A DNA stretch of 64,000 bases from Spirochaetota bacterium (lineage in GTDB: Bacteria; Spirochaetota; Brachyspiria; Brachyspirales; JACRPF01): the NCBI GenBank assembly GCA_038043445.1, contig JBBTBY010000027.1, positions 56,153 to 120,152 on the forward strand, written 5' to 3'. The notes under the pieces were generated by a model. That model had not been told where the DNA came from. It ran no database searches and was given only the letters and a program-made list of their open reading frames with translations. The position numbers were made by a program, and so were the translations under genes. Below, piece by piece: positions 1 to 64,000 of this stretch; within the stretch, counting starts at the first letter, position 1; each line of letters begins with the position of its first letter.

Positions 1-99
1 CCGTGACCTCGGTGGTTTTATTTTCTTACGTGATCTGTTGGGCTGGGGTTATGCGTGCGGTAATCTTTATTTCATGCTATCATTCGATGAGGAGTTCCT

Positions 100-1248
100 A
101 TGCTTGAGAAGTACAGGTCAAAATTAGATTCCATCGTCATCGATGAGATAGAGCTCATGCGCTTCGACGTGGATGTGGTTCGCCATTACAGCTGGGGCAA
201 TTGGTACAGCCGCCAGATAGGATTCATTCGCATCGCGTCCGGATCGGTCTCCGGGTGGGGTGAGAACAGGATAACCTCCAACGATAAGAACGTCGATGTG
301 AAAAAGTGGGGCGAGTGTTTCGCCGAGTTGAAGGGCATGCCGCTCTCCGCTGCGCTCTCGCTCGTTGCCGAAAAACTTTCCCCGTGGGGCAATCTGCGCG
401 TTGAGATGGCGGAGATGGCGCTCATCGATCTTGCGGGGAAAAAGCTCGGTGTTTCGGCGGCCGAACTTCTCGATATGCCCGGTGAGAAACCGGTTCCCGG
501 TCTCTACTGTGTTCTTGAGGACGATGCGGCGAAGGCCGGCGCGGCGGCAGCCGCCGTGAAGGCGATGGGATACAGCTCACATATAAAGGTGAAACTTTTC
601 GGGAAGCCCGAGCTTGATAAAGCGGTGATAACGGCCGTCAGAAAAGAGATGGGACGCGATACCTATATCGTCGGCGATGTGAACTGCGGGTATCGAATGA
701 AAAAATCGACTGATCCTGTCGACGATATCGCCCCGTCGCTCATGGCATTGCACGCGGTCGGTCTTAACGCCTGTGAAGACCCCGCGGATATGGATCATGA
801 GCAATGGGTCGCGCTGCAGAAGAAAGTCGGCGCGCTCGATCTCATTCCCGATCACATCATGCGTCCGGCGGTGAAAGCGATACACACGGTGATCCCCGGC
901 ATGGGAAGGATATACAATATCCATCCCGGCTGCATGGGGTCGGTTATCGCCGCGGTCGCGCTTGCGAAGAAAGTGAGGTCCTTCGGCGCGAAACTCATGA
1001 TAGGCGATGACAGTCTCATCGGCCCCGCGCTTTCGAGCTGGCAGCAGGTCGCCGTCGGTCTCGATGCCGAATGGGTGGAGGCGCTGGAAAAAGAGGGCGA
1101 GTCGGAAGTGTTCCTCGACTGCGTGCGGTCTCAGGCGACGGAAAAACAGGGCGGTACGATGGCGATAAAAGCATCACGACCCGGTTTCGGATTGGATATC
1201 GATACGGTTGCATTGCGGAAAAAGGCGCTGGTTTCGACCATCGTGTGA
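100..1248 (+). CDS. Enolase-superfamily enzyme (mandelate racemase / muconate lactonizing enzyme family; possibly dipeptide epimerase-like)
   Basis: 382-aa ORF. Has a KxK motif ('IKVKLFGK') and spaced acidic residues typical of MR/MLE barrel enzymes. Start context ggagttcctATG. Confidence 0.55.
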   Translation: MLEKYRSKLDSIVIDEIELMRFDVDVVRHYSWGNWYSRQIGFIRIASGSVSGWGENRITSNDKNVDVKKWGECFAELKGMPLSAALSLVAEKLSPWGNLRVEMAEMALIDLAGKKLGVSAAELLDMPGEKPVPGLYCVLEDDAAKAGAAAAAVKAMGYSSHIKVKLFGKPELDKAVITAVRKEMGRDTYIVGDVNCGYRMKKSTDPVDDIAPSLMALHAVGLNACEDPADMDHEQWVALQKKVGALDLIPDHIMRPAVKAIHTVIPGMGRIYNIHPGCMGSVIAAVALAKKVRSFGAKLMIGDDSLIGPALSSWQQVAVGLDAEWVEALEKEGESEVFLDCVRSQATEKQGGTMAIKASRPGFGLDIDTVALRKKALVSTIV

Positions 1249-1355
1249 ATCGTATGACGGCGTGATCCGTTGCGCAACATCCATATGCTTTTGCAAAAAG
1301 TCCATGGCGTTCGCCGCAGTTCTTTGGTATACTGAGGGAAGTCAGGAGACAGATC

Positions 1356-4067
1356 ATGATACGTCATGTGGTAAGCGCCATCGTGCTTTTCTGTGTATCG
1401 TATTGCTGCCAAGCGGCTGCGCCGGCGGTGTTCGCGATCTATATGCCGGGGCTTACGAAATATCGCGGGCCGGGATGGCCGGGTGCTGTCGATAAAACGA
1501 GGCTTCCGATAACCGGCAACAGGACGAACGACATACTCACCGAAGTCGACGCGGCAATAGCGGCTGGTATAGACGGCTTTATCTTTGCCCCGACGGTGAA
1601 TACGAGCGACGCGGCCCGTCAGAAACAGCTGGACGAGTATGAAGGCTTCCTTGGCATTGTACGGCGGAGGAATTTTACCGCTCCGTTCATGATGGACTGC
1701 AATACGGGCGCGGTGCATACGCCCGAGGACGTACGCTCCATGGCGCGCATGTGGTTCTCCCGTTTTGCGAACGCAGAAGTGCCGCGCAAAAACGGATCGC
1801 CGATAATCATGACCTATCAGGCTGACGATCAAAAACCGGAATTCTGGCGCGAATTATTCGCCGAACTTGCCGGTAAGGGGTATCGCGGTCATTGGCTCGC
1901 CCATCTGAAGCCGATACGCGCACAGGCCGACGGTTCATTGTCGCCGGCGCATGCGGCACTGGCGCGGTCATATATCGATGCCGGATTCTCCGGTATCGCA
2001 GATTCGGGGATCAACATCTACGCCCATCAGTACAGCAATCTGATACGCGCATACAAAGAAGCGGGCGGGGAAGGCTTGGAAACGATCATGGTGTCGCCAT
2101 GGCCCGAATATTGGCGCACGCAGTACTCTATCTTAATTCCGCCGGACGGGACCGCATTGCTGCGCGCAACATGGGAAAGCGTGCTTGCCGGCGGTGCGAC
2201 CATGTTCGATCTCTACAGCTGGAACGATTTTTCCGAGGAGCATCAGATCGCTCCGTCGCTCCTGAAAAGCACTATTCGCAGTGATATTACCCGCTATTAC
2301 ACAGCGCAGTTCAAGGGAACAGCGGTCGTTTTTCCGGGCTCGCGCGTGTATCTCTCGTATCGAAAAAGCCTCCCGCTCGGAGAATCAATATGCGTCGAAG
2401 TGCTCGGAATGCCCTGCGAAGCGGCTTCCTCGCCGGTGTCGGTGGAATTGCGTAACCCCGACGGGTCTGTCATCAGGAAGGGAGAAGATGTCGTGCTGAG
2501 CGGAGCGGCCATGGAGGCAAAGCGTCTCGTGTTCTCTCCCCGGGACTTCGATCCCGCGCGTGTTGTTCACATCTACGCAGCTCTGGGAAAGAACGGTGTA
2601 ATGCGGTATATCGATTTCATCCGGCTTATTCCCGGCATAAGCGAAGATCATACAACGGTCAGCCACCTGCTTTCGGCAATGCACGATGCACCGACGATAG
2701 CAGTAAAGGGCAGCGTTCTGTCAGCATCTTCCGTGAAGGGTGCAAGCCGTATCCAGATACTGCGCAATTCCGACGAGGCGGTCGCCTCATCTCCGAGCGG
2801 CGCCTTGTCTGTTCCGGCAGGAATGCAACGCATGCGGCTTCGGATAGTTCTCAGCGAGCCGCCGCCGGCAGCCCCTCGCGGGTCGCTATGCTTCGAGGAC
2901 GGGGTCGTGCTTCGGGTGAACAATGCGCATTCCCACGGGGTGCCGCCGCAGCTCTTGTCCATTTCCAACAGCAACTGCGTGATCTTTGCGCTCCCGCAGG
3001 CGGGTAATTTCTATCATGGCGGTTTTTTTGTCGATGCGGCAATGCGCGATACAGGCCGTGTTGTATTTCAACTCGACGGGGGGCCGGCGATAACCTGGTC
3101 GCGCGTCGATGTTGAAGAGAAACGCATACTGGCATCTTCATATGACAAGATAAAAATGATCATGCTGCTGGTCGGCGGAGAGCGTCTGTACGATGAATCC
3201 GCGGACGGTGTAGCGTCAATGGCGGTCATCGACACCGCGTCGCTCCCGAAGGGATGTGCGAACGATGTGTACTATGCGCGCTCATTCTCCCCGGTCGGCG
3301 AATGGGCGAATTCGACCCCGATCTTCAGCGCCAGTGAGGCGGCGCATGGTATGCCCGTTATCGATACGATGAGCGGCGAGCGTTATGAAACGAAAGTAAG
3401 CGATGACGAAGCGCTCATGCTTTCTTACGATTTTAACGAGACGCCGTCCGATCTTTTTCTTGTGCGTGATTCATCCGTACGCGGACTGCATACCGTTCTC
3501 GCATCGGGCGCATTTCTCCTCACCGGTTCAACCGGCGCCATGTACGCCGGGAATTCCAGTATGGAACCCGTTCGCACGAATGGCGCGCTCGTGTTCGACG
3601 GTATCGACGACGTGCTCGCCATGCCCAACTGCGTTCCCGCTGTATCCTATACCGTGGATATGTCCGTGACCGTGAGCGCCTTCGATGTCGAGCGTACGCT
3701 TTTCACCGATCGACGATACGGCGGCGCACACGGCAAACTCTGTATTCGCGTACAAGCCGACGGGAAAGTAAAAGTGTCATGCAAGACAATGTCGCAATGG
3801 TTCGATTTCACGAGCGATCGATCAGTGCCGGCGAATAAAGGATCGCGCATCACCGTTGTCAATGATGCGAAAAACATAACGATGTACATCGACGGCGCCG
3901 CGGCCGGGAGCATGCCGTATCCCGGAGCGGATACGCGGCCGATATTTTCATGCGTGGGGAAAGAGATAGACGGGTCGGGGTATGTCGGCGCTCAGGGAGC
4001 GAGTCAGCCGTTCAAGGGGAGCGTTCATTCCATTCGTATCCACTGCGTCCCGCTTCCCCCGCGATGA
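1356..4067 (+). CDS. Large secreted protein with C-terminal LamG/concanavalin-A-like domain
   Basis: 903 aa. N-terminal signal peptide 'MIRHVVSAIVLFCVSYCCQAAAP'. C-terminus 'FDGIDDVLAMP...ITMYIDGAAAG' is a typical LamG-like lectin/glucanase pattern. Confidence 0.55.
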   Translation: MIRHVVSAIVLFCVSYCCQAAAPAVFAIYMPGLTKYRGPGWPGAVDKTRLPITGNRTNDILTEVDAAIAAGIDGFIFAPTVNTSDAARQKQLDEYEGFLGIVRRRNFTAPFMMDCNTGAVHTPEDVRSMARMWFSRFANAEVPRKNGSPIIMTYQADDQKPEFWRELFAELAGKGYRGHWLAHLKPIRAQADGSLSPAHAALARSYIDAGFSGIADSGINIYAHQYSNLIRAYKEAGGEGLETIMVSPWPEYWRTQYSILIPPDGTALLRATWESVLAGGATMFDLYSWNDFSEEHQIAPSLLKSTIRSDITRYYTAQFKGTAVVFPGSRVYLSYRKSLPLGESICVEVLGMPCEAASSPVSVELRNPDGSVIRKGEDVVLSGAAMEAKRLVFSPRDFDPARVVHIYAALGKNGVMRYIDFIRLIPGISEDHTTVSHLLSAMHDAPTIAVKGSVLSASSVKGASRIQILRNSDEAVASSPSGALSVPAGMQRMRLRIVLSEPPPAAPRGSLCFEDGVVLRVNNAHSHGVPPQLLSISNSNCVIFALPQAGNFYHGGFFVDAAMRDTGRVVFQLDGGPAITWSRVDVEEKRILASSYDKIKMIMLLVGGERLYDESADGVASMAVIDTASLPKGCANDVYYARSFSPVGEWANSTPIFSASEAAHGMPVIDTMSGERYETKVSDDEALMLSYDFNETPSDLFLVRDSSVRGLHTVLASGAFLLTGSTGAMYAGNSSMEPVRTNGALVFDGIDDVLAMPNCVPAVSYTVDMSVTVSAFDVERTLFTDRRYGGAHGKLCIRVQADGKVKVSCKTMSQWFDFTSDRSVPANKGSRITVVNDAKNITMYIDGAAAGSMPYPGADTRPIFSCVGKEIDGSGYVGAQGASQPFKGSVHSIRIHCVPLPPR

Positions 4068-4092
4068 TGCGTATGGAGAAGCTTTCGCTCTG

Positions 4093-5079
4093 TCACGAGC
4101 CGAGCGAGTCGATAAGCTCTTTCTGCGTGAGCGTCGCCGTTCCGCGTTTGCCTACGACGACACCCGCCGCGTAGTTCGCGATGAACGCTGCGTCGAGGAA
4201 CGAGAGCTTCGCCGCAAGCCCCATGGCGAGCGCAGCAATGACGGTATCGCCCGCGCCGGAAACATCGTACACCGCTTTTGCTTTTGTCGGGATGAAGAAC
4301 GGTGTCTTCCCTTTTATCTCATCGGAGAATATCGCCATGCCCTGCGGTCCGAGCGTTATCATGAGATGCGGCATGTCAAGTGAATCCTTGATGTGCCATC
4401 CAAGTTTTGCGATCGCTTCCTTCGATGATACATCGATCTCCCGGTGTGCGCCCTCGGATGCTTCCTTGAGATTGGGCGTCATCGAAGTGATGCCGTTGTA
4501 GAGCGGAAAGTGTTTTATCGACGGATCGGCGAGCACGAACTTTTTTTTCTTTTTCGCCGTACGCATGATATGGTCGATGGAATCGCGCGTGATGACGCCC
4601 TTCGCATAATCGGAGATGATGATGCCGTCGTAATCGTCCAGATGCCGGCTTACGTACGCTTCTACCGCCATGCGCGCTTCCGCGCTGACAGGCGACATGT
4701 TCTCATGGTCGATGCGCACCACCTGCTGCGTACCGGCGATGATGCGCGTTTTCGTTATCGTAGGCCGCGCCGTATCGATGATGATGCCGTCCGGCGATAT
4801 TCCCGAGCGCTCCATATCCGAGACGATGTGTTCGGCCTCGCGGTCTTTGCCGATGATGCCGACGAGCCCCGCTTTCCCGCCGAGGGCACGGATATTACGC
4901 GCAACATTTCCTGCGCCGCCGAGAAAGCTCGTTTCGTTCTTCACATGGACGACGGGTACCGGCGCTTCCGGTGAGATGCGAACAACATCGCCGTAGACGA
5001 AACGGTCGAGCATGATATCGCCGATGACGAGGACGGCTGTCTTTGACAGGCGGGGTATCGAGGTGCGGTAATTGCGCAT
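4093..5079 (-). CDS. hldA: D-glycero-beta-D-manno-heptose-7-phosphate kinase (RfaE/HldE domain I, PfkB family)
   Basis: Strong match to HldE kinase domain: 'AVLVIGDIMLDRFVYGDVVRISPEAPVPVV...GGAGNVARNIRALGG' and the C-terminal 'DVSGAGDTVIAALA' PfkB motif. The internal Met start avoids overlap with the upstream gene. Kinase domain only, no adenylyltransferase half. Confidence 0.85.
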   Translation of the reverse strand: MRNYRTSIPRLSKTAVLVIGDIMLDRFVYGDVVRISPEAPVPVVHVKNETSFLGGAGNVARNIRALGGKAGLVGIIGKDREAEHIVSDMERSGISPDGIIIDTARPTITKTRIIAGTQQVVRIDHENMSPVSAEARMAVEAYVSRHLDDYDGIIISDYAKGVITRDSIDHIMRTAKKKKKFVLADPSIKHFPLYNGITSMTPNLKEASEGAHREIDVSSKEAIAKLGWHIKDSLDMPHLMITLGPQGMAIFSDEIKGKTPFFIPTKAKAVYDVSGAGDTVIAALAMGLAAKLSFLDAAFIANYAAGVVVGKRGTATLTQKELIDSLGS

Positions 5080-5086
5080 GGTCTCC

Positions 5087-7210
5087 TCAGCGGGGGGTGA
5101 GATTGACGTTCGAGTACGTCGCACCGGTTATCGATTTAAGGGCTTCGAGTGCAAGCACGCGTACTCCCCATATTTCCTTCGCGTTATAGAGGTATTTCTC
5201 AAGCGGTTTTACCGCGCGGTAATCGCGCAGACGCCCGAGCGCATCGATGACGATCATCTTTTCCTGGTCGTCCTTCGCTGCGGCGAGCAGGGGTTCGAGC
5301 ACGGGGTAGATGCGCGGGTCGTTTATATACCCGATGCCGTCGATGACGGCCGCGCGTTTATCCGGCGGCGAATTGAGCAGGTTCGTGAGGATGGCGATAT
5401 CAAGGTCGGGTACATCGGCCAAGCGCCCTATCCAGCGTGTTGCGTGATAGATATCCTCGTGGTCGTAGTAGAATTCGAACGCCTTGACGGCGAAGGTACT
5501 GTCCGGGGTACCCATACGGAACGCGTGTATGAGCGCTTTGTCGGCCCGTTCAATGGCATTAGTGACAGAAGGAGAGAGCGTCGCCCGCCGGTCATCGGCA
5601 ACGGATTCAAGACGCAGATACGCGCGTGAAAGGTCGGCGTACGCGCGGGACGCAATACCCGAACGGCCGCCCAACAGTACCGTATCGATGAAGGACCGCA
5701 GAGGATTCTCCTTCTTTTTCTGGGGCATCAATGGCGGGGGGGCCGGCTGCGAGACCGGAGGCGGGACGGGGCGTTTCTGCTCCCGCATTTTCGGCGTCGG
5801 AAAGGGTATCGCGGTCAAGAAATTCTCGACATAGAAATGCAGTGCCGCTTTATCGGTCAGGGTCCGGATGAGCCCCTCTGCAGCGCGCGCTGCGGTTTCC
5901 GAGCGGACGTCCTCCGGTATGCGATCTGAGACCGCGTCGAAGGAGAGGACGTATGCCCCGCGAAGCGGGACGGCTATGGTCGCACCGCGCGGGTCGATAT
6001 ATCGTTCGCGCTTTTTTGCTTCATAGAAATCCCTGAGCGCCGCAGGGCCGACATCGGCGGACATGCGGGCATTGCTCGCTACGGAGGCGATGAGCGTATC
6101 CGCGAGCACACGGTCATGGATGGCGTATCGTTCATGCCGCACCGACGGATGATTATCTATCCAAAGACCGGCATAATGGCGCATGATGACGGCACGTGAT
6201 ACTTCCTGCTCGATGAGCGCGCACTGCATTATCCAATTGGTCGAAGCGGCCTGGTATTCCATCTTCTGCATATCCGTTGCGTTCTCCGGAGGACGTACGG
6301 ATGAAAGAAGAGCGATGAATTCGCCGTAGGTGAACGTGTAGTCACGGTACTGCGCGAGTACCGCGTTCGAAGCCGGCGATGAAGCGAGGATGCCGTATGA
6401 GCGGCGTATGTCGTTCGCGCGGATGAGGCGCTGTTCCTGCGACCGTATCATCCAGCCGATCTTCTGCGCACGGTATTGCTCTCGTCCGTAGCTGTCGTTC
6501 TTTATCGATTGAAGGACCTTCGGGTCACGCTTCTGCTTTCCATACAGTATGAGCGCCATGTAGCCGAACGAGGCATCGATGAGGCGTATCTCTCCTTCTT
6601 TCATCGATGCGATCATCGGGGCGATCTCGGGGTCGAAGCTGTAATAATCGCGCGTTTCGACCATCGGGAATATGCGCCAGTCAGCGGGAAGGGGGCCGGC
6701 AGCGCCGATGTTCGATACGCCGTGCGCGCGCATGTTCGATATTAACGTCAGCATCCCGCGCTTGGCCTTCGCCCGCATATCCGCCGGGAGATAGAACGCG
6801 ACGGGCGCGAAAACGGCGCCGGTGGAATAGCCGACAGCAAGACGGTCGAAGTCCGATCCGGTGAGCCTGACACGGGGCGTTACGATCGCTGACTGATAGA
6901 CCGAACGTTTGAGCGATCCGATCTCCCTGATAAGGGCGTTCCTGAACTGAGGCGACTTGTCGATGCCGCGCGCTTGTGCCTCTTTCACCATGAGCCGCCG
7001 TTCGACGAGCATGCGTATCTCGTTCTTCTGCGCTTCCATATTGCCGACGATGGAGGCTTGACGGGACTCATCGTACGTACGCATCGCTTCCTTGAGGTCG
7101 CTCCTGCGTATCTCGCCGCCATGATATGCCGCTACCGGATTGCGGTCGCTGCAGCCGGTCATGATGAGGGACAGGGTAAGGAGCGCCAGCGGTATCGTCA
7201 TGGTTTTCAT
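5087..7210 (-). CDS. Lipoprotein with SurA-N/PpiC-like region and C-terminal HEAT repeats
   Basis: 707 aa. Lipobox 'LIMTGCSD'. N-terminal chaperone-like region. Pro-rich linker 'PVPPPVSQPAPPPLMP'. C-terminal HEAT-like repeats ('DPRIYPVLEPLLAAAKDDQEKMIVIDALGRL...'). Confidence 0.5.
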   Translation of the reverse strand: MKTMTIPLALLTLSLIMTGCSDRNPVAAYHGGEIRRSDLKEAMRTYDESRQASIVGNMEAQKNEIRMLVERRLMVKEAQARGIDKSPQFRNALIREIGSLKRSVYQSAIVTPRVRLTGSDFDRLAVGYSTGAVFAPVAFYLPADMRAKAKRGMLTLISNMRAHGVSNIGAAGPLPADWRIFPMVETRDYYSFDPEIAPMIASMKEGEIRLIDASFGYMALILYGKQKRDPKVLQSIKNDSYGREQYRAQKIGWMIRSQEQRLIRANDIRRSYGILASSPASNAVLAQYRDYTFTYGEFIALLSSVRPPENATDMQKMEYQAASTNWIMQCALIEQEVSRAVIMRHYAGLWIDNHPSVRHERYAIHDRVLADTLIASVASNARMSADVGPAALRDFYEAKKRERYIDPRGATIAVPLRGAYVLSFDAVSDRIPEDVRSETAARAAEGLIRTLTDKAALHFYVENFLTAIPFPTPKMREQKRPVPPPVSQPAPPPLMPQKKKENPLRSFIDTVLLGGRSGIASRAYADLSRAYLRLESVADDRRATLSPSVTNAIERADKALIHAFRMGTPDSTFAVKAFEFYYDHEDIYHATRWIGRLADVPDLDIAILTNLLNSPPDKRAAVIDGIGYINDPRIYPVLEPLLAAAKDDQEKMIVIDALGRLRDYRAVKPLEKYLYNAKEIWGVRVLALEALKSITGATYSNVNLTPR

Positions 7211-7253
7211 ACTGCAAAGTATATCAGAAACCGCTTACATGTAAATATGCGTT

Positions 7254-8231
7254 TTATTTCTTTTTATCGAGGGTGCGCCTGAACCATGCGATAGTATCGG
7301 CGACCGTGGTCTCAAGCGGCCGCGGGGTGTAACCGAGCTCGCGCTTCGCTTTTTCGGACGACACCGATGGGTTCATCTGCAGTATATCAACGGCCTTTAC
7401 CGTGAACATCGGGTCGGTATGCGAAACGGCGTACCACAATTCCATGAAACGCGCTATCACCCGCGCCATGCTTGCGGACATACGGAGCATCGGCCGCCGT
7501 ACACCGGAGAGGCGTTCAATGAGGAGCATAAGCTCATGCACGGAACACGGCGTTCCCGCGGCTATGTATTTTTCGCCGGCACGAGCGCGTTCAGCGGCGA
7601 GTATATGGAGCACGGCGACATCGCGAACGTCCACGAAATCGAATCCCCCGTCGGGATAGCCGATGAGCTTCCGCGACATCGCGTCATATATCATGCGTCC
7701 GAGGGCCGAGGGGCGGCGGTCGAACGGACCGATGATGGCGGTCGGGGATACTATGATCGTTTCGAAGTCCCTGACATTCTGCACCATGATGCTTGCAAGC
7801 GCTTTTGTCCGCCCGTACTCCATGATCGCATGGTCGGGATCGAACGAAGTTCCCTCGGTGACCGTCAAGCCCGGCACACCGATACCGAGCGCTTCGATGG
7901 AACTTGTATACACGAGACGCCGCACACCCGCTTCGCGGCAGGCGCGAATGACATTTTCAGTCCCCGCAACGTTCACTCGGTGCAGTGCATCGGAATGCTT
8001 CGGTACGATGGAGATGAGCGCGGCGGTATGATAGACGGTGTCCGCTCCGGTGAACGCGCGCACAAGCGAGGCGGTATCGGTTATATCCCCTTCGTGCACG
8101 ACGGCGGATGCCGGTATGAGCGGCCGCTGCCTCTGTGAACGAAGCAGTACGGATATCGTCTCTCCGCGTTCGTCAAGTTCATGGACGAGGGCCTGTCCGA
8201 GATGTCCTGTCGCTCCGGTAACCGCTGTCAT
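7254..8231 (-). CDS. NAD-dependent epimerase/dehydratase family protein (SDR, extended)
   Basis: N-terminal Rossmann motif 'VTGATGHLGQALVHEL'. ~325 aa from the internal Met, with an AGGAGA RBS upstream. Confidence 0.7.
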   Translation of the reverse strand: MTAVTGATGHLGQALVHELDERGETISVLLRSQRQRPLIPASAVVHEGDITDTASLVRAFTGADTVYHTAALISIVPKHSDALHRVNVAGTENVIRACREAGVRRLVYTSSIEALGIGVPGLTVTEGTSFDPDHAIMEYGRTKALASIMVQNVRDFETIIVSPTAIIGPFDRRPSALGRMIYDAMSRKLIGYPDGGFDFVDVRDVAVLHILAAERARAGEKYIAAGTPCSVHELMLLIERLSGVRRPMLRMSASMARVIARFMELWYAVSHTDPMFTVKAVDILQMNPSVSSEKAKRELGYTPRPLETTVADTIAWFRRTLDKKK

Positions 8232-8406
8232 GGGGAATTCTCCTGAACCATAATACGCTTGCCTCTGCTGAAATGCAAATCGCACGCGGCTGCTGAGTCG
8301 ACGGCAGGATGCCTGATTAGATACAAATATGCCTGAACATACATTTACATTCTACGGGGGATATAGAATACTGGTACAAGGAAATACAGCGTTATGCGCG
8401 AGCAAT

Positions 8407-8428
8407 GCACAAGTGCTGCACAAGTGCT
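8407..8428 (+). promoter_or_regulatory. Tandem 11-bp direct repeat (GCACAAGTGCT x2), candidate operator just upstream of the RBS of the T9SS-CTD protein gene
   Basis: Exact tandem copy 'gcacaagtgctgcacaagtgct' read directly. Each unit has GCAC/GTGC dyad ends. It sits 3 nt before GGAG at 8431. Confidence 0.35.
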
Positions 8429-8439
8429 CAGGAGCGACC

Positions 8440-11400
8440 GTGGTCAGAATACTAACCTATAGTGTATGTTTTGCCGCATTTATTTTTACTCTGACAGCAA
8501 TGCCGTCGTACGATGACGTTCTGCTTGTCATCAAGGCGGGAGATGCAGCATCGGCGGAGATAGGGACGTATTTTCAGACGGCGAGGAAGATACCTGCGGT
8601 CAATGTCGCCACGATATCGCTCTCCGGTTCGGGGGCGACAAAGGTTCCCATGGCGCAGCGCGATCAATTCGTAACCGACATAAAGAATTACATCGATGCG
8701 AACGGTCTTGCCGGCAAGATAAACTATATCGTCCTGTCATCCGGGTTCCCGACGAAAGGATATGACAATGCCGGCAGCACGGCCTGGTCGATCCTTGATG
8801 TGTATATCATGCACAAGCTTTCGTCGATGTATCCATTGGCGTCATGGTGCACCAATAACCCGTATGCCTATATTCGGAAGAGCAATTATCTGAACCGCGA
8901 GAGCATAAAATTCTCGAAGAGCAAGTACGGCTATTACATCGTCACCCGGCTTGACGGCCCGAGCCGTTCGGCCATCAAGAAGATGATCGATAATTTCGGA
9001 CCAACGGTGTTCGATTCCTGGCAGGGCGGCGTCAAGTATGTCGTCGACTCCATGGCGCAGTACACCGGCTCGTCCGCGCAGCAGCATCACGAGGATATAC
9101 GGGCGAACATCACGGCGCGCGGGGGCACATTCGTGCTCTGGAGAACGAATGACGGTTTCGTGAATAATTGCTCCGGCATCAATTTCCTCGACGCGGACTG
9201 GGTGGTCGGTGCGGATGGCGCCTATTCGCGCGGATCGGTCATCTCGAGTTTTCCGCATCAATGGAAGCGGCTGTCGTTCCGACCCGGCTCGGTCATGCAG
9301 ACGTATCGGTCGTTCCCGACCGGCGATGGTTATTTCGCGACGACGCAGTTCGGGCTCTGGGAATACAACCCGGGAACGCTCACAAGCAGAATGGCATCCG
9401 ACGGCAGCGACTACGAAGTGATGAATATGGCGGATGTCGGTATCAACGAGGACGATCATACGATATGGTGTGCGACAAGTCTTCATCCGGACCATGAGAG
9501 CATCAGTACTCATGACCATGTCTCGGTGGATTATATGCGACGTCACGGCGCCGGGGTCGCGGTGTATGATAAATCCGGGAATCTTATCGTCCGCTATACG
9601 AAGGATAATACGGGCGGCGGGCTCCTGTGCGATGCGGTATACACCGTTTCCTATGATAAATTCAATCACCGCATGTGGGTCGGGACGTTCTCCGGTGTCT
9701 GTTATTTCAATACCGTCACGAGATCCTGGGGTACGCCCGCGGGGCTTACGCATCCGGACGGCGCGCGTGTCGCTCAGATTTACGTTGACCCGACCACGTC
9801 GGGGCAGCGTATCTATGTGACCTTCACCCAGGGCGGATCGGGCACATCGACCCGCGTTCCGAACAGGCTCGCTTCGTGGCACCGGGTCTTTGAATACAAT
9901 GTGGGGGGCAATTCGACCGCGGTGCTGAGTCTCGGTGTTGCCGATACGTTCTACAGCGCGAAAGTGGCGAAGACCGATGCGGATATCATCTGGTTCAGGT
10001 ACGGTACGAACAGGAACAGCACGAATTTCTATTATCTCAGGAAGGTGCAGCTTTCCACGAGCGCGAAGTTATATGAGGTGTCGTTCCGTGATATCGGCGG
10101 TTTGGATTATACCCCGCCGATGTCGCATGTCCGCTGTCCGCATAACATTGTTGTCGATGCGAGCGGGGCGACGAAATATCTGTATACTCCCATCGGCACA
10201 TCGAATGCGGCACCGACGATAAAGAACGGCGTGCTCCGAATTACGGAAGGTGCAGTCCCCGCCGCGGAGATCTGGGGGTCCGCAGGAATGTGGACGGGAA
10301 CGTCTCCGGAACTGGCGAATGTCGTGGGGCATGTGGTCATACAGAACCCGTTCCACCCGGACCGCATCTACCTTGTCACCCGCCAGCATTCCACGATACG
10401 GTCAACAAGCGGAAAGATATTCGAGATGAGTTCCGTGAATACGGCCGGCACCGAAATAAAAGCGGGGAGCACATCGCTCATCAATGTGAACGGCGCGGTG
10501 TTCGACGAGCAGAGCGACGGCAAGCTCTGGTTCGTGCGCTACCAGTATGCAGCGGTCGGGCAATACGCACTGTATGAACTTTACAATTACGGTCTTACCG
10601 GCGCCATGGGCGGCTTCAGTCACGATGGGTTCTATTATGACGGGCAGATGCTGTCCTCGACACCGCCGGCATCGGAATTCATCGCGAATACCGAACCGGA
10701 TTATCATCTCTACAGCGCCGAGTCATCGGGTTCCCCGACGCTCATGTCCATGTATCAGCTGAAGGGCATGGCAATGCTTCTGCTCGACGGATTCTATTTC
10801 GCCGAGGCGCGTTTCGGCTCATTGGCGATATATCCGACACAGGGGAGCGGCGGCCATTACGCACATATGATCGTCATGGACCCCAAGGCGGCCCCGTATG
10901 CACCGCGCGTGGATCTCAGCGCATTGCATCCGAACGTTACGGAAAGCATCTACACCGCGGAAGTGTTCACCCCGAGCGTTGCGAGCAAGAGTGCGTTCAT
11001 CGCAGGCAGCATCAATGCCGGCACGGTCCGTTTGTACGGCCCCGGGAGCGTCTACATCCCCGCCGACAGCATAACGCTCAATGACAAGGGAACATCGCTT
11101 GAGATACGGTATGACGCGAGGACCGGGGCGACAGCGAGCGGTGCGTACACCCTCGTGCTCAAGTGCGGTGTTGACGGTATCAAGAACGCACGGGGCGCGT
11201 CGCTGGTGAATACGAAGGCGGATGAGTTCAAGGACGAGGTATCCCTTACCTACAATGCCGAGCTTGACCATACCGCACCGACGGTCGCGGGATTTCCGGC
11301 GAGTTTCACGACGAATCGCGGTTTCACCATTGACCTGACCGTCGATGAGGATAATGGATATTGGTCGACGAACGGTGTGACGTATACGGCATTTGCAAAG

Positions 11401-12114
11401 CCGGGAACGAGCGTATACATACGGCGTACGGTCACGTTCTCGTGTTACGGCCGCGACGCTGTCGGCAATACGAGCGCCACACAGGCAAGGATATACACCG
11501 TCAACAGCAGAAGGAGCCCGGCTATCCTTTCGGCAAGTACCGTACTGAGGCCCCTGTCCAATGCCGTCGATCTATCGCTTACGCTCGAGGCGCCGCTCAT
11601 CCCGTACGGGCTTGCGTATTCCTACGCCCTTGCCGGGAGCTCCCAGTGGATACCGATCAGCGGGGGGAATTTGCTCGGCACAACGACGGGGCTTTTTGAT
11701 ACCGGCGTGAAGAACACATGGGTCGTGCGCGGCGTTGACACCTCGAAGAAATGTCATCTCATGGTCGTGGCGGACAATGGAGAGGACATCGGCGAACCCT
11801 ATATCGTGAGCAATATCACCATCTCCTCGCTGTTCTCGCTGCGCAATGATCTCACGCAGGCGGTCGCCCTCGGCAACCCCTACCGCAATGGCGACGGGAT
11901 AGAGTTCGTGAACATCATGGAAGGCACGTCGGCTTCGATCTATTCCATTGCCGGTAAATGTCTCGCGACCGTTCCCGCGGGTACCGGGACCGAGGGCAGG
12001 CTGCTCTGGAATGTGCGCGCGAAGGACGGCGCCAAGGTCGCTCCGGGCGTGTATGTCTGCGTGCTCAAGTCGTCGTGGGGGACGAAGGTCCTTAAGGTGA
12101 TGGTCCTGCGCTGA
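8440..12114 (+). CDS. Large secreted cargo protein with Por/T9SS-type C-terminal sorting domain
   Basis: The ORF track calls 8329..12114. The likely start is GTG at 8440 with GGAG RBS, giving signal peptide 'VRILTYSVCFAAFIFTLTA'. The last ~80 aa ('NPYRNGDGIEFVNI...SIYSIAGKCLATV...GRLLWNVRAKDGAKVAPGVYVCVLKS..KVLKVMVLR') fit the T9SS CTD (Por_Secre_tail) consensus. Confidence 0.6.
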   Translation: MVRILTYSVCFAAFIFTLTAMPSYDDVLLVIKAGDAASAEIGTYFQTARKIPAVNVATISLSGSGATKVPMAQRDQFVTDIKNYIDANGLAGKINYIVLSSGFPTKGYDNAGSTAWSILDVYIMHKLSSMYPLASWCTNNPYAYIRKSNYLNRESIKFSKSKYGYYIVTRLDGPSRSAIKKMIDNFGPTVFDSWQGGVKYVVDSMAQYTGSSAQQHHEDIRANITARGGTFVLWRTNDGFVNNCSGINFLDADWVVGADGAYSRGSVISSFPHQWKRLSFRPGSVMQTYRSFPTGDGYFATTQFGLWEYNPGTLTSRMASDGSDYEVMNMADVGINEDDHTIWCATSLHPDHESISTHDHVSVDYMRRHGAGVAVYDKSGNLIVRYTKDNTGGGLLCDAVYTVSYDKFNHRMWVGTFSGVCYFNTVTRSWGTPAGLTHPDGARVAQIYVDPTTSGQRIYVTFTQGGSGTSTRVPNRLASWHRVFEYNVGGNSTAVLSLGVADTFYSAKVAKTDADIIWFRYGTNRNSTNFYYLRKVQLSTSAKLYEVSFRDIGGLDYTPPMSHVRCPHNIVVDASGATKYLYTPIGTSNAAPTIKNGVLRITEGAVPAAEIWGSAGMWTGTSPELANVVGHVVIQNPFHPDRIYLVTRQHSTIRSTSGKIFEMSSVNTAGTEIKAGSTSLINVNGAVFDEQSDGKLWFVRYQYAAVGQYALYELYNYGLTGAMGGFSHDGFYYDGQMLSSTPPASEFIANTEPDYHLYSAESSGSPTLMSMYQLKGMAMLLLDGFYFAEARFGSLAIYPTQGSGGHYAHMIVMDPKAAPYAPRVDLSALHPNVTESIYTAEVFTPSVASKSAFIAGSINAGTVRLYGPGSVYIPADSITLNDKGTSLEIRYDARTGATASGAYTLVLKCGVDGIKNARGASLVNTKADEFKDEVSLTYNAELDHTAPTVAGFPASFTTNRGFTIDLTVDEDNGYWSTNGVTYTAFAKPGTSVYIRRTVTFSCYGRDAVGNTSATQARIYTVNSRRSPAILSASTVLRPLSNAVDLSLTLEAPLIPYGLAYSYALAGSSQWIPISGGNLLGTTTGLFDTGVKNTWVVRGVDTSKKCHLMVVADNGEDIGEPYIVSNITISSLFSLRNDLTQAVALGNPYRNGDGIEFVNIMEGTSASIYSIAGKCLATVPAGTGTEGRLLWNVRAKDGAKVAPGVYVCVLKSSWGTKVLKVMVLR

Positions 12115-12127
12115 ACGGCAGACCGTC

Positions 12128-13366
12128 CTACTGCGCTGCGTATTTCTTATTGAACTCAGCGATGCGTTTCGCTATCAATGGATGCGATGCGCTCGTCATA
12201 TTGAAGTCCTTGCTCTGCCAGACGAAATGCCACACCCAGAGGCATATGAGCGGCGCACCCTCTTTTTCACAGGCGTCGATGTATCGAAGCGTCCACTCCA
12301 TGCCGGGGTCCTCGGCATGCTTGGGCGTATCCTGTCCGAGCTCGCCGATGAACACCGGTTTTCCCGAGGCGAGAGCGGCGTGTACGAGACCGATGCATCG
12401 CTCACCGCTCGTCGCGGGCCATCCGGGGTATTTTTTTTCGTCGGTAAGATTCCCCGGTTTGCCGTATTGATGGAAGCTGAACACATCGAGCGATGACTGC
12501 GAGGCGATATTGTTCGCAAGGAGCTCGTCCCATGTGTCGCTCCGGTACTTGAAGTCGGGGAATGTCTCGCGGCGGCTCGTGCATTCATCGCGTGTCCTCG
12601 AATCGCCGCTCGTGATGAGATGGTTCGGGTCGATCGACCTGATGAACGCGGTATGCTCCTTGTATATACGCATTATCATGTCCCAGGTGAGCGAGTCCTC
12701 GCGTTCGCCGTTGGTGCGTATCGTGTTCGGGAAATCGGCCGGATAGACGCCTTTGGGTTTGAGCGGGCGGTTCTTCACATCGACGTCCGCTTTGAGCATC
12801 ACCTCGTTCTCAAGCTCCCACATGAGCACGGTGGGATCGTCCTTGTATCGCGATACGAATTCCCGGATATATTTCATCGTCGCGGCATAGGTCTTCGATG
12901 ACGGATCGAGTATCGCCTGCGCGGGTTCAGAGCACCAGGAATACCACCCTGTCACTGTGCCGAGGGACGGGATGAGTCGGATGTTATTCGTGCGGCAGAG
13001 CGCGAACACCTCGTCCATCATTTTCCAGTACCGTTCGGGATCTTTAGCGTACAGAAGACTTATATCTTTCGGATATCCCGGGCCTGCGAAAAAGCGCATG
13101 AAGGCCACGCCGTTCTTCGCCGCATCAAGGACGCCGTCTATCATCGCCTGCTTCGCGTTCTCATGCGTGCCGTATTTTTCGCGATCATGGAACCAGGTGC
13201 CCATGTACGACTGATGGAGATTGGGCATGTTCACGCCCATGGCGCGGTATTCCTTTCCGTTGAGATAGAGCTTTGCCCCTTGCTTTGTTACAAAACCGAT
13301 GGGTGTTGTGTACGCTGCGCACGCGGTGATGATGGCGGTAATGACGAATCGATAGAGGTCTTTCAT
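12128..13366 (-). CDS. Glycoside hydrolase, GH-A clan (GH5-like)
   Basis: Signal peptide after the internal Met ('MKDLYRFVITAIITACAAYT'). 'LMWELENEV' acid/base strand and 'PVFIGELG' nucleophile strand are typical of GH5. Confidence 0.65.
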   Translation of the reverse strand: MKDLYRFVITAIITACAAYTTPIGFVTKQGAKLYLNGKEYRAMGVNMPNLHQSYMGTWFHDREKYGTHENAKQAMIDGVLDAAKNGVAFMRFFAGPGYPKDISLLYAKDPERYWKMMDEVFALCRTNNIRLIPSLGTVTGWYSWCSEPAQAILDPSSKTYAATMKYIREFVSRYKDDPTVLMWELENEVMLKADVDVKNRPLKPKGVYPADFPNTIRTNGEREDSLTWDMIMRIYKEHTAFIRSIDPNHLITSGDSRTRDECTSRRETFPDFKYRSDTWDELLANNIASQSSLDVFSFHQYGKPGNLTDEKKYPGWPATSGERCIGLVHAALASGKPVFIGELGQDTPKHAEDPGMEWTLRYIDACEKEGAPLICLWVWHFVWQSKDFNMTSASHPLIAKRIAEFNKKYAAQ

Positions 13367-13482
13367 GGGGGCTCCTGAAAGCGATATCGTTCTTGTCCTT
13401 GCCGCTATACTGTACTGCAACGGATGTGCAGTGTCAATGTACACAACTGTTTTTTGCCTATCTGATAATGCTTTCAGCGAAG

Positions 13483-14499
13483 TCACATCGAAACGATGCG
13501 CTTTTTTTCGTTTGATGAGCGTATGGCATCGAATATCGTGGAAAGCTCGAGCGCCGCGTCCAGCGACACCGGATAGGCCGCTTCCCCGCGAATCGCTTTT
13601 GCGATGGCGGCATAGATCTCATTCGTGTCACCGTAGATGTCGCCGAGCGTTTCCACACTCTCGCTGGGCTTTGCTCCTTTCATGTCGGCGTACTTCGTCG
13701 GGTCGTCGGGCTTCGGCGGTTCATGACGGATAAGCGTCAGCTGTTTTCCATGGACGATAACGCTCCCTTTCGTTCCCTGTACTATCCAGTTGGGCATTGC
13801 CGTCGGCGTCATGGTATGCTCCGCAAGCACAAGCGTGCCGTTGGAAAGCGTTATCGCGGCGAAGAAATTATCCTCGACGTCGCCGGGATTGATGACCTGC
13901 TTCATGTTCCCGTACACGGTACGCGGCTTTCCGCCCCCGATCAGCACTGCGGGGAATACGATATGCGGTCCCCAATTGAGGAGATAACCCCCGCCGCAGC
14001 GTTTTTCCGTCTGCCAGTCACTGCGTGTCCCGAAAGCGGTGACGATGCGGCGTATCATGAACACATCGCCGATGGTCTTCTGCTCGATGATCTCGCGAAG
14101 CCTTCGCGTGTCCGCACCCCAGAACGTCGGAAGCCACGGAAGGAGCATGCGCTTCGTGCGTTTCGCCGCGGCTATCATCGTACGCGCCTCACGCGCGTTC
14201 ACCGCCCAGGGTTTTGTGACAAGGACATTCGCCCCCGCGGAAAGTGCATCGCATGTCATGGCGCAGTGCTGGTCTGTGCGGGTGACGATGATAACGAGAT
14301 CGAGTTTCTCTTTTGCAAGCATTTTGCGATGATCCGTGTATGCCGGACAGGAAAAGCGTTGTGCCGCCTCGTCGCGGCGTTTTGCGTCGATATCGCAGAC
14401 TGCCGCCATGGTGAATCCTTTGTTCGTGCCGACGCCGCCCGCATGCATGGTGCTGCCGTTGCGTCCATAACCGAGTATGGCGGTGCGAATGGTGTCCAT
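13483..14499 (-). CDS. Gfo/Idh/MocA family oxidoreductase
   Basis: 'IRTAILGYGRNGSTMHA' N-terminal Rossmann fold. 'LVTKPWAVNAREA' resembles the EKP-type motif. Start moved to the internal Met. Confidence 0.75.
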   Translation of the reverse strand: MDTIRTAILGYGRNGSTMHAGGVGTNKGFTMAAVCDIDAKRRDEAAQRFSCPAYTDHRKMLAKEKLDLVIIVTRTDQHCAMTCDALSAGANVLVTKPWAVNAREARTMIAAAKRTKRMLLPWLPTFWGADTRRLREIIEQKTIGDVFMIRRIVTAFGTRSDWQTEKRCGGGYLLNWGPHIVFPAVLIGGGKPRTVYGNMKQVINPGDVEDNFFAAITLSNGTLVLAEHTMTPTAMPNWIVQGTKGSVIVHGKQLTLIRHEPPKPDDPTKYADMKGAKPSESVETLGDIYGDTNEIYAAIAKAIRGEAAYPVSLDAALELSTIFDAIRSSNEKKRIVSM

Positions 14500-14638
14500 G
14501 TCGCGCTCCTTCTGTGATAAATAACGATACTGCGGAAAGGTACTATCGATGCCCCGCACAATGAATGGACGAAACCGGAAACGGCATGGAGAATCTCGCG
14601 ACACTTTGCTTTTTTCGCGATTTTGTTATACTTCCCGC

Positions 14639-15337
14639 ATGGAAGTACGACTCCTCCGACATACGCCCGACCCTGAAACCGCGGTAGCGACCGCCGCGCG
14701 GCTATGTTATTCCCCGGCGAGCATCGCCGATCTTGAGACGAAGATAGCGAAAAGCGATGTCGATGCGTTCATTACGAAGCTTGCCGACATGAACCATTAT
14801 ACGCCCTTTGAGCATGCGAGCTTCACGTTCGGCATCGACGGTGTTTCGCGCGTGACCACGCATGAGCTTGTGCGCCATCGCCTGGCGAGCTATTCGCAGC
14901 AAAGCCAGCGCTACATCGCCGAGGGGGCTTCATTTACGTACACTACGCCGCCGGCCATACAGAAGGACAAGGCGCTTGCATCGCGCTACGAGACGTTCAT
15001 GAACGAGGCGGCATCGCTTTATCGCCACTTCATCGACAGCGGGGTGGAGCAGGAAGATGCGCGGTATGTGCTCCCCAACGCGAAAGAGGCGAAGATAATA
15101 GTGACGATGAACGCGCGCGAGCTTATGCATTTCTTCAATCTGCGCATGTGCACCCGTGCGCAATGGGAGATACGCGCCATGGCGAAACGCATGTGCGAGC
15201 TTGCGAAGGGTGCGGCGCCGGCGCTGTTCAAGAACGCGGGCGCATCGTGCGATACGCAGGGGTTCTGTCCGGAAGGGCAGTATTCCTGCGGCAGATTTCC
15301 GACACTGAAAGAGACAATAAAAGGCAAGGAACAATGA
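14639..15337 (+). CDS. thyX: FAD-dependent thymidylate synthase ThyX
   Basis: 'YTPFEHASFTF...RVTTHELVRHRLASYSQQSQRY' matches the ThyX RHRxxxxxxxS motif. The internal Met start gives ~232 aa. Confidence 0.85.
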   Translation: MEVRLLRHTPDPETAVATAARLCYSPASIADLETKIAKSDVDAFITKLADMNHYTPFEHASFTFGIDGVSRVTTHELVRHRLASYSQQSQRYIAEGASFTYTTPPAIQKDKALASRYETFMNEAASLYRHFIDSGVEQEDARYVLPNAKEAKIIVTMNARELMHFFNLRMCTRAQWEIRAMAKRMCELAKGAAPALFKNAGASCDTQGFCPEGQYSCGRFPTLKETIKGKEQ

Positions 15338-16305
15338 AAAAGAAAATCGATAGAAGGACCGTGGAGACCGTGGGCGGGCAGGCCGTCATTGAGGGCGTCA
15401 TGCTCCGTGATAAGATGCATTATGCGGTGGCGGTGCGCCGGGAGAAGGGCGATATCGTGACCAAGAAGGAAGCGATAGTGAGCGCGGCTTCCAAGTATAC
15501 GCTTTTCAAGCTGCCGTTCCTCCGGGGCATGCTCAACTTTTTCGAGCAGCTGAAGCTCGGATACTCTATCCTCACGTATTCCGCTGATGAGGCCATGACC
15601 GAGGAAGAGCGTAAGAAGGAAGCGGCGAAGAAAAAAAAGGGGAACGGCGATTGGGTGCTTACCATCGCGCTCATTCTTTCGCTCGTGTTCGCGATAGCAC
15701 TTTTCAAGGCATTGCCCTTCGTGCTCACCGTGCTCCTCGGCGGCCTTTTCAATTCCAAGAACATGGCCGTCGACCATCCCATTGTTTTCAACAGCATAGC
15801 CGGCGTCATCAAGCTCCTTGTGTTCTTCTTTTATCTTCTCGCCATGTCGCTCATGAAGGACATGCGCCGTATGTTCCAGTATCACGGGGCCGAGCATAAG
15901 GTCGCCAATGCGTACGAAGCGGGGGAGAAAATATCGCCGAAGACAGTGAAGCGATTCCCCGTCGTTCATCCGCGCTGCGGGACGACTTTCATCTTTCTCG
16001 TGCTTGCAGTAGGCGTTGTCGTCTACATCGCCATGCAGCCGCTCATCAACAGCCTGCCGGGCTTCCGTACAATGGGTAAATTCCAGAGCAATATCGCGAT
16101 ACTGGCGATACAGATAGGCATGCTGCCTTTCATCGCCGGTATTTCCTACGAACTTCTCAAGCTCGCGTTCCGTTTCGAGAAGAATTTCGTCCTGCAGGCG
16201 GCGATCTTCCCGGGGCTGTTGTTCCAGCGTCTGACGACGAAAGAGCCCGATCAAAAGCAGATCGAGGTCGCCATTGCCTCCTTCGAGAAGCTCAAAGGCG
16301 CATGA
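15334..16305 (+). CDS. DUF1385 domain protein (YqhQ-like)
   Basis: 'TVGGQAVIEGVMLRD' N-terminal hallmark, several TM helices. ATGA overlap with the thyX stop. Confidence 0.7.
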   Translation: MKKKIDRRTVETVGGQAVIEGVMLRDKMHYAVAVRREKGDIVTKKEAIVSAASKYTLFKLPFLRGMLNFFEQLKLGYSILTYSADEAMTEEERKKEAAKKKKGNGDWVLTIALILSLVFAIALFKALPFVLTVLLGGLFNSKNMAVDHPIVFNSIAGVIKLLVFFFYLLAMSLMKDMRRMFQYHGAEHKVANAYEAGEKISPKTVKRFPVVHPRCGTTFIFLVLAVGVVVYIAMQPLINSLPGFRTMGKFQSNIAILAIQIGMLPFIAGISYELLKLAFRFEKNFVLQAAIFPGLLFQRLTTKEPDQKQIEVAIASFEKLKGA

Positions 16306-17159
16306 GGCTTTTTCTCATTGCGGTCGCTGCCTCGCTTTCCCTGTGGGCGGCGGACGTCCCGGTGCGGTTGTACTCCATCGGCGTAAGCGCGGCGCATCCC
16401 TCGATACCGGCAAATCCCGAACTGCCATCGCTCATCGAAGAGCTTTTTCAGACAACGACATCGGTGAATGTGCCTGAGGAGTCGGTATCATTCCTCACCG
16501 GTCCCTTCGCGCGTGCGCAATTCATAAAGAAATTCACGGCAAGGACCATAGCCGCCGACGGCGTCGTGGTACTCTATCTGAACACCTATGCGCTTCGCGG
16601 CAAAGACGGCATTCTCCTCGCAGCGTCGGACAGCGTGCTTTCCAATACGGCTTCATTCCTCCCGCTTGCCGATGTGCTCTCATTCACTCCGCGCGCGCTT
16701 GTTCTCATACTCGATACGCCCGTTTCCAATGTGTCACCGCTTATCCCCGTGAGCGATGCGTTCGTTGCTGCCGCATGCGATGCGCTCCTTGGGAAGATAC
16801 CTCATTCCATCATACGGAATGCCGCCGGCGGGAACGCGTTCATACGGAGCATGGTGGGTAATTTCAGTATCCGCGTCGGTACCGATACGAAAGGCATTGA
16901 CGGAACGGTCACGGCCGGGGAGTTCATCGGAGCACTGCCGAAGGCCGAGACGACAGCGAACACGCTCGGTGATATGAGCAATGCCGTTATCGCGTCCTAT
17001 CAGTGGGGGAGCGGGTCAGTGTCATTGAGCACCAATCGCTTCCCCGTGCGGCGAGCGGTGCTTACGAGGAATTTCGTCGTGTACCGGCGAGCGGTGAACA
17101 CGAATGCCGACGCTTCCTATACGATAGCGACGAATGTGTCGCAGGGGAAGTGGAAGTAG
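16302..17159 (+). CDS. Secreted hypothetical protein
   Basis: Signal peptide 'MRLFLIAVAASLSLWAAD'. ATGA overlap with the upstream stop. No recognisable domain. Confidence 0.45.
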   Translation: MRLFLIAVAASLSLWAADVPVRLYSIGVSAAHPSIPANPELPSLIEELFQTTTSVNVPEESVSFLTGPFARAQFIKKFTARTIAADGVVVLYLNTYALRGKDGILLAASDSVLSNTASFLPLADVLSFTPRALVLILDTPVSNVSPLIPVSDAFVAAACDALLGKIPHSIIRNAAGGNAFIRSMVGNFSIRVGTDTKGIDGTVTAGEFIGALPKAETTANTLGDMSNAVIASYQWGSGSVSLSTNRFPVRRAVLTRNFVVYRRAVNTNADASYTIATNVSQGKWK

Positions 17160-17167
17160 GGGGGGCA

Positions 17168-17248
17168 ACCCCTATCCCCGCCTCTTTCCACCCGTGGCGG
17201 CTTTGCCGTCAGCTGCGCCAAAGGCGCACGTCTGAGAAGGGAAAGGGG
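17168..17248 (+). repeat. Left inverted repeat (IR-L) flanking the TA cassette
   Basis: ~81 nt starting 'acccctatcccc...ccacccgtggcgg...gctgcgccaaaggcgcacgtctgagaagggaaagggg'. It matches the reverse complement of 18592-18675 with roughly 5 mismatches and 2 indels. Confidence 0.8.
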
Positions 17249-17354
17249 AGAGTAACCCCGATACACGCGACTCTATAAATTTTGTTGTAGAATAATATGA
17301 TTGGTATATACTACGGGCATAGATTGCGAATAGTTTTTTACGCGAGGACGCTCG

Positions 17355-17525
17355 ATGCAGAATTTGCTCAACGAATTGACAGCATTGCTCTCCAAAGATG
17401 AACGCCTCGCGGCAGACGGCAAACTCCTCAAGAATAAAGTCATAGAGCTCGCACTAGGAATGGACGCCGATTATAAGGTTTCGGGAGCGGATAAGAAATT
17501 GAATAAGTTTTTTTACACAAAATAG
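17355..17525 (+). pseudogene. 56-aa ORF resembling the N-terminus of type III / type IIG R-M Mod-like methyltransferases (probable gene fragment)
   Basis: 'MQNLLNELTALLSKDERLAADGKLLKNKVIELALGMDADYKVSGADKKLNKFFYTK'. My recollection is that Mod N-termini look like '...LLEKDERL...GVLLKNKIVELALKLD...'. It lies in an AT-rich stretch and lacks the rest of the gene. Confidence 0.3.
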
Positions 17526-17540
17526 CGGAAGGAGGCTTTT

Positions 17541-17786
17541 ATGCGCTTGACCATCAACATCCCCGACAGCGCCTTTTCAAGCATATGGGTAACGCCGGAA
17601 GAATATGTGAAAGAGATGGAAAAAGCTGCGACAGTAAAATGGTATGAGATGCGGAAGATCACGCAGGACAAGGCCGCCGAAATATGCGGGGTGACCCGCG
17701 CCGAGTTCATTAAAGTCTTAAGTGAGTATAAAGTTTCAGTGCTACAGGACGACGAGACCTCTTTGCATGAGGAATTGGATGAGTAA
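17541..17786 (+). CDS. UPF0175 family antitoxin-like protein
   Basis: 81 aa, partner of the downstream DUF3368 gene. GGAGG RBS. It overlaps the toxin start by 8 nt (ATGAGTAA). Confidence 0.65.
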   Translation: MRLTINIPDSAFSSIWVTPEEYVKEMEKAATVKWYEMRKITQDKAAEICGVTRAEFIKVLSEYKVSVLQDDETSLHEELDE

Positions 17787-18258
17787 CGAGATCGTCCTCA
17801 ATGCCTCGCCGATAATACTCTTTTCCAAAACGGGGTATTTTCATGTTCTGCGGAAATTGTTCGATAAAATGTATATTCCGCGTGTCGTGGTGCAGGAAAT
17901 AGCCGTCGATGCTTCGAATGAAACAGCAACTGTATTGAAAGAAGACGGCATTGTCGTGCATTGCAACACGCAGAATAATGATAAAGTTATTTCATGGGAT
18001 CTCGGTATTGGAGAAACCGGCGTAATTTCGTTTGCTTTGGCGAATCCCGCCGTTCGTCCTGTGCTGGGTGACGCGGAAGCGAAGGCGTGCTGCCTGTCAT
18101 TGGGGATCAAACCACTCGGTACCGGATCGGTATTGATCCTGGCGAAACGTGCCGGGCTGTTACCGTCCGTAAAAACGGTGCTGCTTGAGATGCGTTCGAA
18201 GGGAATGTGGATCTCGGATGCGGTTGTCGATTCTATTTCCTCAAAAGCGGGGGGATAA
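17779..18258 (+). CDS. DUF3368 (PIN-like) putative toxin / nucleic-acid-binding protein
   Basis: 'MSNEIVLNASPIILFSKTGYFHVLRKLFDKMYIPRVVVQEI' fits the DUF3368 N-terminus. This is a canonical UPF0175/DUF3368 pair. Confidence 0.65.
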   Translation: MSNEIVLNASPIILFSKTGYFHVLRKLFDKMYIPRVVVQEIAVDASNETATVLKEDGIVVHCNTQNNDKVISWDLGIGETGVISFALANPAVRPVLGDAEAKACCLSLGIKPLGTGSVLILAKRAGLLPSVKTVLLEMRSKGMWISDAVVDSISSKAGG

Positions 18259-18428
18259 TGCCTCAAACTCTTGAACAGGAGATAACGACCTGTGTAAGGC
18301 ACGAAAAGTCATTGCCCGAAACGCCGAAACATATCCGCGACAATCTCAATTCTGCCTTTGATCTCAGACCGTATCAGCACGAAGCGTTCGGGCGTTGTCT
18401 GCGGCATGTGTTCCACTGCGAAGTGTGA
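18258..18428 (+). pseudogene. N-terminal fragment of an SF2 helicase / ResIII-like restriction subunit
   Basis: 56 aa ending '...NSAFDLRPYQHEAFGRCL'; 'LRPYQxEA' is an SF2 motif. It is followed by a stop with no helicase body, and its TAATG start overlaps the toxin stop. Confidence 0.3.
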
Positions 18429-18591
18429 ACACGCCGCTGTAGCGGGTTTTTTATCCTGCGCAATGAAGAATTGACCCGCTGCAGGGAAGAAATCGACCGC
18501 TGTAACAAGCAAATGGTTCGCATCACACAGCAACAATGGTCATTCAGAATAATACATTATTTACGATACATTCTATGTTCAAAACAAGCGA

Positions 18592-18675
18592 GCCCCTTTC
18601 CCTTCCTAGACGTGCGCCTTTGGCGCAGCTGGCGGCAATGCCGCCACGGGTGGAAAGGGGCCGGGGGATAGGGGT
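18592..18675 (-). repeat. Right inverted repeat (IR-R) flanking the TA cassette
   Basis: Reverse complement aligns to 17168-17248 at ~90% identity by eye. It abuts the stop of the DUF327 gene. Confidence 0.8.
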
Positions 18676-18679
18676 GAAT

Positions 18680-19126
18680 TCACGACATCACATCCACGAC
18701 AAGCCCTTTCAGCCGTATGATCTTATTCGTCACCGCAATGCGGTCCTTCTGTGTCTTGCGGACGAGCCGATAGAGCGCGTCCAGTTCCGTATTGATGACC
18801 TTGACGATCTCATACTGCTTTGTGCGCGAGAGGCCGACTTTCTTGAGACGGTACGCATCGGTGGAGACGCGTTTGGTGAGCTCGCGTATGAGGTCGCGGA
18901 AACGCTGATACTGTTCGAGCGACGGTTCGCGGTCGAGGGCATCGCCGGCAGTGTCTATTTCGCGCTTAAGGTCATCGAGCGATAATGAGAATTCTTCGAA
19001 TACGACCGCTTCCTGCTTTTCGAGCGCCGCACGGAAATCGGCGGAGCCTGTTTTCGATGATGTCGCGGATGGTTTCTTCCGTTCATTGATGCGGCGCTGC
19101 TGTGAGAATGCATCATCGACACGCAT
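18680..19126 (-). CDS. YaaR/DUF327 family protein
   Basis: The C-terminal half 'KQYEIVKVINTELDALYRLVRKTQKDRIAVTNKIIRLKGLVVDV' parallels B. subtilis YaaR '...KIYKLVEKIDEKLLGLTD...LLNLVGEIQGLLINI'. Confidence 0.55.
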   Translation of the reverse strand: MRVDDAFSQQRRINERKKPSATSSKTGSADFRAALEKQEAVVFEEFSLSLDDLKREIDTAGDALDREPSLEQYQRFRDLIRELTKRVSTDAYRLKKVGLSRTKQYEIVKVINTELDALYRLVRKTQKDRIAVTNKIIRLKGLVVDVMS

Positions 19127-19132
19127 GTGCGT

Positions 19133-20230
19133 TCACCCCTTGGTGGCTTCGGAAAAACTGACACCGCTTATACCGAGGCAGATGAATCCGGCTATGACCT
19201 GGGGAATGAGCCCGATGACGAAGTGTGCAAGTATGGCGACCGATGCCGCGTCCTCGGGGACAATGCCGCAGAGGACGAGGCCGAAGATGGCGGCGAATTC
19301 ATACGTGCCGATGCCGCTCGGCGCCGAGGGGATGGAGAGGCCGAGCCCGGATATGCACATCACCCAGAGCGCGGCGAGATACGGCGAGGGAAGCGCGCGC
19401 CCGAACGGGAAGGCGAAGAGAAGTATCATGAGGCTTGCGCTGATGAGTATCCAGTAGATGACGGTGATGCCGGTCATGATAGGAACGCTTCCGGGCGCGG
19501 GCTTGAAACCGATGCCGTCGACGAATTTGTGAAGGACGGCGATGACCTTCTCGGAGAACTTCTTCGGCAGCGGTTTGAGGAAGAACGAGACGACACCGAA
19601 CGCCGTGGACCGCCCGACGCGGAGGAATATCATGAACCCAAGGAGCGCGAGGACGGCGAGAAACCCGACGGTCGTTACCTTCCGCACGTCTATGGCGGGC
19701 GCCGACTTCATGCCGAGGAACGATGCGACGAGGGAGAGCGCCTCCTTCGTATTGCGGAGTATCTCCGGTGAGATGAACGATATCACGAACAGTATGCCGA
19801 CAACGGTGAGGCCATCGATGATGCGTTCCATGACGATGCTCGCGAAGGCCGATGTTTTGCTGATGCCCTCTTTTTTTCCGAGGAGATACGGCCGTATTAT
19901 CTCGCCGAGCTTTGCCGGAAAGATGTTGTTCGCCATATAGCCGATATACGTCGCTTCGATGAGCGTGCTCGTGCGTATCTTCGCATTCACCGGTATGAGA
20001 TACCCCCAGCGTATCCCGCGAAGCGCGAGTGCCGCGATCTGCACCACAACGGCGATGAGCACAACGAACCAGTTCGCTGAAAGGAGGCTCTGCCAGATCT
20101 TGCCGAAATCGAGCGTGCGGAACGTTATGAAGATGAATACCGCGCTTATCACAAGCCCGACGATGAGCTGAATGAGCATGGAGTACGATTTTTTGGGAGA
20201 TGAACCCTTTTTCACGGGCTTCTTTTTCAT
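19133..20230 (-). CDS. UPF0104 / lysylphosphatidylglycerol-synthase-TM-region-like flippase-type membrane protein
   Basis: 365 aa, multi-pass. N-terminal Lys-rich tail then TM helices; 'LRGIRWGYLIP' is typical of this family. Confidence 0.55.
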   Translation of the reverse strand: MKKKPVKKGSSPKKSYSMLIQLIVGLVISAVFIFITFRTLDFGKIWQSLLSANWFVVLIAVVVQIAALALRGIRWGYLIPVNAKIRTSTLIEATYIGYMANNIFPAKLGEIIRPYLLGKKEGISKTSAFASIVMERIIDGLTVVGILFVISFISPEILRNTKEALSLVASFLGMKSAPAIDVRKVTTVGFLAVLALLGFMIFLRVGRSTAFGVVSFFLKPLPKKFSEKVIAVLHKFVDGIGFKPAPGSVPIMTGITVIYWILISASLMILLFAFPFGRALPSPYLAALWVMCISGLGLSIPSAPSGIGTYEFAAIFGLVLCGIVPEDAASVAILAHFVIGLIPQVIAGFICLGISGVSFSEATKG

Positions 20231-20305
20231 GTGTTTTCCTTACTATTGTCCTGCCATGATAGGTCAATGGGGGCTATTGTCAAGAGCGCGCTCGTGCCCG
20301 AATTA

Positions 20306-20445
20306 TCATGTAAGAAAAATGCAACCACAGAGGGAAAACGGAGAGCACAGAGAAATGCGGGTTTTTAGTTTTCACCAATCGGGTGATTTCATTTTTTATT
20401 TTTGCTCTCTGTGCTTTCTCCTGCGTTTCTCTGTGGTTTTTCCTG
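20306..20445 (+). repeat. Long-hairpin intergenic repeat, copy E1
   Basis: 'TCATGTAAGAAAAATGCAACCACAGAG...CACAGAGAAATGCGGG...GCTCTCTGTG...CTCTGTGGTTTTTCC'. The arms are complementary, and its sequence and architecture are shared with E2 (33394-33547) and E3 (35712-35837). Confidence 0.7.
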
Positions 20446-20474
20446 ATTTATATGATGCGCTGGGGCGTGCGCGG

Positions 20475-21314
20475 CTACAGATCCCACACCGAATGCGTGA
20501 GAATACCCTCTCCCGGCTTGCATTCCCCCGTTTTTTTGCAGAGGAGGGTAATCCCCTCGCGGAGACCCACCGGAAGCATGTCGTTGAGCCTGCTCCGGAA
20601 TCCTGATGCTGGTATCTTGTAGTAACGATCGCCTACCGTGCGGAACGGCTCTTTCCGGCCGTAATCATAGCCGTCCGCGTACACGACAGAAAGCCCGTAA
20701 TGGCCGATCACTTCACGGAGCGCACCGTACGTGAACACCGATTTGTGATCGGGGACGATGCCGAACACGCCGTTCGTGTCCTCGAGAAAGCGGTTGCCGG
20801 CGCGGTAGCGTATCGAAGGGAAATAGTTCATGAGCGAAAGACCGAAGGCGAGGAACACACGATTATAAATGCACGCGAGGTTGGGCGTCGTGATGTACAC
20901 ATACCCGCCCGGTGCGAGCGCCCTTGACGCGGATGCTATTACACCGTCCGGGTTATACACATGCTCGAGCAGTTCGCCGAGGATGATAAGATCGAATTTG
21001 TCCTTCGTCTTGAAATCGGATGCGTCGCCTTTCAGGAACGGCTTGTAGCCGTGAAGCTCCTTGGGCGATGCATTCAGTATCGTCACCGTCGATGACGGGA
21101 GCGTTGCCGAGAACCAGCGTCCGGTGCCTTTGTTGCCGCCGACATCGAGCACCTTTTTCGGCATGGCGTGCATCGAGCGCATAGCGCGGAGAAATTGCAG
21201 GAATCGCTTTTTTGCCGAGATATGCGTGTGACCGCCAGTCTCACAGTCGGCGAGGAATACCAGTTCCGCATCCGTATCGACGCGTGCGTTGCGCGTGTCC
21301 CATGTCATTTTCAT
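20475..21314 (-). CDS. Class I SAM-dependent methyltransferase
   Basis: 'VLDVGGNKGTG' motif I and 'LIILGELLEHV' motif; 279 aa. Confidence 0.65.
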   Translation of the reverse strand: MKMTWDTRNARVDTDAELVFLADCETGGHTHISAKKRFLQFLRAMRSMHAMPKKVLDVGGNKGTGRWFSATLPSSTVTILNASPKELHGYKPFLKGDASDFKTKDKFDLIILGELLEHVYNPDGVIASASRALAPGGYVYITTPNLACIYNRVFLAFGLSLMNYFPSIRYRAGNRFLEDTNGVFGIVPDHKSVFTYGALREVIGHYGLSVVYADGYDYGRKEPFRTVGDRYYKIPASGFRSRLNDMLPVGLREGITLLCKKTGECKPGEGILTHSVWDL

Positions 21315-21368
21315 TCTGGGAGTATATCCCGCTATGGGACGCAGTCAATCCCTGCGTTCAGCGAATGG

Positions 21369-22001
21369 TCAGCGTATCGGCGTATTGAGCGCCTCATGCT
21401 CTTTCGCCGTATACTTGAAATGCCACCATTCACCGCTGTAATTTTTAAACCCGCGCTTTTCCATCGTCTTAAGAAGAAGCATACGGTTCGATAATACCAG
21501 CCCGCTTGCGTTCATCGTATTCGCCTTGGTGCTGAACTCATCGTATCCCGTTCCCATGACAAGTTCTTTTCCGGCTTTATCCACGAGCGTAACATCGATC
21601 ATATTGCCGCATACATGGCCGTATCGCGTGAGGGGATTTATCGACCCGGGGATATAGATGCCGATGAGGCTGCGCTTTCCGGCGGCGAGCGCCCACTCTA
21701 TCATCTGCCATTCGGATGACATCGGGCGATAGGCGTCATATATTTTCAGCTTCAGCCCCTGCGGCTTCAGGTCGTTCTGCACGAGCGAGAGCGCGTCCGC
21801 TGCCTCCTTTACGCACCATGCCTTGGCGGCGTAGAAACCGTTGTGAATGACGCCGAGGAAATTATTCGTCGTGGCGTACCGTATATCAAGGATGATATCC
21901 GGTATCACCGTGCGTATCTCGACGAAATCCGCCGGCATATCGTTGGCGGCTGACAATGAACCTGCTATGCATATCGTCGCGATGATCATCGTTATTTTCA
22001 T
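21369..22001 (-). CDS. ddpX: D-alanyl-D-alanine dipeptidase (VanX/DdpX, peptidase M15D)
   Basis: 'LKIYDAYRPMSSEWQMIEWA' and 'SGEWWHF' match DdpX 'LVIYDAYRPQQAQAMLWQ' and 'SEWWHF'. Signal peptide after the internal Met. Confidence 0.8.
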   Translation of the reverse strand: MKITMIIATICIAGSLSAANDMPADFVEIRTVIPDIILDIRYATTNNFLGVIHNGFYAAKAWCVKEAADALSLVQNDLKPQGLKLKIYDAYRPMSSEWQMIEWALAAGKRSLIGIYIPGSINPLTRYGHVCGNMIDVTLVDKAGKELVMGTGYDEFSTKANTMNASGLVLSNRMLLLKTMEKRGFKNYSGEWWHFKYTAKEHEALNTPIR

Positions 22002-22038
22002 ACTCACTCCCCTGAATGATATACACTCGAAAAAACCG

Positions 22039-22893
22039 CTACTTTGTGATCGCCGCGTGCATCGCCGTGAACATGGCATCCCACTGAGAGTTCCAATAAC
22101 TCCAGTCATGGATGCCGTTCGTCTGCACGATGAATTCCGCACGTATCGATGTTCCCTTGAGCGCATCGCGCAGCGCATCGAGCTGATCGGGCCTGACCGA
22201 TGTATCCCGTCCGCCGTGGCCGATGAACAGCGCCGTGCCGGTAAGATTGCTTACAAGCGAAGGCGATATGCAATTATCCTTCTGCCAGCGTTCCGGGAAT
22301 TTGTCGCGCTTGCCGTAGACGACCTCATGTATCTTGTATTCGCCTTCCGATGTCTTCAGCCGCATAAGATCGAACGTGCCGGACACGCTCCCCGCGAACG
22401 CGAATTCCGGATACAGCTCCGAAACGAGCACTGCGCCCCGTCCGCCGGTGGAGTATCCGATAACGGCGGTATGCGCGCGGTTTGTGTGCACGGAATATTT
22501 CTTCCGCATGTGCGTGAGCACCGCTTCTCCTATCCAGCGTACGCCCGGCGCCATTCTCCAGCCGCTTATCGTTTCCGGGTAGAAGGTGCTTTCATACACC
22601 GTCTGCCCCATGTTCGGGACGGCGATCACGACGCCGTACTTGTCGGCGAACGGTCCGAGATCGCCCTTCTGCCGCCACAATGCCGGCGAGTGATTCCAGC
22701 CGTGAAGCGCAATAACGAGCGGATATTTCCTCGCCGTTTTGTTCTTTGTATATCCCGCGGGCAGATAGACTTCCATTCCTGTGGTTGCGGCTTTCCCGTC
22801 GATGGTGCCGTTGACCGTTACCTTTGTCAGCCAGCCGTCCGCTGCGCATGCCGTTGCGGCTGCGAGAATGAATGCGAGCACTGAGCGCATCAT
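22039..22893 (-). CDS. Secreted esterase (alpha/beta hydrolase, putative-esterase / CE1-like)
   Basis: Signal peptide; 'VIGYSTGGRGA' nucleophile elbow (GxSxG); 'LHGWNHS'. Confidence 0.65.
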   Translation of the reverse strand: MMRSVLAFILAAATACAADGWLTKVTVNGTIDGKAATTGMEVYLPAGYTKNKTARKYPLVIALHGWNHSPALWRQKGDLGPFADKYGVVIAVPNMGQTVYESTFYPETISGWRMAPGVRWIGEAVLTHMRKKYSVHTNRAHTAVIGYSTGGRGAVLVSELYPEFAFAGSVSGTFDLMRLKTSEGEYKIHEVVYGKRDKFPERWQKDNCISPSLVSNLTGTALFIGHGGRDTSVRPDQLDALRDALKGTSIRAEFIVQTNGIHDWSYWNSQWDAMFTAMHAAITK

Positions 22894-22897
22894 GCGT

Positions 22898-24877
22898 TCA
22901 CTCCTGCCCAAGAACATGGAATTCGGAGAGCGCGAGATCGTTCCATTTTGTCCCTTTGTAGATGGAGTTCACGGTGAGCTTTACCCACGTGCATTTCTTC
23001 GGCGAGGGAAGCATGAACGTGGACTCCGTGGGCGTATCGTTGAACGTGATCGGCATTTCGCTGCCGTCGGAGAACTGTATCAAAGCCGTCTTTATGCGGT
23101 TGTTCATCGTATAGAGATCGCCGAGATCGTCGATGCGGCGGAAACCGTTGGAGAATTCAAAACCGGTCACGGTCTTTTCTTTCTTAAAGCTCATTTTTAT
23201 CCATTCTTTCTCGCCCCCGGCGGGCTTGGTGACCGGCTGCCACGATGTCCAGAGATTGTCGTCGATGAGATTGTCCGGCGTGAACGTATACTGCTTCCAG
23301 TTGCCCATCGATGATGATGCCGTCAGTGCCACACCGGCATTGGCGATGCGGAATCCGTTCGCGGGGACAAAGCGGGTAAGCTCGCTCGCTTTCCGTCTCG
23401 CCCACATCACTTCTGCGCTTCGGTTCAGTTTTTCATATGCCCGCGCGAGGCCCTCATATGCCGGTCCGAAATTCGGATCGCGCTCGATGGCTTTCTGGAA
23501 AAAGCTCACTGCGAGTTCGCCGCCGCCGAGATTAAGCGCGCTCGCACCCCTGTCGGTAAAGCTTTTCGCATCATCGGATTCCGCGGCGGTCGCACGCCGT
23601 GCAACGCCGAAGTCGGCACGCTCAATGAGCTGTCTGAGATAGGACTCAACGCGGCTGGACTCGGCGATATCGACGATATTGCCGATATCGTTGATAGCCC
23701 CGTTCCCGTCAACGGCGAACACCACCCAGAGCCCGCCTTTCTGATTCGCCGGTACGGAGTATGAGCGGATAAGCGACTGCCCTACATAGACGAAAACTTT
23801 CGCCTTGCTCACATCGGAAAGTTTGCGATTCCCGTAGCTGCCGTTCGCCGAGTAATTATGCACAGCGAAGACATACTTTTCACCCTGTCGCCGGCGCTGT
23901 ATGGTGATCGTCTCCGGGCCGAAGGAACTTGTGTCATCCACGTCAAGGAACGCATCGCTCCCTGTTTTCTTATTGAAGTTGATGTGATTGTTCGGATAGA
24001 CCACATGCAGGTCAAGATCGTTCGGTTCTGCACCCCAGGAAAGCACCACTCGGAACGCATCCATTTGCAGGAGGATCTCACTGACAGCATACGACATGCC
24101 GGTGCATGGCCCTTTCGCGGTGAGTGTGGAATACCCTTCCTTCTTAATGATGAGGGAAACCGAACCGTCATCAGGGAAGGCGGAACGAACGACGGCTTTT
24201 CCTTCCGCATCGGTCCTGGCCGCAACGGAGGGCTGCCCTTCTTTCTGCAGTGTAACTTCCGCGTCGGCAACGGCCTTGTCTTTGATCGTGGCGCTTAATA
24301 CGCGAACAGTGATGTCATATTTTTTCTGTGCGGATGCCGTGCTGTCGCCGGCTGTCGAAACGACCGCGGTGCCTTGCGGCTTCATCATCAATGCAAGCTG
24401 ATCGTCCTTTTTCAGCATGATCGAAGTTACTGCAAGTATCTCAGCCGACTGCGTATTGACAAGTCGTCCGTTGATATCGACGGACGTTCCCATGTCGGTG
24501 ATGGTCCCGATGAGGAGAGCATCAACGCCGAGTATGCGTCCGAGTTCCTTGATGGAATTGCCGTCCATCATTCCCGTATTCTGCAGCGTAAGCTCTCGTA
24601 AGACCTCGTTCAACTTGTTGCGCTCGATGACCTTAAGGCCTTCGATGCGGAAGATCTCGAAAATGAGCTTTTCGGACAGATATCCGCCGAACAGGAGCTT
24701 TGCCCCGCTCAGCTCGGTGAAGTCAAGTATCGCGACACTTTTTGCGTTCTTGTTCTTCATGGACCGCGATATCTGATTCGCGATCTCGACAATGCCGTCC
24801 TGAAGACGATACTCTGCTGCCGTGCACAACGACGAGAGCAAAACGATGATGACTGCGCTTTTCAATACCCTATTCAT
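22898..24877 (-). CDS. Multidomain secreted protein: LpoB/CsgG/FlgO-like N-domain, CarbopepD_reg-like, TPR, C-terminal discoidin (F5/8 type C) domain
   Basis: Signal peptide. 'SVAILDFTELSG...LGVDALLIGTITD' resembles the LpoB/FlgO fold. 'NLWTSWQP...EWIKMSFKK...VTGFEFSNGF' is discoidin-like. Confidence 0.5.
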   Translation of the reverse strand: MNRVLKSAVIIVLLSSLCTAAEYRLQDGIVEIANQISRSMKNKNAKSVAILDFTELSGAKLLFGGYLSEKLIFEIFRIEGLKVIERNKLNEVLRELTLQNTGMMDGNSIKELGRILGVDALLIGTITDMGTSVDINGRLVNTQSAEILAVTSIMLKKDDQLALMMKPQGTAVVSTAGDSTASAQKKYDITVRVLSATIKDKAVADAEVTLQKEGQPSVAARTDAEGKAVVRSAFPDDGSVSLIIKKEGYSTLTAKGPCTGMSYAVSEILLQMDAFRVVLSWGAEPNDLDLHVVYPNNHINFNKKTGSDAFLDVDDTSSFGPETITIQRRRQGEKYVFAVHNYSANGSYGNRKLSDVSKAKVFVYVGQSLIRSYSVPANQKGGLWVVFAVDGNGAINDIGNIVDIAESSRVESYLRQLIERADFGVARRATAAESDDAKSFTDRGASALNLGGGELAVSFFQKAIERDPNFGPAYEGLARAYEKLNRSAEVMWARRKASELTRFVPANGFRIANAGVALTASSSMGNWKQYTFTPDNLIDDNLWTSWQPVTKPAGGEKEWIKMSFKKEKTVTGFEFSNGFRRIDDLGDLYTMNNRIKTALIQFSDGSEMPITFNDTPTESTFMLPSPKKCTWVKLTVNSIYKGTKWNDLALSEFHVLGQE

Positions 24878-24963
24878 ATTACAACCCCCTGCTGATCGAT
24901 ATGACCCGGAACACGGGGGATTATATCACGGCGGTAATGGTTGTCAAGAAAAAAACGGAATGA

Positions 24964-25764
24964 CTAGAATATCTTTGCGAACGCCTTCTTTTCCGCGCCC
25001 TCTTCCTTGAACAGCCCCATCTTGTAGAGCAGGCGCGTGACCGCGAGCGTAAAGCCGCCTTTGATCGGCGTCTTCGGGAACAGTTTCACAAGCGGCGTGC
25101 GCTTCTGTATGGAGAGGAGCACTTTGTCCTCGTCGCTCAGGATGGGGCCGAGGAGATAGAGCGGTTCGGAGATATCGAATTTTCCCATGACCTTTTTCAT
25201 CTCGCGATAGAGGTTCACCGCCCAGTCGATATTCCTGACGCGGTTGACGAGGAGGTTCATATTGTCGCAGAGATGGTTCGCGCTTATCACCTTGATGACG
25301 CGGTAGAGGTCGGTGAGCGCGGTCACTTCGGGGTTGGCGACGAGCACTATCTCGTTCGATATCCCGTAGAATTTCAAAAGCTCCTGGCGAATGCCCGCCG
25401 CGTGGTCGATGAGGATGAAATCGTAGGTCGAGCGCAGCACCTCGATATCGCGTATGAGGCGGTTGAAGTTGTATTCGTTCTCGTACTGAATGAAGCTCAG
25501 TATGTTCACGCCGGCGGATATCACATCAACGCCGTAATCGCTTTTCAGGATGGCCTTTTCGATGGGGATGGCGTTCTCGAAGTAGCGCTGAAAGAGGTTC
25601 TCGGGCTTGACATGGAGCAGGATGAAGACGTTCGAACAGTTGATGTCCATATCGAATACGAGCACTTTATTGCCGCGGCTCGCGAGCTCCACCGCCATAT
25701 TGACCGCGGTGAAGGTCTTGCCTACGCCGCCCTTGCCGCTGGTGAATGATATGACCGTTCCCAT
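24964..25764 (-). CDS. MinD/ParA-family ATPase (FlhG/Mrp-like, deviant Walker A)
   Basis: 'SGKGGVGKTFTAVNMA' deviant Walker A; 266 aa. No par site or partner ParB is visible. Confidence 0.75.
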   Translation of the reverse strand: MGTVISFTSGKGGVGKTFTAVNMAVELASRGNKVLVFDMDINCSNVFILLHVKPENLFQRYFENAIPIEKAILKSDYGVDVISAGVNILSFIQYENEYNFNRLIRDIEVLRSTYDFILIDHAAGIRQELLKFYGISNEIVLVANPEVTALTDLYRVIKVISANHLCDNMNLLVNRVRNIDWAVNLYREMKKVMGKFDISEPLYLLGPILSDEDKVLLSIQKRTPLVKLFPKTPIKGGFTLAVTRLLYKMGLFKEEGAEKKAFAKIF

Positions 25765-25767
25765 AGC

Positions 25768-25965
25768 CTATGTTCCCGTGAGCTTCGTGAGCACTTCGGA
25801 GACCTTCGTCTGTACGTTCTCGTCCCAGTCGAGGATCATGTCCTTGAGCTTGCGTATCGCGGCAAGGCGCTCCTCGCCGGCGAGGTCGGCGGACGCGAGC
25901 ATATCGAGCCCTTTGATGCGTTCGGCGGGCTTGGCGCTGTCGAGGAATTTAATGTATTCGTCCAT
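25768..25965 (-). CDS. Small HEAT-repeat-like protein (65 aa) immediately upstream of the ParA-like ATPase
   Basis: 'MDEYIKFLDSAKPAERIKGLDMLASADLAGEERLAAIRKLKDMILDWDENVQTKVSEVL' has HEAT-like helical repeats. It ends 3 nt before the ATPase start. Confidence 0.35.
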   Translation of the reverse strand: MDEYIKFLDSAKPAERIKGLDMLASADLAGEERLAAIRKLKDMILDWDENVQTKVSEVLTKLTGT

Positions 25966-26076
25966 GTGTTTCCCGGTAAAATTGATTCTACCAGAAGGCG
26001 ATGAAAAAGCAAGCTTTTCTTTGTCCTCATGTGAGGATCCGGGGATCGGCCGCCGCGTGCTTACCGATGCATTGTC

Positions 26077-26105
26077 TTGCTTTTTGGGTGGTAGTGTAGT
26101 ATAGT
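26077..26105 (+). promoter_or_regulatory. Candidate sigma70 promoter for the GGDEF gene
   Basis: TTGCTT, 17-nt spacer, TATAGT, read directly. Confidence 0.3.
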
Positions 26106-26152
26106 GTAGGGGTGCAGCGAATCCGTATACAGCGCACCAGCGCGCGGGCAGT

Positions 26153-26920
26153 ATGCGAGAATTAACCAGTTTTAACATCAACACGATAAAGATCATGACG
26201 CATCTCCTTGCGCATGATGCGGTGACCGACGAGGCGATCGAGACATTGCGTCTGCTCGAGCTCGATTATTATTCGCTGCTCGATAAGAACAAGATACTCG
26301 AAGAAAAGATAAATATTGATAATAAGACCAACCTGCTCAAGTACAGCGACGATTACCTGACGATAATCCTCAAGACGGCCTCACGGATACTCGACCGCCC
26401 CGTGCTACGTGATGCATACAACGTCGCCTACATACGCTTCGATATCGACGATTTTTCCATCATCAATAATAAATACGGGCATGATAAGGGCGATATCGTC
26501 CTCATCGATTTCGCCACGATACTCAAGGAGAATTCACGCCCGACCGATTATACCATACGCTACGGCGGCGAAGAATTCGATGTCATGCTCCCTGCCACCG
26601 ACATCAAGGGCGCAAGCGTATATCTCAATAAGATATTCAATGAGATCGATAAGATCTCCTACAATTTCGATACGTCCCCGATCAAATTCGGCGTGAGCGC
26701 CGGCGTGAGCCTCCTGTGCGTGAGCTATGCCAACTTAAAGCGCATCGATGCCGGCCAGATGCGCGATGCATATAAGACGCTGCAGAAAGAAGCGGATGAT
26801 GCGCTCTACGATGCGAAGCATGCGGGAAAGAACCAGTACAAGGTATACGATAAGGATGTCGATTATAAACGCATCCGCGAGGCGTACGCCGCGTCCAACA
26901 AAGGGCATACGCCGGTCTGA
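26153..26920 (+). CDS. Diguanylate cyclase (GGDEF domain protein)
   Basis: 'RYGGEEFDVML' GGEEF active-site motif and 'GHDKGDIVL'. The gene is AT-rich relative to its neighbours. Confidence 0.8.
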   Translation: MRELTSFNINTIKIMTHLLAHDAVTDEAIETLRLLELDYYSLLDKNKILEEKINIDNKTNLLKYSDDYLTIILKTASRILDRPVLRDAYNVAYIRFDIDDFSIINNKYGHDKGDIVLIDFATILKENSRPTDYTIRYGGEEFDVMLPATDIKGASVYLNKIFNEIDKISYNFDTSPIKFGVSAGVSLLCVSYANLKRIDAGQMRDAYKTLQKEADDALYDAKHAGKNQYKVYDKDVDYKRIREAYAASNKGHTPV

Positions 26921-26947
26921 CAGCACCCCGAATTCCTGCATCAGCGG

Positions 26948-26976
26948 GTTGACAAACCGGCACGAACATACGATAA
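26948..26976 (+). promoter_or_regulatory. Candidate sigma70 promoter for the MMPL transporter gene
   Basis: TTGACA (26948-26953), 17-nt spacer, GATAAT (26971-26976). Confidence 0.45.
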
Positions 26977-27023
26977 TGTCGCCCCTTCCGGGAATTTGTT
27001 CACTGTCAAAACGAGGTTGAAGA

Positions 27024-29609
27024 ATGTTCGCGCATCTCTCTTTTCAATTCATCTTCTCCCTCGTGATGATACCCCTCCTCCTTGCCGTCAATTTCATCAT
27101 ACACCGCAAGCGCGAATCGTTCTTTCAGGGGTACGTGAATTTTCTCAAGAAAGCGTTCCTGCCGCTCGGCATCGTGCTCATAGCGCTCACCGCCTTCCTC
27201 GGCTTTTTCGCTTCACGCATGCAGGTGAAGACCGACTTCCTCGACCTTCTCCCGGAAGACACGAAGAGCGTCGCGATGATCAACAGGATACGCAACGACA
27301 TGGGCGGGCTCGGGTTTGTCGTGCTCGCGTTCGAGGGCTATGACCCGGAGAAGAACGCCGTCGATCTCGACACGAGCCGCCCCGGCGAGAATCGCTACAG
27401 CAGCAATATGATCGCGTTCGTGAACGCCCTTGCGAAAAAGATAAAGGAATATCCCGATGTGCGTTTCGTTCAGCACAAGCTCGACCTCTCGTTCTTCACG
27501 AAGAACCGCTATCTGTTCATGGACGTGGAAGACCTCGTCGAGGTGCGCCGGCGCATCGCGGACCATATCGAATTCCAGAAACGGAAGTCCAACCCGCTCT
27601 ATATCATGTTCGATGAGGAAAGCGAACCGGGGCGTCGTCTCGATGTGAGCGATATCCGCGCGAAATACGATGCACGCTACGGCGGAAGCTCCAACCGTAC
27701 GTTCCGGCCGTACTTTTACAGCGATGACAAGCGGATAACCGCCATGCTCATACGGCCGAAGACGCTCGCTTCCGATATCGACAATTCCCGGCTGCTCCTT
27801 GCGCGCATCACGAACGATGTCGATGTGTACCGGGAGCGCTACGGCCTCGGGAGCAATTTCACCGTCGGGCTCGGGGGGCTCTATTCCGGCACCATTGAGG
27901 ATTACGACCTCTTCTTCAACGACCTGAACCAGACGGGGCTTCTCGCGGGGATATTGATATTCATCGTGCTCATGCTTTTTTTCAGGAACATATCGTCCTC
28001 GGTCGCCGTTACGCTTCCGCTCGGTATGGGCATCATCTGGACCATCGGTCTCATTCAGCTCACCGTGGGTTATTTCAACGTGATATCGAGCTTTACCATG
28101 AGCATACTGGGCGGGCTCGGCATAGAGATAGCCATCCATATACTTTCGCGCTATCGCGAGGAGAAATCCCGCGGCTATGATGTGTTCGAAAGCCTGTACC
28201 GCGCGCTCGAATCGACGGGCGATGCGGTCATCGCCGCGGCGTTCACATCGACGGTGGCGTTCTATTCCATCGGACTTACCGGCTTCAGGGGATTGTCCGA
28301 ATTCGGCTACACTGTCGGCACCGGCATGGTCGTGAGCATACTCGCGATATTCACGCTCCTTCCCATCCTCATCATACTTGCCGAGAAGATACGCCCCATT
28401 AAAGTAAGGTCCGTTACCGACGAGGATGAACGCGAGTATGTGCGTACGCACGATCACTTCCCGTATGCGCGTATCGTCGTCGGCGTCATGGCGGTGCTCA
28501 TAATCGCGGCACTCGTGTTCTTCCGCTGGCCGGGCTTCGAATTCGATTTCAACAAGATGCGCGGGGACTCCAATAAGACCATGCGCGTTGAGGCGAAGCT
28601 CAATAAGCTCGCCGATACCACGGCAAGCCCCGCGGTATTCCTCGCGAACGGTTTCGCCGAGGCGGTCGCCATCGAGCGTGAGATAGAACGGCGCATGAAG
28701 CTCCCCGATACGGATACGAACGCGATACGCAATGTGCTTAAAGTGCAGTCGATAAAGCAGTTCGTCCCCGACCGTCAGCCGGAAAAGCTCGCGGTGCTCG
28801 CCGGTATGCGCGATGACATCAAGTATGCGAACGACGTGCTCTCCTCGGTGAAGGGGGCGGCGGCGAAAAGCATCGCCGAACACCGGCGCATGCTCAATGC
28901 GTCCGGCGTATCGCTTGCGACGCTCCCCGACGAGGTGATGCATAATTTCAGGAGCACGGTGAACACGAACATCTATTTCGTGCTCGTGTATGCAACATCG
29001 CATATCGGGGACGGCCGTGCGATAAAGGACTTTTCCCGCGAAATGAGGGGCATATCGCTTAACGGCAGACCGATGACCGAGGTGTCGGGGCTCAATATGG
29101 TATACGCCGATATGTTCTCCATCGTGGAGCGCGAGGGGTGGTGGGTGCTGGCACTGACGATACTCGCCATACTCATCGTGGTGTATATCAATCAGCGGAG
29201 CCTCAAGGATACGGTCGTTATTTTCGTCGCGCTTACTTCCGGGCTTGCGCTCTTTTTCGGGCTCGCCACGGTATTCGGCGTGAAGCTCAATTACATCAAC
29301 ATCCTCACCATACCGGTCGTCATCGGCATCGGCATTGACAGTTCCGTCCATATGATACGCCGCTATCGCGATGAACCGGCGCTGGGCGTCATGCATGCGA
29401 TAAAGACCACCGGTATGCCGGTGTTCGTGGGGGCGCTCACCAATGCGCTCGGCTTCGGCGTGCTCGCGCTCGCGAACTATCGTGCGCTGCGCGGCATCGC
29501 TTACCTTATTATCATAGGTATGATATCATACGTCATCATCGCACTGGTGCTCTTGCCCGCGATGATACAGATAGCGTACGCGGACCGTTCGCGCGCGAAG
29601 GGGGCATGA
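27024..29609 (+). CDS. MMPL/RND-superfamily exporter (HpnN-like)
   Basis: 861 aa with two 6-TM bundles. 'VKTDFLDLLPEDTKS' N-terminal periplasmic start typical of MMPL proteins. Confidence 0.75.
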   Translation: MFAHLSFQFIFSLVMIPLLLAVNFIIHRKRESFFQGYVNFLKKAFLPLGIVLIALTAFLGFFASRMQVKTDFLDLLPEDTKSVAMINRIRNDMGGLGFVVLAFEGYDPEKNAVDLDTSRPGENRYSSNMIAFVNALAKKIKEYPDVRFVQHKLDLSFFTKNRYLFMDVEDLVEVRRRIADHIEFQKRKSNPLYIMFDEESEPGRRLDVSDIRAKYDARYGGSSNRTFRPYFYSDDKRITAMLIRPKTLASDIDNSRLLLARITNDVDVYRERYGLGSNFTVGLGGLYSGTIEDYDLFFNDLNQTGLLAGILIFIVLMLFFRNISSSVAVTLPLGMGIIWTIGLIQLTVGYFNVISSFTMSILGGLGIEIAIHILSRYREEKSRGYDVFESLYRALESTGDAVIAAAFTSTVAFYSIGLTGFRGLSEFGYTVGTGMVVSILAIFTLLPILIILAEKIRPIKVRSVTDEDEREYVRTHDHFPYARIVVGVMAVLIIAALVFFRWPGFEFDFNKMRGDSNKTMRVEAKLNKLADTTASPAVFLANGFAEAVAIEREIERRMKLPDTDTNAIRNVLKVQSIKQFVPDRQPEKLAVLAGMRDDIKYANDVLSSVKGAAAKSIAEHRRMLNASGVSLATLPDEVMHNFRSTVNTNIYFVLVYATSHIGDGRAIKDFSREMRGISLNGRPMTEVSGLNMVYADMFSIVEREGWWVLALTILAILIVVYINQRSLKDTVVIFVALTSGLALFFGLATVFGVKLNYINILTIPVVIGIGIDSSVHMIRRYRDEPALGVMHAIKTTGMPVFVGALTNALGFGVLALANYRALRGIAYLIIIGMISYVIIALVLLPAMIQIAYADRSRAKGA

Positions 29610-29612
29610 CCG

Positions 29613-30398
29613 ATGGAAACGAAGGACGTACCCATGAACGATACGGCAGCGGAACGGTTCACCGTACGGATAAAGGAGTACGAAGGCCCGCTCGACTATC
29701 TCCTCGACCTCATACGCCGTTCGGAGAAGAACATCTATGAGATATCGCTCACGGAGATAATCGAACAGTTCCTCGCCTATGTCCGCACGCTCGCCATGCT
29801 CGACCTCGAGGTGACGAGCGATTTCCTCGTCATGGCGGCGGAGATGCATTACATCAAATCGAAGATGCTCCTGCCGTTCGACTACGGGAAGGATCTCAAG
29901 GACAAGGAAGACCCCAAGCAGAAGCTCGTGGCGCAGCTCCTTGAATATCAGAAATTCAAACTGTCCGCGGAGACACTCGATGAGCTCCAGAATGCGGAGG
30001 ATGCCATCATCGAGCGCAGGGACAGACAGAAGGTGCTCCCGCTCACGCCCGAGGGGACGGATGACCCCAAGGATGCGTGGCAGGAGGTGGGGCTCTATGA
30101 GCTCGTTACCGCGTTCGCGCGCATGTTCCTCTTCGTCGACAAGAACGACCTTGCCGCGATGGATGTGAGCGATTTCAATCTGCCCGACGCCATCGAGCTC
30201 ATTCGCATCAAGTCGCGCGAGACCGAACGTTTCCCCTTCGCCGAGCTTATCACCGAGCGCATGACGCGGCGGCATCTTATCGTATTCTTCCTCGCCATCC
30301 TTGAGCTCATCCGCGACCGGCAGATAGCCGTCAGGCAGGAACAGCAGTTCAAAGAGATATACATCTTTTCAGTACCGTCACCGGAGCAGACGTCATGA
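29613..30398 (+). CDS. scpA: Segregation and condensation protein A
   Basis: 'YEGPLDYLLDLIRRSEKNIYEISLTEIIEQFLAYV' matches the ScpA N-terminus. Confidence 0.8.
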   Translation: METKDVPMNDTAAERFTVRIKEYEGPLDYLLDLIRRSEKNIYEISLTEIIEQFLAYVRTLAMLDLEVTSDFLVMAAEMHYIKSKMLLPFDYGKDLKDKEDPKQKLVAQLLEYQKFKLSAETLDELQNAEDAIIERRDRQKVLPLTPEGTDDPKDAWQEVGLYELVTAFARMFLFVDKNDLAAMDVSDFNLPDAIELIRIKSRETERFPFAELITERMTRRHLIVFFLAILELIRDRQIAVRQEQQFKEIYIFSVPSPEQTS

Positions 30399-31069
30399 GC
30401 AAGAAAGAGAAGAACCCCGAATCGGATATCGCAGCGCAGACGGAGGATGTGCTCACCGCGCTCGATGTCATGCAGCCGGGAGCGGCCGAGGCAGCGGCGG
30501 AAGAGGGCGTCATCAGCGCGGAAGCGCTTGCCGACGCCGCCATGGCCGCGAAGGTCATCGAAGCGATCATCTTCATCGAAGGGAGCATGTCGCTGCACAA
30601 GCTTCACCGGATACTGCGCATCGAGAAGGAGCGCATCCGCTCCGTCATTGCGTCCATCAACGAGCGCAACGAGGCGTCCGGGAGCGGCATCGAGATAATA
30701 GAAGTGGGCGACAGCGTGAAGATGATACCGTCGCAGCGCATCTATCCGATATTGTCCAAGGTCTACGGCAGGAAGAAGAAAACGAAACTTTCGCGCACGA
30801 TACTGCAAACGCTCGCCATCATCGCCTATCGGCAGCCGATAACGAAGGCAGAGATAGACGATATACGTCAGGCGGACAGCGGCAAACAGATATCATTCCT
30901 CATGCAGGAAGGGTTCGTCGAGTACAAGGGGAGAAAGGACATCCTCCATAAGCCGCAGACGTTCGGCACCACCGAGGCGTTCCTCATCCATTTCGGTCTG
31001 CGTTCGCTCGAGGACCTGCCCAAGCTGAGAGAGCTCAAGGAATTGGACCTGAACCGCGCCGACGAATGA
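30395..31069 (+). CDS. scpB: Segregation and condensation protein B
   Basis: Winged-helix pair 'AIIFIEGSMSLHKLHRIL...' and 'TLAIIAYRQPITKAEIDDIRQ'. ATGA overlap with the scpA stop. Confidence 0.8.
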   Translation: MSKKEKNPESDIAAQTEDVLTALDVMQPGAAEAAAEEGVISAEALADAAMAAKVIEAIIFIEGSMSLHKLHRILRIEKERIRSVIASINERNEASGSGIEIIEVGDSVKMIPSQRIYPILSKVYGRKKKTKLSRTILQTLAIIAYRQPITKAEIDDIRQADSGKQISFLMQEGFVEYKGRKDILHKPQTFGTTEAFLIHFGLRSLEDLPKLRELKELDLNRADE

Positions 31070-31106
31070 TCCCTGCGGGGGAGTGTGTTCCCGTTGGGGG
31101 ACATGT

Positions 31107-31448
31107 TCAGCAGACGTCGGCTTCGGACCCGAACATCGGCACTATCTTGGTGAGCTGCACGAGCTCGAAGAGCGAACGTATATCGTCGTTCACACAGCAC
31201 ATGACAAGGCGTTTTTCATCGCGGTGCAGCTCCTTCGCGATAACGGTGATAAGGCCGATACCGCTGGAATCGATATAGCTCACCGCGGCGAAATTGAAGC
31301 AGAAGAGAAGCCGCTCGTCGTTCTTCGCAATGATGCGCTGCATCTTCTTTTTGAGCGCTTCGGTATGATAGAGGGATATCTCCCCCGACACGTGAATGAA
31401 AACGGCGATGTCGTTCTCGTAGGTGCTTATCTCTGGTATGCCAGGCAT
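31107..31448 (-). CDS. STAS-domain anti-sigma-factor antagonist (SpoIIAA-like)
   Basis: 113 aa; 'VSYIDSSGIGLI' with conserved phosphorylatable Ser. Confidence 0.7.
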   Translation of the reverse strand: MPGIPEISTYENDIAVFIHVSGEISLYHTEALKKKMQRIIAKNDERLLFCFNFAAVSYIDSSGIGLITVIAKELHRDEKRLVMCCVNDDIRSLFELVQLTKIVPMFGSEADVC

Positions 31449-31568
31449 TGGTTACCCCGAATTGCGGGATAGTATATCAAATTACGCCCTTTGGGCAAGT
31501 GCGCCACGGCAATCGCATTATTGTCCGAACTATGGTATAGTTCCCCCATCACGTTCGGGAGGCAGACC

Positions 31569-32432
31569 ATGTTGGTATTCGGCATCCTTTTCATTCTCGC
31601 CGGCGTCGGCGTCATCATCATTGGCGGCCGTATCGCGGCATCATCGGGGAAAGCGGCGCACCGCGTTGCCGCGCTCGGCGGCGGCGGCGGCGGCGCGTTC
31701 CTCGGGCTTATCTTCGTCATCGCATCGATGGCGTACGTTGTCGAGCCGGGCGAGGTGGGCGTCGAGGTGCTCTTCGGCAGCGTACAGCGTTATACGGAGA
31801 ACGGTCTTCATTTCAAGAACCCGCTCGCCGGCGTCATCGTGTTCGATGTGAAGACGCGGCGCGAGGAGCAGAAATCCGAGGGCGCGAGCCAGGACCTGCA
31901 GCTGGTCACGGTCGAAGCGATTGTCAATTATCGCCTCGAGGCATCGCGTATCCCGGACCTCTATTCGAAAGTGGGGAGCGATTATGCCCATAAGGTCCTT
32001 ATCCCCGCGATACAGGAAGGGGTGAAGGCGGCCACCGCACGGTACAAGGTGGAGGAGATAATCGTCAAACGCCACCAGCTGAAAGAGGAGATCATCGCTA
32101 CACTGAAGTCGAAGCTTTCGAACTATTATATGATACTCGAGGATGTTAACATACAGGACATCGATTTCTCGCCCGAGTTCAACAAGGTCGTCGAGGAGAA
32201 GCAGATCGAAGAACAGAAGATAAAGACCGCCGAGTACCGCCGCCAGCAGGCGGAGCAGGACAAGCAGCGCGTCATCCTCGAGGGACAGGCGGAAGCGGAG
32301 AAACAGCGGCTTCTCAAGATAAGCACGTCACGCGAGGTGGTCGATCTCAAGTGGATAGAGAAGTGGAACGGCGTGCTCCCGCAGACGATGATGGGCAATA
32401 ATGCCGTGCCTATGGTGCAGCTCGCGAAATAA
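31569..32432 (+). CDS. SPFH/band-7 (prohibitin-like) membrane protein
   Basis: N-terminal TM then 'VEPGEVGVEVLFGSVQ' SPFH start. Coiled-coil C-terminus 'QQAEQDKQRVILEGQAEAEKQRLL'. GGGAGG RBS before the internal Met. Confidence 0.75.
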   Translation: MLVFGILFILAGVGVIIIGGRIAASSGKAAHRVAALGGGGGGAFLGLIFVIASMAYVVEPGEVGVEVLFGSVQRYTENGLHFKNPLAGVIVFDVKTRREEQKSEGASQDLQLVTVEAIVNYRLEASRIPDLYSKVGSDYAHKVLIPAIQEGVKAATARYKVEEIIVKRHQLKEEIIATLKSKLSNYYMILEDVNIQDIDFSPEFNKVVEEKQIEEQKIKTAEYRRQQAEQDKQRVILEGQAEAEKQRLLKISTSREVVDLKWIEKWNGVLPQTMMGNNAVPMVQLAK

Positions 32433-32435
32433 CGG

Positions 32436-33380
32436 ATGGAACTGCGTGACAGGATATTCGTTGCCGGACACACCGGCATGGCGGGGAAGGCGCTCGTGCG
32501 CCGTCTTTCGGCGGAGGGGTATACATCGATAATTACGCGTACGCGCAGCGAGCTCGACCTTGTCGATACAGCATCCGTGCGTGCGTTCTTTGCCGCGGAG
32601 CGCATCGGCCATGTGTTCCTCGCGGCGGCCAAGGTGGGCGGCATTTTCGCTAATTCCACGAAGCCGGTGGAATTCCTCTACGACAATCTCATGATTCAGA
32701 ACAATGTGATACGCTCCGCGTTCGAGAACGGCGTGAAGAAGCTCTGCTTCCTGAGTTCATCGTGCGTGTACCCGCGCCAATGCGAACAGCCGATGAAAGA
32801 GGAATATCTTCTCACCGGACCGCTTGAGCCGACGAACGAGGGCTATGCGCTCGCAAAAATTGCCGGGATGAAATTCGTCGAATACTATCGGCGCGAATAC
32901 GGGAAGAGCGGCATATCGATAGTGCCCTGCAATCTCTACGGCACGGGCGATCATTTCGATCTCGCCTCCGCGCATGTGCTCTCATCGCTCGTGAAGAGGT
33001 TCGTCGATGCCCTCGATGAGAAGGCCGCCTCGGTCACCGTATGGGGAAGCGGCACGGCACGGCGCGAGTTCATGCATGTCGATGACGCGGCGCGCGCCTG
33101 TCTTTTTCTCATGCAGCACTATGACGGCGATGTGCCGGTCAACTGCGGCTGGGGAACGGATGTGAGCATCCGCGAGCTCGCCGAGACGGTACGTACCGCG
33201 GTCGGTTTTGCCGGCGCGATAGAATGGGACACATCGAAACCCGACGGCATGCCGCGCAAATGCGTGGATACTGCTCGCATGGACGCGCTCGGCTTCCGGC
33301 CTGAGATAACGCTTGCCGAGGGGATACGCCGCACCGTTGAGGAATATCGCGCGCTGAAAAAAGCCGGTGCGGTGCAATAA
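32436..33380 (+). CDS. fcl: GDP-L-fucose synthase (GDP-4-keto-6-deoxymannose 3,5-epimerase/4-reductase)
   Basis: Near-colinear match to E. coli Fcl: 'RIFVAGHTGMAGKAL', 'LAAAKVGGIFAN', 'SSCVYP', 'PTNEGYALAKIAG', 'KPDGMPRK'. Confidence 0.9.
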   Translation: MELRDRIFVAGHTGMAGKALVRRLSAEGYTSIITRTRSELDLVDTASVRAFFAAERIGHVFLAAAKVGGIFANSTKPVEFLYDNLMIQNNVIRSAFENGVKKLCFLSSSCVYPRQCEQPMKEEYLLTGPLEPTNEGYALAKIAGMKFVEYYRREYGKSGISIVPCNLYGTGDHFDLASAHVLSSLVKRFVDALDEKAASVTVWGSGTARREFMHVDDAARACLFLMQHYDGDVPVNCGWGTDVSIRELAETVRTAVGFAGAIEWDTSKPDGMPRKCVDTARMDALGFRPEITLAEGIRRTVEEYRALKKAGAVQ

Positions 33381-33393
33381 CGCATCCAGATCC

Positions 33394-33547
33394 TCATGTA
33401 AGAAAAATACGACCACAGAGATGCACAGAGAAGATGCAGGAGAACACAGAGAAATAGCGGGTATTGGTTTTCGCCCAACGGATGATCTCTATTTTCTCTT
33501 TCGTGTTCTCTCGGGCTTTTCTCGGTGAGCTGTGGTTTTCTTTGTCC
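33394..33547 (+). repeat. Long-hairpin intergenic repeat, copy E2
   Basis: 'TCATGTAAGAAAAATACGACCACAGAG...CACAGAGAAATAGCGGG...GAGCTGTGGTTTTCTTTGTCC'. It begins 14 nt after the fcl stop. Confidence 0.7.
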
Positions 33548-33575
33548 TTTTGTGATTAACGGGGGAGCGAAGCGC

Positions 33576-33604
33576 TATACAGGGACAGAAAACTGTGTTA
33601 TAAT
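33576..33604 (+). promoter_or_regulatory. Candidate extended -10 promoter (TGtTATAAT) for the HMGL-like gene
   Basis: TGT TATAAT at 33596-33604. The -35 is weak. Confidence 0.3.
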
Positions 33605-33638
33605 CCCGCGCCGAACGAAGGACGAAGGAGCCCTGCGC

Positions 33639-35078
33639 ATGGAACACAATCTCGATAAACCCCTGTTCCGGGACAAAAAGACGAATCGATTGAAGGCGTC
33701 CCCCGACTTGTATCATCTGGTCGATGAGCCGGAGGGACAATTCTATAGGAATATTTTCCCGTATTCAACGATACCGACCATCCCTTTCAACGACCGCATG
33801 GTGCCGATGCAGACCGCGCGCGAGGCATGGATAACCGATACGTCGTTCCGCGACGGCCAGCAGGCGCGTCCGCCGTATGCGGTGAACGATATCGTCGAGC
33901 TTTATAAGCTCCTCCATGATCTCGGCGGACCCAATGGCATGATACGCCAGACGGAATTCTTCCTCTACAGCAATCGCGACCGCGAAGCGATGGAAAAATG
34001 CATGGCGCTCGATTTTAAATTCCCCGAGATAACATCGTGGGTGCGCGCAACGAAGGGCGATTTCGAGCTCGCGAAAAAAGCGGGCATCAAGGAGACGGGC
34101 ATTCTCACCTCGGTGTCCGATTATCATATCTTCAAGAAGATGAAGACCGATAGAAGGAAAGTGCTCGATCAATACCTCGGCATCGTGAAGGATGCGCTCT
34201 CGGCGGGCATTCTCCCGCGCTGTCATTTCGAGGACATAACGCGCGCGGATTTCTACGGCTTCGTCGTCCCGTTCGCCACCGAGCTCATGACCCTTGCGCG
34301 AGATGCACATGTGCCCATCAAGATACGCGCCTGCGATACCCTCGGTCTCGGCATCACCTATCCCGGTTCATCGCTCCCGCGCTCCGTACAGGGGACGATA
34401 TACGGTCTCCGCGAATACGCGGGCGTGCCCGGCGAACAGCTCGAATGGCACGGGCACAATGATTTCTACAAGGCGCTCGTGAACGCTTCGACGGCGTGGC
34501 TGTACGGCTGCAGCGCGGTCAATACAACGATACTGGGCTTCGGCGAACGCACCGGGAATACGCCGCTTGAGGGCATGTGCGTGGAATATGCGCAGCTCTT
34601 CGGTACGGACAACGGCATGGACATATCGGTCATCACGAAGATACGCGATTACCTGGAAGAGCATACGAACACCATTATCCCCAGCAATATGCCGTTTGTG
34701 GGAAAGGATTTCAACACGACGCGTGCCGGCATCCATGCCGACGGGCTTTTGAAGGACGAGGAGATATACAATATCTTCGACACGACGAAGATACTCAATC
34801 GTCCGCCCGAAGTGATGATAACCGACAAGTCCGGCACCGCGGGTATCTGCGCGTGGATAAACGTGTATTTCAATCTCGACAAACCAAAAGAGATAAGGAA
34901 GGACGACCCCGGCGTGAAAGAGATGTACGACTGGACGCTCAAGGAGTACGAAGAGGGCCGTATCACCGCCATTTCGGACGATGAGCTCGTGGAGCTCGTA
35001 AAGAAGCATCTGCCGGCGGTCTATAATGAAAAGGTCGTTACCGACAAGCTCGTGAAGATAAAACCGAGGACGAAATAA
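33639..35078 (+). CDS. HMGL-like (DRE-TIM metallolyase) family protein, 2-isopropylmalate/homocitrate/citramalate-synthase-like, unusual 'DTSFRDGQQ' motif
   Basis: 479 aa from the ATG with GAAGGAG RBS. 'ITDTSFRDGQQ' and 'WHGHNDFYKALVNA' correspond to the metal-binding motifs of the LeuA family. The track's GTG start at 33525 would overlap repeat E2. Confidence 0.6.
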   Translation: MEHNLDKPLFRDKKTNRLKASPDLYHLVDEPEGQFYRNIFPYSTIPTIPFNDRMVPMQTAREAWITDTSFRDGQQARPPYAVNDIVELYKLLHDLGGPNGMIRQTEFFLYSNRDREAMEKCMALDFKFPEITSWVRATKGDFELAKKAGIKETGILTSVSDYHIFKKMKTDRRKVLDQYLGIVKDALSAGILPRCHFEDITRADFYGFVVPFATELMTLARDAHVPIKIRACDTLGLGITYPGSSLPRSVQGTIYGLREYAGVPGEQLEWHGHNDFYKALVNASTAWLYGCSAVNTTILGFGERTGNTPLEGMCVEYAQLFGTDNGMDISVITKIRDYLEEHTNTIIPSNMPFVGKDFNTTRAGIHADGLLKDEEIYNIFDTTKILNRPPEVMITDKSGTAGICAWINVYFNLDKPKEIRKDDPGVKEMYDWTLKEYEEGRITAISDDELVELVKKHLPAVYNEKVVTDKLVKIKPRTK

Positions 35079-35096
35079 CGATCGGTTGGAGGATAT

Positions 35097-35471
35097 ATGG
35101 ACAAGGTGGTTCACTTCGAGATCCCGTTCGACAACAAGGACCGCGCCTCGAAATTCTATGCTTCGATCTTCGGGTGGGAGCTCATGGATATTCCGGAGAT
35201 GTCATACGTCATGGTGCATGCCGCAGAAACGGGCCCGGATAATATGGTCGCGGAGAAAGGCGCCATCAACGGCGGGATGTTCCCCCGGGAGAAAGAGGCC
35301 AAGGCTCCTATCGTGGTCATCGGCGTTGCATCTATCGATGAAACGATAAAGAAAGTGGTCGCCGCGGGCGGAAAAGTGGTAACGCCCAAGCAGCCTATTC
35401 CCAATGGTTCGTATGCACGGGTGGCGGACTGTGAGGGGAATGTGATAGGTCTCGCGGACAGTTCTAAATAA
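35097..35471 (+). CDS. VOC/glyoxalase-family protein
   Basis: 124 aa; 'HFEIPFDN...FYASIFGWEL' beta-alpha-beta-beta-beta glyoxalase-like. Confidence 0.55.
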   Translation: MDKVVHFEIPFDNKDRASKFYASIFGWELMDIPEMSYVMVHAAETGPDNMVAEKGAINGGMFPREKEAKAPIVVIGVASIDETIKKVVAAGGKVVTPKQPIPNGSYARVADCEGNVIGLADSSK

Positions 35472-35596
35472 ATATTTGCGCTGTAGTGTAATTAAGAGAA
35501 GAAAGGATGTACCCGGATTCCCGGATCAATCGGATTTTGTTGACGATGTAATCCTGCTCGTCCTGTCGATGCAAATCGCCATCCCATAGCGGCTCT

Positions 35597-35629
35597 GCCG
35601 CCGGGCTGCGCCTTTTGGCGCACGCATGC
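35597..35629 (+). repeat. Third copy of the palindromic core of the TA-cassette inverted repeat
   Basis: 'tgccgccgggctgcgccttttggcgcacgcatg' compared with IR-L 'tgccgtcagctgcgccaaaggcgcacgtctg'. Shared GCTGCGCC-N3-4-GGCGCACG core. Confidence 0.55.
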
Positions 35630-35711
35630 CTCGCATCGACTAAGCACTTCCTGTGCAACAGTTCATCTTCGAGACTCTGCTCTTCCGATCATATTAATGC
35701 TTCCGGGTGCT

Positions 35712-35837
35712 AATGGAAGAAAGCAAGATAGGAAAACCACGAAACACACGAAAATCGCGAAATGGGAGGAGAGATCCGCTCTCCAATTCTCTTGCTTTTT
35801 TCGTGTCTTTCGCGATTTTCGTGGTTTGTTTTTCCCC
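35712..35837 (+). repeat. Long-hairpin intergenic repeat, copy E3 (divergent)
   Basis: 'AATGGAAGAAAGCAAGATAGGAAAACCACGAAACACACGAAAATCGCGAAATGGG...TTTCGCGATTTTCGTGGTTTGTTTTTCCCC'. Same architecture as E1/E2 with CACGAAA/TTTCGTG arms. Confidence 0.55.
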
Positions 35838-35960
35838 ACCTTCATGATCATGGTTATTTATCTCCCGCAAGGTTCAGCCCGTTCCCCACAACGGTCAAAG
35901 CATTCTCCGATATGGTATTGTTTGTATAGTTCATACCTTTCCTGTGATGGGGGAAAAGAA

Positions 35961-36584
35961 TTATTTTACAAATACTAAAACGACACACCACGCCGCCGAC
36001 AGGAGCGCCGCGAACGCAAGCCGCGGCTTCTCTCTCTTCATCACATATTTGCGGATGAGGATACAGATGATGCCGGAGAACGCCGCAGCGGCTGAGATGA
36101 TGGCGAGGAGCTCGAGTCCGAGCGTTGCGCCCGCGGCCATCCCGATAGCCGCATCGCCGAACCCCATTTTTTCTTTGAAGCCGAAATAGATGCCGAGATA
36201 GAGCACGGAGGCGAACGCGAGGCCGAACACGCTCACGGTGAACATCGGCGTGGTTGAGTGGCTGAGCAGATAGCGCATGAGGAACGCATACGGGAAAAGC
36301 GCGTAGAGTATCGGATGGACATGGAGCTTCGTTGCGTCGGTATAGATGACGATCAATAGGACAGTGACCATCGGAATGGAAAGAAGGAGCATCGGGGTGT
36401 TGAAAAGCGCTATCGATAAAAATACGCCGAATGCCGCCCCTGAGAGCATGAGAAAGGGGCGGGCATTCAGCGCGAACAACTTTCGAGCAGGATGATTGTA
36501 CTTCTCGCCGATAACGAACGCGAAATATCCGACGATGGGAGCTGCAATGAACGCGATACCGATCGGCAGAAGCGATACTGTCAT
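35961..36584 (-). CDS. A24-family prepilin peptidase-like membrane protein (peptidase domain only)
   Basis: 207 aa polytopic. 'MGFGDAAIGMAAG' resembles the catalytic Asp-containing G-G-D motif of PilD/CpaA. No N-methyltransferase domain. Confidence 0.5.
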   Translation of the reverse strand: MTVSLLPIGIAFIAAPIVGYFAFVIGEKYNHPARKLFALNARPFLMLSGAAFGVFLSIALFNTPMLLLSIPMVTVLLIVIYTDATKLHVHPILYALFPYAFLMRYLLSHSTTPMFTVSVFGLAFASVLYLGIYFGFKEKMGFGDAAIGMAAGATLGLELLAIISAAAAFSGIICILIRKYVMKREKPRLAFAALLSAAWCVVLVFVK

Positions 36585-36588
36585 GCCG

Positions 36589-38100
36589 CTACTTCTTCTT
36601 CGCGGCGAGGCATTTGTTCACCGCGGCGATGTACGCTTTTATCGACGCCTCGATGACGTCGGTGGACGCACCGCGCCCGGCGAACCGTTGTCCGTCGTCG
36701 ACTATGGTAAGCGATACCTCGCCGATGGCATCCTTGCCGCCGGTGACCGCATGGAGCTCATAGCCCTCGAGCGTGGGCTTCAATCCGGTTATCTTATCGA
36801 CAGCTCTGCAGAGCGCATCGATGGGGCCGTCGCCGCTTGCCGCCTCTTCGAACGGCGTGTTCGCTTTTATGAGGCGTATCGCCGCGGTCGGTATCACATT
36901 GCCGGAAACGACGTGCATGTAGTCAAGCGCGTAATCGCCCGTGTCTATCTTCATGCTCGTGGAAATGAGCGCGATGATATCATCGTCGTACACTTCTTTT
37001 TTCTTATCGGCCAGAGCGAGAAAGCGGTTGTACAGCTCTTCTATCGCCTCTTTATCAAGATTGAACCCGAGCGTCTTTACCTTCTGCGAAAATCCGTGCC
37101 GTCCCGTATGGCGGCCCATGACGAGCGTTGAGGAGTCGCGTCCTATCGATTCCGGCGTCATTATCTCGTAGGTCTCGCGCGCCTTCAACATGCCGTCCTG
37201 ATGAATGCCGCTTTCATGGGCGAAGGCATTCTTGCCGATTATCGCTTTGTTGGGCTGCACCAGGAAGCCGGTGTAGGATGCTACCTTCTTGCTTATGGGG
37301 TAGATATCGCTCGTGACGATATTCGTCTCCGCGCCGAGCAATTCGCCGCGCACCGCTATGGCCATGGCGACTTCCTCGAGAGCGGCGCTCCCCGCGCGTT
37401 CGCCGACACCGTTGATGGTACATTCGATCTGGTCCGCCCCCGCTTCTATCGCTGCGAGCGAATTGGCGGTGGCGAGCCCCAGGTCGTTATGGCAATGCAC
37501 CGATATCTTCGCCTTCGCGATGTTCGGCACGCGCGAGCGTATCGCGCTTATTATCCTGATGTACTCAGCGGGTATCGTGTAGCCCACGGTGTCGGGGATG
37601 TTTATCGTGGTGGCTCCTGCGCCGATGGCGGCCTCGACTATTTCGCAGAGGAAATCGATGTTCGTCCGCGTGGCGTCCTCCGCCGAGAATTCCACGTCAT
37701 CGACGAGGGATGCGGCATACCGTATCGAATCGACGGCGATCTTCATGACTTCCTCGCGCGTCTTCTTGAGCTTATGCTTCATGTGGATATCGCTCGTGGC
37801 GATGAACGTGTGTATGCGCCCGTGTGCGGCGTTCTTCAGTGCCTGACCGGCGCTGTCGATATCTGCTTTTACCGCACGCGCGAGCGCGCATATCGCCGGC
37901 CCCCGCACTTCCCTGGCGATGAGCTTGCATGCCTCGAACTGCACGGCGGACGATATGGGGAACCCCGCTTCGATGACATCGACCTTCATTTTTGCGAGCG
38001 AGAGGGCGATATCGAGCTTCTGCTCGGTGTTCATGGACGCCCCCGGTGCCTGCTCGCCGTCGCGCAAAGTCGTATCGAATATGATTATCTTTCTGGGCAT
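36589..38100 (-). CDS. leuA: 2-isopropylmalate synthase
   Basis: '[17 protein letters not shown]', '[17 protein letters not shown]', and a C-terminal LeuA dimerisation/regulatory domain. The internal Met start gives 504 aa. Confidence 0.85.
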
Positions 38101-38154
38101 AACTTCTCCTGTTCCTGTAAAAAATAGTTGATTGTCGAGGTGGAAAGGATATAT

Positions 38155-38246
38155 CTCCCCTACGGGAGGATGCTGAGGAGACACCACCGATGCGTGGTGC
38201 CGGCACTGCTGGTAATGGTTATAAAATCGGTGTACATACCGCTCAT
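38155..38246 (-). promoter_or_regulatory. Candidate leader-peptide attenuator upstream of leuA
   Basis: 28-codon ORF with GAGG RBS encodes 'MSGMYTDFITITSSAGTTHRWCLLSILP' (Thr/Ile-rich). Its stop lies in the loop of hairpin CTCCC-cuac-GGGAG (38155-38168) followed by an A/U-rich tract, ~55 nt before the leuA ATG. Confidence 0.25.
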
Positions 38247-38442
38247 CCTCAAAAAAAATGGCAAAAAAGCAAAGACGTTAAAACCTGGGAGGTCACGGCT
38301 TTACTTTTTTGCACTACCGACATAATGCAGCTACATCTTGTTTAGGGAGGAAGATATAACTGCAACCTGCATACCTAGTATAACAAATCCGGCAGCGTAT
38401 GTCAATAGCGGAATTCGCCGCCGTCTGCCCGCGGAAAACGCC

Positions 38443-38471
38443 TTGACTTATTGTATTCTCCATACTAATAT
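38443..38471 (+). promoter_or_regulatory. Candidate sigma70 promoter for the HAMP-domain protein gene
   Basis: TTGACT (38443-38448), 17-nt spacer, TAATAT (38466-38471). Confidence 0.4.
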
Positions 38472-38512
38472 TGCCGTGCGCCGGTGATATGCCGGATGCG
38501 GGGAGAATCGCT

Positions 38513-39100
38513 ATGGCAAAGTTCAAGCGTACCAAATATCTCATCAACCGCAAGATGCAGATGCGTATCATGCTCAATGTGTTCATCACGGTATTCGTGC
38601 TTACATCAATACTCTCGCTTTCCATCTATTATGTCGTCTATTCCCGCTTAAGCCAGGGTGTTTCCATGGGTAAGGACAAAATAGAGAATATCGACGGCGG
38701 CGAGGGCGCATCGGCGATAAACCGCGTCAAGCATATGGCAAAAGCCACGAAATTCCTCGATGTCACCAAGGACAATATGTATGTCGATATCATCAAGATA
38801 TTCGCGCTTAATGTGATATTCTCGTTCATCGTTGTCGTCGTCTCGTTCCTGTTCATCTCCCATCGATTCGCGGGACCGGCATATCGGTTCGAACGCGCTT
38901 TTGAATCGTTGTCGGATGGCGATCTTGCAGGCACCATCAATCTGCGCAAGAACGATGAATTGCAGGATCTTTCGCTTAAGTTTAACGACATGCTTTCCGT
39001 GCTCAACGGGCGCATCGCTTCCGCGCAGAAAGCCGCGCACGACGGTGATAATAAAGCGGTGCTCGACGCGCTTGCGCAGTTCAAGACGAAGAAGTCGTAA
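38513..39100 (+). CDS. Small membrane protein with HAMP domain and no output domain
   Basis: Two TM helices then 'ISHRFAGPAYRFERAFESLSDGDLAGTINLRKNDELQDLSLKFNDMLSVL' (HAMP). Confidence 0.5.
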   Translation: MAKFKRTKYLINRKMQMRIMLNVFITVFVLTSILSLSIYYVVYSRLSQGVSMGKDKIENIDGGEGASAINRVKHMAKATKFLDVTKDNMYVDIIKIFALNVIFSFIVVVVSFLFISHRFAGPAYRFERAFESLSDGDLAGTINLRKNDELQDLSLKFNDMLSVLNGRIASAQKAAHDGDNKAVLDALAQFKTKKS

Positions 39101-39115
39101 GCAGACAGCCCGCTA

Positions 39116-39139
39116 AACAAGGGGTCATGACCCCTTGTT
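39116..39139. terminator. Bidirectional hairpin terminator between convergent genes
   Basis: Perfect 10-bp stem 'aacaaggggtc atg accccttgtt'. Confidence 0.5.
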
Positions 39140-39231
39140 CTCATTCATATCTGCATCCATTCATCGAATGGCGTCAACTGTATTTCTATCGGATGGTATT
39201 TTCGCGATGATCTCCAGCGATAGCCTTCCGG

Positions 39232-40098
39232 CTAAAAACCGTGCACTTTCAGCTCCCTGACTACAGATACATAGAACGCCGGCGTGTCGAATCCCGATAC
39301 GTTATTGCGGAATCCGTCATGCGCATGGAAGTGCGATACGCCTGTCCCGTTCAATTCTCCTTCAATGATGCCGCGGAACGTCCCCCATTGCGCCGATGCG
39401 GTCGATACGAGCCCGTCATTCGCCCCTTCGCGTGCGAGAATGATCGCATGCTGGAAAGCGAGGAGGAGATTGCATTCCGGGCGTTTCATCACGAACGCAT
39501 GACTTTGATAGTAGACGAGCGGCGAATCGGGGCAGGTCCTGTTGAATTCCTTCATGTACGGTATTGAAAGCTCAACGGCTGCCTCGCGGACGTCGGGATC
39601 CTTGTCGCCGCTCAACGCCCCTGCGAGAGAGAATGTCAGCGCGGCGGCCGTGCCGAATGTCCGGTACTGCTCGAGCGCAAAGTCGGCAACGCTCGACCCG
39701 CAATGCGGTGTCGCTATCGTGGTGAGGCTCGCAACATACGGCGCCATACCGAGATGCGTGATGGCGTAGCGCGATTCGATACCGCCCTTCGACATGGCAA
39801 TGAGATTCACCTTTGCGGTACCGGCAGCTTGCATCGCGGAGGATATCGAGCGCTTAATGATCATGGCATTGCCGGCATGCGATCGCCAGGCATCCTGCCC
39901 GCTGAAAAACACCAGCGCTCCCTCGGTGCGCAATCGTCCGGGTATGCGCCCCCAGTATGCGACGGCGGCGTCATCGTCGCGCGCGGAAACGCCGTGTACG
40001 AGGATGATGGGATATCGAGTACTGCAATTCGATACGACAAGCGGGCACAGTGCCGATGGGAATGCTGTTGCCGCGGCGAGAAGCGCGATGATGTATTT
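39232..40098 (-). CDS. Secreted lipase/esterase (alpha/beta hydrolase, lipase class 2-like)
   Basis: Signal peptide 'MKYIIALLAAATAFPSA'; 'LIAMSKGG' nucleophile elbow; 'ILVHGV' oxyanion region. Confidence 0.6.
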   Translation of the reverse strand, partial: KYIIALLAAATAFPSALCPLVVSNCSTRYPIILVHGVSARDDDAAVAYWGRIPGRLRTEGALVFFSGQDAWRSHAGNAMIIKRSISSAMQAAGTAKVNLIAMSKGGIESRYAITHLGMAPYVASLTTIATPHCGSSVADFALEQYRTFGTAAALTFSLAGALSGDKDPDVREAAVELSIPYMKEFNRTCPDSPLVYYQSHAFVMKRPECNLLLAFQHAIILAREGANDGLVSTASAQWGTFRGIIEGELNGTGVSHFHAHDGFRNNVSGFDTPAFYVSVVRELKVHGF

Positions 40099-40132
40099 CA
40101 TCCGTACCGTATACTGCTGCCGAATGGATATG

Positions 40133-40933
40133 TCACACCACATCGATCTTCTCCCGAAAACTTCCGGGCGTCGTATGGCAGAGCGATCTGAACGCCTTTA
40201 CGAATGAAGCGCTGTCCGAGAATCCCGTGCGACGCGCGGCGGCGTGTACCGGACACCCCTCGGACAGGAGCTGTTTTGCAGCCTCCATGCGGCGCTGCAT
40301 GATATACCGATGCGGCGTCGTATGCAGATGCTCGGTGAAGATACGAATGACGCTCGTGCGGTCCATGCCGATGATGCCCGCGAGATCGGTAAGGCCGATG
40401 CGGCTTTCCAGATGTGATCCGATGTATGTTTTCATCGCGCTTAATTTCCCGTACCGCTCATTTCCTGACGGCGTCGATTTTTTAACGGTTATCTTTCCGC
40501 GTTCCACTATATAGGATAACACCCCGAGCACGAATGTGGTTCGCGCTATTGCACTTTCGCCGTTCTGTACGACATCTGCGAATGAACGCCGAACAGCGCC
40601 TTCGCGTATATGCACCTGGTGCGGTATGACAAGACGCCCGGTAAATACGCCATTATCGCCCGTCGGCATGAAATGGCAGAGCGTGACCGTGATGTTGTGC
40701 GGCAGTACCTGCCGTATACTGACCGTTTCTCCGGGCGAGAAAACATAGAGCGTATTCGCATGTACCGGATACGTCGCCGTATCGATTCGTATCGTGCCGC
40801 GGCCGCGATGCACATACCAGAGGTCGTAATCGGGGAGCTTGAGATCGTTCACCTGCCATGTCGTTTCGCACACGTGATGGAGAGGATGTTTGACCGTATA
40901 CGATGCGCCTGCAATGACAGCTTCGATGTCCAT
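40133..40933 (-). CDS. AraC-family transcriptional regulator (cupin + HTH)
   Basis: N-terminal cupin and C-terminal 'RIFTEHLHTTPHRYIMQRRMEAAKQLL...GFSDSASFVKAFRSLCHTTPGSFR' AraC HTH. Confidence 0.7.
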   Translation of the reverse strand: MDIEAVIAGASYTVKHPLHHVCETTWQVNDLKLPDYDLWYVHRGRGTIRIDTATYPVHANTLYVFSPGETVSIRQVLPHNITVTLCHFMPTGDNGVFTGRLVIPHQVHIREGAVRRSFADVVQNGESAIARTTFVLGVLSYIVERGKITVKKSTPSGNERYGKLSAMKTYIGSHLESRIGLTDLAGIIGMDRTSVIRIFTEHLHTTPHRYIMQRRMEAAKQLLSEGCPVHAAARRTGFSDSASFVKAFRSLCHTTPGSFREKIDVV

Positions 40934-41056
40934 TAGGTGAATTTATCAGACAGCGCATTTTTTGCAACTATTTGACAACAGTATGCAACACGCCGACATC
41001 CGCACATCCGCCCCCGTGTGTAGTATTATCGCATGCAATAGTTCGGGAGGCGGCTC

Positions 41057-42136
41057 ATGAGAAAGTATGTACTCACCGGCAGGGAACGCACCCTGTTGGC
41101 GCTTGATTTTAAGCCCATCGACCGTCCGCCGGTGGTCGGTGGTTTCGTGCGTCATCCGTCGTTCATAGCAGAGTCGGCAGGCGTTACCGTTGATGCCTTC
41201 TGGGAAGATAAGCGCAGCATTGCTTTCAGGGCATTTCGGAATGTCGGTGCTGATGTTGTGATCGGGCTCATACTGCCTGACAGATCGTCAAAGTCAGGCG
41301 CACAGCATGAGATAGTCCGGCAGGAAAAACATGCCACTCCCGAGGATGTTGTTGCCTTCATTCATACGCTTCCGGCACCATCTGAGGCGCGTCGTTCGGT
41401 CGATGTAGACGCAGCGTACCGGGAGTATCTGACGCTGTATGAAGAAGGGCAGTCACAGGCAGGCGACATGCTCTGGATACCCAATACATTTTCTTCCGTA
41501 TGTCAGTTCCAGAACGAACCGCGTTTCGGCGCCGAGAATTATTACATGGCGCTGGCATTGTATCCGGAGGATATGAAACGGTTCTTCGAATGGTCGGGTG
41601 AGATCGCGTACCAGCGCAATGTGGGGATAGCGCGGGCTATTATCGAACATGATCTTCCGCGCGTGATGTGGCTCGGACAGGATGCCTGCGACAACAAGGG
41701 GCCGTATATTCGCCCGGATATCATGAACGATATCTATATCCGATACGTGAAGCGCTCGCTTCAACCGCTCAAGGATGCCGGCGTTACTATCATCTGGCAT
41801 TCCGATGGGAATATCATGCCGATAGCTCAGTATCTCCTCGATGCCGGTATCGACGGATTTCAGGGACTGCAGGAAACGATAGATACCAAGGTCGACATTA
41901 GCGTCCTGTCGCAGATGACGACACAAAGCGGCCGCAAGCCTATCATCGTGGGGAGTGTTTCAAGCGTTACGACATTGCCGTTCGGCAGTCCCGACGATGT
42001 TCGCGCCGACGTCATGCGCTGCAGGAAACTCGCCGAGGAGCGCGGCGGGGGCTGGCTGATCAATTCATCGTCTTCCATAGGACCTGAGGTCCCGATCGAT
42101 AATGTTCGTACGCTATTCCGTACCGCAGCCGCTTGA
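41057..42136 (+). CDS. Uroporphyrinogen-decarboxylase (URO-D)-like family protein
   Basis: 359 aa TIM-barrel URO-D/MtaA-like fold, assigned from overall length and pattern; low specificity. Confidence 0.5.
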   Translation: MRKYVLTGRERTLLALDFKPIDRPPVVGGFVRHPSFIAESAGVTVDAFWEDKRSIAFRAFRNVGADVVIGLILPDRSSKSGAQHEIVRQEKHATPEDVVAFIHTLPAPSEARRSVDVDAAYREYLTLYEEGQSQAGDMLWIPNTFSSVCQFQNEPRFGAENYYMALALYPEDMKRFFEWSGEIAYQRNVGIARAIIEHDLPRVMWLGQDACDNKGPYIRPDIMNDIYIRYVKRSLQPLKDAGVTIIWHSDGNIMPIAQYLLDAGIDGFQGLQETIDTKVDISVLSQMTTQSGRKPIIVGSVSSVTTLPFGSPDDVRADVMRCRKLAEERGGGWLINSSSSIGPEVPIDNVRTLFRTAAA

Positions 42137-42197
42137 CTTCCCTTGGTCTTGTATTATATTATAAACAAGTGTTTACCATATAAAACAAGAGGAAATC

Positions 42198-42893
42198 ATG
42201 TACGAACCATTCGATTACGGTATTCCCGTGACGGACCTCCGGAACCGATATTCCAAACTGTATTCCGGGCTTATTTACGATGTGCTCGATGAGATGAAGA
42301 TCCCCAATCAGGCGCTTGCAAATGACATCAAACCCCTCGATGACAAGTGGGTGCTTGCCGGGCCGGCGTACACGGTCAAAATGGAAAGCCGCCCTGATGT
42401 TGACACCAAACTCCGTGAATATCGACTGACCATGCTCGATCATATGCATCCGGGCATGGTGGAGATTCGCGACTGCTCGCATGACGAACAGGCGGCGCAT
42501 TTCGGCGAACTTAATGCGAACATTATTCGTGCAAAGGGCTGTGTCGGGGCCGTGGTCGACGGCGGTTCGCGGGATTCGCGCTTTATCAAGGAAATGGATT
42601 TTCCCGTTTTCTGCCGCTATCGCAACCCCGTTGAGGCGCTCGGCAGATGCGTCGTCACCCGCGTGCTTGTCGATATCGTCATGCGCGGCGCACTGACGAC
42701 AGGCGTGACCGTGCGCCCGTGGGATTATATCTTCGCCGACATGGACGGCGTCATCGTCATACCCCGCGAGATCACCAAAAATGTGCTCGAGCAGTGCGAG
42801 CATGAATTCGCCAAGGAAAGCGAATCGCGTACGCTCTATCGCGATCCGACGCTCTCTCCGCTGGATATTTATAAAAAGCTCGGTAAACTATAG
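42198..42893 (+). CDS. RraA-family protein (RraA / 4-hydroxy-4-methyl-2-oxoglutarate aldolase-like)
   Basis: 'GCVGAVVDGGSRDSRFI' matches the RraA/HMG-CPA aldolase 'DG..RD' motif; 231 aa. Confidence 0.7.
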   Translation: MYEPFDYGIPVTDLRNRYSKLYSGLIYDVLDEMKIPNQALANDIKPLDDKWVLAGPAYTVKMESRPDVDTKLREYRLTMLDHMHPGMVEIRDCSHDEQAAHFGELNANIIRAKGCVGAVVDGGSRDSRFIKEMDFPVFCRYRNPVEALGRCVVTRVLVDIVMRGALTTGVTVRPWDYIFADMDGVIVIPREITKNVLEQCEHEFAKESESRTLYRDPTLSPLDIYKKLGKL

Positions 42894-42933
42894 AGCAGGG
42901 GGCTTTCCCCCACTACTTTTTATGGAGGAGACT

Positions 42934-43431
42934 ATGGAAAAGATCGTCTTGCGGATGTTCAATACGGCAGCACTGGTATTCGTGTTCGCATCGTTCGTGT
43001 CGGCGCAATCGCTTGTATCCGGGCTGACCGATACGAATGTCGTTGTCAGTGTTCTGGAAAAGGAGGGACGGCGCATTGCCGACGTTCCATTGAAATTCAA
43101 GGACGTGCCATCGTCGCTTGCGGGGAAAACGCTTGTCATCGTATCCCGAGGGGACAGGCAGGCCGCGGGACAGGGGTTCCAATTCACGGTCACGAAGGAA
43201 GCAGTCGTATATCTTTTCGTCATGGAGCGCGGTAAGCCGAATGTGCCCGCCGAATGGAAGAAGACGGTCTTGAACGCGACATTCTATTATGACAAAACGA
43301 TGGACTTTAAGGATTCGATATATACGAAGAAAATAGCCGCCGGCGAAAAGGTCATTGTCCCGGCGCATGATGGGTCTGATGGCAGCTCGTTCGGTGTGCC
43401 GCATTGCTGTGTTGTCGTCCCGAACGAATAA
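42934..43431 (+). CDS. Secreted hypothetical protein
   Basis: Signal peptide 'MEKIVLRMFNTAALVFVFASFVSAQS'. GGAGGAG RBS before the internal Met. Confidence 0.4.
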   Translation: MEKIVLRMFNTAALVFVFASFVSAQSLVSGLTDTNVVVSVLEKEGRRIADVPLKFKDVPSSLAGKTLVIVSRGDRQAAGQGFQFTVTKEAVVYLFVMERGKPNVPAEWKKTVLNATFYYDKTMDFKDSIYTKKIAAGEKVIVPAHDGSDGSSFGVPHCCVVVPNE

Positions 43432-43530
43432 GCGGTGTATACACGGTCTCAATGCAATGGCACCCCTGCACATTGCGGGGCAGATGTTGAAGCGCAGTAA
43501 CGAAATACGATCAAGGCAAGGAGCTTCAGT

Positions 43531-44721
43531 ATGAAGATCACGGACATCAAATCACGCGTCGTGGCGATACCCCTCAATGCGAAGCTGCGTCACAACACCG
43601 GTGTGCATCCGGGGTATTTCCTCCGCACTATCGTGGAAGTGTTCACCGATGAGGGTATCGTCGGTCTCGGCGAAGTGGGCGGCGGCGATCAGCGCGGCGC
43701 GATAGACAAGATAAAGCATCGCGTCATCGGTCTTGATCCGTTCCATCTCGAGGAGATAAAGCTCCGCGCTCTCCGCTCGATATACTATCTTTCCAATTCA
43801 CGCATCTACGCGGCGATAGAGATCGCCTGTCTCGACATTCAAGGCAAGATACTCAACCGTCCGATGTCGGACCTTCTCGGCGGCAGGATACGGGATAAAG
43901 TGCCGTTCATCGCATACCTTTTCTGGCGCTATGACCGCCCGGGCGGCGGCGACGATACGACCGCCATGGACATCGCTCGGCACACGCAGGAATTATCGAA
44001 ACAATACGGTTTTCAGTCGATGAAGCTTAAGGCCGGCGTCATGGAGCCGAAAGTGGAGCTTCAAGCGATGCGCGAATGCAGAAAACTCCTCGGTGATGAT
44101 TTCGGTCTTCGCATCGATCCCAACGGCGTGTGGAGCCGCGAAACGGCGGTGCGCATGGCGAAGCAGCTCGAAGAACTCGACCTTGAATATCTCGAGGATC
44201 CCTGCTGGGGGCTTACCGGGATGCAGGCGGTGCGCGAACGCACATCGATATGCCTTGCGACGAACATGTACCCCAATAAGTTCGACGATCTCGGCCCTGC
44301 GATAAAGATGAACACTATCGATATCATACTCACAGACCTTCACTATTGGGAAGGTCCGATGGGCGTGAAAAAGCTCGAGGCGATATGCATGACGTTCAAT
44401 CTCGGCGTGGCAATGCATTCGGGAGCGGAGTTCGGCATAGAACTCGCCGCAATGATACACACCGCGAGCACGATACCGGCGATGCATTATGCGGGTGATG
44501 CGCATTATCATTATCTCGAGGATGACATAATCGAGGGCGGAAAGTTCCAGTACAAGGACGGCTGCATCGACGTGCCCAAGGGGCCGGGCCTCGGCGTGAA
44601 ACTCGATGAGGACAAGATGAAGCATTACGGGAAATATTACGAGAAGATGGGCGACTACTATGCACGATTCCATCGCGACGACCGAAACCCCGACTGGCGT
44701 CCTGTCATCGGGGGCATGTAA
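43531..44721 (+). CDS. Enolase-superfamily sugar-acid dehydratase (MR/MLE family, glucarate-dehydratase-like)
   Basis: 'MKLKAG' KxK-region, 'LRIDPNGVW' (metal Asp), 'LEYLEDP' (metal Glu/Asp); 396 aa. Confidence 0.65.
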   Translation: MKITDIKSRVVAIPLNAKLRHNTGVHPGYFLRTIVEVFTDEGIVGLGEVGGGDQRGAIDKIKHRVIGLDPFHLEEIKLRALRSIYYLSNSRIYAAIEIACLDIQGKILNRPMSDLLGGRIRDKVPFIAYLFWRYDRPGGGDDTTAMDIARHTQELSKQYGFQSMKLKAGVMEPKVELQAMRECRKLLGDDFGLRIDPNGVWSRETAVRMAKQLEELDLEYLEDPCWGLTGMQAVRERTSICLATNMYPNKFDDLGPAIKMNTIDIILTDLHYWEGPMGVKKLEAICMTFNLGVAMHSGAEFGIELAAMIHTASTIPAMHYAGDAHYHYLEDDIIEGGKFQYKDGCIDVPKGPGLGVKLDEDKMKHYGKYYEKMGDYYARFHRDDRNPDWRPVIGGM

Positions 44722-45476
44722 TGGCAAAAGAGATGACCGGAAAAACGGTGCTCGTTACCGGCGCTACCGGCGGCATCGGCGAGGCGACCGCGCTCGTCTT
44801 TGCGAAAGCCGGTGCTCGTGTGCTGGCTCACTATCGGAGCGATCCTCAGGGTGCGAAACGGCTTGTGGCGAAACTCAATAAGTTCTCGCGCGGGAATATC
44901 GCCGTGTATGCCGATCTCGGCAAGCGCGAGGATATCGCATCGCTCTTCGCACAGGTAAAAAAGGGGCGTCTCGATGTGCTCGTCAACAACGCGGGCTATT
45001 GCCCCAAGAACGGTTTTCTCGATATACCGTATGACGAACTCGACCGCGTTATGAAGGTGAATTTCTATGCGCCGTTCATATGCGCACAGGAAGCGGCGAA
45101 AATAATGAAAAAAGGCGCGGCAATCGTGTTCGTGGCGTCCGTTGATGGATATCATCCGGGGATGATGCGTTCTCATTACGGTGCATCGAAGGCGGCCGAG
45201 CTCAATCTCGTGAAGAACGCGGCGCTCGAGCTCGCAGCGAAAGGCATTCGCGTGAACGCGGTGGCGCCCGGCGCTATCGATACGCCGATGACAGGGGCTG
45301 TCACGAAGGACAAGAAGCGCCTCGCACATGTCAACAATGGCATCGCGATGAAGCGGTTCGGGACAGCGAAGGAGATCGCCGACGCGGTGTTCTATCTCGC
45401 ATCGGACAATGCGACGTATGCCACCGGCAGCGTGCTCGCCGTCGACGGCGGGCTTACGCTCATGCGCGGTTATTGA
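44721..45476 (+). CDS. SDR-family oxidoreductase
   Basis: 'VLVTGATGGIGEA' and the 'YGASKAA' catalytic YxxxK. TAATG overlap with the upstream gene. Confidence 0.8.
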   Translation: MAKEMTGKTVLVTGATGGIGEATALVFAKAGARVLAHYRSDPQGAKRLVAKLNKFSRGNIAVYADLGKREDIASLFAQVKKGRLDVLVNNAGYCPKNGFLDIPYDELDRVMKVNFYAPFICAQEAAKIMKKGAAIVFVASVDGYHPGMMRSHYGASKAAELNLVKNAALELAAKGIRVNAVAPGAIDTPMTGAVTKDKKRLAHVNNGIAMKRFGTAKEIADAVFYLASDNATYATGSVLAVDGGLTLMRGY

Positions 45477-45494
45477 TATCATAAGGAGTTTTCG

Positions 45495-46547
45495 ATGAGC
45501 AACGCAGTGATGCGCGGAATGAGTTTCGGATTTCTCGCGAAACGGGATTATTTCAGGAGCAGGGAAGGGCTGGCACAGCCGGCAAAAATGGCCGATCTGG
45601 GAATAGACTGGGTGGCGCTTAATATCACCGTAATTCAGAAGACCGTGTTCGATACGCGTATGTATCAGGATTACGAATATTCTCCCGACGACCGCGAGCT
45701 TGAGGGCATTGTCCGGGAATTCCAAAAGCGCAAGATAAAGGTCATGCTGAAACCGATGATAGAATGTCTTGACGGCGCATGGCGCGGCTCCATCATCATG
45801 CCCGAAGCCCCGGGTCTTATCGAGGGGCGAAAGACCGATTACCGAGGGTCTTGGTTCGAATCGCTCACACACTCGCTCACGCATTTCGGGAGGCTCGGCA
45901 CCGAGCTTGGCTGCGAAATGTTCTGTCTCGGCTGTGAACTTGACGGAGTGGAAAAACTAAACAGTTACTGGTCACCGGTCGTCGATGCGGTACGCGAAGT
46001 GTACAAAGGGGCGCTGAGCTATGATACGACGCTTTGGGCGCTCGATAAAGGCGCTCCGAAATGGTTCGATCAATTGGATAATGTGCAGGTGAGCTTTTAT
46101 CCGTGCCTCGGGGATACATCGCATCTCCCGGGGACGGGGACGAAAATGCTCGACAGGAGCGATCGCTCGCCGGAAAGCGTTGCGGAAATGACGAAGAATC
46201 TCGCTAAGCGTGTGAGCGAAATGCGCGCGCTCGCGGAGAAGGTCGGCAAACCCCTCGTGTTCGGTGAATGCGGCTGCCGCTCACGCGCCGGTGCCTGCGG
46301 GAACCCCGCTGACTGGCGCCTGCCCGGAGTGTACGACGGCGAGGAACAGGCGAAATTTTTCGATGCCGTGCTCGGTTCGTTCTGGGACGAGTCGTGGTGG
46401 CAGGGCCTCTTTGTCTGGAAATGGGATGAGCAGCAGCTTCGCGCGCACTATCGAACCGATACGAGGGGAGATATGGGGTTCATCGTTGACGGGAAACCGG
46501 CGGCTGAGACGCTTAAGCGCTGGTATACGCGGACAGATAGACGATGA
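45495..46547 (+). CDS. Uncharacterized GH-A-clan-like TIM-barrel hydrolase, paralog A
   Basis: Colinear with 48032..49045: 'MLKPMIECLDG', 'GCEMFCLGCELD', 'VYKG', 'GKPLVFGECGCRS.AGA', 'YDGEEQAKFF', 'WKWDEQ', 'DGKPAAE'. Putative acid/base in xELD and nucleophile in ECG. Confidence 0.45.
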   Translation: MSNAVMRGMSFGFLAKRDYFRSREGLAQPAKMADLGIDWVALNITVIQKTVFDTRMYQDYEYSPDDRELEGIVREFQKRKIKVMLKPMIECLDGAWRGSIIMPEAPGLIEGRKTDYRGSWFESLTHSLTHFGRLGTELGCEMFCLGCELDGVEKLNSYWSPVVDAVREVYKGALSYDTTLWALDKGAPKWFDQLDNVQVSFYPCLGDTSHLPGTGTKMLDRSDRSPESVAEMTKNLAKRVSEMRALAEKVGKPLVFGECGCRSRAGACGNPADWRLPGVYDGEEQAKFFDAVLGSFWDESWWQGLFVWKWDEQQLRAHYRTDTRGDMGFIVDGKPAAETLKRWYTRTDRR

Positions 46548-48022
46548 ATCGGGATGACGATATGATAATGCCGATAATGCCGGGCACTGAGCGAAGTCGA
46601 AGTGCTCGAACGGCAAGAGGATTTATTGCTGCGGCCGCGGCATTCGCATCCGTGTTATCCGCACAGGACCTTGTGTTCTACGACCCGGCGGCGACGGCGA
46701 ACGATACGGTCGCGGTACCCGATGCCCCTGTTGCATTGACCGTGCATGCGGAGAAGCCGCTCCTCACGATACCGCCCGAATTCTATGCTGTCAATCAGAC
46801 GATATGCCCCGCGCATTTTGCGTTCCGTAACCGCGAACTCGTGAAGCGCCTTAAGCCGGATGTGATACGTATTTTCACACAGAAACTCACGCTCTGGAGC
46901 AAGGTCGACGGCAAGGGGAAGCGCGAGGATTTCGTGCTCTCATCGAAGAAGGGCGAATATAACTGGAAACAGATCGATGACCATGTGCAGGGTATCGTCG
47001 ACTGCGGGGCAAAACCGTACGTTGCGCTCGGTTTCGGCGCGCCGCCATGGCTGTATTCGTCGGGCTCCGAGCGGCTCGTGCGTCCGCCGCGCGAACGATT
47101 CGATGAATACGCCGAGTACATGGCCGATATCGTACGGCATCTCGCGGTGGAAAAGAGATTCCCGGTACGCTATGTCACCGTTGATAATGAGCCGGAGAAC
47201 GTGAAATATCCCATCGATGACTATGTCGAGCTTGTGCATCTCGCAAAAGCAGCGATACAGAAAGCGGTGCCGGGCGTGATGGTCGGCGGGCCGGTCACCG
47301 GCTATGCGACCTGGGAACAGCCTGACGGAAAGAAACTTTCCTTCGACAGCTCATCACGATACCTGAAAGAAAAACAGACGCCGTTCGATTTCATCGACTG
47401 GCATGTGTATGCAACGGCGCCGAGCGTCGTCATGCGGACGGCGAATATCCTCAGGGATATCTACGGACCGAAAATGGAATTGATACTGAGCGAGCTCAAT
47501 CGCGATTGGCGCTATGCCACCGCGAAGGACCAGGCCACGGCGATATCGAACAATGCGGGATGGGGCTCGGTCGCATGGCTCATCTATCTCTTCGATCATC
47601 TGCAGCGAGCGGGCATCTCGCAGGTGCATTATTTCGACCTGATTTCCAATCCATTCGGGCTCATGGATTACTGGAACACAGAGGCGCGTCCGAACTATTT
47701 CACGTTCTGGGCGTGTACATCGCTCCTCGGAAGGAAGCGTGTCGCTGCGGAGAGCACGCATCCGTCGATCGGCATTATCGCCACGCGCGATGACGGTATG
47801 ACGACGGCGCTCATCTATAATCGCTCGGCAGCCGACAGCGCTGTCACGATACGCGGCATGAACGCAGGGTCGATACTGCGTTTCAGCTCGGATTGGTATG
47901 ACGCGAACAGATCGATAACGAACGATATGCTCCGCATGCCGGCATGGGAAAGCGCTCCTGCATCGATGAGCGTTCCGGCCGGCGGGTTCATCGTCGTGCG
48001 CGCCGCAGAACGGATTGAATAG
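46544..48022 (+). CDS. Glycoside hydrolase, GH-A clan (GH39/GH30/GH5-like)
   Basis: N-terminal Arg-rich signal 'RSRSARTARGFIAAAAAFASVLSA'; 'VRYVTVDNEPEN' acid/base strand. Confidence 0.5.
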   Translation: MNRDDDMIMPIMPGTERSRSARTARGFIAAAAAFASVLSAQDLVFYDPAATANDTVAVPDAPVALTVHAEKPLLTIPPEFYAVNQTICPAHFAFRNRELVKRLKPDVIRIFTQKLTLWSKVDGKGKREDFVLSSKKGEYNWKQIDDHVQGIVDCGAKPYVALGFGAPPWLYSSGSERLVRPPRERFDEYAEYMADIVRHLAVEKRFPVRYVTVDNEPENVKYPIDDYVELVHLAKAAIQKAVPGVMVGGPVTGYATWEQPDGKKLSFDSSSRYLKEKQTPFDFIDWHVYATAPSVVMRTANILRDIYGPKMELILSELNRDWRYATAKDQATAISNNAGWGSVAWLIYLFDHLQRAGISQVHYFDLISNPFGLMDYWNTEARPNYFTFWACTSLLGRKRVAAESTHPSIGIIATRDDGMTTALIYNRSAADSAVTIRGMNAGSILRFSSDWYDANRSITNDMLRMPAWESAPASMSVPAGGFIVVRAAERIE

Positions 48023-48031
48023 GTCCGGGGG

Positions 48032-49045
48032 ATGGAAATGGCTGTCGAAAAACATCGCGGTATGACATTCGGGTATTATGCCCGCAACGGATATTATTCC
48101 TCCGCGAAGGCGCGTGAGGATGTGGACAGGATGGCAGCGCTCAATATCGGCTGGGTATGCGTTGTCGCTATCGTACTGCAGGATACGTTCGCAAGCACGA
48201 GGCAATATCGCGATTTCAAGATGACGCCCGCGGATGACGAGCTGCGCGATATCATCGACTACATACACAAAAAAGGAATGAAGGTGCAGCTTCGCCCCAT
48301 GCTCGAATGCTGGGACGGGACGCAGCGACTTGCGATACGTTTCCCGCGAGAGGAGACGATAATCCCCGGCAAGCCCATTACGCATTGGAGCCAGTGGTTC
48401 GCAAGCATGACCGAGCGTACGCTTCATTATGCTTCGGTCGCGTCGCGCGCCGGCTGTGAGGCATACGGGCTTGACAGCGAGCTCGATCATACCGTCGGCC
48501 AGAACCAGTATTGGAAGAACGTCGTTGCTGCGGCACGGAGCGTGTACAAAGGACATATCACGAGCGGCCATACGAGCGTGGTGAAATTCCCCGATGAACT
48601 CAAGAACAAGGACCATTGGTTCTACGATCTCGATTCACTCGGCACGAGCTTCTATACGGGCGTGGCCGACAAACCCGGTGCAACGCTCGATGAAATGCGT
48701 GCGCATCTGAAGCCATCGCTCGATCATTTCCGTCAGGTCGCATCATGGTACGGCAAGCCGTTCTATTTCGCCGAATGCGGCTGCTGTTCCACCGCAGGTG
48801 CCACGATGCGTCCGGCGTATTGGAAGACCGAGGGCGGATACGACGGCGAAGAGCAGGCGCGTTTCCTCGAAGCGGTACTCGATACGTTCTGGAACGAGCC
48901 GTGGTGGATGGGCATGTACTGGTGGAAATGGGACGAGCAGAACGACAGGCCGTGGTTCCGCGATGATCCTCGCGGCGATAAAGGATTCACCATCGACGGG
49001 AAACCGGCCGCAGAAGTCATGAAGAAATGGTATGGGAAAAAATAG
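48032..49045 (+). CDS. Uncharacterized GH-A-clan-like TIM-barrel hydrolase, paralog B
   Basis: See paralog A: 'LRPMLECWDG', 'GCEAYGLDSELD', 'GKPFYFAECGCCSTAGA', 'YDGEEQARFL', 'WKWDEQ', 'DGKPAAE'. Confidence 0.45.
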   Translation: MEMAVEKHRGMTFGYYARNGYYSSAKAREDVDRMAALNIGWVCVVAIVLQDTFASTRQYRDFKMTPADDELRDIIDYIHKKGMKVQLRPMLECWDGTQRLAIRFPREETIIPGKPITHWSQWFASMTERTLHYASVASRAGCEAYGLDSELDHTVGQNQYWKNVVAAARSVYKGHITSGHTSVVKFPDELKNKDHWFYDLDSLGTSFYTGVADKPGATLDEMRAHLKPSLDHFRQVASWYGKPFYFAECGCCSTAGATMRPAYWKTEGGYDGEEQARFLEAVLDTFWNEPWWMGMYWWKWDEQNDRPWFRDDPRGDKGFTIDGKPAAEVMKKWYGKK

Positions 49046-49057
49046 GGAGGATGGTGC

Positions 49058-51673
49058 ATGAAGAGACTCATCGCATTGATCGCAAGCGCTGTTCTTGTTA
49101 TACCGCTCTTTGGAGCGGGAACGTACGCAACAAAGACCGCAGGACTTTTCCGCGGCTATGCCATCGGCGCGATACGCCCCGATGAAGGCACCGTTGAGGT
49201 CTCCGCGGTCATCGACAAGGCTGCAGCAGAGTTCGGCAACGGCTGGAATTTCTTTTTCCAGGTGGTACCGTCGCAGAAGATCGGTACGGGTGCGAACACG
49301 CTCCTCGGCATATTCACGCCCGCGCTTCCCGAGACCGGGCTTGCCTTCCTGCTGCGCACCGGCCGCGATTATTACCGGGTCAACGTAAAGGATTTTGTCT
49401 ATACGCCCCGCAAGCGGGTCACACTTGCGATACGCTGGGGAAAGAAACTCACCGGTTTCATCGACGGGAAGCCCGTGGGAACAGCGGTCATGCGGGAGAG
49501 CTTTGATGAGAAGCTCCTTTCCTACGTGTTCCGCGTCGATCGATTCTCGCCGTGCAATGTCCGGTCAATGAAGATATCGACACGTGAGCTCGCTGACAGT
49601 GAGATGACGCCTTCGAGCGATGAATTCCGTGCGGACGCGGATACCTCGTTCATTGCGCTCAATGACTTTGCCGACGTACGGGAGCTCACGAGCACCTGGC
49701 ACCGTGCAAGTGGGTATGCCGCGCTCCTGCCGGCATGGCGCGCCGAAACGCAGGTGTTCACTGAGGGGGAGCATACGTTCTTTCCGTTCATCGGCGTGAA
49801 TTACGGTACGCGCCCGAAGACATATACGATCGATATGACCGTGAAGGATTACAACGGCATCGATGTGCCGGTGAAGAGCGCTTCGATAACGCTTCCGGCG
49901 GACGGGAAACATCACATCACCGAAATACCGCTTCCTGAACTTGCGGCACAGAACTACTATTTCGTGAACGCGGGCGTATCCGGCGACGCATCATCGACGT
50001 TCTCCGGAGCGATATCCGTCGTGCCTGCGGCCGATCCATCGAAGGACGGCGCGCTTGCTCTGTTCTACGGACAGCATCAGCATTGGGATTTCAGTACGGC
50101 GCCGTTCGCGAAGCTTGGGACGAAGATAACACGGAATTGGACGGACGGGAATTTCCTCTGGCACTGCATCGAGCCGGAGCGGGGAACATATCAGTGGGCG
50201 CGCACGGATGCGTACGTGAAGGAATGCCGTGAAGCGGGAATGGAGATACTTGCCGTGCTCGGATATCCGTCGCGCTGGGCGGCCGAGGAACCGTCGGAGG
50301 AGCATAAGAAAAAGCATCCCCTTGCCTGCCGCCCTGAGCGATGGAAGCCGCTCGACAACGCAGCATGGGGGAAGTATATCTACGAAACGGTCAAGCGGTA
50401 TAAGGAAGTCAAGTATTGGGAAATATATAATGAAGTGAACTTCTCTCCGCCGGGACTCCCGGCAACGTTCTCGGGGACGCCTGAGGATTATTTTGAGCTC
50501 CTGAAGATCGCCTATGCGGAAGCCAAACGCGCGAACCCTGCCTGCACCGTGCTCATCAGCGGGTTTTCCGCCGATGTAAACGTTGAGATGCCGATACAAC
50601 TTATCAACATGGGCGCGCTTAACTACTGCGATATCTTCAACGTCCACGGGTACAGCGGTGTGCCGGGGGCTGCCGCCTGGGTCGCCGCCATGAAGAAGAA
50701 AAAGCCCATGCCGTACTGGATGACCGAGCATATGTGGCATCTTGAGGAGAATATAGCGAAGCGGCAGTTTCTCACTGTGCAGTATTTTGCCGATTTCCTC
50801 GCGGCAGGGTATGACCGATTCATCAATATGGGCACGCATGAAGTATTCTTCAGCCGATACAATTATTCACCCACACCGGATTTTCACACGACCGCGGTGT
50901 TCCAGAAAAGCATACGCATGTGCACGCGCTTCGGCGGGGCGTATACATTCCCCGGGAGCGATTCATTCGCCGTACGGCATCACTTCAGCAGAACGGACGG
51001 TAAGACGCTTTCTATCATCGGTTCTGAGCTCGGATCATTCGATGTGCGCATCAAGGGGACGCTCGCTGCGCGGGATATCATGGGCCAGCCGATGACCGTT
51101 ACTGACGACGGCGGAGAAAGCGTGGTGCCGTTGAAGAGCGTCGCGTACCTTGTGAGCGAGAAGCCGCTGACGATCACCGGTGTGAAGGCGACATCGAAGA
51201 TAGCGCTCTGCCAGAACGGCGGCTTCGAGGATATCGAGGGCGATATTGGCATGGGCGGGCTTAAGTCCGGCCGCGCGCGCAATTGGCTTTTCCGCGACAA
51301 GACGTTCGATCCGGCCGGGACCGTCATGCTGAGCGATGCGCCGAACACGGGGAAATATGCGTACCGTATAACATCGAGCGGGAAGGGGCGCGTCTATCTC
51401 TTCCAGTACATGAAGACGTTTACGCCGGGGACATACATCGTATCCGCAGCGTTCAAGAGAACGGCAGGCGATCCGAAGCCGTATTTCTTTTATTTCGATA
51501 TGGAGCACAACAAGGTCATCAACAAGACATTCGATGATGTCGGCGGAGATTATCGGAAATGTACCTGGGAGATAGAACTTCCCAAACTCGAAAAGCTCGC
51601 CGTCGGCGCGGGCATACTGGAAGGCGATGGATCGATACTCGTCGATGATATCAATTTTGAGATAGCGCAATGA
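49058..51673 (+). CDS. Large secreted glycoside-hydrolase-like protein with C-terminal CBM4/9-type module
   Basis: Signal peptide; central 'KYWEIYNEVNF' (NEx acid/base-like) TIM-barrel region; C-terminal 'CQNGGFEDIEGD...W...' CBM_4_9-like. Confidence 0.5.
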   Translation: MKRLIALIASAVLVIPLFGAGTYATKTAGLFRGYAIGAIRPDEGTVEVSAVIDKAAAEFGNGWNFFFQVVPSQKIGTGANTLLGIFTPALPETGLAFLLRTGRDYYRVNVKDFVYTPRKRVTLAIRWGKKLTGFIDGKPVGTAVMRESFDEKLLSYVFRVDRFSPCNVRSMKISTRELADSEMTPSSDEFRADADTSFIALNDFADVRELTSTWHRASGYAALLPAWRAETQVFTEGEHTFFPFIGVNYGTRPKTYTIDMTVKDYNGIDVPVKSASITLPADGKHHITEIPLPELAAQNYYFVNAGVSGDASSTFSGAISVVPAADPSKDGALALFYGQHQHWDFSTAPFAKLGTKITRNWTDGNFLWHCIEPERGTYQWARTDAYVKECREAGMEILAVLGYPSRWAAEEPSEEHKKKHPLACRPERWKPLDNAAWGKYIYETVKRYKEVKYWEIYNEVNFSPPGLPATFSGTPEDYFELLKIAYAEAKRANPACTVLISGFSADVNVEMPIQLINMGALNYCDIFNVHGYSGVPGAAAWVAAMKKKKPMPYWMTEHMWHLEENIAKRQFLTVQYFADFLAAGYDRFINMGTHEVFFSRYNYSPTPDFHTTAVFQKSIRMCTRFGGAYTFPGSDSFAVRHHFSRTDGKTLSIIGSELGSFDVRIKGTLAARDIMGQPMTVTDDGGESVVPLKSVAYLVSEKPLTITGVKATSKIALCQNGGFEDIEGDIGMGGLKSGRARNWLFRDKTFDPAGTVMLSDAPNTGKYAYRITSSGKGRVYLFQYMKTFTPGTYIVSAAFKRTAGDPKPYFFYFDMEHNKVINKTFDDVGGDYRKCTWEIELPKLEKLAVGAGILEGDGSILVDDINFEIAQ

Positions 51674-51697
51674 CGGCAGCGCCGAAAGGGACATGAT

Positions 51698-52447
51698 ATG
51701 CCGGTGCCGGTGCTTGAAAAAACGATACAGATACTCGATCATCTGCTCGAGCATAAGGAGCCGCTTGCGCTCACGGAGATATACTCCACGCTGAAACTAT
51801 CGAAAGCGACCGCGTATAATATCCTTGAGACGCTCGCTTTGCACGGGCTCGTACAGAAAGAGGAGCATCGCGGCGGATACTCGCTCGGCAAGGGGTTCAT
51901 CGTCTACGCGAACGCGATCGAGAAGCGCTCGGACCACATCGGGAAGATACGCGCGCTCATGCGAACAGCAGCGCACGAACTTAAGGAGACGATGAAACTT
52001 TCCACGCTGCACGGCGAAAGCGCGTATGTGCTCGATGTCGTCATCCCTGAGAACGGCTATCCCGTCCATTCATCGCCGGGGCGGTCGTTCCCGCTCTATG
52101 CCGGCGGTGCGTCGAAAGTGCTTCTCGCGAGGCAGAACGAGGCGTATTTCCGCGATTACCTGAAGCGTCATGGCGCGGACATCAAGCGCGTGTTCGGGAG
52201 CATGATGAAATTCGAGAGCGTGATCGATACGGTGCGCAAAGAGCATGCGGCGGTCGATGATGGTGAATTCGAATCGACAGTCGGCGCTGTGGCTGTCGAT
52301 GTGACCGCCGAAGAGAACATGCCGCTTGCGGTAAGCTGCGTATTCCACCGGTCTGCGGATATACGGGAAAAAGTGAGTTCGGTGCGTGCGGTTATGGAAC
52401 GTGTGTTCAGCGTGTCGTCCGCAAGACACCGGACGGGAAGCCGGTAG
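51698..52447 (+). CDS. IclR-family transcriptional regulator
   Basis: 'LDHLLEHKEPLALTEIYSTLKLSKATAYNILETLALHGLV' wHTH plus a C-terminal effector domain. Confidence 0.75.
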   Translation: MPVPVLEKTIQILDHLLEHKEPLALTEIYSTLKLSKATAYNILETLALHGLVQKEEHRGGYSLGKGFIVYANAIEKRSDHIGKIRALMRTAAHELKETMKLSTLHGESAYVLDVVIPENGYPVHSSPGRSFPLYAGGASKVLLARQNEAYFRDYLKRHGADIKRVFGSMMKFESVIDTVRKEHAAVDDGEFESTVGAVAVDVTAEENMPLAVSCVFHRSADIREKVSSVRAVMERVFSVSSARHRTGSR

Positions 52448-52510
52448 TTCGGTGGAAAACCACATCGACCTAGACGGCTCATTCTCCGGGACGCTCACGG
52501 GGGGATCATA

Positions 52511-53662
52511 ATGCAGAGAGCTCATGGGTACGCGTTTCGGGCCATGTCGTCGTTCGTCCGGATGCTCGTTTTTACTTTTTGCCTCGCCGACTGTTTCGCA
52601 CTTGAGGTCGGGGTCAATATGATCAGCGTCGGGAACGAGTATGCCAACCCCGAGTTCCAGGATGAAAAAATACTGCCATTCCTCGCTATGCTCAAATCGG
52701 AAGGGTTCGAGCGCGTGAGCTTTCGTGTCACCTGGTCGCGCATGGAAGTCACCGAGGGGGTGTACAATGAGGCATACATTAAGAACCTCCGGCGGCTTTA
52801 CCACGCTGCGGAGAAGGCAGGACTCAAGGCATTGCTCGATTTTCACACGCTTTTCAAGCGGCAGGTGTATGCGTGCCCGGCGTGGGTATCGAATTATACC
52901 GATGTGAGGACAGGCGGACCGGGCGTCCACAGCGTCATCATGACCGTACGCCATCCCGCGGTAGGAAAGCGTTATATCGATATGCAGCGGCACGTGGCGA
53001 AGGCCCTTGCCGGATGCGGCGCTATCGATTCCGTATCGGTTATGAATGAGCCGTTCACCCTCGAATGGGCAAAGCCCGACGCAATGCGCGCCGAGCAGGC
53101 CGCGCTTACGACGTATCTCTGTCGAGCCGCGAGAGAGCTCAAAGAGACTGTGCCGCGCTGGAAGACCACCGTGCGCTTCTGCATGCCCTACAGCCCCTGG
53201 GCGCTGGACGATACCAAGCGCTTCGGCATCGAGGAACTCATGGGGGCGCTGGATATCTTCTCCCTCAATAACTATCTGGACCCGGCGAACCCCGCCGATA
53301 CCCGTCCGCTGAAAGGAACACCTTCGGGGTCGTGGGTTACGTTCGCCGAGACCGCACGCCGCTGTCACGCAGCCGGCAAGGGGTTCTGGGTCACGGAGTT
53401 CGGTTGCCCCGTGGATGGCGAGGTGAATGATGAGGGCTCGGGAATGAAGGTGCCGCCTGGCGGACAGGCCCGTTATTACGATGCTTTTTTCGCTCGGCTG
53501 TATGCCATGGAATATCAACCTCAGTCGGCGCTGGCGTGGGTGATGAGCCTCGGGGCGGCGGGGAGATCATTGGATAGCTACGCCCTTTGGGATCGCGTAA
53601 GCGCATCGTTCACGGATGGGGGCAAGGCGCTCGTACGACATGCGAACGTTGGGGGAAAGTAG
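52511..53662 (+). CDS. Glycoside hydrolase family 5
   Basis: 'VSVMNEPF' (NEP acid/base) and 'GFWVTEFG' (nucleophile). Signal peptide. Confidence 0.7.
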   Translation: MQRAHGYAFRAMSSFVRMLVFTFCLADCFALEVGVNMISVGNEYANPEFQDEKILPFLAMLKSEGFERVSFRVTWSRMEVTEGVYNEAYIKNLRRLYHAAEKAGLKALLDFHTLFKRQVYACPAWVSNYTDVRTGGPGVHSVIMTVRHPAVGKRYIDMQRHVAKALAGCGAIDSVSVMNEPFTLEWAKPDAMRAEQAALTTYLCRAARELKETVPRWKTTVRFCMPYSPWALDDTKRFGIEELMGALDIFSLNNYLDPANPADTRPLKGTPSGSWVTFAETARRCHAAGKGFWVTEFGCPVDGEVNDEGSGMKVPPGGQARYYDAFFARLYAMEYQPQSALAWVMSLGAAGRSLDSYALWDRVSASFTDGGKALVRHANVGGK

Positions 53663-53722
53663 TCGATAGCATACCGCAGATGCATACCGTCCGACCGATG
53701 CTATCCGTGCTCTCTACCGCAT

Positions 53723-55363
53723 TCAATTCCCGCGCACACCGGCAGCGCCGATGCACATGACGCGGAACTCATTGCCGGTGCTCAGCGGATTCTTCTCAGC
53801 GAGCACCTCAATGAGGATACGATGCATGCCGCCCTTTCCCGGATCGAGCATTATCATACGCCGATACCCGCCCCAGGTCTGATCGAACCATGCATCTGCG
53901 ATCGTCGGTTCTCCACCATCGATGGATATCTTCGCTTTCCCCATGGGGCCGCGTATCACCCAGAATGAAAGGAATATCCGTTCGCCCGACATCTCTATCT
54001 CCAGGACGCTCCCCGGCTTGACCGTCCTCAGGCATTTCATATCCTGCGGCGATTCGAGCGCCCATCCTTCATTGACGACGGGTGTGATGGCGTCCGCTTC
54101 GATGAGCTTCGTGAACTGATACATATCGGTGAGGAGCGGTGCGGGGAATTCGCTGCCGCTGCCGGAATCCGGCGCCGCGCGAAGACGATCGAGCATTTCG
54201 CCGAGGAGCTTTCCCGCATACGCATGACCGCGGTCGTTCGGATGTATATTGTCCGGACTGATATCCTTCCATGCGATGCGTTTTGCCTCGATCTCGGGCC
54301 ACAGCAGATCGCGGTAGCTGACCATGGGCAGTCCGTAATGCGCCCCGATTTTGCTCTGCCATTCCTGTGCATTATCGCCTGATTCCTTCACCATGAACAT
54401 GAGGAGCACGCCGGGCTTTGACGGATGTGTGAGTATCCGGCGTATGACGCCCTCATACGATTCGGCGCGCTCCTGTGTGTTCATGTCGTTCACGGCGTAT
54501 TCAACGACGATGCAGTCCGGGTTCTTGGAGAGGAGATCGCGTTCAACGCGGAGCGCTCCGTAGTCCGATGATGTCGCGCCGATGCCGGCATTCACGAGAA
54601 CGCATTGCGCGTTGGGGAAATGTTCCTGCCACCATTTCAGAAGATGAGCCGCGTAGCGTTTGTCGGCGCTGCTTGCGCTCGCCCCCTGCGTTATCGATCC
54701 CCCGATGACGCCGATGACGGTCTTCTCGCCGCGTGCGGCCTTCGCGAAAATGCGCTTTATCCGCGTATTGTTGCCGTCGCTCACCAGCGCGCGGGAGAAC
54801 CATTCTGTCGGCAGAGGCTTTTTCAGCGCGAGCATCGCCTCTTCGGTCCGTTCATCGCGGACGGCGGTGATGTCATCGAACCATGCCGTTCCCGACCCGT
54901 AGACTATCGTTTTCACCTGCATGGATACCGCTTTCGCCGGTACGGTCACGCGCACGGAATATTTTTTCCAGTCGACCGTGCCCGATACGAGAGAGCTGCC
55001 GGTGTAGGAGATACGCGAGCCTTTCTCGTCGAGGCAGTCGCCGGAGAGATACGCTCCGCGGGTGACGCCGTCGGTCTTAAGGACGAATTCGATGAGATAT
55101 ACCTCGCCCTCGCGCACCGCTATCTTCTGATACGCGTTCGGCCATGCTTTTTTTTCGGTGGGGGGAACGGTTATCCTGAGCGACGCATCACCGGCATATT
55201 TCACCTGCGTATCGCGGGTGAAGAGCGCATCGACATCGCCCGCATCGGTCATCCAGAACGCGTTCGAATCGCCTTCATCAAAACCGCCGTTCGTGAGGGC
55301 GGATCCGGCAGAAAGCGCGGTGGCCGCGAGCATGAGCAGGATAGATACCCTTGTCATCTGCAT
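53723..55363 (-). CDS. SGNH/GDSL-family carbohydrate esterase with N-terminal CBM4/9-like module
   Basis: Signal peptide, 'NGGFDEGDSNAFW' CBM-like start, 'VIGVIGGSITQGA' SGNH block I, 'NDRGH' block V-like. Confidence 0.6.
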   Translation of the reverse strand: MQMTRVSILLMLAATALSAGSALTNGGFDEGDSNAFWMTDAGDVDALFTRDTQVKYAGDASLRITVPPTEKKAWPNAYQKIAVREGEVYLIEFVLKTDGVTRGAYLSGDCLDEKGSRISYTGSSLVSGTVDWKKYSVRVTVPAKAVSMQVKTIVYGSGTAWFDDITAVRDERTEEAMLALKKPLPTEWFSRALVSDGNNTRIKRIFAKAARGEKTVIGVIGGSITQGASASSADKRYAAHLLKWWQEHFPNAQCVLVNAGIGATSSDYGALRVERDLLSKNPDCIVVEYAVNDMNTQERAESYEGVIRRILTHPSKPGVLLMFMVKESGDNAQEWQSKIGAHYGLPMVSYRDLLWPEIEAKRIAWKDISPDNIHPNDRGHAYAGKLLGEMLDRLRAAPDSGSGSEFPAPLLTDMYQFTKLIEADAITPVVNEGWALESPQDMKCLRTVKPGSVLEIEMSGERIFLSFWVIRGPMGKAKISIDGGEPTIADAWFDQTWGGYRRMIMLDPGKGGMHRILIEVLAEKNPLSTGNEFRVMCIGAAGVRGN

Positions 55364-55372
55364 TCGCGTATC

Positions 55373-57208
55373 CTATTTGAAACGAAAGACCGTGATGCTC
55401 TGCCTGGGCACCGTGTCCGTGAATGTTCCGTTCACCGGGCCTTCGGCAATCCCGGCAAGGTCGGTACTTTCCGCGCTTATGGTCTCATCGTAGCGCGCGC
55501 GGCGGTAGCTTTTCGCCGGTATACCGGGGTCTATCGATACCTTCTGATCATTGAAGGCACCGTTCATTACGAACACGATGACGGTGCCGTTCGCGGACGC
55601 GGCGACCGTACGTATAAGGCCCTCGGGTTCATCGCATGATGTGCGCAGTATCTGCGCGCCGCGCGGGCAGTAGCGCGTGAAGAGCGAGTAGGAGAAGTAC
55701 ACGGGTCGGAACTTCCAGTCCTCGTTCTTGAATTCCCAGAGACCGTAATCCATGAAATTGAATCCGGGATAATTGACACGATGCAATGTCCATATCGAAA
55801 GACCGCTCACGCCCTGAGCGAGCGTATCGATGCAGACGTTCCCAATCAAAAGGCCGTTCTCATATGTACGCATGAACCTATTGTTCGTGTCTATTGTGCT
55901 CTTGTCCGACACGCCGAACTCGGTAAGCATTATCTCCTTGTTCTTCCAGTTCGGGTCGAGCTTTTTAAGGATGTCCCAGCGCTCGGCTATATGATCGCCG
56001 AAGGCGGCGACATCGTTCTTCCGTTTATAACTGTGTGTCGAATACATGTCCGCGATGTCATTGAGCGACTTCGCGGTCAAGCGGAACCAGGAGATGTCCG
56101 ATGACTCATCGGCTACGGCCATCCTGATCTGTTTGCGCAGGCCCGCTTTTGCGAGCGCTTCGTGCACGCTGCGGTTCAGTTCGACATATCGTTCGAAGGT
56201 GAACCCTTTTTTCTTGAAGGTGATCTCCGGCTCATTATAGACCATGTAGTATGCAATGCAGGAGTATCCTTTTTTGTTCACGAGGTGATCGAGGAGCGCT
56301 GCCACACCCTTTCCGTGTTTTTCGGCGGGCATTTCCAGGGGGTTCTTCGCTCCCCATTCCACCGTGCAGATGATGACGCGCGAACCGATCTTCTGATGCA
56401 TATCAAGTATTCGGTAGAGGCTCTGCATGCCGTCGCTTGTCCAGTCGAACGTCTCGGCGTCGACCGATGGGTTCCACATGCTCCATGGGACGAACACGCG
56501 CGCTATGCTCATTCCCATGTCCTTCATGCGCCCGAATATGATATCGCCGTCCTCATCGACAACGCCTTTCTTGCGGTTCTCGCTGTTGAAAAGCCACGGA
56601 TCGGTCTCCGCACCGAAGCCGCCGAAGTTCGCGGTAATGACCTCGCCGGTATTTCTGATGCGTACAACGTCCTTTGCGATGGTCGGCGTTGCGCTGTAAT
56701 TTTCCTTGCGCGTAAGCGTTACGTCATCGAACCACACGCTGCCGGAGCCCATGAGAAGGAGCCGGAAGCGCACCTTCACCGTCCCCGCAGGAGTTACGCC
56801 GGACAATGTCATCCGAACCCAGTCATCGCTCGTACCGGACACACCGCCCGCCTGATCATGGGATATCCGCTTCCCCTGCGCATCGAGATACTCGATCGCG
56901 GCGTACGCGATGCCTTTCACCTGATCGACCTTCAGGTAGAAAACGGCCTTATAGTACTGCGCCGGGGCGCCGTCGGGGAATTCCTTCTCGATGGCGGGCC
57001 ACGCCTGCTTCTCGCCTGCCGCCACGCGCATGCGCGCAGATGCCGCGCCGCTGCGGAACACCGCGGTATCCCGCGCGAATTCAACGGTGATGCCGCCATT
57101 GTTGAGAAGCCAGTTCTCTTCAAGCGGCCGTTCGAAACCGCCGTCCGAAAGGATATTCCCGTATGTCAGCATTGAGACCGCCGATAACACGAATAGTATG
57201 TATTTCAT
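55373..57208 (-). CDS. Glycoside hydrolase family 5 with N-terminal CBM4/9-like module
   Basis: 'SDGGFERPLEENW' CBM-like; 'YMVYNEPE' acid/base; 'IMLTEFG' nucleophile. Confidence 0.65.
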   Translation of the reverse strand: MKYILFVLSAVSMLTYGNILSDGGFERPLEENWLLNNGGITVEFARDTAVFRSGAASARMRVAAGEKQAWPAIEKEFPDGAPAQYYKAVFYLKVDQVKGIAYAAIEYLDAQGKRISHDQAGGVSGTSDDWVRMTLSGVTPAGTVKVRFRLLLMGSGSVWFDDVTLTRKENYSATPTIAKDVVRIRNTGEVITANFGGFGAETDPWLFNSENRKKGVVDEDGDIIFGRMKDMGMSIARVFVPWSMWNPSVDAETFDWTSDGMQSLYRILDMHQKIGSRVIICTVEWGAKNPLEMPAEKHGKGVAALLDHLVNKKGYSCIAYYMVYNEPEITFKKKGFTFERYVELNRSVHEALAKAGLRKQIRMAVADESSDISWFRLTAKSLNDIADMYSTHSYKRKNDVAAFGDHIAERWDILKKLDPNWKNKEIMLTEFGVSDKSTIDTNNRFMRTYENGLLIGNVCIDTLAQGVSGLSIWTLHRVNYPGFNFMDYGLWEFKNEDWKFRPVYFSYSLFTRYCPRGAQILRTSCDEPEGLIRTVAASANGTVIVFVMNGAFNDQKVSIDPGIPAKSYRRARYDETISAESTDLAGIAEGPVNGTFTDTVPRQSITVFRFK

Positions 57209-57283
57209 AGGACGCTCCGGTATGATCTTTCATAAGCATACGATATCGCCCGTAAAAATGCCAATGGATATTTTGGTAAATGT

Positions 57284-58141
57284 TTGTTAGAATTGGTAAT
57301 CCCTATGGATACGGTGCACACATTCCTTGCCGGACTGCCGATCGAATGCCGCCGCGTTCTGTTCACGGTATCAGGCGCCTCGATCCGGACGATATCCGCG
57401 GGCGTTTTCCGCGCCCCGCGCGGGCTCCGCACGGTCGACCGGTTCGGCGAATATCGGTTCCTCTATGTGCTTTCCGGCAGCGGAACGTATCGCGACATCC
57501 GTGGTGTGCGTCGTGAACTTGTTCCGGGGAGCATCGTCCACCGCAAGCCGGGGCTTAAACACTCGATATCCCGGCGGACATCCGAACCGTGGATCGATTT
57601 CTATTTCACGCTTCCCTCGGCGATATATCAGTTCCTCGCGGCCAACGGATTCCTCCCGGATACCGATGTATCCGTGCCGGTGAAGAGCGCGGCGCTTGCC
57701 GCTGTCGGGACTTTTCTCCGCCGAATGCGGGGTGCTGCGATACCGATACGCCATCTTGGGGAGCTCTGTCACATGCTTGCATCACTCAATGAGTGCACTG
57801 CGGACGTGCCGAGGACACGCATCGAGCGTATCGTCGATGATGCCTGCGATGAACTTACGGGAGCGCCGAAAGGGGTGCCGAACATACCCGCAATAGCGGC
57901 GAGGCTTGGTATCGGGTACGAGACGTTCCGTAAGGAATTCAAGCGCATCACCGGGCATTCGCCGTATGCATACCATGTCCGCAGCACTATTGAACGCGCA
58001 CAGCGGCTCTTCGCCGAAGAGCGGATGAACGCGAGCGAGGCGGCGCGTGCGCTCGGCTACCCCGATCTCTATTCGTTCGTCAAGCAGTTCAAGCGATATA
58101 CCGGCGTAACACCGACGCAGTTCAGACGCTCGGTGCAATGA
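57284..58141 (+). CDS. AraC-family transcriptional regulator
   Basis: C-terminal 'IAARLGIGYETFRKEFKRITGHSPYAYHVRSTIERAQRLF...LGYPDLYSFVKQFKRYTGVTPTQFR'. The start may instead be the internal Met at 57305. Confidence 0.7.
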   Translation: MLELVIPMDTVHTFLAGLPIECRRVLFTVSGASIRTISAGVFRAPRGLRTVDRFGEYRFLYVLSGSGTYRDIRGVRRELVPGSIVHRKPGLKHSISRRTSEPWIDFYFTLPSAIYQFLAANGFLPDTDVSVPVKSAALAAVGTFLRRMRGAAIPIRHLGELCHMLASLNECTADVPRTRIERIVDDACDELTGAPKGVPNIPAIAARLGIGYETFRKEFKRITGHSPYAYHVRSTIERAQRLFAEERMNASEAARALGYPDLYSFVKQFKRYTGVTPTQFRRSVQ

Positions 58142-58162
58142 ACATCCGCCAGGAGGCATAGC

Positions 58163-59242
58163 ATGAGCTCACCCATCCATACTCTCGATGAGAATATGCG
58201 TACCGCGGATGTCGATACGAACGGCATACGCTGGCATCGTATCGATGAAGCCCCGTTCCGCGTGTCCGGCCTTGCGTGGTACGACACAGAAAAACGATTT
58301 CGCCGCATGCCGCTTACACCATCGCCGGGCATTCCGTCGGCGGTACGCTCGCTTTCCGATTGCACGTCAGGGGCGCAGCTTCAGTTCCATACCGAGAGCG
58401 CACGTGTCGCGGTTCGTGTGGCGCTTGCCGCACCGGCGGGCATGGACCATATGCCCTCGACGGGGCAATGCGGTCTCGACTGCTATATCGGCGAGGTGGG
58501 ATCCATGCGTTTTGCCGGCGTCACGCGCATCCCGTACGGCGCATCGAATTATGAAGTGCCGGTGCTTACCGCGAGCGCCCGGGAACGCCGCCGTATTACG
58601 CTCAATTTTCCGCTCTATCAGGGGGTGAAGTCGATCGCCATCGGCATCGAGGACGGCACTCGGATAGAGGCCCCGAAGGCGTATACTGTTGACGGGCGTA
58701 TCATCGTCTATGGTACATCGATAACGCAGGGAGGATGCGCAGCGCGTCCGGGGATGTGCTATACGAACATCCTGAGCAGACGCATCGATGCGGAGTTCAT
58801 CAATCTCGGTTTTTCCGGGAATGGACGCGGTGAACGTGAGGTAGCGGACGTGATCGCGCAGATAGAACGCCCGCGTTTATTCGTTCTCGACTATGAGGCG
58901 AATTGCGTTTCGGCGGAGCTGTACCGTACGACACTTCCTGCTTTCATTGGAACGTTGCGCGCGAAACATCCGGCAACGCCGATACTTGTCATATCGCGGA
59001 TACGATACGCGCATGAGAATATCAGTCCGACCAGGGACAGGGATGAGCGTCTCGTTTTTCAGCGCACGCTTGTTGAAGAGCTTCGCACACACGGGGATGC
59101 GAACATCCATTTTCTTGACGGTTCACCGCTCCTCGGGGATGATTTCGATGAATGCACGGTGGATGGCGTCCATCCCACCGATCTCGGTTTTCTGCGAATG
59201 GCGGACGGCATTGAACCGTCACTGCGGCGGATACTTGCGTGA
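58163..59242 (+). CDS. SGNH-hydrolase-like esterase
   Basis: 'IIVYGTSITQGG' block I, 'FSGNGRGE' block II-like, 'DGVHPTDLG' block V (DxxH). Confidence 0.55.
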   Translation: MSSPIHTLDENMRTADVDTNGIRWHRIDEAPFRVSGLAWYDTEKRFRRMPLTPSPGIPSAVRSLSDCTSGAQLQFHTESARVAVRVALAAPAGMDHMPSTGQCGLDCYIGEVGSMRFAGVTRIPYGASNYEVPVLTASARERRRITLNFPLYQGVKSIAIGIEDGTRIEAPKAYTVDGRIIVYGTSITQGGCAARPGMCYTNILSRRIDAEFINLGFSGNGRGEREVADVIAQIERPRLFVLDYEANCVSAELYRTTLPAFIGTLRAKHPATPILVISRIRYAHENISPTRDRDERLVFQRTLVEELRTHGDANIHFLDGSPLLGDDFDECTVDGVHPTDLGFLRMADGIEPSLRRILA

Positions 59243-59264
59243 GGATTTGGGTCGATGTATTTTA

Positions 59265-59293
59265 TTGACAAACGATGTCGCACAGATTATGAT
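59265..59293 (+). promoter_or_regulatory. Candidate sigma70 promoter for the TPM-domain gene
   Basis: TTGACA (59265-59270), 17-nt spacer, TATGAT (59288-59293). Confidence 0.45.
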
Positions 59294-59319
59294 GTGTTAT
59301 CTCGCCTAAGGACATCGTT

Positions 59320-60030
59320 ATGAATATGATCCTCCGGTCGCTCATCGTCGCGGTCGTATCATCGTGCTCGTTGTTCCCCGCAACGTATCCGGTGTATGAC
59401 GGCTATGTGACCGACTCGGCAGGCATCCTTGACGGCGCGTATCATGATTATCTCGAGAAACTTCTCACGGCGCTCGATACGCGAACGACGGCGCAGATCG
59501 CGGTTGCGATCATTCCGTCGCTCGAAGGGGAGGACCTCGCGTCATACAATGTCGAGTTGTTCAGGAAGTGGAACGTGGGCCGTGCGGGCAAGGACAACGG
59601 CATACTCTTTCTCATTGCCGTAAAGGAACGGCGCATGCGCATTCAGACCGGACACGGGCTGAAGGACGCATTGCCCGATGCTGCTGCTAAGAACATCCTC
59701 CACAATACCGTCCGGCCGCTGTTCAAGGCGTCGAAGATGACCGAGGGGATCACTGATGGGACCGAAGCCATTGCCGACGCTGCGGCGAAAAAATACGGCA
59801 TTACGCGCACTAGTCTCGGTGTTGAGCGTCCGTCACGGCAGGCAGCGGATATGGTGCCTGTGGAGACGACGATATCCGATGGTGCGCCGAAGCACGGTAA
59901 CGGCACTCCCTGGATACTCATCGTCCTCGTCATAGCTGTTACGATCGTCATCGTGGTCATCATACGGCGTTATTCGGGAAAAGCGGCGGAACGAATGAGG
60001 GCTGGCAGGGGGAACAGCATGGATCGCTGA
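59320..60030 (+). CDS. TPM-domain protein (YgcG/TLP18.3-like phosphatase domain) with C-terminal TM anchor
   Basis: 'YVTDSAGILDGAYHDYLEKLL...TTAQIAVAII...NGILFLIAVKERRMRIQTGHGL' is the TPM pattern. C-terminal 'WILIVLVIAVTIVIVVII' TM. Confidence 0.7.
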   Translation: MNMILRSLIVAVVSSCSLFPATYPVYDGYVTDSAGILDGAYHDYLEKLLTALDTRTTAQIAVAIIPSLEGEDLASYNVELFRKWNVGRAGKDNGILFLIAVKERRMRIQTGHGLKDALPDAAAKNILHNTVRPLFKASKMTEGITDGTEAIADAAAKKYGITRTSLGVERPSRQAADMVPVETTISDGAPKHGNGTPWILIVLVIAVTIVIVVIIRRYSGKAAERMRAGRGNSMDR

Positions 60031-60131
60031 TTACAGCAACAGATATTCATTGCGGGCTCGCAAAGAACTGCCCGTCTTGTCGGGAACGGGTGCTCTATGC
60101 TTTGCCGAATGTGTAAGAAAATGGGGGCAAT

Positions 60132-60443
60132 ATGCATCTGATACAGATCCTTCTTCCGTTGTACGACAACGCGAGGAGAAAATTCCCGCACAGGGAATAT
60201 GCACAGGTCGCCAACGATCTTGCAGAGCGCTTCGGCGGAATTACGACCTATCGCCGCTCCCCCGCTGCGGGGCTTTGGAAAGAGACGCCGTCGATGTCCA
60301 CCATACATGACGATATAGTTATCTATGAGGTGATGACCGAGACCGTTGATACGGCATGGTGGCAGGAGTACAGAAAAGCACTTTCCATCAGGTTCAGGCA
60401 GGGCCTGCTTATTGTCAGGGCAAGCGAGATAACCATTCTATAA
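60132..60443 (+). CDS. Hypothetical protein (103 aa)
   Basis: ORF with no recognised motif; followed by a T7 tract. Confidence 0.3.
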   Translation: MHLIQILLPLYDNARRKFPHREYAQVANDLAERFGGITTYRRSPAAGLWKETPSMSTIHDDIVIYEVMTETVDTAWWQEYRKALSIRFRQGLLIVRASEITIL

Positions 60444-60450
60444 CACATAT

Positions 60451-60654
60451 CTATCTCAGCGCGGGGTGGCGTTTTTTTCTGCGCCTGTCCTTCGGGTTCA
60501 TATAATCTTTTAACGCTTCATTTACCACCCAATCGAACGATCGTCTGTTCGCCGCCGCCTCGAGCACTATCCGTTCCTTCATGTCCGCGGAGACCTGTAT
60601 ACTGCACGTTATCGGAGCGGTTTCGTCAGAAGTGTATCGTGCTTTCGATCTCAT
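60451..60654 (-). CDS. Ribbon-helix-helix (CopG/Arc-like) small DNA-binding protein
   Basis: 'ITCSIQVSADMKERIVLEAAANRRSFDWVVNEALKDYM' shows a beta-alpha-alpha RHH pattern. Confidence 0.45.
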   Translation of the reverse strand: MRSKARYTSDETAPITCSIQVSADMKERIVLEAAANRRSFDWVVNEALKDYMNPKDRRRKKRHPALR

Positions 60655-60699
60655 ATCGTGCTCCGTGCCGTTGACGCCGGGGGTCAGCGGGGTTTCGTA

Positions 60700-61356
60700 T
60701 CATTCCTCTCCGATGCCTGCTGTCTGTTCGGTGAATGCGCATTGTTCATTCATCGCTTCGCGGAGCACTCGTTTGATGTTCCAGAACAGCTGCTTCGTTT
60801 TTCCACGAGGGAGACTGTTCGCTGCGGCGACTGGATCGAGCTCTGTCTGTACCAATATCGCTTTTGCGTATCGTGAGCCGATGCCGGCGATGATGTTCTC
60901 CTTGACGAGAAAGTCATGTATCGTGGATGTCGCTGTCCTCAGGCGCCGGCGGAACATTGCGGTGTTGAATCGCTTGGTGAGCGGGTCGACGCCGATGTCA
61001 GGCAGCGGCGTTTCATCTTTGTTCACATAGAGGATGCGCGGCGCGCGGCTTTTTTCCGCCAGGTACAACAGAGATCGTGATGTCCTATACGTGATGCGCG
61101 CATCGGGGATGGCGAGTGGTTGAGGACTGAAATAGATGCGTGTGTGCGCCGAGGGAAGTACAATGAGGGCATCGCGCGAGAGCTGCAGATAGACCGCTTT
61201 CCCGTAGCGGGAGATATCGATGATCTTCTGTCCCCGCACACGAGCGGCATTCTCGCCGATAAGCGGATCGTGTACGATAACATCCTCGATATAGGCGTTC
61301 AATATCTCGCCGGCAAAACGCTCGGCGAGCTGCTGGGCTTCAGGCAGCTCGGGCAT
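60700..61356 (-). CDS. Fpg/Nei-family DNA glycosylase lacking the C-terminal zinc finger
   Basis: Starts 'MPELPEAQ' (catalytic Pro2, Glu3). H2TH region 'IHDFLVKENIIAGIGSRYAKAILVQTELDP' matches Fpg '[30 protein letters not shown]'. Ends ~50 aa early with no CxxC...CxxC. Confidence 0.65.
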   Translation of the reverse strand: MPELPEAQQLAERFAGEILNAYIEDVIVHDPLIGENAARVRGQKIIDISRYGKAVYLQLSRDALIVLPSAHTRIYFSPQPLAIPDARITYRTSRSLLYLAEKSRAPRILYVNKDETPLPDIGVDPLTKRFNTAMFRRRLRTATSTIHDFLVKENIIAGIGSRYAKAILVQTELDPVAAANSLPRGKTKQLFWNIKRVLREAMNEQCAFTEQTAGIGEE

Positions 61357-61366
61357 ACATGCCTCC

Positions 61367-62125
61367 TTACACCTGTGCATCGGAAGAATTCGTTTTTCCA
61401 TCCTCGGGTTTCGGCCTGCCGGGAATATCCGTGTCCCTGCCGAACGAGATCGAATCTGAAGAAAAGCGTTCGTGACGTACGTGTGAGAACCGGCCGCTGT
61501 CGCCGGAAGATGCGATCACTGCATGCGCGGTATCCGTTTCGTAAAACGCATCGATGGGGATCCAGTCGTCGTCACGGCTGTCTGAGAAGGACGCGCGGGC
61601 GGTGTGTATCACCCGGGAGCGCGCGAGCACGATAAAGGTGCCGTTCGCGGCATGAAATCCGAGCTCCCCGAAAAAATAATTATCCGGCATGCCGAGCATG
61701 ATATACCAGCTGCCGTAGTGGCAGGCGATCTCGATATCCGCATGGATGAATTTCAGATCTTGATTGCCGCTGTCGAGAAGCCGATACATGTGTATGTGCA
61801 GCTGCTGCGCATCGGTGGCATGCCGCGATCGGTCCTCATCGGAAATATCCCAGTAGGCAAAACACCATTCAGGGTCACGTTCCATGAGAGTGAGGCACGT
61901 CTCGTTGTATCGGTCCGGCAACTCCCTCGCGTGGTCGGCAAAATCGCTCACGATGGGCGATACGGAGAGCGCTCCGGCGAACGCGGAGGAAACGACCACG
62001 AGCGGGGGCGGCGGTTGTTCCTTTTCTATCGCAGAGTGCGGCGGTCGTTTTTTGAGAAGAGCCTTATTCTGGGCCGTTGATACAGTGCTCACGGCAGCGG
62101 CCTTCTTTTTTTTCGGCGAGGCCAT
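61367..62125 (-). CDS. DUF4912-domain protein
   Basis: N-terminal Lys/Pro-rich low-complexity region, then 'CLTLMERDPEWCFAYWDIS', which fits the DUF4912 'DPYWLFAYWEI' hallmark. Confidence 0.5.
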   Translation of the reverse strand: MASPKKKKAAAVSTVSTAQNKALLKKRPPHSAIEKEQPPPPLVVVSSAFAGALSVSPIVSDFADHARELPDRYNETCLTLMERDPEWCFAYWDISDEDRSRHATDAQQLHIHMYRLLDSGNQDLKFIHADIEIACHYGSWYIMLGMPDNYFFGELGFHAANGTFIVLARSRVIHTARASFSDSRDDDWIPIDAFYETDTAHAVIASSGDSGRFSHVRHERFSSDSISFGRDTDIPGRPKPEDGKTNSSDAQV

Positions 62126-62307
62126 TACTTCCTCCCGATGAGCGATATGTCGTAGAATGCAGCGAATATCGGCGCAACATCATCGGCACCCCGCTTGATG
62201 TTCAGAAAACATCTGCCGCAGACCATGGAACGCCCCGTGTCGTCGGGGCCGGCATTATATAACCTTGTTACGAAACGCGGGCAATGCTCGCAGAGCGCTG
62301 ATTCCAT
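62125..62307 (-). CDS. Small zinc-ribbon protein (CxxC-x20-CxxC)
   Basis: 60 aa 'MESALCEHCPRFVTRLYNAGPDDTGRSMVCGRCF...'. TAATG-type overlap with the DUF4912 start. Confidence 0.4.
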   Translation of the reverse strand: MESALCEHCPRFVTRLYNAGPDDTGRSMVCGRCFLNIKRGADDVAPIFAAFYDISLIGRK

Positions 62308-62508
62308 GTGAGCTCTCCTGGCGATTATTCTGTCGTCTTCTAAGATATTGAGTTGCAACAAATGTACCAAGGCATACCACGATTAATACGGTGGATATGT
62401 TCCATACAGATATTCAATTAATAACGATGAAATAGTATAGGGAAGCGTTCTTATGGATTCACACATGGTGAAAACCCCTGTTCGATTGCATAACAGTTGT
62501 GCATTGTA

Positions 62509-63945
62509 TCATTGGACATCGAGCGCAATGATGCTTATGTCGTCGTCGAACGTGTCGATGCCACGGAACGCAACGAGGCGTGAGTACAGTTTTTCTATGA
62601 ACACATGGTTGCGGAACGTCGACAGGTTCTGTAATTCCTGCGCGACCACGTTCTCGAATGTGGCTTCCCGATCATCTATTTTCTTTGCCTCGACCAGACC
62701 ATCCGTATACAGGAGCAGCGTGCTGTTCTTGGGCAGTTTTATGCTGACGTTCCGGTAATGCTGTTTTGACCCGATAAGCGAATCGTTGCCGGTGATGGCG
62801 ATCGGCATGCCGGTGTACTCCCTGAGTTCCATTTTTTTTATCTGCTTATCGACAAGGATGAACGGGGGGTTATGCGCCGCGTTGGCGAACACGAGCTCAT
62901 TGCTCGATGGTTGATAGACGCCATAGATGGCCGTCATGAAATTATCCGCGATCTGATTGTAGAGCACTTCGTTGAGATGCATGAGCATGGATGCGGGGTT
63001 GGCGGTATACCGCTGCCCCTCTTTCAGGATGCTTTTCACCATTGAGGTTATGAGCGCTGCCGGTACGCCGTGACCGGATACGTCGCCGATGAATATGCCC
63101 ATCTTGCCTTCGCCTAACGATAGAAAATCGAAAATGTCACCGCCCACTGCTTCCATCGGTTTGTAGAACGTAGCGATGTAGTCCACCGGGCTTTTGTCGG
63201 GGATCAGCTCCTGCTGTATCGTCCGTGCCATGGTAAGCTCTTTCTGTATCTTCAGATCTCGCTTTTTGAGTTCGTCCTTTTCGGCTTCAAGATCCCGCCG
63301 GGTGTCATCGATCATGCGCCGTTGCATGAAGTCGCTCCTGGTGTAGCGCTCCATGTGGTAATTGACGAACATGCCGATGACATTCGCGGAAATGAAGAAG
63401 AAATTATTGTTGATGAACCCGGTCACCAATTCCGGCGACATGAGCATCTTCTGGGAAAAGATCGCCGATGCCTCGTAGGCGATGACGACGGTCCAGCAAA
63501 CGATGATGGCGTAGAGCAGCCTGAGTCGTATCATCGTATAGACCCACATGATGACGAGGAGAAGCCCCGCATAATAGTAAAGCGTGCTTTCTTTTTCCAC
63601 TGCGATCGTTATCATTGCGACAATGCCGAGCCCGGTAACAAGGCTGACGGCGGCTAAGATGAGCTGCATGAACCTTCGATAGATATCGGTGAACGTGAGG
63701 AGGAACACGATGATAAGAACGGGACAGACAATCGCAAAGCGTATCAGCCATATATACTGTATGGAGATGGGGACGATATAGATGTCAAGGACGCCGAACG
63801 ATGCATAGAGGATGATGCCGAGCACCAACGCCACCCGGATGATGTTGAGCGACTTGGCGTAATAATCGGCTGAGAACGCTATTTCAAGTTCGGTCTCGAA
63901 GCAGAGGTTATGACGCTTCAGTTGAGCGCGGATAATTGAAGGCAT
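62509..63945 (-). CDS. Membrane-anchored PP2C-type Ser/Thr phosphatase (SpoIIE/RsbU family, 7TM N-domain)
   Basis: Several N-terminal TM helices, coiled-coil linker, and 'GGDIFDF...GDVSGHGVPAALITSMV' PP2C metal-binding motifs. Confidence 0.7.
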   Translation of the reverse strand: MPSIIRAQLKRHNLCFETELEIAFSADYYAKSLNIIRVALVLGIILYASFGVLDIYIVPISIQYIWLIRFAIVCPVLIIVFLLTFTDIYRRFMQLILAAVSLVTGLGIVAMITIAVEKESTLYYYAGLLLVIMWVYTMIRLRLLYAIIVCWTVVIAYEASAIFSQKMLMSPELVTGFINNNFFFISANVIGMFVNYHMERYTRSDFMQRRMIDDTRRDLEAEKDELKKRDLKIQKELTMARTIQQELIPDKSPVDYIATFYKPMEAVGGDIFDFLSLGEGKMGIFIGDVSGHGVPAALITSMVKSILKEGQRYTANPASMLMHLNEVLYNQIADNFMTAIYGVYQPSSNELVFANAAHNPPFILVDKQIKKMELREYTGMPIAITGNDSLIGSKQHYRNVSIKLPKNSTLLLYTDGLVEAKKIDDREATFENVVAQELQNLSTFRNHVFIEKLYSRLVAFRGIDTFDDDISIIALDVQ

Positions 63946-64000
63946 TGTTCATCCCCCGGTGTATTCCCTTTACCGTACGCGTTGCTATATGCGCGGACCG

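Follow-up and report, generated by a model that had tools for sequence, protein, structure and literature searches.

Two copies of a palindromic repeat enclose a small piece of foreign DNA in a groundwater spirochaete

At the locus described here, in a groundwater spirochaete, two copies of a palindromic repeat enclose a small piece of foreign DNA between two convergent chromosomal genes. The locus lies in a 64-kb window, which is the whole stretch of DNA analysed. The left neighbour, taken from the list of open reading frames (16302..17159, plus strand, GC 0.579), encodes a 285-aa protein with no family match in Pfam or NCBIfam. The right neighbour (18680..19126, minus strand) encodes a 148-aa protein of the DUF327/YaaR family (Pfam PF03885, E=5.9e-25; NCBI name “YaaR family protein [Spirochaetota bacterium]”). 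The left repeat unit, at 17168..17250 on the plus strand, begins 8 nt downstream of the stop codon that ends at 17159, and the right unit, at 18593..18675 on the minus strand and inverted relative to the left, turns its ACCCC end toward the DUF327 stop codon (18680-18682, minus strand), 4 nt away. These distances agree with the original prediction, made from the sequence alone, that the repeats sit at the 3' ends of convergent genes. No tRNA or tmRNA gene was found in the window.

The two arms are ~90% identical. An inverted repeat of ~85 nt had been predicted, and alignment with MAFFT gave 5 mismatches and one 2-nt indel over ~83 nt; BLAST of arm against arm gave 91.6% identity over 83 nt (E ~1e-25). 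A repeat search of the window returned arms of 73 nt (17176-17248 and 18593-18665, 92% identity), adjoined by an exact 12-nt block (17168-17179 and 18664-18675). The pair is not a product of chance; the window contains exactly two occurrences of its invariant 22-mer core, and 100 dinucleotide shuffles contain none. The 1342 nt between the arms have a GC content of 0.469, compared with a window mean of 0.557 (sd 0.022 among same-size windows), and the low GC that had been noted by inspection proved to be the minimum among all equal-sized stretches of the 64 kb.

From its 5' end, the interior begins with an AT-rich leader (17251..17354, plus strand) in which a promoter is presumed; a consensus promoter scan of the leader found nothing. 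Judged by homology, the genes that follow are a decayed type III restriction-modification (R-M) operon, with an intact UPF0175/DUF3368 toxin-antitoxin (TA) pair lying between the remnants of mod and res. The methyltransferase remnant, mod' (17355..17525, plus strand, 56 codons), carries an in-frame internal deletion. Over residues 1-38 it has 55% identity with the corresponding residues 1-38 of a methyltransferase of 627 aa from a plasmid (BLASTP, E=2e-11), whose gene is followed by one for a DEAD/DEAH helicase, and its residues 37-54 align to residues 606-623 of the same 627 (E=0.005), so that codons ~39-605 are gone and the N-terminal 38 aa are joined to the C-terminal ~18 aa. The second remnant, res' (18258..18392, plus strand), was identified by BLASTP and PADLOC as the N-terminal part, ~45 codons long, of a gene for a type III restriction helicase/endonuclease. 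From Met1 it is 33% identical to the N-terminus of a Thioclava DEAD/DEAH helicase (BLASTP, E=2e-7), and it matches positions 10-48 of the 873 in the PADLOC REase_III model (E=0.017). The homology of res' breaks exactly at 18393, where a non-coding module common to a second locus starts, and the reading frame continues, non-homologous, to a stop at 18428. Two N-terminal gene fragments had been predicted in the cassette; res' is a true N-terminal fragment, whereas mod' consists of N- and C-terminal ends joined in frame. At 56 and ~45 codons, both fall short of an intact type III system and are remnants, not functional R-M genes.

The TA pair, whose presence had been predicted, is by comparison complete. 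The antitoxin gene (17541..17786, plus strand, 81 aa) is matched over its full length by the UPF0175 family (Pfam PF03683, E=1.6e-20); it also matches the antitoxin models of the PADLOC system PDC-S70 (E ~1e-6). The toxin gene (17779..18258, plus strand, 159 aa) belongs to the PIN-like DUF3368 family (Pfam PF11848, E=9.5e-12) and matches the PDC-S70 model with E=7e-44 over positions 1-158 of 161. The toxin gene and the end of the antitoxin gene, stop codon included, have 8 nt in common, and the toxin stop codon in turn shares bases with the ATG of res' (TAATG); adjacent, overlapping genes with full-length matches and the antitoxin upstream are the arrangement of a type II TA system. The closest toxin homologues (41% identity) are encoded downstream of a large gene and ahead of one for a PLD/ResIII/SNF2 helicase-nuclease, a context that agrees with the “embedded” origin of PDC-S70 (PMC12988326; bioRxiv 10.1101/2024.01.29.577857), an unvalidated candidate defence system (PMC12988326). 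The pair studied here shares with PDC-S70 the two protein families, the antitoxin-first order with overlap, and, as in its nearest homologues, the embedding between a methyltransferase and a helicase-nuclease. It differs in that the host operon is destroyed and the embedded pair alone is intact, and in its distance from the nearest homologues found.

Beyond the window, other contigs of the Hainich groundwater Spirochaetota population carry nine units of the repeat, five of them full and four shorter or variant. This makes a total of 11 units at six loci within a single metagenomic population, most of them 0-24 nt past stop codons. The core pattern matches six contigs from one sample, all at ~4x coverage and five of them with unrelated flanks; the extra copies are all metagenomic, and their assignment to a single genome rests on the shared sample and equal coverage only. 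Units of types B and C were added by profile and termini searches. The check proposed earlier on copy number showed a multi-copy, dispersed repeat with solo copies at unrelated loci (L011, L012, and L008_C). Across ~74 kb of contiguous genome, including ~10 kb to the right of the window in which no unit was found, the only two units are those at the edges of the cassette.

The repeat family is new and lineage-specific, with no unit in 185,579 species-representative genomes, in plasmids and phages, or at the loci of close relatives. A search of these genomes with the 20-nt core returned no true match, and the source genome is apparently not among the representatives; two core matches in the set were set aside as chance hits with no similarity past the core. 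The core had no match in IMG/VR, and the six-frame translation of the consensus repeat matched nothing at E<=1e-3 among 5.8 billion proteins, the ~30-aa matches being too short.

At four of the six loci the units form inverted pairs with their ACCCC ends outward, and the subtype of the partner varies. The window pair (A/A) has the largest interior, at 1342 nt, followed by pairs at loci L010 (A/C, 461 nt), L009 (B/A, 72 nt), and L008 (A/B, 3 nt). Inverted pairing at these three other loci, with interiors of 3-461 nt, is a recurrent architecture that was invisible to the original prediction. BLAST found nothing in common among the left-hand parts of the bracketed interiors, and the leader at 17251..17354 has no similarity to the interiors of L010 or L009.

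The type A unit of 83 nt, with ends ACCCCTATCCCC...GGGAAAGGGGAG in the left arm, is a compound palindrome in which a 9-bp outer stem encloses two inner hairpins (GGCGGC-TTT-GCCGCC and GCGCC-AAA-GGCGC), in keeping with the internal dyad symmetry described earlier. Units of the family measure 43-112 nt, and their shared termini read ACCCC(T)A(T)CCCC...GGGRAAGGGGAG. The ends ACCCCTATCCCC and GGGAAAGGGGAG are extended by AACGC or ACACTC. Types A, B, and C all keep the outer 9-bp stem and the termini, with deletion or replacement of what lies between. Identity among full type A copies is 86-95%, and unit boundaries are sharp. The left arm has 86-94% identity with the full type A units of other loci, and the right arm is closer to the type A unit of L010 (95%) than to the left arm (89%).

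These palindromes might act as RNA, with units in the flanking 3' untranslated regions terminating transcription or protecting mRNAs and so insulating the host genes from the islet, an explanation that we consider very improbable. Enterobacterial REP elements terminate transcription or protect mRNAs, and here six units stand in sense orientation 0-24 nt after stop codons, with predicted RNA folds of -44 to -48 kcal/mol for the arms. Refolding of each arm bore out the conserved palindromic structure that had been proposed; the folding energies, however, are only modestly better than those of shuffled sequences (z -1.7 to -2.4). The suggestion that the repeats are terminators is weak because no T-tract follows the arm hairpins. 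The sequence past the arms is not T-rich, a T6 run is found only near a small hairpin of the module (18401-18445), and a terminator scan flagged neither arm. Among the type A copies, which are too similar for the purpose, no compensatory pairs were seen, which leaves an RNA-level function without support, and Rfam searches at permissive or gathering thresholds gave nothing relevant. Relatives, moreover, have spacers of 13-18 nt without a hairpin at the corresponding position, and three units at L008 lie inside a cyclase-kinase open reading frame that is read through them, in an assembly from a 4x metagenome.

Another explanation is that solo units separately entered both of the new spacers made when the islet landed, so that the bracket is mechanistically meaningless. 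Solo units do exist in the population, units generally occupy short intergenic spacers right after stop codons, and the two arms are not most closely related to each other. Such a coincidence nevertheless seems distinctly improbable to us. All four pairs face outward despite their differing partner subtypes, the only two units in ~74 kb both abut the islet, and the right unit is continuous with a module that recurs beside the L010 unit.

This module is a non-coding sequence at 18393..18592 (plus strand) that the window and L010 share at 85% identity over 211 nt; together with the adjoining unit, it makes the right end of the cassette a stretch of ~290 nt common to the second locus. It contains an array of CCGCTG cores phased at 21 nt (18405-18530), followed by an AT-rich stretch of ~55 nt (18531-18585), and a hairpin of 15 bp at about 18401-18452 near the T6 run. 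At L010, six CCGCTG hexamers are in phase, compared with 0.05 expected and a maximum of two in 20,000 shuffles, and in the 64-kb window the module array is the sole in-phase CCGCTG cluster. Only a core of 6-7 nt is conserved in each 21-nt unit. Tandem Repeats Finder misses the array because its units are too degenerate, and it is by phase analysis and shuffling that the array is shown. Covariation between the two module sequences, the only two available for the comparison, amounts to 0-2 double changes. Because the module turns up again at L010, next to the end of a unit that faces inward, we assign it to the repeat-bounded element and not to the R-M operon. Two other identities were considered and set aside: the Thioclava Res and Mod sequences, used as tblastn queries, gave no match to a decayed 3' end of res, and the substitutions show no codon bias and stops occur in every frame, unlike a gene for a small protein.

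The module bears on a third explanation, in which a BIME-like inverted pair was already present and foreign DNA from a plasmid or integrative element, bringing R-M and TA genes and an iteron- or centromere-like array, integrated between its units and later eroded. Near-empty pairs are known at L008 and L009 (interiors of 3-72 nt), the module resembles iterons or a partition site beside an AT-rich region, and one and the same module is found between units at two loci. TA and R-M genes are classic plasmid-maintenance cargo. Direct repeats of the target-site duplication kind are missing from the 14-nt flanks of all 11 units, whether taken singly or as pairs, as this explanation would allow. We nonetheless judge it unlikely. 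Genes for rep, par, or an integrase were not found, whether whole or decayed, the array conserves a core of 6-7 nt per 21 nt and is in this unlike typical iterons of 17-22 bp, and neither cassette nor module DNA has similarity to the plasmids, phages, and viral contigs of PLSDB, INPHARED, and IMG/VR. Two independent integrations into pairs would, in addition, need a site-specific mechanism, of which we saw no evidence.

Comparison with relatives shows where the cassette is absent. In relatives with a DUF327 protein 89-91% identical to that of the window, the 13-18 nt that follow the DUF327 stop contain neither repeat nor cassette. Synteny with the LPG_synthase_TM gene upstream of DUF327 is kept in these relatives, and there another gene converges on DUF327, encoding a membrane protein of at least 634 aa, which places the cassette at a synteny break. 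This neighbour is missing from the DNA of the present organism that was examined. In the empty-site comparison that had been suggested, relatives lack repeat and cassette, but a clean empty site could not be reconstructed from their loci. All contigs that carry the exact flanking proteins are in the filled state, and the exact 285-aa protein has an identical context in every contig that carries it. No transposase, RAYT, or integrase was visible at any locus examined, and the gene lists of these loci contain no Y1 transposase. An integron cassette with an attC site was considered and rejected; the unit ends differ from the R''(RYYYAAC)...R'(GTTRRRY) core sites, the arms are inverted and not direct, and the neighbours include no integrase family.

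Weighing these observations, we favour, with a probability of roughly 0.6, the reading that an inverted pair from the repeat family brackets foreign low-GC DNA and that a non-autonomous element carried or captured an R-M/TA operon that later decayed. The earlier proposal of a REP/MITE-like cassette or decayed mobile element gains support in the dispersed repeat, the palindromic fold, the aberrant GC, the relatives without a cassette, and the TA pair as the only intact genes. The repeat-bounded element, non-autonomous now, would have carried or captured the operon, subsequent deletions would have destroyed mod and res, and the TA pair would have outlasted the R-M genes, possibly because its loss is penalised, whether through post-segregational killing or through a forgone defence benefit. 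The repeat family, its pairing, the gene identities, the deletion junctions, the GC anomaly, and the absence from relatives are direct observations; that the pair moves as a unit, the sequence of events, and the cause of TA retention are inferences, and the lack of a target-site duplication, a transposase, and a clean empty site speaks against transposition as a unit. An R-M system reduced to stubs around an intact nested TA pair is the outcome expected if embedded TA/PIN genes are retained selfishly or defensively.

The feature is real and of a fairly ordinary kind, with a few unusual details. Dispersed GC-rich imperfect palindromes lying mostly just downstream of genes recall the RAYT-mobilised REP, BIME, and REPIN sequences of proteobacteria; the lack of target-site duplication is a further likeness, heterotypic units in inverted pairs with variable linkers recall BIMEs in particular (compare the Y and Z REPs), and a gene bracketed by inverted units recalls REPtrons. 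The present units differ from REPs, however, in their length (43-112 nt versus 20-40 nt) and compound structure, in the lack of a conserved GTAG, which also sets them apart from REPINs, in the lack of a RAYT among the loci examined, in the intragenic position of some copies, in the 1.3 kb of unrelated cargo that one pair encloses, and in their host phylum, Spirochaetota.

The family is likewise similar to MITEs in being short, non-coding, and multi-copy, with terminal inverted repeats and size variants made by internal deletion. In MITE-flanked composites, such as integron mobilisation units and the class 1 integrons of Acinetobacter, and with the Correia elements of Neisseria, two copies can bracket passenger genes and potentially mobilise them. 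Here, by contrast, target-site duplications are absent, no cognate insertion sequence with matching termini is known, and the arms are ~90% identical. The three L008 units resemble Rickettsia palindromic elements (RPEs), which are palindromes that can lie in frame within protein-coding genes; sequence and host are unrelated, most copies here are intergenic, and the L008 gene comes from the 4x metagenome assembly. The module array, finally, shares with the iteron arrays of theta-replicating plasmids and with centromere-like parC arrays its direct repeats in one orientation, phased at about two helical turns (21 nt) beside an AT-rich neighbour, and differs in its short core, in having no rep or par gene nearby, and in its chromosomal position between repeat units. 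The repeat family unites features that are mostly met with apart: BIME-like heterotypic pairs, MITE-like deletion variants, RPE-like in-frame copies, and one pair that encloses cargo. The locus, from an uncultured spirochaete of groundwater, illustrates how such small repeats interact with defence operons and addiction modules.

A bolder version, which we hold to be quite unlikely, takes the outward-facing unit pairs as the structured ~85-nt ends of an undescribed, cargo-carrying, duplication-free element of Spirochaetota that occupies the few-nucleotide spacers of convergent genes and ferries defence genes such as R-M operons with embedded TA pairs. In that case the subterminal 21-nt phased CCGCTG array would serve to bind a protein whose gene lies elsewhere, be it a recombinase or a protein of replication or partition. 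Were the pair mobile, it would provide a compact means of moving defence genes, and the array would offer a tractable way to identify the protein acting on it. More speculatively still, the array of asymmetric hexamers, all in one orientation, might be connected with the sequence that the lost type III enzyme recognised.

The toxin-antitoxin (TA) islet in the window is bracketed by two palindromic arms at 17168-17250 (+) and 18593-18675 (-). A repeat search detected them as inverted arms at 17176-17248 and 18593-18665 (73 nt, 92%), adjoined by an exact 12-nt inverted pair at 17168-17179 and 18664-18675, and MAFFT alignment of one with the other gave 5 mismatches and one 2-nt indel over ~83 nt, close to the ~85-nt inverted repeats of the original prediction. 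Two exact copies of their invariant 22-mer, GCTGCGCCAAAGGCGCACGTCT, are present in the 64 kb, and none in 100 dinucleotide shuffles. The predicted placement at the 3' ends of convergent genes was also correct: 8 nt separate the end of the left flanking gene (16302-17159, +; 285 aa) from the left arm, and 4 nt separate the end of the right flanking DUF327 gene (18680-19126, -) from the right arm. The interior is indeed low in GC, its 1342 nt having a value of 0.469, the lowest among equal-sized windows in the 64 kb (mean, 0.557; sd, 0.022).

We favor, with a probability of about 0.6, a model in which both arms belong to a lineage-specific repeat family, REP/BIME- or MITE-like, whose units normally form outward-facing inverted pairs, the pair in the window bounding a non-autonomous element. 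The interior would consist of the family's own 211-nt module and a captured or carried restriction-modification (R-M) and TA operon, since eroded, with the TA pair retained because its loss would be costly. The earlier proposal of a REP/MITE-like decayed element with an addiction module is thereby supported and sharpened. Mobility of the pair as one unit is putative; no target-site duplication was found around any single unit or pair, nor any transposase or polymorphism at the loci examined. Palindromic repeat families, MITE- or REP-bracketed genes, and survival of TA pairs in decayed defence islands are known features. The family itself is new, and its heterotypic pairs, cargo within a pair, 21-nt phased array, and in-frame intragenic copies are unusual.

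Contigs encoding the exact proteins of the locus came from 0.1-um fraction metagenomes of Hainich (Germany) groundwater well H41, at ~4x coverage. These short-read contigs often end inside the arms, as expected of a multi-copy repeat; one (L004) spans arm to arm, and another (L027) stops 80 nt beyond the stop codon. A metagenome scan for the 20-nt core found six contigs, all from one sample and of equal coverage, one being the window's own left arm and five (L008-L012) having unrelated flanks, so the suspected multi-copy, dispersed character of the repeat was confirmed. Among 185,579 species-representative genomes the core had only two matches, both judged to be chance, and no unit was found in six loci of relatives (L014-L019) or in ~10 kb past the window's right end. 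Full copies (type A) share 86-95% identity and have sharp boundaries, (AACGC)ACCCCTATCCCCC...GGGAAAGGGGAG(CGCTT). Profile and termini searches added shorter or variant units with only the termini in common with full units: type B "mini" units, reduced to the outer stems (L009 2134-2176, +; L008 4874-4922, -), and type C units of 112 nt (L010 10673-10784, -) and 58 nt (L008 4117-4174, -).

The internal dyad symmetry noted earlier corresponds to a predicted fold of each arm in which a 9-bp outer stem encloses two hairpins, GGCGGC-TTT-GCCGCC and GCGCC-AAA-GGCGC, with stability only modestly above that of shuffles (z, -1.7 to -2.4). In six cases a unit in sense orientation starts 0-24 nt past a stop codon, a position at which units might be selected as RNA terminators or stabilisers. 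No Rfam family matches the units, and no compensatory changes are visible among the copies, which are too similar to show any; we consider this explanation very improbable.

Inverted pairs with ACCCC ends outward were present at four of six loci, with interiors of 1342 nt in the window (types A/A), 461 nt in L010 (A/C), 72 nt in L009 (B/A), and 3 nt in L008 (A/B). Convergent genes flank both the window pair and the L010 pair, those at L010 being an SMP-30-like gene and lepA. Such heterotypic pairing with variable linkers most closely resembles enterobacterial BIMEs/REPINs, and the conserved termini with deleted interiors resemble MITEs. The two arms could be independent solo insertions that met by coincidence, an improbable account: ~74 kb of contiguous genome contains only two units, both abutting the islet, and pair geometry is constant, so accidental bracketing is unlikely.

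The predicted UPF0175/DUF3368 pair is intact, comprising a full-length antitoxin open reading frame (ORF; 17541-17786, +) and a PIN-like toxin ORF (17779-18258, +) that overlap by 8 nt. Both proteins match the PADLOC candidate system PDC-S70 (toxin E=7e-44), an experimentally unvalidated PIN-domain candidate from "guilt-by-embedding" in known defence operons (PMC12988326; bioRxiv 10.1101/2024.01.29.577857). Of the two flanking ORFs described as N-terminal fragments, the downstream one (res', 18258-18428, +) fits that description, aligning from Met1 with a DEAD/DEAH helicase N-terminus (33% identity, E=2e-7) and matching the PADLOC type III REase model at positions 10-48; the res' ATG shares bases with the stop codon of the toxin ORF (TAATG), an operon-type junction. 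The upstream ORF (mod', 17355-17525, +; 56 aa) does not, as it resembles both ends of a 627-aa plasmid methyltransferase whose gene is followed by the gene for that DEAD/DEAH helicase in a type III mod-res layout. Residues 1-38 are 55% identical to residues 1-38 of that protein, and residues 37-54 align with residues 606-623 (E=0.005), so mod' is a mod gene that has lost its middle part in frame and retains its original start and stop. The toxin's closest homologues (41% identity) are found in blocks that run large gene, UPF0175, DUF3368, Bro-N, and 931-aa PLD/ResIII/SNF2 protein, so a TA pair embedded between modification and restriction genes is a native architecture. The islet is a decayed type III R-M operon in which only the embedded TA pair is intact. 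The homologous pairs at L020 (1-6324) and L021 (99-4512) belong to a conserved five-gene block, whose first product is a 624-aa protein without a Pfam match and whose last is a PLD-nuclease/SNF2-ResIII helicase; the block has the look of a defence operon, as yet uncharacterised, that has accessory genes embedded in it.

Window 18393-18603 and L010 10476-10685 are 85% identical over 211 nt, a homology that starts exactly where the similarity of res' to Res proteins ends and runs on into the termini of the adjacent unit. This module does not code for protein: its 31 substitutions fall 9/12/9 across codon positions, more changes are non-synonymous than synonymous, and stops interrupt all six frames. 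In L010 an array (10404-10613) of ten consecutive 21-nt units carries the core (A)CCGCTG in equal phase and one orientation, with exact CCGCTG at 10433, 10454, 10475, 10496, 10559, and 10580 (6 in phase versus 0.05 expected; maximum, 2 in 20,000 shuffles). The window keeps the distal half (18405-18530), also in one orientation and the sole phased CCGCTG cluster of its kind in the 64 kb. Because the hexamer is exactly conserved while surrounding bases vary, its pattern argues for recognition at the DNA or RNA level rather than a coding heptad. With the ~55-nt AT-rich stretch between array and unit, the layout recalls iterons with an unwinding element, a parC-type centromere, or the binding platform of multi-site transposase ends. 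Unit pairs could accordingly be imagined as integration hotspots for a plasmid-like element, but no rep, par, or tnp gene accompanies the module, plasmid, phage, and viral collections contain nothing similar to it, and we hold this to be unlikely. Like the sites that type III enzymes recognise, CCGCTG/CAGCGG is an asymmetric hexamer; a link to such an enzyme is pure speculation. A small hairpin in the module (window 18434-18445, CCGC-TGTA-GCGG, then T6) has an L010 counterpart (10517-10528, CCGC-TACA-GCGG) with an exactly reverse-complemented loop, which would be the signature of hairpin/cruciform-mediated inversion by template switching, not of two independent substitutions.

The cassette also coincides with a change of gene order. 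In four relatives (L014-L017), DUF327 homologues of 89-91% identity retain the upstream synteny (LPG_synthase_TM, methyltransferase), only 13-18 nt separate the DUF327 stop from that of a convergent membrane-protein gene of at least 634 aa (e.g., L014 5256-5274, L017 568-581), and no repeat or cassette follows the DUF327 stop. That gene differs from the 285-aa gene of the window and does not occur in the DNA examined for this organism, so the cassette marks a synteny breakpoint at the DUF327 3' end, possibly a repeat-associated rearrangement. In the empty-site comparison proposed earlier, these relatives lack repeat and cassette; with a different convergent neighbour no clean empty site can be reconstructed. 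In a 62% relative the neighbour differs again and is co-directional. All contigs with exact flanking or cassette proteins are in the filled state. Assembly GCA_964356905.1 contains a 120,675-nt contig (L023, CAYHJP010000013.1) 100% identical to window 52509-64000 (11.5 kb); by coordinate arithmetic it starts near window ~30.5 kb and so stops short of the cassette. Since DUF327 and toxin proteins identical to those of the window are also encoded on a 20-50-kb contig, that assembly too is probably in the filled state.

Three units (4784-4870, 4874-4922, and 4117-4174) lie in frame and without stops within one L008 ORF (3811-5799, -; 662 aa) encoding a class III nucleotide cyclase followed by a Ser/Thr kinase, an arrangement that recalls Rickettsia palindromic elements. 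The A+B pair interrupts the cyclase domain in its C-terminal part, and alignments to solved cyclases extend only to residue ~169 of ~203, just ahead of the pair. The residues encoded by the type C mini unit, PLPPTPSPLSQGSERGEGE, fall within an insertion of ~47 residues that lies between kinase subdomains in a comparison with StkP/PknB. Because the ORF stops abruptly inside the kinase domain, a pseudogene or, at 4x coverage, an assembly artefact may be involved. Window 35583-35624 weakly resembles the unit interior (CGGC-TCT-GCCG ... GCTGCGCC-TTTT-GGCGCACG; nhmmer E=0.04-0.75) and lacks the family termini. This stretch is part of a ~490-nt spacer flanked by two convergent ORFs (35097-35471, +; 35961-36584, -) and may be either a degenerate relative or an unrelated terminator-like hairpin pair.

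Follow-up and report, generated by a model that had tools for sequence, protein, structure and literature searches.

The window analysed here is a stretch of 64,000 nucleotides from a contig of an uncultivated Spirochaetota bacterium from Hainich groundwater. It contains three palindromic elements, E1 to E3, and part of a fourth, E0, all of which lie between genes. The elements, their main parts, and the adjoining promoter-like sites are the following:

1–38, no strand assigned: right arm of E0 (CCGTGACCTCGGTGGTTTTATTTTCTTACGTGATC), a copy cut by the left edge of the window; the whole copy is at 2843–2950 of L235, on an overlapping contig, with the remainder just left of the window
20256–20283, minus strand: promoter-like TTGACA-16-TATCAT for the LPG-synthase gene (20230–19133), kept in a relative without E1
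20285–20474, no strand assigned: the E1 site, that is, the whole segment missing from the relative, made up of E1 and a copy-specific outer GC-rich stem
20305–20456, plus strand, with the orientation set by the asymmetric loop: E1 proper, in the order ATCATGTAAGAAAAATGCA, ACCACAGAG, two more units, the loop region common with E2, complementary CTCTGTG units, and GTGGTTTTTCC...ATATGAT
20357–20403, plus strand: apical region GCGGGT..GTTTTCACCAATCGGGTGATTTC, a small hairpin with a T run after it, conserved in E1 and E2 only
33394–33556, plus strand: E2, with one CACAGAG unit more than E1 and a decayed right arm
33576–33604, plus strand: promoter-like TATACA-17-TATAAT (with TG) for the HMGL-like gene (start 33639), kept in a relative without E2
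35711–35847, no strand assigned: E3, of the CACGAAA flavour, with TAATGGAAG...AAAACCACGAAACACACGAAAATCGCGAAA, a loop hairpin GGAGAGatccgCTCTCC, and TTTCGTGTCTTTCGCGATTTTCGTGGTTTGTTTTTCC...CTTCATGA

The preliminary description had recognised three copies as long hairpins. These are real, with boundaries refined to those listed for E1, E2, and E3; a fourth, E0, which straddles the left edge of the window, has to be added. On folding, E1, E2, and E3 each form a single long imperfect hairpin on both strands, with minimum free energies of −48.1, −51.9, and −48.6 kcal/mol, respectively, on the plus strand and of −44.4, −42.4, and −51.4 kcal/mol on the minus strand (z-scores of −3.3 to −6.3 against dinucleotide shuffles). 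The longer segment at 20285–20474 folds end to end (−60.7 kcal/mol, z −5.5), and copy-specific outer stems are present at both E0 and E1. The elements measure 108–190 nt, are palindromic over their whole length, and have no ORF specific to them.

E1 and E2 are closely related, as had been proposed: they are 80% identical overall (z = 12 against shuffles), they have in common a left end of 27 nt, 25 of which are identical, and they also have a central block in common. Leave-one-out nhmmer profiles recovered E0 with E = 4.5e-9, E1 with 7e-12, and E2 with 4e-8. Judged by their sequences, these three are detectable homologues, and their similarity is due neither to chance nor to conserved gene ends. 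E3 was not recovered by the leave-one-out profile of the other copies (E = 4); it therefore shares their architecture (ends of ACCAC...GTGGT, arms of three units each, and A/T tracts), while sequence homology with E0–E2 is not demonstrated. The units of E0, E1, and E2 are of the AGAG/GGAG flavour and those of E3 of the GAAA flavour. The start–stop ATGTAA that had been remarked on is indeed found in E1 and E2, but it is not conserved in E0 or E3 and belongs to an imperfect terminal inverted repeat, ATCATGTAAG...ATGAT.

Within the window, exact ACCACAGAG is confined to E1 and E2, and an nhmmer profile built from the four copies found no more copies in the window and 13 kb of flanking sequence. 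The density is four copies in about 77 kb here versus none in 41 kb of relatives. The apical loop region of E1 and E2 was not found in JGI metagenomes or viral contigs, where only chance matches occurred. A hairpin at 38261–38312 and a pair of 73-nt inverted repeats at 17176 and 18593 are also present in the window; their sequences are unrelated to E0–E3.

Gene ends and empty sites

E0 is preceded by an ADH_zinc_N gene, 19 nt past whose stop codon it begins, and it is upstream of an MR_MLE gene (window 100–1248). E1 is flanked by two minus-strand genes, the stop codon of the methyltransferase gene being at 20475–20477. E2 begins 14 nt past the stop codon of the GDP-L-fucose synthase gene (33378–33380), and E3 lies between two convergent genes, one for a glyoxalase (ending at 35471) and the other for a peptidase_A24-like protein (ending at 35961). 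Therefore, all four elements are downstream of gene ends, so that what had been reported for three copies, an intergenic position immediately 3' of a gene, extends to E0. At E0, E1, and E2, there is a stop codon on one side and the next promoter on the other. The copies had also been described as lying in the same orientation; relative to local transcription, this is not so: the orientation defined by the loop is antisense in E1 and sense in E2, E1 being inverted relative to E2 because it is flanked by minus-strand genes.

A related Spirochaetota genome, with 80–82% amino-acid identity and the same gene order, has neither E1 nor E2. The spacer between fcl and the HMGL-like gene is 259 nt here versus 93 nt in the relative, and that between the methyltransferase and LPG-synthase genes is 244 nt versus 53 nt. 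In the relative, the TAG stop codon of the methyltransferase gene is followed directly by a CTTGACA −35 box; the corresponding promoter-like site at 20256–20283 is the downstream limit of the insertion at the E1 site. Since the relative has the same gene order without E1 and E2, these are discrete insertions or deletions, gained or lost as units. E0–E3 were probably all gained as discrete DNA insertions. A third empty site is that of Phocaeicola, where a copy found in two Bacteroides species (B. finegoldii and B. ovatus) between gmd and the GDP-fucose synthase gene (fcl) is absent. As the relative has no hairpin at either the E1 or the E2 site, termination there is not essential.

No target-site duplication was recognised: at E0–E3, no direct repeat is visible, the relatives (about 80% amino-acid identity) being too diverged for exact junctions, and none is visible at near-identical copies in one Chitinophagales MAG. 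Insertion into pre-existing hairpins was considered and rejected, the complementarity of the outer flanks being no higher than that of mismatched controls.

Anatomy and distribution of the repeat family

An arm of the repeat consists of tttaACCAC ((t)tta-ACCRC) followed by two to four purine-rich units, RRCAC plus AGAG, GGAG, GAAG, or GAAA, with a period of 8–9 nt; then come the loop and the complementary arm. In the AGAG/GGAG consensus, an A-rich tract, tt(a/c/g), ACCACAGAG, 1–2 nt, and CAC(A/G)GAG (two to four units in total) are followed by a loop, which measures from 4 to about 200 nt, and by the exact complement; GTGGT, (t/g)aa, and a T-rich tract close the consensus. The features that define the superfamily, namely an A/T-rich leader, ACCRC, at least two RRCAC+RRAR units, a loop, a complementary arm ending in GYGGT, and a T-rich tract, are all found in E0–E3, and the same anatomy recurs in genome, plasmid, and viral loci. 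The flavours differ only in the last four bases of the unit, and both arms of a copy are always of the same flavour. When the triple arrays in 3 Mb of fetched loci were counted by these four bases, GAAG (161 arrays) and AGAG (133) led, followed by GAAA (40), GGAG (32), AGAT (10), GGAT (7), GGAA (6), and AAAG (5). In almost all of the examples shown, the first bases of the array are ACC(A/G)C or differ from this by one base. From this survey and the shared array start, E3 is better placed in a sister flavour of the superfamily than regarded, as had first been suggested, as a copy of E1 and E2 that has drifted.

A scan with the pattern AAGAAAAATNNNACCACAGAG, using one genome per GTDB species, gave 99 genome loci compared with about 17 expected by an arithmetic that assumes uniform base composition. 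In 57 of these 99 loci, there were 58 matches in which ACCACAGAG was followed by more CAC(A/G)GAG units, and 38 had the complementary arm CTCTGTGGT within 700 nt. The genome records with copies come from Chloroflexota, Armatimonadota, Desantisbacteria, Planctomycetota, Verrucomicrobiota, and Chlamydiota; from Spirosoma, Pedobacter, Chitinophagales, and Rikenellaceae among the Bacteroidota; from Nostoc, Calothrix, Acidobacteriota, Nitrospirota, "Deltaproteobacteria", Pelomonas, and Comamonadaceae; and from Omnitrophota, WOR-3, Ignavibacteria, and Treponema, as well as the archaeal ANME-1 and "Methanobacteriota". In two archaeal genomes, the array occupies the same position ahead of orthologous genes. 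In the plasmid collection, copies occur, unannotated, in records of Bacteroides and Gemmatirosa. The Bacteroides copy between gmd and fcl begins 9 nt past the stop codon and ends 23 nt ahead of the next start. From these matches, the hairpins of the window are members of a very widespread palindromic repeat family, and the expectation that further copies would be found is borne out by E0 in this genome and by very many copies elsewhere. The family was not found in 5,426 E. coli genomes.

On viral contigs, there are at least 120 loci for each of two flavours, as revealed by the pattern ACCACAGAGNNCACRGAGNNCAC and by the E3-like pattern ACCACGAAR..CACGAAR..CRCGAA, the latter with the same anatomy. 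Hairpins make up only about 20% of the ACCACAGAGNNCACRGAGNNCAC matches listed, most of the viral copies listed having no complement, and these single arms abut gene starts or ends. Among the matches listed, an ORF start lies 26–142 nt downstream of 82 of 113 arm-only arrays, and 33 of 141 viral arrays stand in frame 0 relative to a start codon at most 15 nt upstream, which would yield M..TTEDTE N-termini. One contig with a single arm (L117) is that of a Mu-like phage, with MuA/MuB-type PHROG hits. The arrays of phage contigs lie dispersed between genes and not at genome ends. Phage contigs would be an obvious vehicle for horizontal spread.

An all-against-all clustering of the ORFs in the 8-kb flanks of the 99 loci revealed no recurrent transposase and no other recurrent gene family; it yielded only families that are found everywhere, ABC transporters and kinases among them. 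A small GxxExxY ORF lies between the arms at two loci (L076 and L078), so that 2 of about 70 copies carry an ORF as cargo. At Nostoc and Chitinophagales loci, copies are nested within other palindromes. In line with the earlier remark that the element was not recognised as a known RNA family, Rfam 15 gave no match in the window at the gathering threshold and only tRNAs in 15 loci with canonical copies; permissive scans gave only sub-threshold look-alikes of miRNA precursors. No description of the repeat sequence was found in a literature search, although literature beyond that search may already contain one. The one match in the literature was a PCR primer for B. fragilis, which lies in a copy by chance.

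Covariation of the arms and evidence from the strands

The compensatory changes that had been proposed as a check on the arms are present. For this analysis, the basal 33 nt of both arms from 27 non-redundant copies were joined by an artificial loop. Paired cells amounted to 85.8% versus 77.2% in shuffled sets, the percentage paired being inflated because only copies with 19 or more of 24 positions paired were included. Changes on both sides were counted in 88 cells versus 37.5 ± 5.1 after shuffling, and the covariation score was 0.271 versus 0.123. None of 500 shuffles attained the observed values, and partners slid by one to three columns scored far lower. The spacers behave in the same way: every left-arm spacer of 1 nt, as opposed to 2 nt, is mirrored in the right arm.

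No preference for one strand is seen. Among 19 copies between co-directional genes, the more stable strand is the sense strand in 10, and mismatches are balanced (55 G-U and 48 A-C). With crude ORF calls, the array lies on the coding strand of its neighbour or on the opposite one in 58 versus 48 cases in the viral loci listed and in 11 versus 11 in genomes. Strand selection at the level of RNA was rejected on these grounds, there being no bias in stability or mismatches and no clear bias in array strand. Moreover, the gmd–fcl copy is flipped between B. finegoldii and B. ovatus (62 of 68 positions are identical when one is read as the reverse complement versus 52 of 68 when both are read directly), while its flanks keep their orientation. 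Taken together, the results suggest that the palindrome itself is constrained, either at the DNA level or independently of orientation, or that the arms evolve in concert; a strand-specific RNA is not what they indicate. The small-RNA alternative offered at the outset fares badly here, with no strand bias, a loop that is not conserved outside this genome, and the flipped Bacteroides copy.

Possible roles and likeness to known systems

The preferred reading, which we hold with moderate confidence, takes E0–E3 for copies of a palindromic, non-autonomous DNA repeat of the same kind as MITEs and REPs, which would also serve as a bidirectional terminator-like hairpin. It starts from what is observed, that is, the repeat family and its anatomy, the gain and loss of units, the covariation, the lack of strand bias, and the distribution across phyla, plasmids, and phages. 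It retains one part of the original suggestion of a "MITE or REP/BIME-like element, or a small RNA", the dispersed palindromic element, and drops the small RNA. Copies would be gained as units in intergenic DNA just past stop codons, and the constraint would act on the palindrome and not on one transcribed strand. Transcription from either side would then produce a hairpin of 25–60 bp with an A-rich tract before it and a U-rich tract after it, so that a copy in place may act as a bidirectional terminator-like or 3'-end-protecting hairpin that insulates the neighbouring transcription units; with such tracts met from either side, this is the most likely role. E1–E3 have 5–7 T in 8 nt on the 3' side and 5–7 A on the 5' side, and, of 29 family copies, 18 have a T-rich tract after the hairpin, versus 8% of random positions. 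Divergent spacers, by crude ORF calls, are only weakly depleted (5 of 28 copies). A terminator or insulator activity of E0–E3 is predicted from these motifs, mobility would be the mode of spread, and horizontal transfer, possibly by phage, would account for the distribution.

Bacterial MITEs, such as Correia/NEMIS in Neisseria, ERIC/IRU in enterobacteria, Nezha in cyanobacteria, and Chunjie in Geobacter, are likewise non-coding elements of 70–190 nt, dispersed between genes, in which the whole element is an imperfect palindrome and the presence of which differs between related genomes. Terminal inverted repeats, small size, lack of coding capacity, and presence/absence polymorphism at conserved sites are all found here. 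Correia and ERIC elements can be co-transcribed and form RNA hairpins, and some are terminators or processing sites. The differences are that target-site duplications were not recognised here, that the 8-kb flanks of the 99 loci revealed no parent transposon, that the arms are built of phased units of 8–9 nt in several flavours, and that the module occurs across many phyla, archaea, and phages, whereas the MITE families known to us are confined to a genus or family. In an informal comparison, no sequence relation to the named MITE families was noticed.

REP/BIME and REPIN elements are also extragenic palindromes that often lie just past stop codons, tolerate either orientation, and have arms that evolve in concert; effects of REP elements on the stability of mRNA 3' ends and on termination are reported. 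However, a REP is a single palindrome of 20–40 nt, its head is conserved and of the GTAG type, and REPs flank the gene for a RAYT (Y1 transposase). The present repeat has arms of 30–60 nt that are arrays of units starting with ACCAC, without a GTAG-type head; no RAYT-like gene recurs in the 8-kb flanks of the 99 loci, and E. coli lacks the family. Cyanobacterial STRR heptamer repeats and small dispersed repeats resemble it in their heptamer-scale building blocks and in their nesting in palindromes. STRR units (CCCCAGT, TTGGTCA, and CAACAGT) form tandem arrays and not hairpins, whereas the units here are of different sequence and are found in hairpins. The phased unit arrays, the parallel flavours, and the cross-domain spread distinguish the element from the MITE and REP families known to us.

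Another likeness is to bidirectional intrinsic terminators, which share the hairpin with an A tract and a T tract and the position between a stop codon and a promoter or between convergent genes; a stable hairpin with a U-rich tract on both strands is found at E1, E2, and E3. Ordinary terminators have stems of 5–12 bp and are specific to their locus, without forming a sequence family across phyla, whereas the stems here are of 25–60 bp and relatives manage without them. A pure terminator or a pure MITE model leaves the single viral arms unexplained.

A wider reading, put forward tentatively as a fair way short of even chances, is that the hairpins of the window belong to a cross-domain superfamily of heptamer arrays, perhaps undescribed, that is spread horizontally and read by a putative partner, and that phages have co-opted the arrays as gene-start leaders or N-terminal tags. 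In bacteria, it would cover more than 15 phyla; outside them, it would extend to ANME-1 archaea, to plasmids, and to phages of the tailed or Mu-like type. The partner would be a sequence-specific protein family or a structure-directed insertion mechanism. The near-identity across domains and the parallel flavours point to such a specific, putative recognition partner.

Another possibility, rather unlikely in our view, is that the element is kept for RNA processing or stability and is not selfish DNA: near-perfect stems of 25–35 bp would serve as RNase III substrates or as barriers to 3' exonucleases, separating or stabilising cistrons as the intercistronic RNase III sites of phage T7 and the intervening-sequence hairpins of rRNA do. 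The stems are indeed long and almost perfect, copies lie between co-transcribed genes (e.g., gmd and fcl in Bacteroides) and frequently between phage genes, and independence of orientation suits a signal that is purely double-stranded. The two loci with an enclosed GxxExxY ORF recall the intervening sequences of 23S rRNA, which have four-helix-bundle or GxxExxY-type ORFs and long stems able to enclose them; the elements here, in contrast, are not in rRNA, and such ORFs are confined to the two loci. Processing would not explain why sequence, and not just pairing, is conserved across phyla and archaea, or why there are single-arm arrays, and the empty sites in relatives mean that there is no need for such a signal.

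It is unlikely, too, that the repeats are primarily arrays of protein-binding sites in DNA, in which the units of 8–9 nt would be subterminal sites for a transposase or recombinase (or sites for another protein), the hairpin would be two inverted ends, and the flavours would be different specificities. Two to four phased units per arm, flavours that differ only in the last four bases and always match between the arms, and discrete gain and loss are all in keeping with this, as is the presence of arrays in the Mu-like contig and in many other phage contigs. A resemblance to the CACGAAA/CACGAAG flavour is found in RCGAAAR, a motif of the MuA end sites, and may serve as a lead only. However, the 8-kb flanks reveal no linked protein of this type, the arrays in phage contigs are scattered between genes and not at the genome ends, there are no TG...CA termini, and no target duplication was recognised.

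Very unlikely is a translation module, in which the purine-rich arm would be a Shine–Dalgarno-like string of GGAG/GAGG in a 5' leader or a translated segment, the other arm would mask it as an anti-SD-like sequence, and the hairpins would be regulatory or decoy versions. This idea draws on the viral arm-only arrays with an ORF start downstream, on those in frame with a start codon, and on a last unit that is often CACGGAG, 5–8 nt ahead of an ATG. It is weakened by the near-equal numbers of arrays on the two strands relative to coding, by the GAAG and GAAA flavours, which have no SD motifs, and by the position of E1–E3 past stop codons and upstream of promoters, not in leaders. Bacteroidota and cyanobacteria, moreover, use SD little.

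Finally, a small-RNA gene or other strand-specific structured RNA, or a recombination site of the integron attC type, is scarcely probable: the strong hairpin with covarying arms would suit either, and the family consensus ATTTAAC...GTTAAAT resembles the attC cores RYYYAAC/GTTRRRY, but there is no Rfam match, no strand bias, a varying orientation relative to transcription, and no conserved loop, and E1–E3 do not fit the core motifs. As for attC, such sites are also imperfect palindromes, of 57–141 nt, at gene 3' ends with similar consensus ends; they are recognised as folded single strands, and they are widespread, including across domains, with a reported taxonomic spread of integrons that overlaps that of the repeat family. 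They differ in that they conserve structure and not sequence, are asymmetric with extrahelical bases, and lie in cassette arrays beside intI; none of these last traits is seen at E0–E3. Membership was rejected on the ends (ATGCAAC / GTTTTTC in E1 and ATACGAC / GTTTTCT in E2, with AAC at the left end in only about half of the family members), on the clean copies, which are perfect palindromes without conserved bulges, and on location, since the copies are dispersed among conserved housekeeping genes, E0–E3 lying among genes that are syntenic in the relative.

For the window alone, the significance of the preferred reading, a MITE/REP-kind repeat that doubles as a terminator-like hairpin, is modest: four insertions at gene ends, which are probably terminator-like insulators. 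If truly uncatalogued, the family would rank with the most widely distributed interspersed repeats known to us in prokaryotes, with near-identical sequence in Bacteroides, Nostoc, Planctomycetota, Chlamydiota, Spirochaetota, ANME-1 archaea, and phage contigs. The parallel flavours and the strict matching of the arms look like a recognition code, and the partner, if found, could reveal a new mechanism of mobilisation or of RNA/DNA recognition and a tracer of phage-mediated gene flow across phyla. There are also practical consequences: the repeat can be mistaken for small RNAs or terminators, it creates spurious ORFs and false N- or C-terminal extensions such as the TTEDTE and TTKDTK peptides, and it breaks short-read assemblies, two contigs terminating inside E2.

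Outer Stems and Nesting of the Hairpin

Two Logan contigs, L002 and L004, which are independent short-read assemblies from the same organism as the window, both terminate within the loop of the intergenic hairpin copy E2 (at around window 33466-33471), which shows that assembly is broken by the hairpin. Two other copies, E1 and E0 (the latter cut by the window start but whole in locus L235), each have a GC-rich outer stem that is copy-specific and lies outside the shared repeat:

window 20285-20305 with 20457-20474, outer stem of E1
L235 2828-2842 with 2951-2960, outer stem of E0

Such outer pairing is not general across the hairpin family. In Chitinophagales and Nostoc loci, the CACAGAG module, i.e., the hairpin built of phased CACAGAG-type units, sits within other, lineage-specific palindromes:

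L016, L032 and L058, Chitinophagales nested copies (from a single MAG), outer layer CTAGATGCTCGGTCGAAAACCCC...TCTAG
L026, L040, L071, L081 and L083, Nostoc nested copies, outer layer GGACTTACGCA...TGCGTAAATCC

Bacteroides Copies

The orientation of one Bacteroides copy, located between gmd and the GDP-fucose synthase gene (fcl), is of the flip/flop type: it is inverted in B. finegoldii relative to B. ovatus, with the orientation of the flanks unchanged, and it is absent from Phocaeicola massiliensis. The loci compared were as follows:

L112 1490-1580
L113 1498-1566
L363 330-460

The family is also present in B. fragilis, since AACTCTGTGTTCTCTGTGGTG, a PCR primer upstream of BF2782 published in a paper on the capsule loci of this species (PMC3090145), falls inside a copy; the repeat element itself is not discussed in that paper.

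Repeat Units and Coding Sequences

In just two of the approximately 70 copies of the family, the hairpin carries a cargo, namely a small GxxExxY-type PD-(D/E)XK ORF preceded by the CACAGAG left arm and followed by the complementary right arm (L076, ~5950-6400; L078, 3414-3996), an arrangement in which the stem would enclose the entire mRNA. In viral loci (including L116, L155, L117, and L246), arrays of the units are found either in predicted N-terminal peptides or directly 5' of start codons. The putative peptides include MKITTEDTEDTE... and, in a terminase-like ORF, TTKNTKDTK; these N-terminal extensions may belong to real proteins or be gene-calling artefacts.

Other Repeats in the Window

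Two further repeat pairs are associated with ORFs:

window 17176-17248 and 18593-18665, 73-nt inverted repeats, 92% complementary, 1344 nt apart
window 17541-17786 and 17722-18258, ORFs within this inverted repeat pair
window 46244-46433 and 48751-48940, pair of direct repeats with 73-76% identity and a distance of 2507 nt

The inverted repeats, which have no sequence relationship to E0-E3, bracket a DUF3368-domain ORF and a small upstream ORF that overlaps it, and the whole looks like a toxin-antitoxin-type cassette with long inverted repeats as its borders. The direct repeats both lie within adjacent ORFs, which are probably paralogous genes.

Follow-up and report, generated by a model that had tools for sequence, protein, structure and literature searches.

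In every H2TH glycosylase the finger, too, contributes residues to the active site, and reviews treat a finger, zinc or zincless, as common to all Fpg/Nei active sites (PMC9266487). In human NEIL1, Arabidopsis FPG/MMH and mimivirus Nei this 'finger' is a zincless β-hairpin whose Arg is kept in cis (PMC9266487). A glycosylase-fold β-sandwich followed by an H2TH/HhH pair is also found in the NFACT-N and HhH domains of NEMF, RqcH and FbpA, which have no inserted zinc ribbon and usually no N-terminal Pro (Burroughs & Aravind 2014, PMC4075521). Here we describe a locus in a 64-kb stretch of Spirochaetota DNA (the window) at which a gene for an Fpg/Nei-like protein, designated FpgL, follows a DUF4912 gene and a gene encoding a 60-aa zinc-ribbon-like protein. 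FpgL does not look like a recent product of fpg splitting; it appears to belong to a family of C-terminally shortened Fpg/Nei paralogs restricted to Spirochaetota.

The four minus-strand open reading frames described in an earlier note on this DNA were all found as reported. The features of the locus are:

60451..60654, minus strand: putative CopG-type ribbon-helix-helix (RHH) protein, 67 aa, assigned by an L004 homolog and profile matches to CopG structures
60700..61356, minus strand: Fpg/Nei-like protein FpgL, 218 aa, identified by Pfam, NCBIfam and MutM alignments and by a fold match
61367..62125, minus strand: DUF4912 protein, 252 aa, identified by its Pfam DUF4912 match
62125..62307, minus strand: zinc-ribbon-like protein, 60 aa, identified as an open reading frame and from its sequence
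62308..62508, no strand: AT-rich intergenic region (39% GC, from composition) between a SpoIIE-type phosphatase gene and the ribbon gene, presumed to be the promoter region of the four-gene unit

The earlier note had read the cluster as an operon with overlapping start and stop codons. This is true of the ribbon and DUF4912 genes, where the stop and start overlap in TAATG, but not of the other junctions, as the DUF4912 and FpgL genes are 10 nt apart and the FpgL and RHH genes 45 nt apart. Each of the four genes has a Shine-Dalgarno sequence of its own, among them an AGGAG 8 nt 5' of the ribbon gene and a GGAGG 5 nt 5' of the FpgL ATG at 61356. The GC3 of the ribbon gene is 64%, like that of the adjoining genes. 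A simple scan for sigma-70 consensus sites found none convincing 5' of the ribbon gene, and a promoter/terminator scan found no minus-strand terminator between the cluster genes, so the unit is treated as a putative operon. A strain comparison (L052) gave 3 SNPs in 5.2 kb and is uninformative on selection.

FpgL is an Fpg/Nei homolog that ends after the H2TH region and has no zinc finger, as previously proposed. Pfam identifies in it the Fapy_DNA_glyco N-domain (PF01149; 34.4 bits, cut-off 25.5) and, at residues 121–204 of 218, the H2TH domain (PF06831; 52 bits, cut-off 34.7). The protein aligns to positions 1–218 of the 274 in the NCBIfam fpg model and to residues 1–203 of the 266 in Thermus thermophilus MutM (E about 1e-21); since the alignments end at these points, FpgL stops before the lesion-capping loop and the Cys4 zinc finger, and lacks about 55 C-terminal residues. 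It falls well short of the equivalog cut-offs for fpg (78.8 vs 212 bits for PRK01103; 77.6 vs 203.3 bits for TIGR00577) as well as the NCBIfam cut-off for nei (34 vs 252 bits). An AF2 model built from a three-sequence alignment, of low confidence (pLDDT 66) and used only to confirm the MutM fold, matched MutM in Foldseek at E 1e-13. Weak Pfam matches to NFACT_N were seen on the H2TH part of window FpgL (E 0.059) and of Brachyspira FpgL (7e-4).

Window FpgL starts with MPELPE, keeps Pro2, Glu3, Glu6 and Lys53, and includes the RxGK Lys in the form RYGK. The wedge, or void-filling, residues are replaced, both the Met of hLGMxG and the Phe of DPRxFG being Ala, and the H2TH Asn is Ser. In tblastn searches of the 64-kb window, canonical Fpg proteins and their C-terminal 60 residues used as queries revealed no finger remnant in any frame and no second or canonical fpg; a permissive zinc-finger search of the window returned noise only.

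The FpgL family comprises 42 distinct sequences of 212–253 aa from Spirochaetota, of which the members from Brachyspira and other Spirochaetia were added by genome and metagenome scans. It is monophyletic relative to canonical Fpg outgroups, and in an exhaustive profile search members of the FpgL clade, there of 216–253 aa, scored at least 154 bits and canonical Fpg proteins, of about 270 aa, at most 121 bits. All homologs have an equivalent start Met, the clade is marked by the motifs GQKIIDI and (V/Y)DPLTKxFN, and an acidic tail is frequent. No zinc finger is present in any of the 42 sequences, and neither the wedge Met nor the wedge Phe is retained in a single one. Glu3 is universal (42/42), Pro2 is kept in 6 of the 42 and the catalytic Lys in 5; most of the lineages have lost both residues, as has every Brachyspira member (N-terminus MKELPY). 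Loss of the finger, of the lesion-capping loop and of the two intercalating residues, Met and Phe, is probably ancestral in this family.

A Fur gene lies directly upstream of FpgL at six loci (L001/L014, L003, L010, L011, L053 and L054), and the Brachyspira copies are solitary. Our literature search on Fur-mutM operons in spirochetes found nothing relevant. Since most members are solitary or Fur-linked, with no ribbon or DUF4912 gene within 4–5 kb, loss of the finger cannot be put down to gene fission at the window locus. The earlier idea of a canonical Fpg split in two, its finger now encoded upstream, is not supported, given the loss of the finger throughout this mostly ribbon-free family and the disappearance of the wedge and the lesion loop along with it. 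The window arrangement is unlikely to be a 'split Fpg' in any simple sense.

The survey of gene neighbourhoods proposed in the earlier note was positive in one independent genome: genes for the ribbon, DUF4912 and FpgL (the trio) are found together in another Spirochaetota MAG (L013). Order, orientation and tight spacing of the trio are kept between the window and L013, but the flanks differ completely: SpoIIE and RHH genes in the window, an AcrB-like gene and a PfkB kinase gene in L013. Both genomes are groundwater Spirochaetota, and they are the only two in which the trio was seen. The two trio-linked FpgL proteins are sisters (100/100 NJ bootstrap) with 48% identity. Unlike 36 of the 42 family members, both keep Pro2, Glu3, Glu6 and Lys53, and they alone have a Cys four residues after the 'EAM' of the last helix (REAMNEQC and SEAMAYRC). 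The same catalytic residues are also found in Fur-linked FpgL copies, which have no ribbon. At a syntenic locus in another MAG (L004), which includes the closest relative of the window DUF4912 gene, the order is SpoIIE-DUF4912-RHH, and the ribbon and FpgL genes are both absent. These two genes are jointly present or jointly absent at otherwise syntenic loci. DUF4912 genes without FpgL were also found at L005/L006, L007 and L008/L009, and DUF4912 is absent at all fetched FpgL loci outside the trio that retain flanking DNA. A defence-system reading was rejected: no PADLOC model matched any of the four proteins or the adjacent SpoIIE protein at E≤0.01.

The DUF4912 protein matches PF16258 over residues 73–185 with 85 bits (gathering score 29.4, E 6e-24). 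Its core, at about residues 70–180, is an FN3/Ig-like seven-stranded β-sandwich, for which fold searches returned only generic FN3/Ig sandwiches and no functional lead. The N-terminal tail (MASPKKKK...) is Lys-rich and disordered, the C-terminal tail is disordered too, and relatives of the protein show HC2-type Pfam matches and KVSAP repeats. We found almost no literature on DUF4912, and only in the form of passing mentions. The window, L004 and L013 proteins form one clade, the trio pair being about 30–37% identical; the L013 copy lacks the near-invariant LPDRYNET motif and may be decaying. The RHH protein falls below the Pfam RHH_1 cut-off (15.7 vs 20.5 bits), but a two-sequence profile matched the CopG-family structures 6iya and 7etr (E 1.3e-4 and 3.7e-4) over residues 18–67, and the protein ends in a basic C-terminal tail, NPKDRRRKKRHPALR. 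It is 54% identical to the product of the gene 3' of DUF4912 in L004, and the gene is absent from L013. The RHH gene tracks the DUF4912/SpoIIE context, not the trio.

The ribbon has Cys residues at positions 6, 9, 30 and 33, which bears out the C-x2-C-x20-C-x2-C pattern given in the earlier note. Among the 671 ORFs of 50 aa or more in the window, 3 have such a pattern, and one of these is clearly spurious, so the motif alone proves nothing. The gene is taken as real because it has a positional homolog at L013:4129-4350, the only homolog found, in an ORF that is unannotated in that MAG and was recognised by reading ORFs. The two proteins are about 34% identical, and their ungapped alignment runs over 37 residues from Met1; its score of 62 compares with 22±4 for shuffled sequences and 25±6 for sequences shuffled with the Cys fixed (0/5000 in both cases). 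In an index of 5.8 billion proteins the ribbon matched nothing but itself, and a two-sequence HMM found no further copies in the 82 fetched loci outside those of the trio. The ribbon matches no Pfam family above threshold (DUF7573 was seen at E 0.04), and a search for PDB sequence relatives found none. Fur, the usual upstream neighbour of FpgL, also has a CxxC...CxxC pattern; the possibility that the ribbon is a remnant of a Fur gene was rejected, as blastp showed no similarity (best E 0.55, 12 aa) and the window cluster has no adjoining Fur gene.

The canonical Fpg finger has the form CxxC-x16-CxxC; its invariant Arg stands at position -5 relative to the third Cys, and its C-terminal motif is CxxCQ. 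In the ribbon the spacer is 20 residues and CxxCQ is missing. The earlier note had placed an Arg three residues before the third Cys, as in the Fpg finger; the window ribbon has it four residues before, and L013 has Phe there. The zf-FPG_IleRS family (PF06827) gave no Pfam match to the ribbon at E≤1. An hhalign comparison of the ribbon with Fpg fingers reached 33.6% probability in a Cys-driven alignment with a four-residue gap, in which the invariant Arg falls opposite Pro/Lys. The FpgL gene is not next to the ribbon gene, which is translationally coupled to DUF4912. From these comparisons we infer that the ribbon is analogous to the Fpg finger and not its descendant.

The explanation that we favour, with slightly better than even confidence, is that FpgL belongs to an ancestrally truncated Spirochaetota family and that the trio is a DNA-associated module whose three products work together on DNA. 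Members of the family would most likely be DNA-binding proteins derived from the glycosylase fold (β-sandwich and H2TH), not 8-oxoG glycosylases. Because Pro2, Glu3 and Lys53 are kept in the window and L013 proteins, these two may retain Schiff-base chemistry of the AP/dRP-lyase type; unaided base flipping or excision from duplex DNA would not be expected of them. The module would centre on a degenerate Fpg derivative that may still have AP-lyase activity. The DUF4912 protein, with its Lys-rich, histone-H1-like tail, would serve as an adaptor or tether the module to DNA, and the ribbon would be a small partner stabilised by Zn. Such a module would involve a physical complex of the three proteins and binding to DNA. 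Counting against this reading, the trio is known from two genomes of related clades, where its order may be inherited; the L013 DUF4912 protein lacks LPDRYNET; the L004 locus, with the closest DUF4912 relative, has neither a ribbon nor an FpgL gene; and the AF2 model of FpgL is of low confidence.

Several other explanations bear on the same observations. FpgL could act alone, having landed by a ribbon-DUF4912 pair with which it has no functional link. The solitary Brachyspira copies must work alone, DUF4912 and FpgL are each found without the other at many loci, and the trio is known from two genomes only. As the window, L004 and L013 DUF4912 proteins form one clade, a single ancestral arrangement suffices, and the shared order may be inherited synteny between related clades. 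However, order, orientation and spacing have been kept between wholly different flanks in spite of extensive divergence of all three proteins, and the ribbon and FpgL genes come and go together between the window and L004. We consider an absence of any functional link unlikely. That the Fpg-like ORF is merely a decaying fpg fragment with a premature stop is scarcely credible: its missing C-terminus and low equivalog scores would fit, but the 42 intact orthologs and paralogs have a constant length and the shared motifs GQKIIDI and GVDPLTKxFN, no finger remnant follows the gene in any frame, and the gene has a strong Shine-Dalgarno sequence and native GC3.

A functional split, in which the ribbon, perhaps held by DUF4912, docks in trans at the Fpg finger site and restores the phosphate clamp and an active multi-subunit glycosylase/AP lyase, is in keeping with the strict association of the ribbon with the DUF4912-linked FpgL sub-lineage, with the catalytic residues and the shared Cys of the two trio FpgL copies, and with the Fpg zinc finger being structurally a largely autonomous domain (PMC9266487). 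Against it stand the lack of a conserved ribbon Arg, the longer spacer and poor match to Fpg fingers, the coupling of the ribbon to DUF4912 and not to FpgL, and the L004 locus, where ribbon and FpgL are missing. Moreover, Fur-linked FpgL proteins keep the same catalytic residues without a ribbon, and the wedge residues and lesion loop, also absent, are not replaceable by one. The ribbon serving as a finger in trans is possible but unsupported, and the functional split as a whole is improbable. The other option raised earlier, an undescribed complex of the ribbon and DUF4912 with a truncated glycosylase, is plausible, since the trio recurs and the ribbon is confined to trio loci. That both trio FpgL copies keep Pro2, Glu3 and Lys53 suggests that catalysis is still selected, which would fit a real enzyme in need of a finger substitute and speaks against the favoured reading. 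A bolder version, that the trio forms a three-subunit DNA-lesion/AP-site complex with the ribbon replacing the finger by analogy and DUF4912 as DNA tether, and that the wider FpgL family are non-enzymatic sensors of oxidised DNA, is speculative and improbable; if true, the ribbon-DUF4912-FpgL complex would be without precedent as a multi-subunit H2TH glycosylase/lyase.

A monophyletic, conserved family without the finger, and mostly without the catalytic Pro, would be a glycosylase fold reused for another purpose. FpgL proteins, those of Brachyspira included, are labelled in databases as 'formamidopyrimidine-DNA glycosylase' or 'AP lyase', so annotation-based base-excision-repair capacity is probably overstated in these organisms, among them the pathogen genus Brachyspira. 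The Fur-FpgL and ribbon-DUF4912-FpgL contexts offer testable handles on DUF4912 function, and are relevant to whether oxidative-stress regulation and DNA-damage sensing may be linked in spirochetes.

Compared with known systems, FpgL shares with Fpg/MutM and Nei a homologous N-terminal β-sandwich and H2TH domain and, in the window protein, the MPELPE N-terminus and RxGK Lys. It differs from them in being about 55 residues shorter, with neither the lesion-capping loop nor the Cys4 finger with its invariant Arg, in the replacement of the intercalating Met and Phe, and in the change of the H2TH Asn to Ser. NEIL1, Arabidopsis FPG/MMH and mimivirus Nei are likewise Fpg/Nei proteins that work without bound zinc, but FpgL lacks the whole finger segment and is not merely zinc-free. 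The two-domain architecture is common to FpgL and the NFACT-N plus HhH region of NEMF, RqcH and FbpA; FpgL is far nearer to Fpg in sequence, has no coiled-coil, NFACT-R or NFACT-C domains, and has no indicated link to the ribosome or tRNA. The RHH protein resembles CopG-family regulators and antitoxins (6iya, 7etr) over residues 18–67, but it scores under the RHH_1 cut-off and no toxin-like partner is encoded 3' of it in the window. Natural truncation of an Fpg paralog has a precedent in Mycobacterium tuberculosis, whose Fpg2 (Rv0944) lacks the N-terminal catalytic domain and has no glycosylase activity; in FpgL, a conserved family, it is the C-terminal finger region that is missing.

A gene encoding a finger-less Fpg/Nei homolog, here named FpgL, lies in the window within a cluster of four co-oriented minus-strand ORFs, which follows a SpoIIE-type phosphatase gene and an AT-rich spacer (201 nt, 39% GC).

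Gene cluster of the window
62509-63945: SpoIIE-type phosphatase gene, upstream of the cluster (Pfam SpoIIE, E 1e-41)
62125-62307, minus strand: ribbon protein, 60 aa, Cys at 6, 9, 30 and 33 (ORF reading)
61367-62125, minus strand: DUF4912 protein, 252 aa (Pfam, E 6e-24)
60700-61356, minus strand: FpgL, 218 aa (ORF and Pfam domains)
60451-60654, minus strand: basic-tailed protein (candidate RHH), 67 aa (ORF reading)

The cluster is as the earlier note had described it, with minor corrections: of the overlapping start and stop codons claimed for a tight operon, the ribbon/DUF4912 overlap (TAATG) is present, but the remaining gaps are 10 and 45 nt. Each of the four genes has a Shine-Dalgarno sequence and a GC3 of 60-67%, similar to that of its neighbours; that the FpgL ORF is a pseudogene is extremely improbable. 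The window derives from a groundwater Spirochaetota MAG, and a near-identical contig (L052) differs from it by 3 SNPs.

The C-terminal zinc finger is absent from the window FpgL, as had been read from the sequence. Its N-terminal β-sandwich and H2TH Pfam domains were both found, and it spans positions 1-218 of 274 of the fpg model (78.8 bits vs a 212-bit equivalog cut-off). The FpgL clade profile matches T. thermophilus MutM (266 residues) over residues 1-203, and MutM structures were retrieved by the AF2 model of the window protein (low confidence). Canonical Fpg proteins matched the 64-kb window at the FpgL locus only, and a search with their last 60 residues for a finger remnant gave no significant match across it. 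Pro2, Glu3, Glu6 and the RxGK Lys are kept; the H2TH Asn is substituted, and so are the two intercalating wedge residues of canonical Fpg (Met of hLGMxG, Phe of DPRxFG).

An indexed search gave three close relatives of this protein and no more, and an exhaustive profile search added three, followed by a clear score gap (FpgL relatives at least 154 bits, canonical Fpg at most 121 bits). When genomes and metagenomes were scanned for the clade motifs, copies turned up in numerous species of Brachyspira and in other Spirochaetia that are uncultured. Among 42 distinct sequences, 212-253 aa in length, none includes a CxxC...CxxC finger, the Met wedge or the Phe wedge; Pro2 is retained in six, the catalytic Lys in five and Glu3 in all 42, and many members have acidic C-terminal tails. 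The family is monophyletic with respect to canonical outgroups, and finger loss is evidently its ancient, family-wide ancestral state. As judged from these sequences, FpgL is an Fpg/Nei family whose members lack the finger and are mostly degenerate in their catalytic residues; two genomic contexts recur in it.

The commonest conserved context among the Spirochaetota loci is a pairing with a Fur-family gene, which at six loci stands immediately upstream of FpgL, in some cases with an overlap between the two.

Fur-FpgL pairs
L001:5568-6678 (= L014)
L003:45-1020
L010:1876-2985
L011:3226-4414
L053:2-992
L054:19-1051

From this pairing, a connection with the regulation of metal or peroxide stress may be suspected. 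Brachyspira FpgL genes and several others are solitary: the 4-5 kb flanks fetched include neither a Fur nor a DUF4912 gene. Every Brachyspira genome sampled (L017-L040 and L042) encodes an FpgL of about 217 aa (e.g. L038:5001-5654) that starts with MKELPY/N, lacks the catalytic Pro and Lys and the finger, and has an acidic tail (e.g. ...EEEESDGLED). Pipelines name it 'DNA-formamidopyrimidine glycosylase family protein' or 'AP lyase'; this public annotation as a formamidopyrimidine-DNA glycosylase or AP lyase is probably wrong, and would be corrected by the FpgL finding. About 4 kb from the solitary FpgL gene of L012 lies an archaeal-type Ogg (Ogg-HhH) gene (L012:9388-10065), and in that organism, at least, 8-oxoG repair may rest on Ogg instead of Fpg.

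The neighbourhood survey of truncated Fpg homologs that had been proposed found the ribbon-DUF4912-FpgL trio at one further locus, L013 of MAG GCA_016214035.1, flanked differently by an AcrB-like gene on one side and a PfkB kinase gene (other strand) on the other.

Trio of L013
4129-4350: ribbon ORF, 73 aa, first of the trio
4361-4942: DUF4912 gene, second
5001-5708: FpgL gene, third

The ribbon ORF was left uncalled in the assembly, and its exact sequence is absent from a collection of 15 billion proteins. It aligns from Met1 with the window ribbon over 37 residues without gaps and with identical CxxC-x20-CxxC positions, scoring 62, compared with 22±4 after shuffling and 25±6 when the Cys were kept in place (0/5000 each); by this measure the two are homologous. 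A two-sequence HMM found no further ribbon among 82 fetched loci. The window and L013 FpgL proteins are sisters in 100/100 NJ bootstraps, nested among Fur-linked copies. The L013 MAG encodes a second FpgL, which is Fur-linked (L001/L014). On a cut contig, a partial FpgL resembling the Fur-linked type (L055:3-533, 82% identical to L053) comes from groundwater metagenome ERZ1292625, also the source of the window's strain, and therefore the window organism may carry two FpgL paralogs, like GCA_016214035.1.

MAG GCA_016214035.1 includes two more DUF4912 loci without ribbon or FpgL: L007, and L004, which is syntenic with the window (SpoIIE-DUF4912-RHH). A single clade unites the window, L004 and L013 DUF4912 proteins; the L013 protein is its most divergent member and has lost the near-invariant LPDRYNET motif. 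DUF4912 proteins of this group carry Lys/Ala/Pro-rich N-terminal tails (window 61990-62125; L004:4875-5000, where KVSAP is repeated six times in tandem), and the histone-H1-like HC2 Pfam model is matched by two relatives from the Brachyspira group; these features suggest nucleoid association. The 67-aa candidate RHH protein, whose profile matches CopG-family structures, is 54% identical to the product of the gene following DUF4912 in L004. It is absent from L013, and thus travels with the SpoIIE/DUF4912 context and not with the trio. The CopG-like RHH gene of L004 overlaps a co-oriented 107-aa ORF downstream of it (L004:5728-6251), and the two may form a toxin-antitoxin-like pair; the RHH gene of the window (60132-60654) instead faces an unrelated convergent 103-aa ORF (60132-60443) that matched no family. 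Membrane SpoIIE/PP2C phosphatases precede the DUF4912 gene in both (window 62509-63945; L004:1588-4863). In L004 the phosphatase gene is duplicated, with a PilZ gene between the copies; their annotation includes a MASE8 sensor domain, and STAS and HAMP-SpoIIE genes are nearby, which suggests a partner-switching signalling neighbourhood.

The earlier note had proposed, as one hypothesis, a split Fpg, in which the ribbon is the zinc finger supplied in trans. Conservation of the trio in two genomes upholds part of this idea, but the truncation is ancestral to the family and the ribbon shows no specific relation to the finger. By descent the ribbon is almost certainly not the missing finger, because the loss of the finger is older than the module and extends far beyond it, because the ribbon lies upstream with DUF4912 between it and FpgL, and because its spacer is 20 residues and that of the Fpg finger 16. 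The Arg said to be placed as in Fpg is not: it stands at -4 from the third Cys in the window and is Phe in L013, whereas at least 90% of aligned Fpg fingers have it at -5. The ribbon had no Pfam match to zf-FPG_IleRS (DUF7573 alone, sub-threshold), and hhalign against 23 Fpg fingers gave 33.6% probability at 18% identity with a 4-residue gap. The CxxC-x(15-25)-CxxC pattern occurs in 3/671 ORFs of the window that are 50 aa or longer, one of them an out-of-frame ORF within the FpgL gene (61088-61339, minus strand), which shows that CxxC...CxxC alone arises by chance.

Functional replacement of the lost finger by an unrelated ribbon is quite unlikely. The ribbon was found solely with DUF4912-linked FpgL, both copies of which retain the catalytic triad and have in common a Cys, private to them, that follows the final 'EAM' by four residues, but Fur-linked FpgL without a ribbon keeps the same catalytic residues, and no ribbon could stand in for the wedge residues and lesion loop, which are missing as well. 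This Cys (window Cys206, 60739-60741, in REAMNEQC; SEAMAYRC in L013) is in no other FpgL member compared; as it is known from two sequences only, it may be a coincidence or mark a site of contact. Since the trio is conserved in two genomes, a shared function of its genes is plausible; synteny inherited with no functional link seems a less likely account. We lean slightly towards the trio as a DNA-associated module centred on a degenerate derivative of Fpg, one possibly still capable of AP-lyase chemistry. The module, known from the sequences of two genomes, provides a first contextual lead on DUF4912.

According to one review (PMC9266487), a zinc or zincless finger contributes active-site residues, among them an absolutely conserved Arg, in all H2TH glycosylases, and FpgL departs from the known H2TH enzymes for this reason. 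Its closest architectural precedent is the NFACT-N plus HhH module, which is likewise finger-less (PMC4075521).
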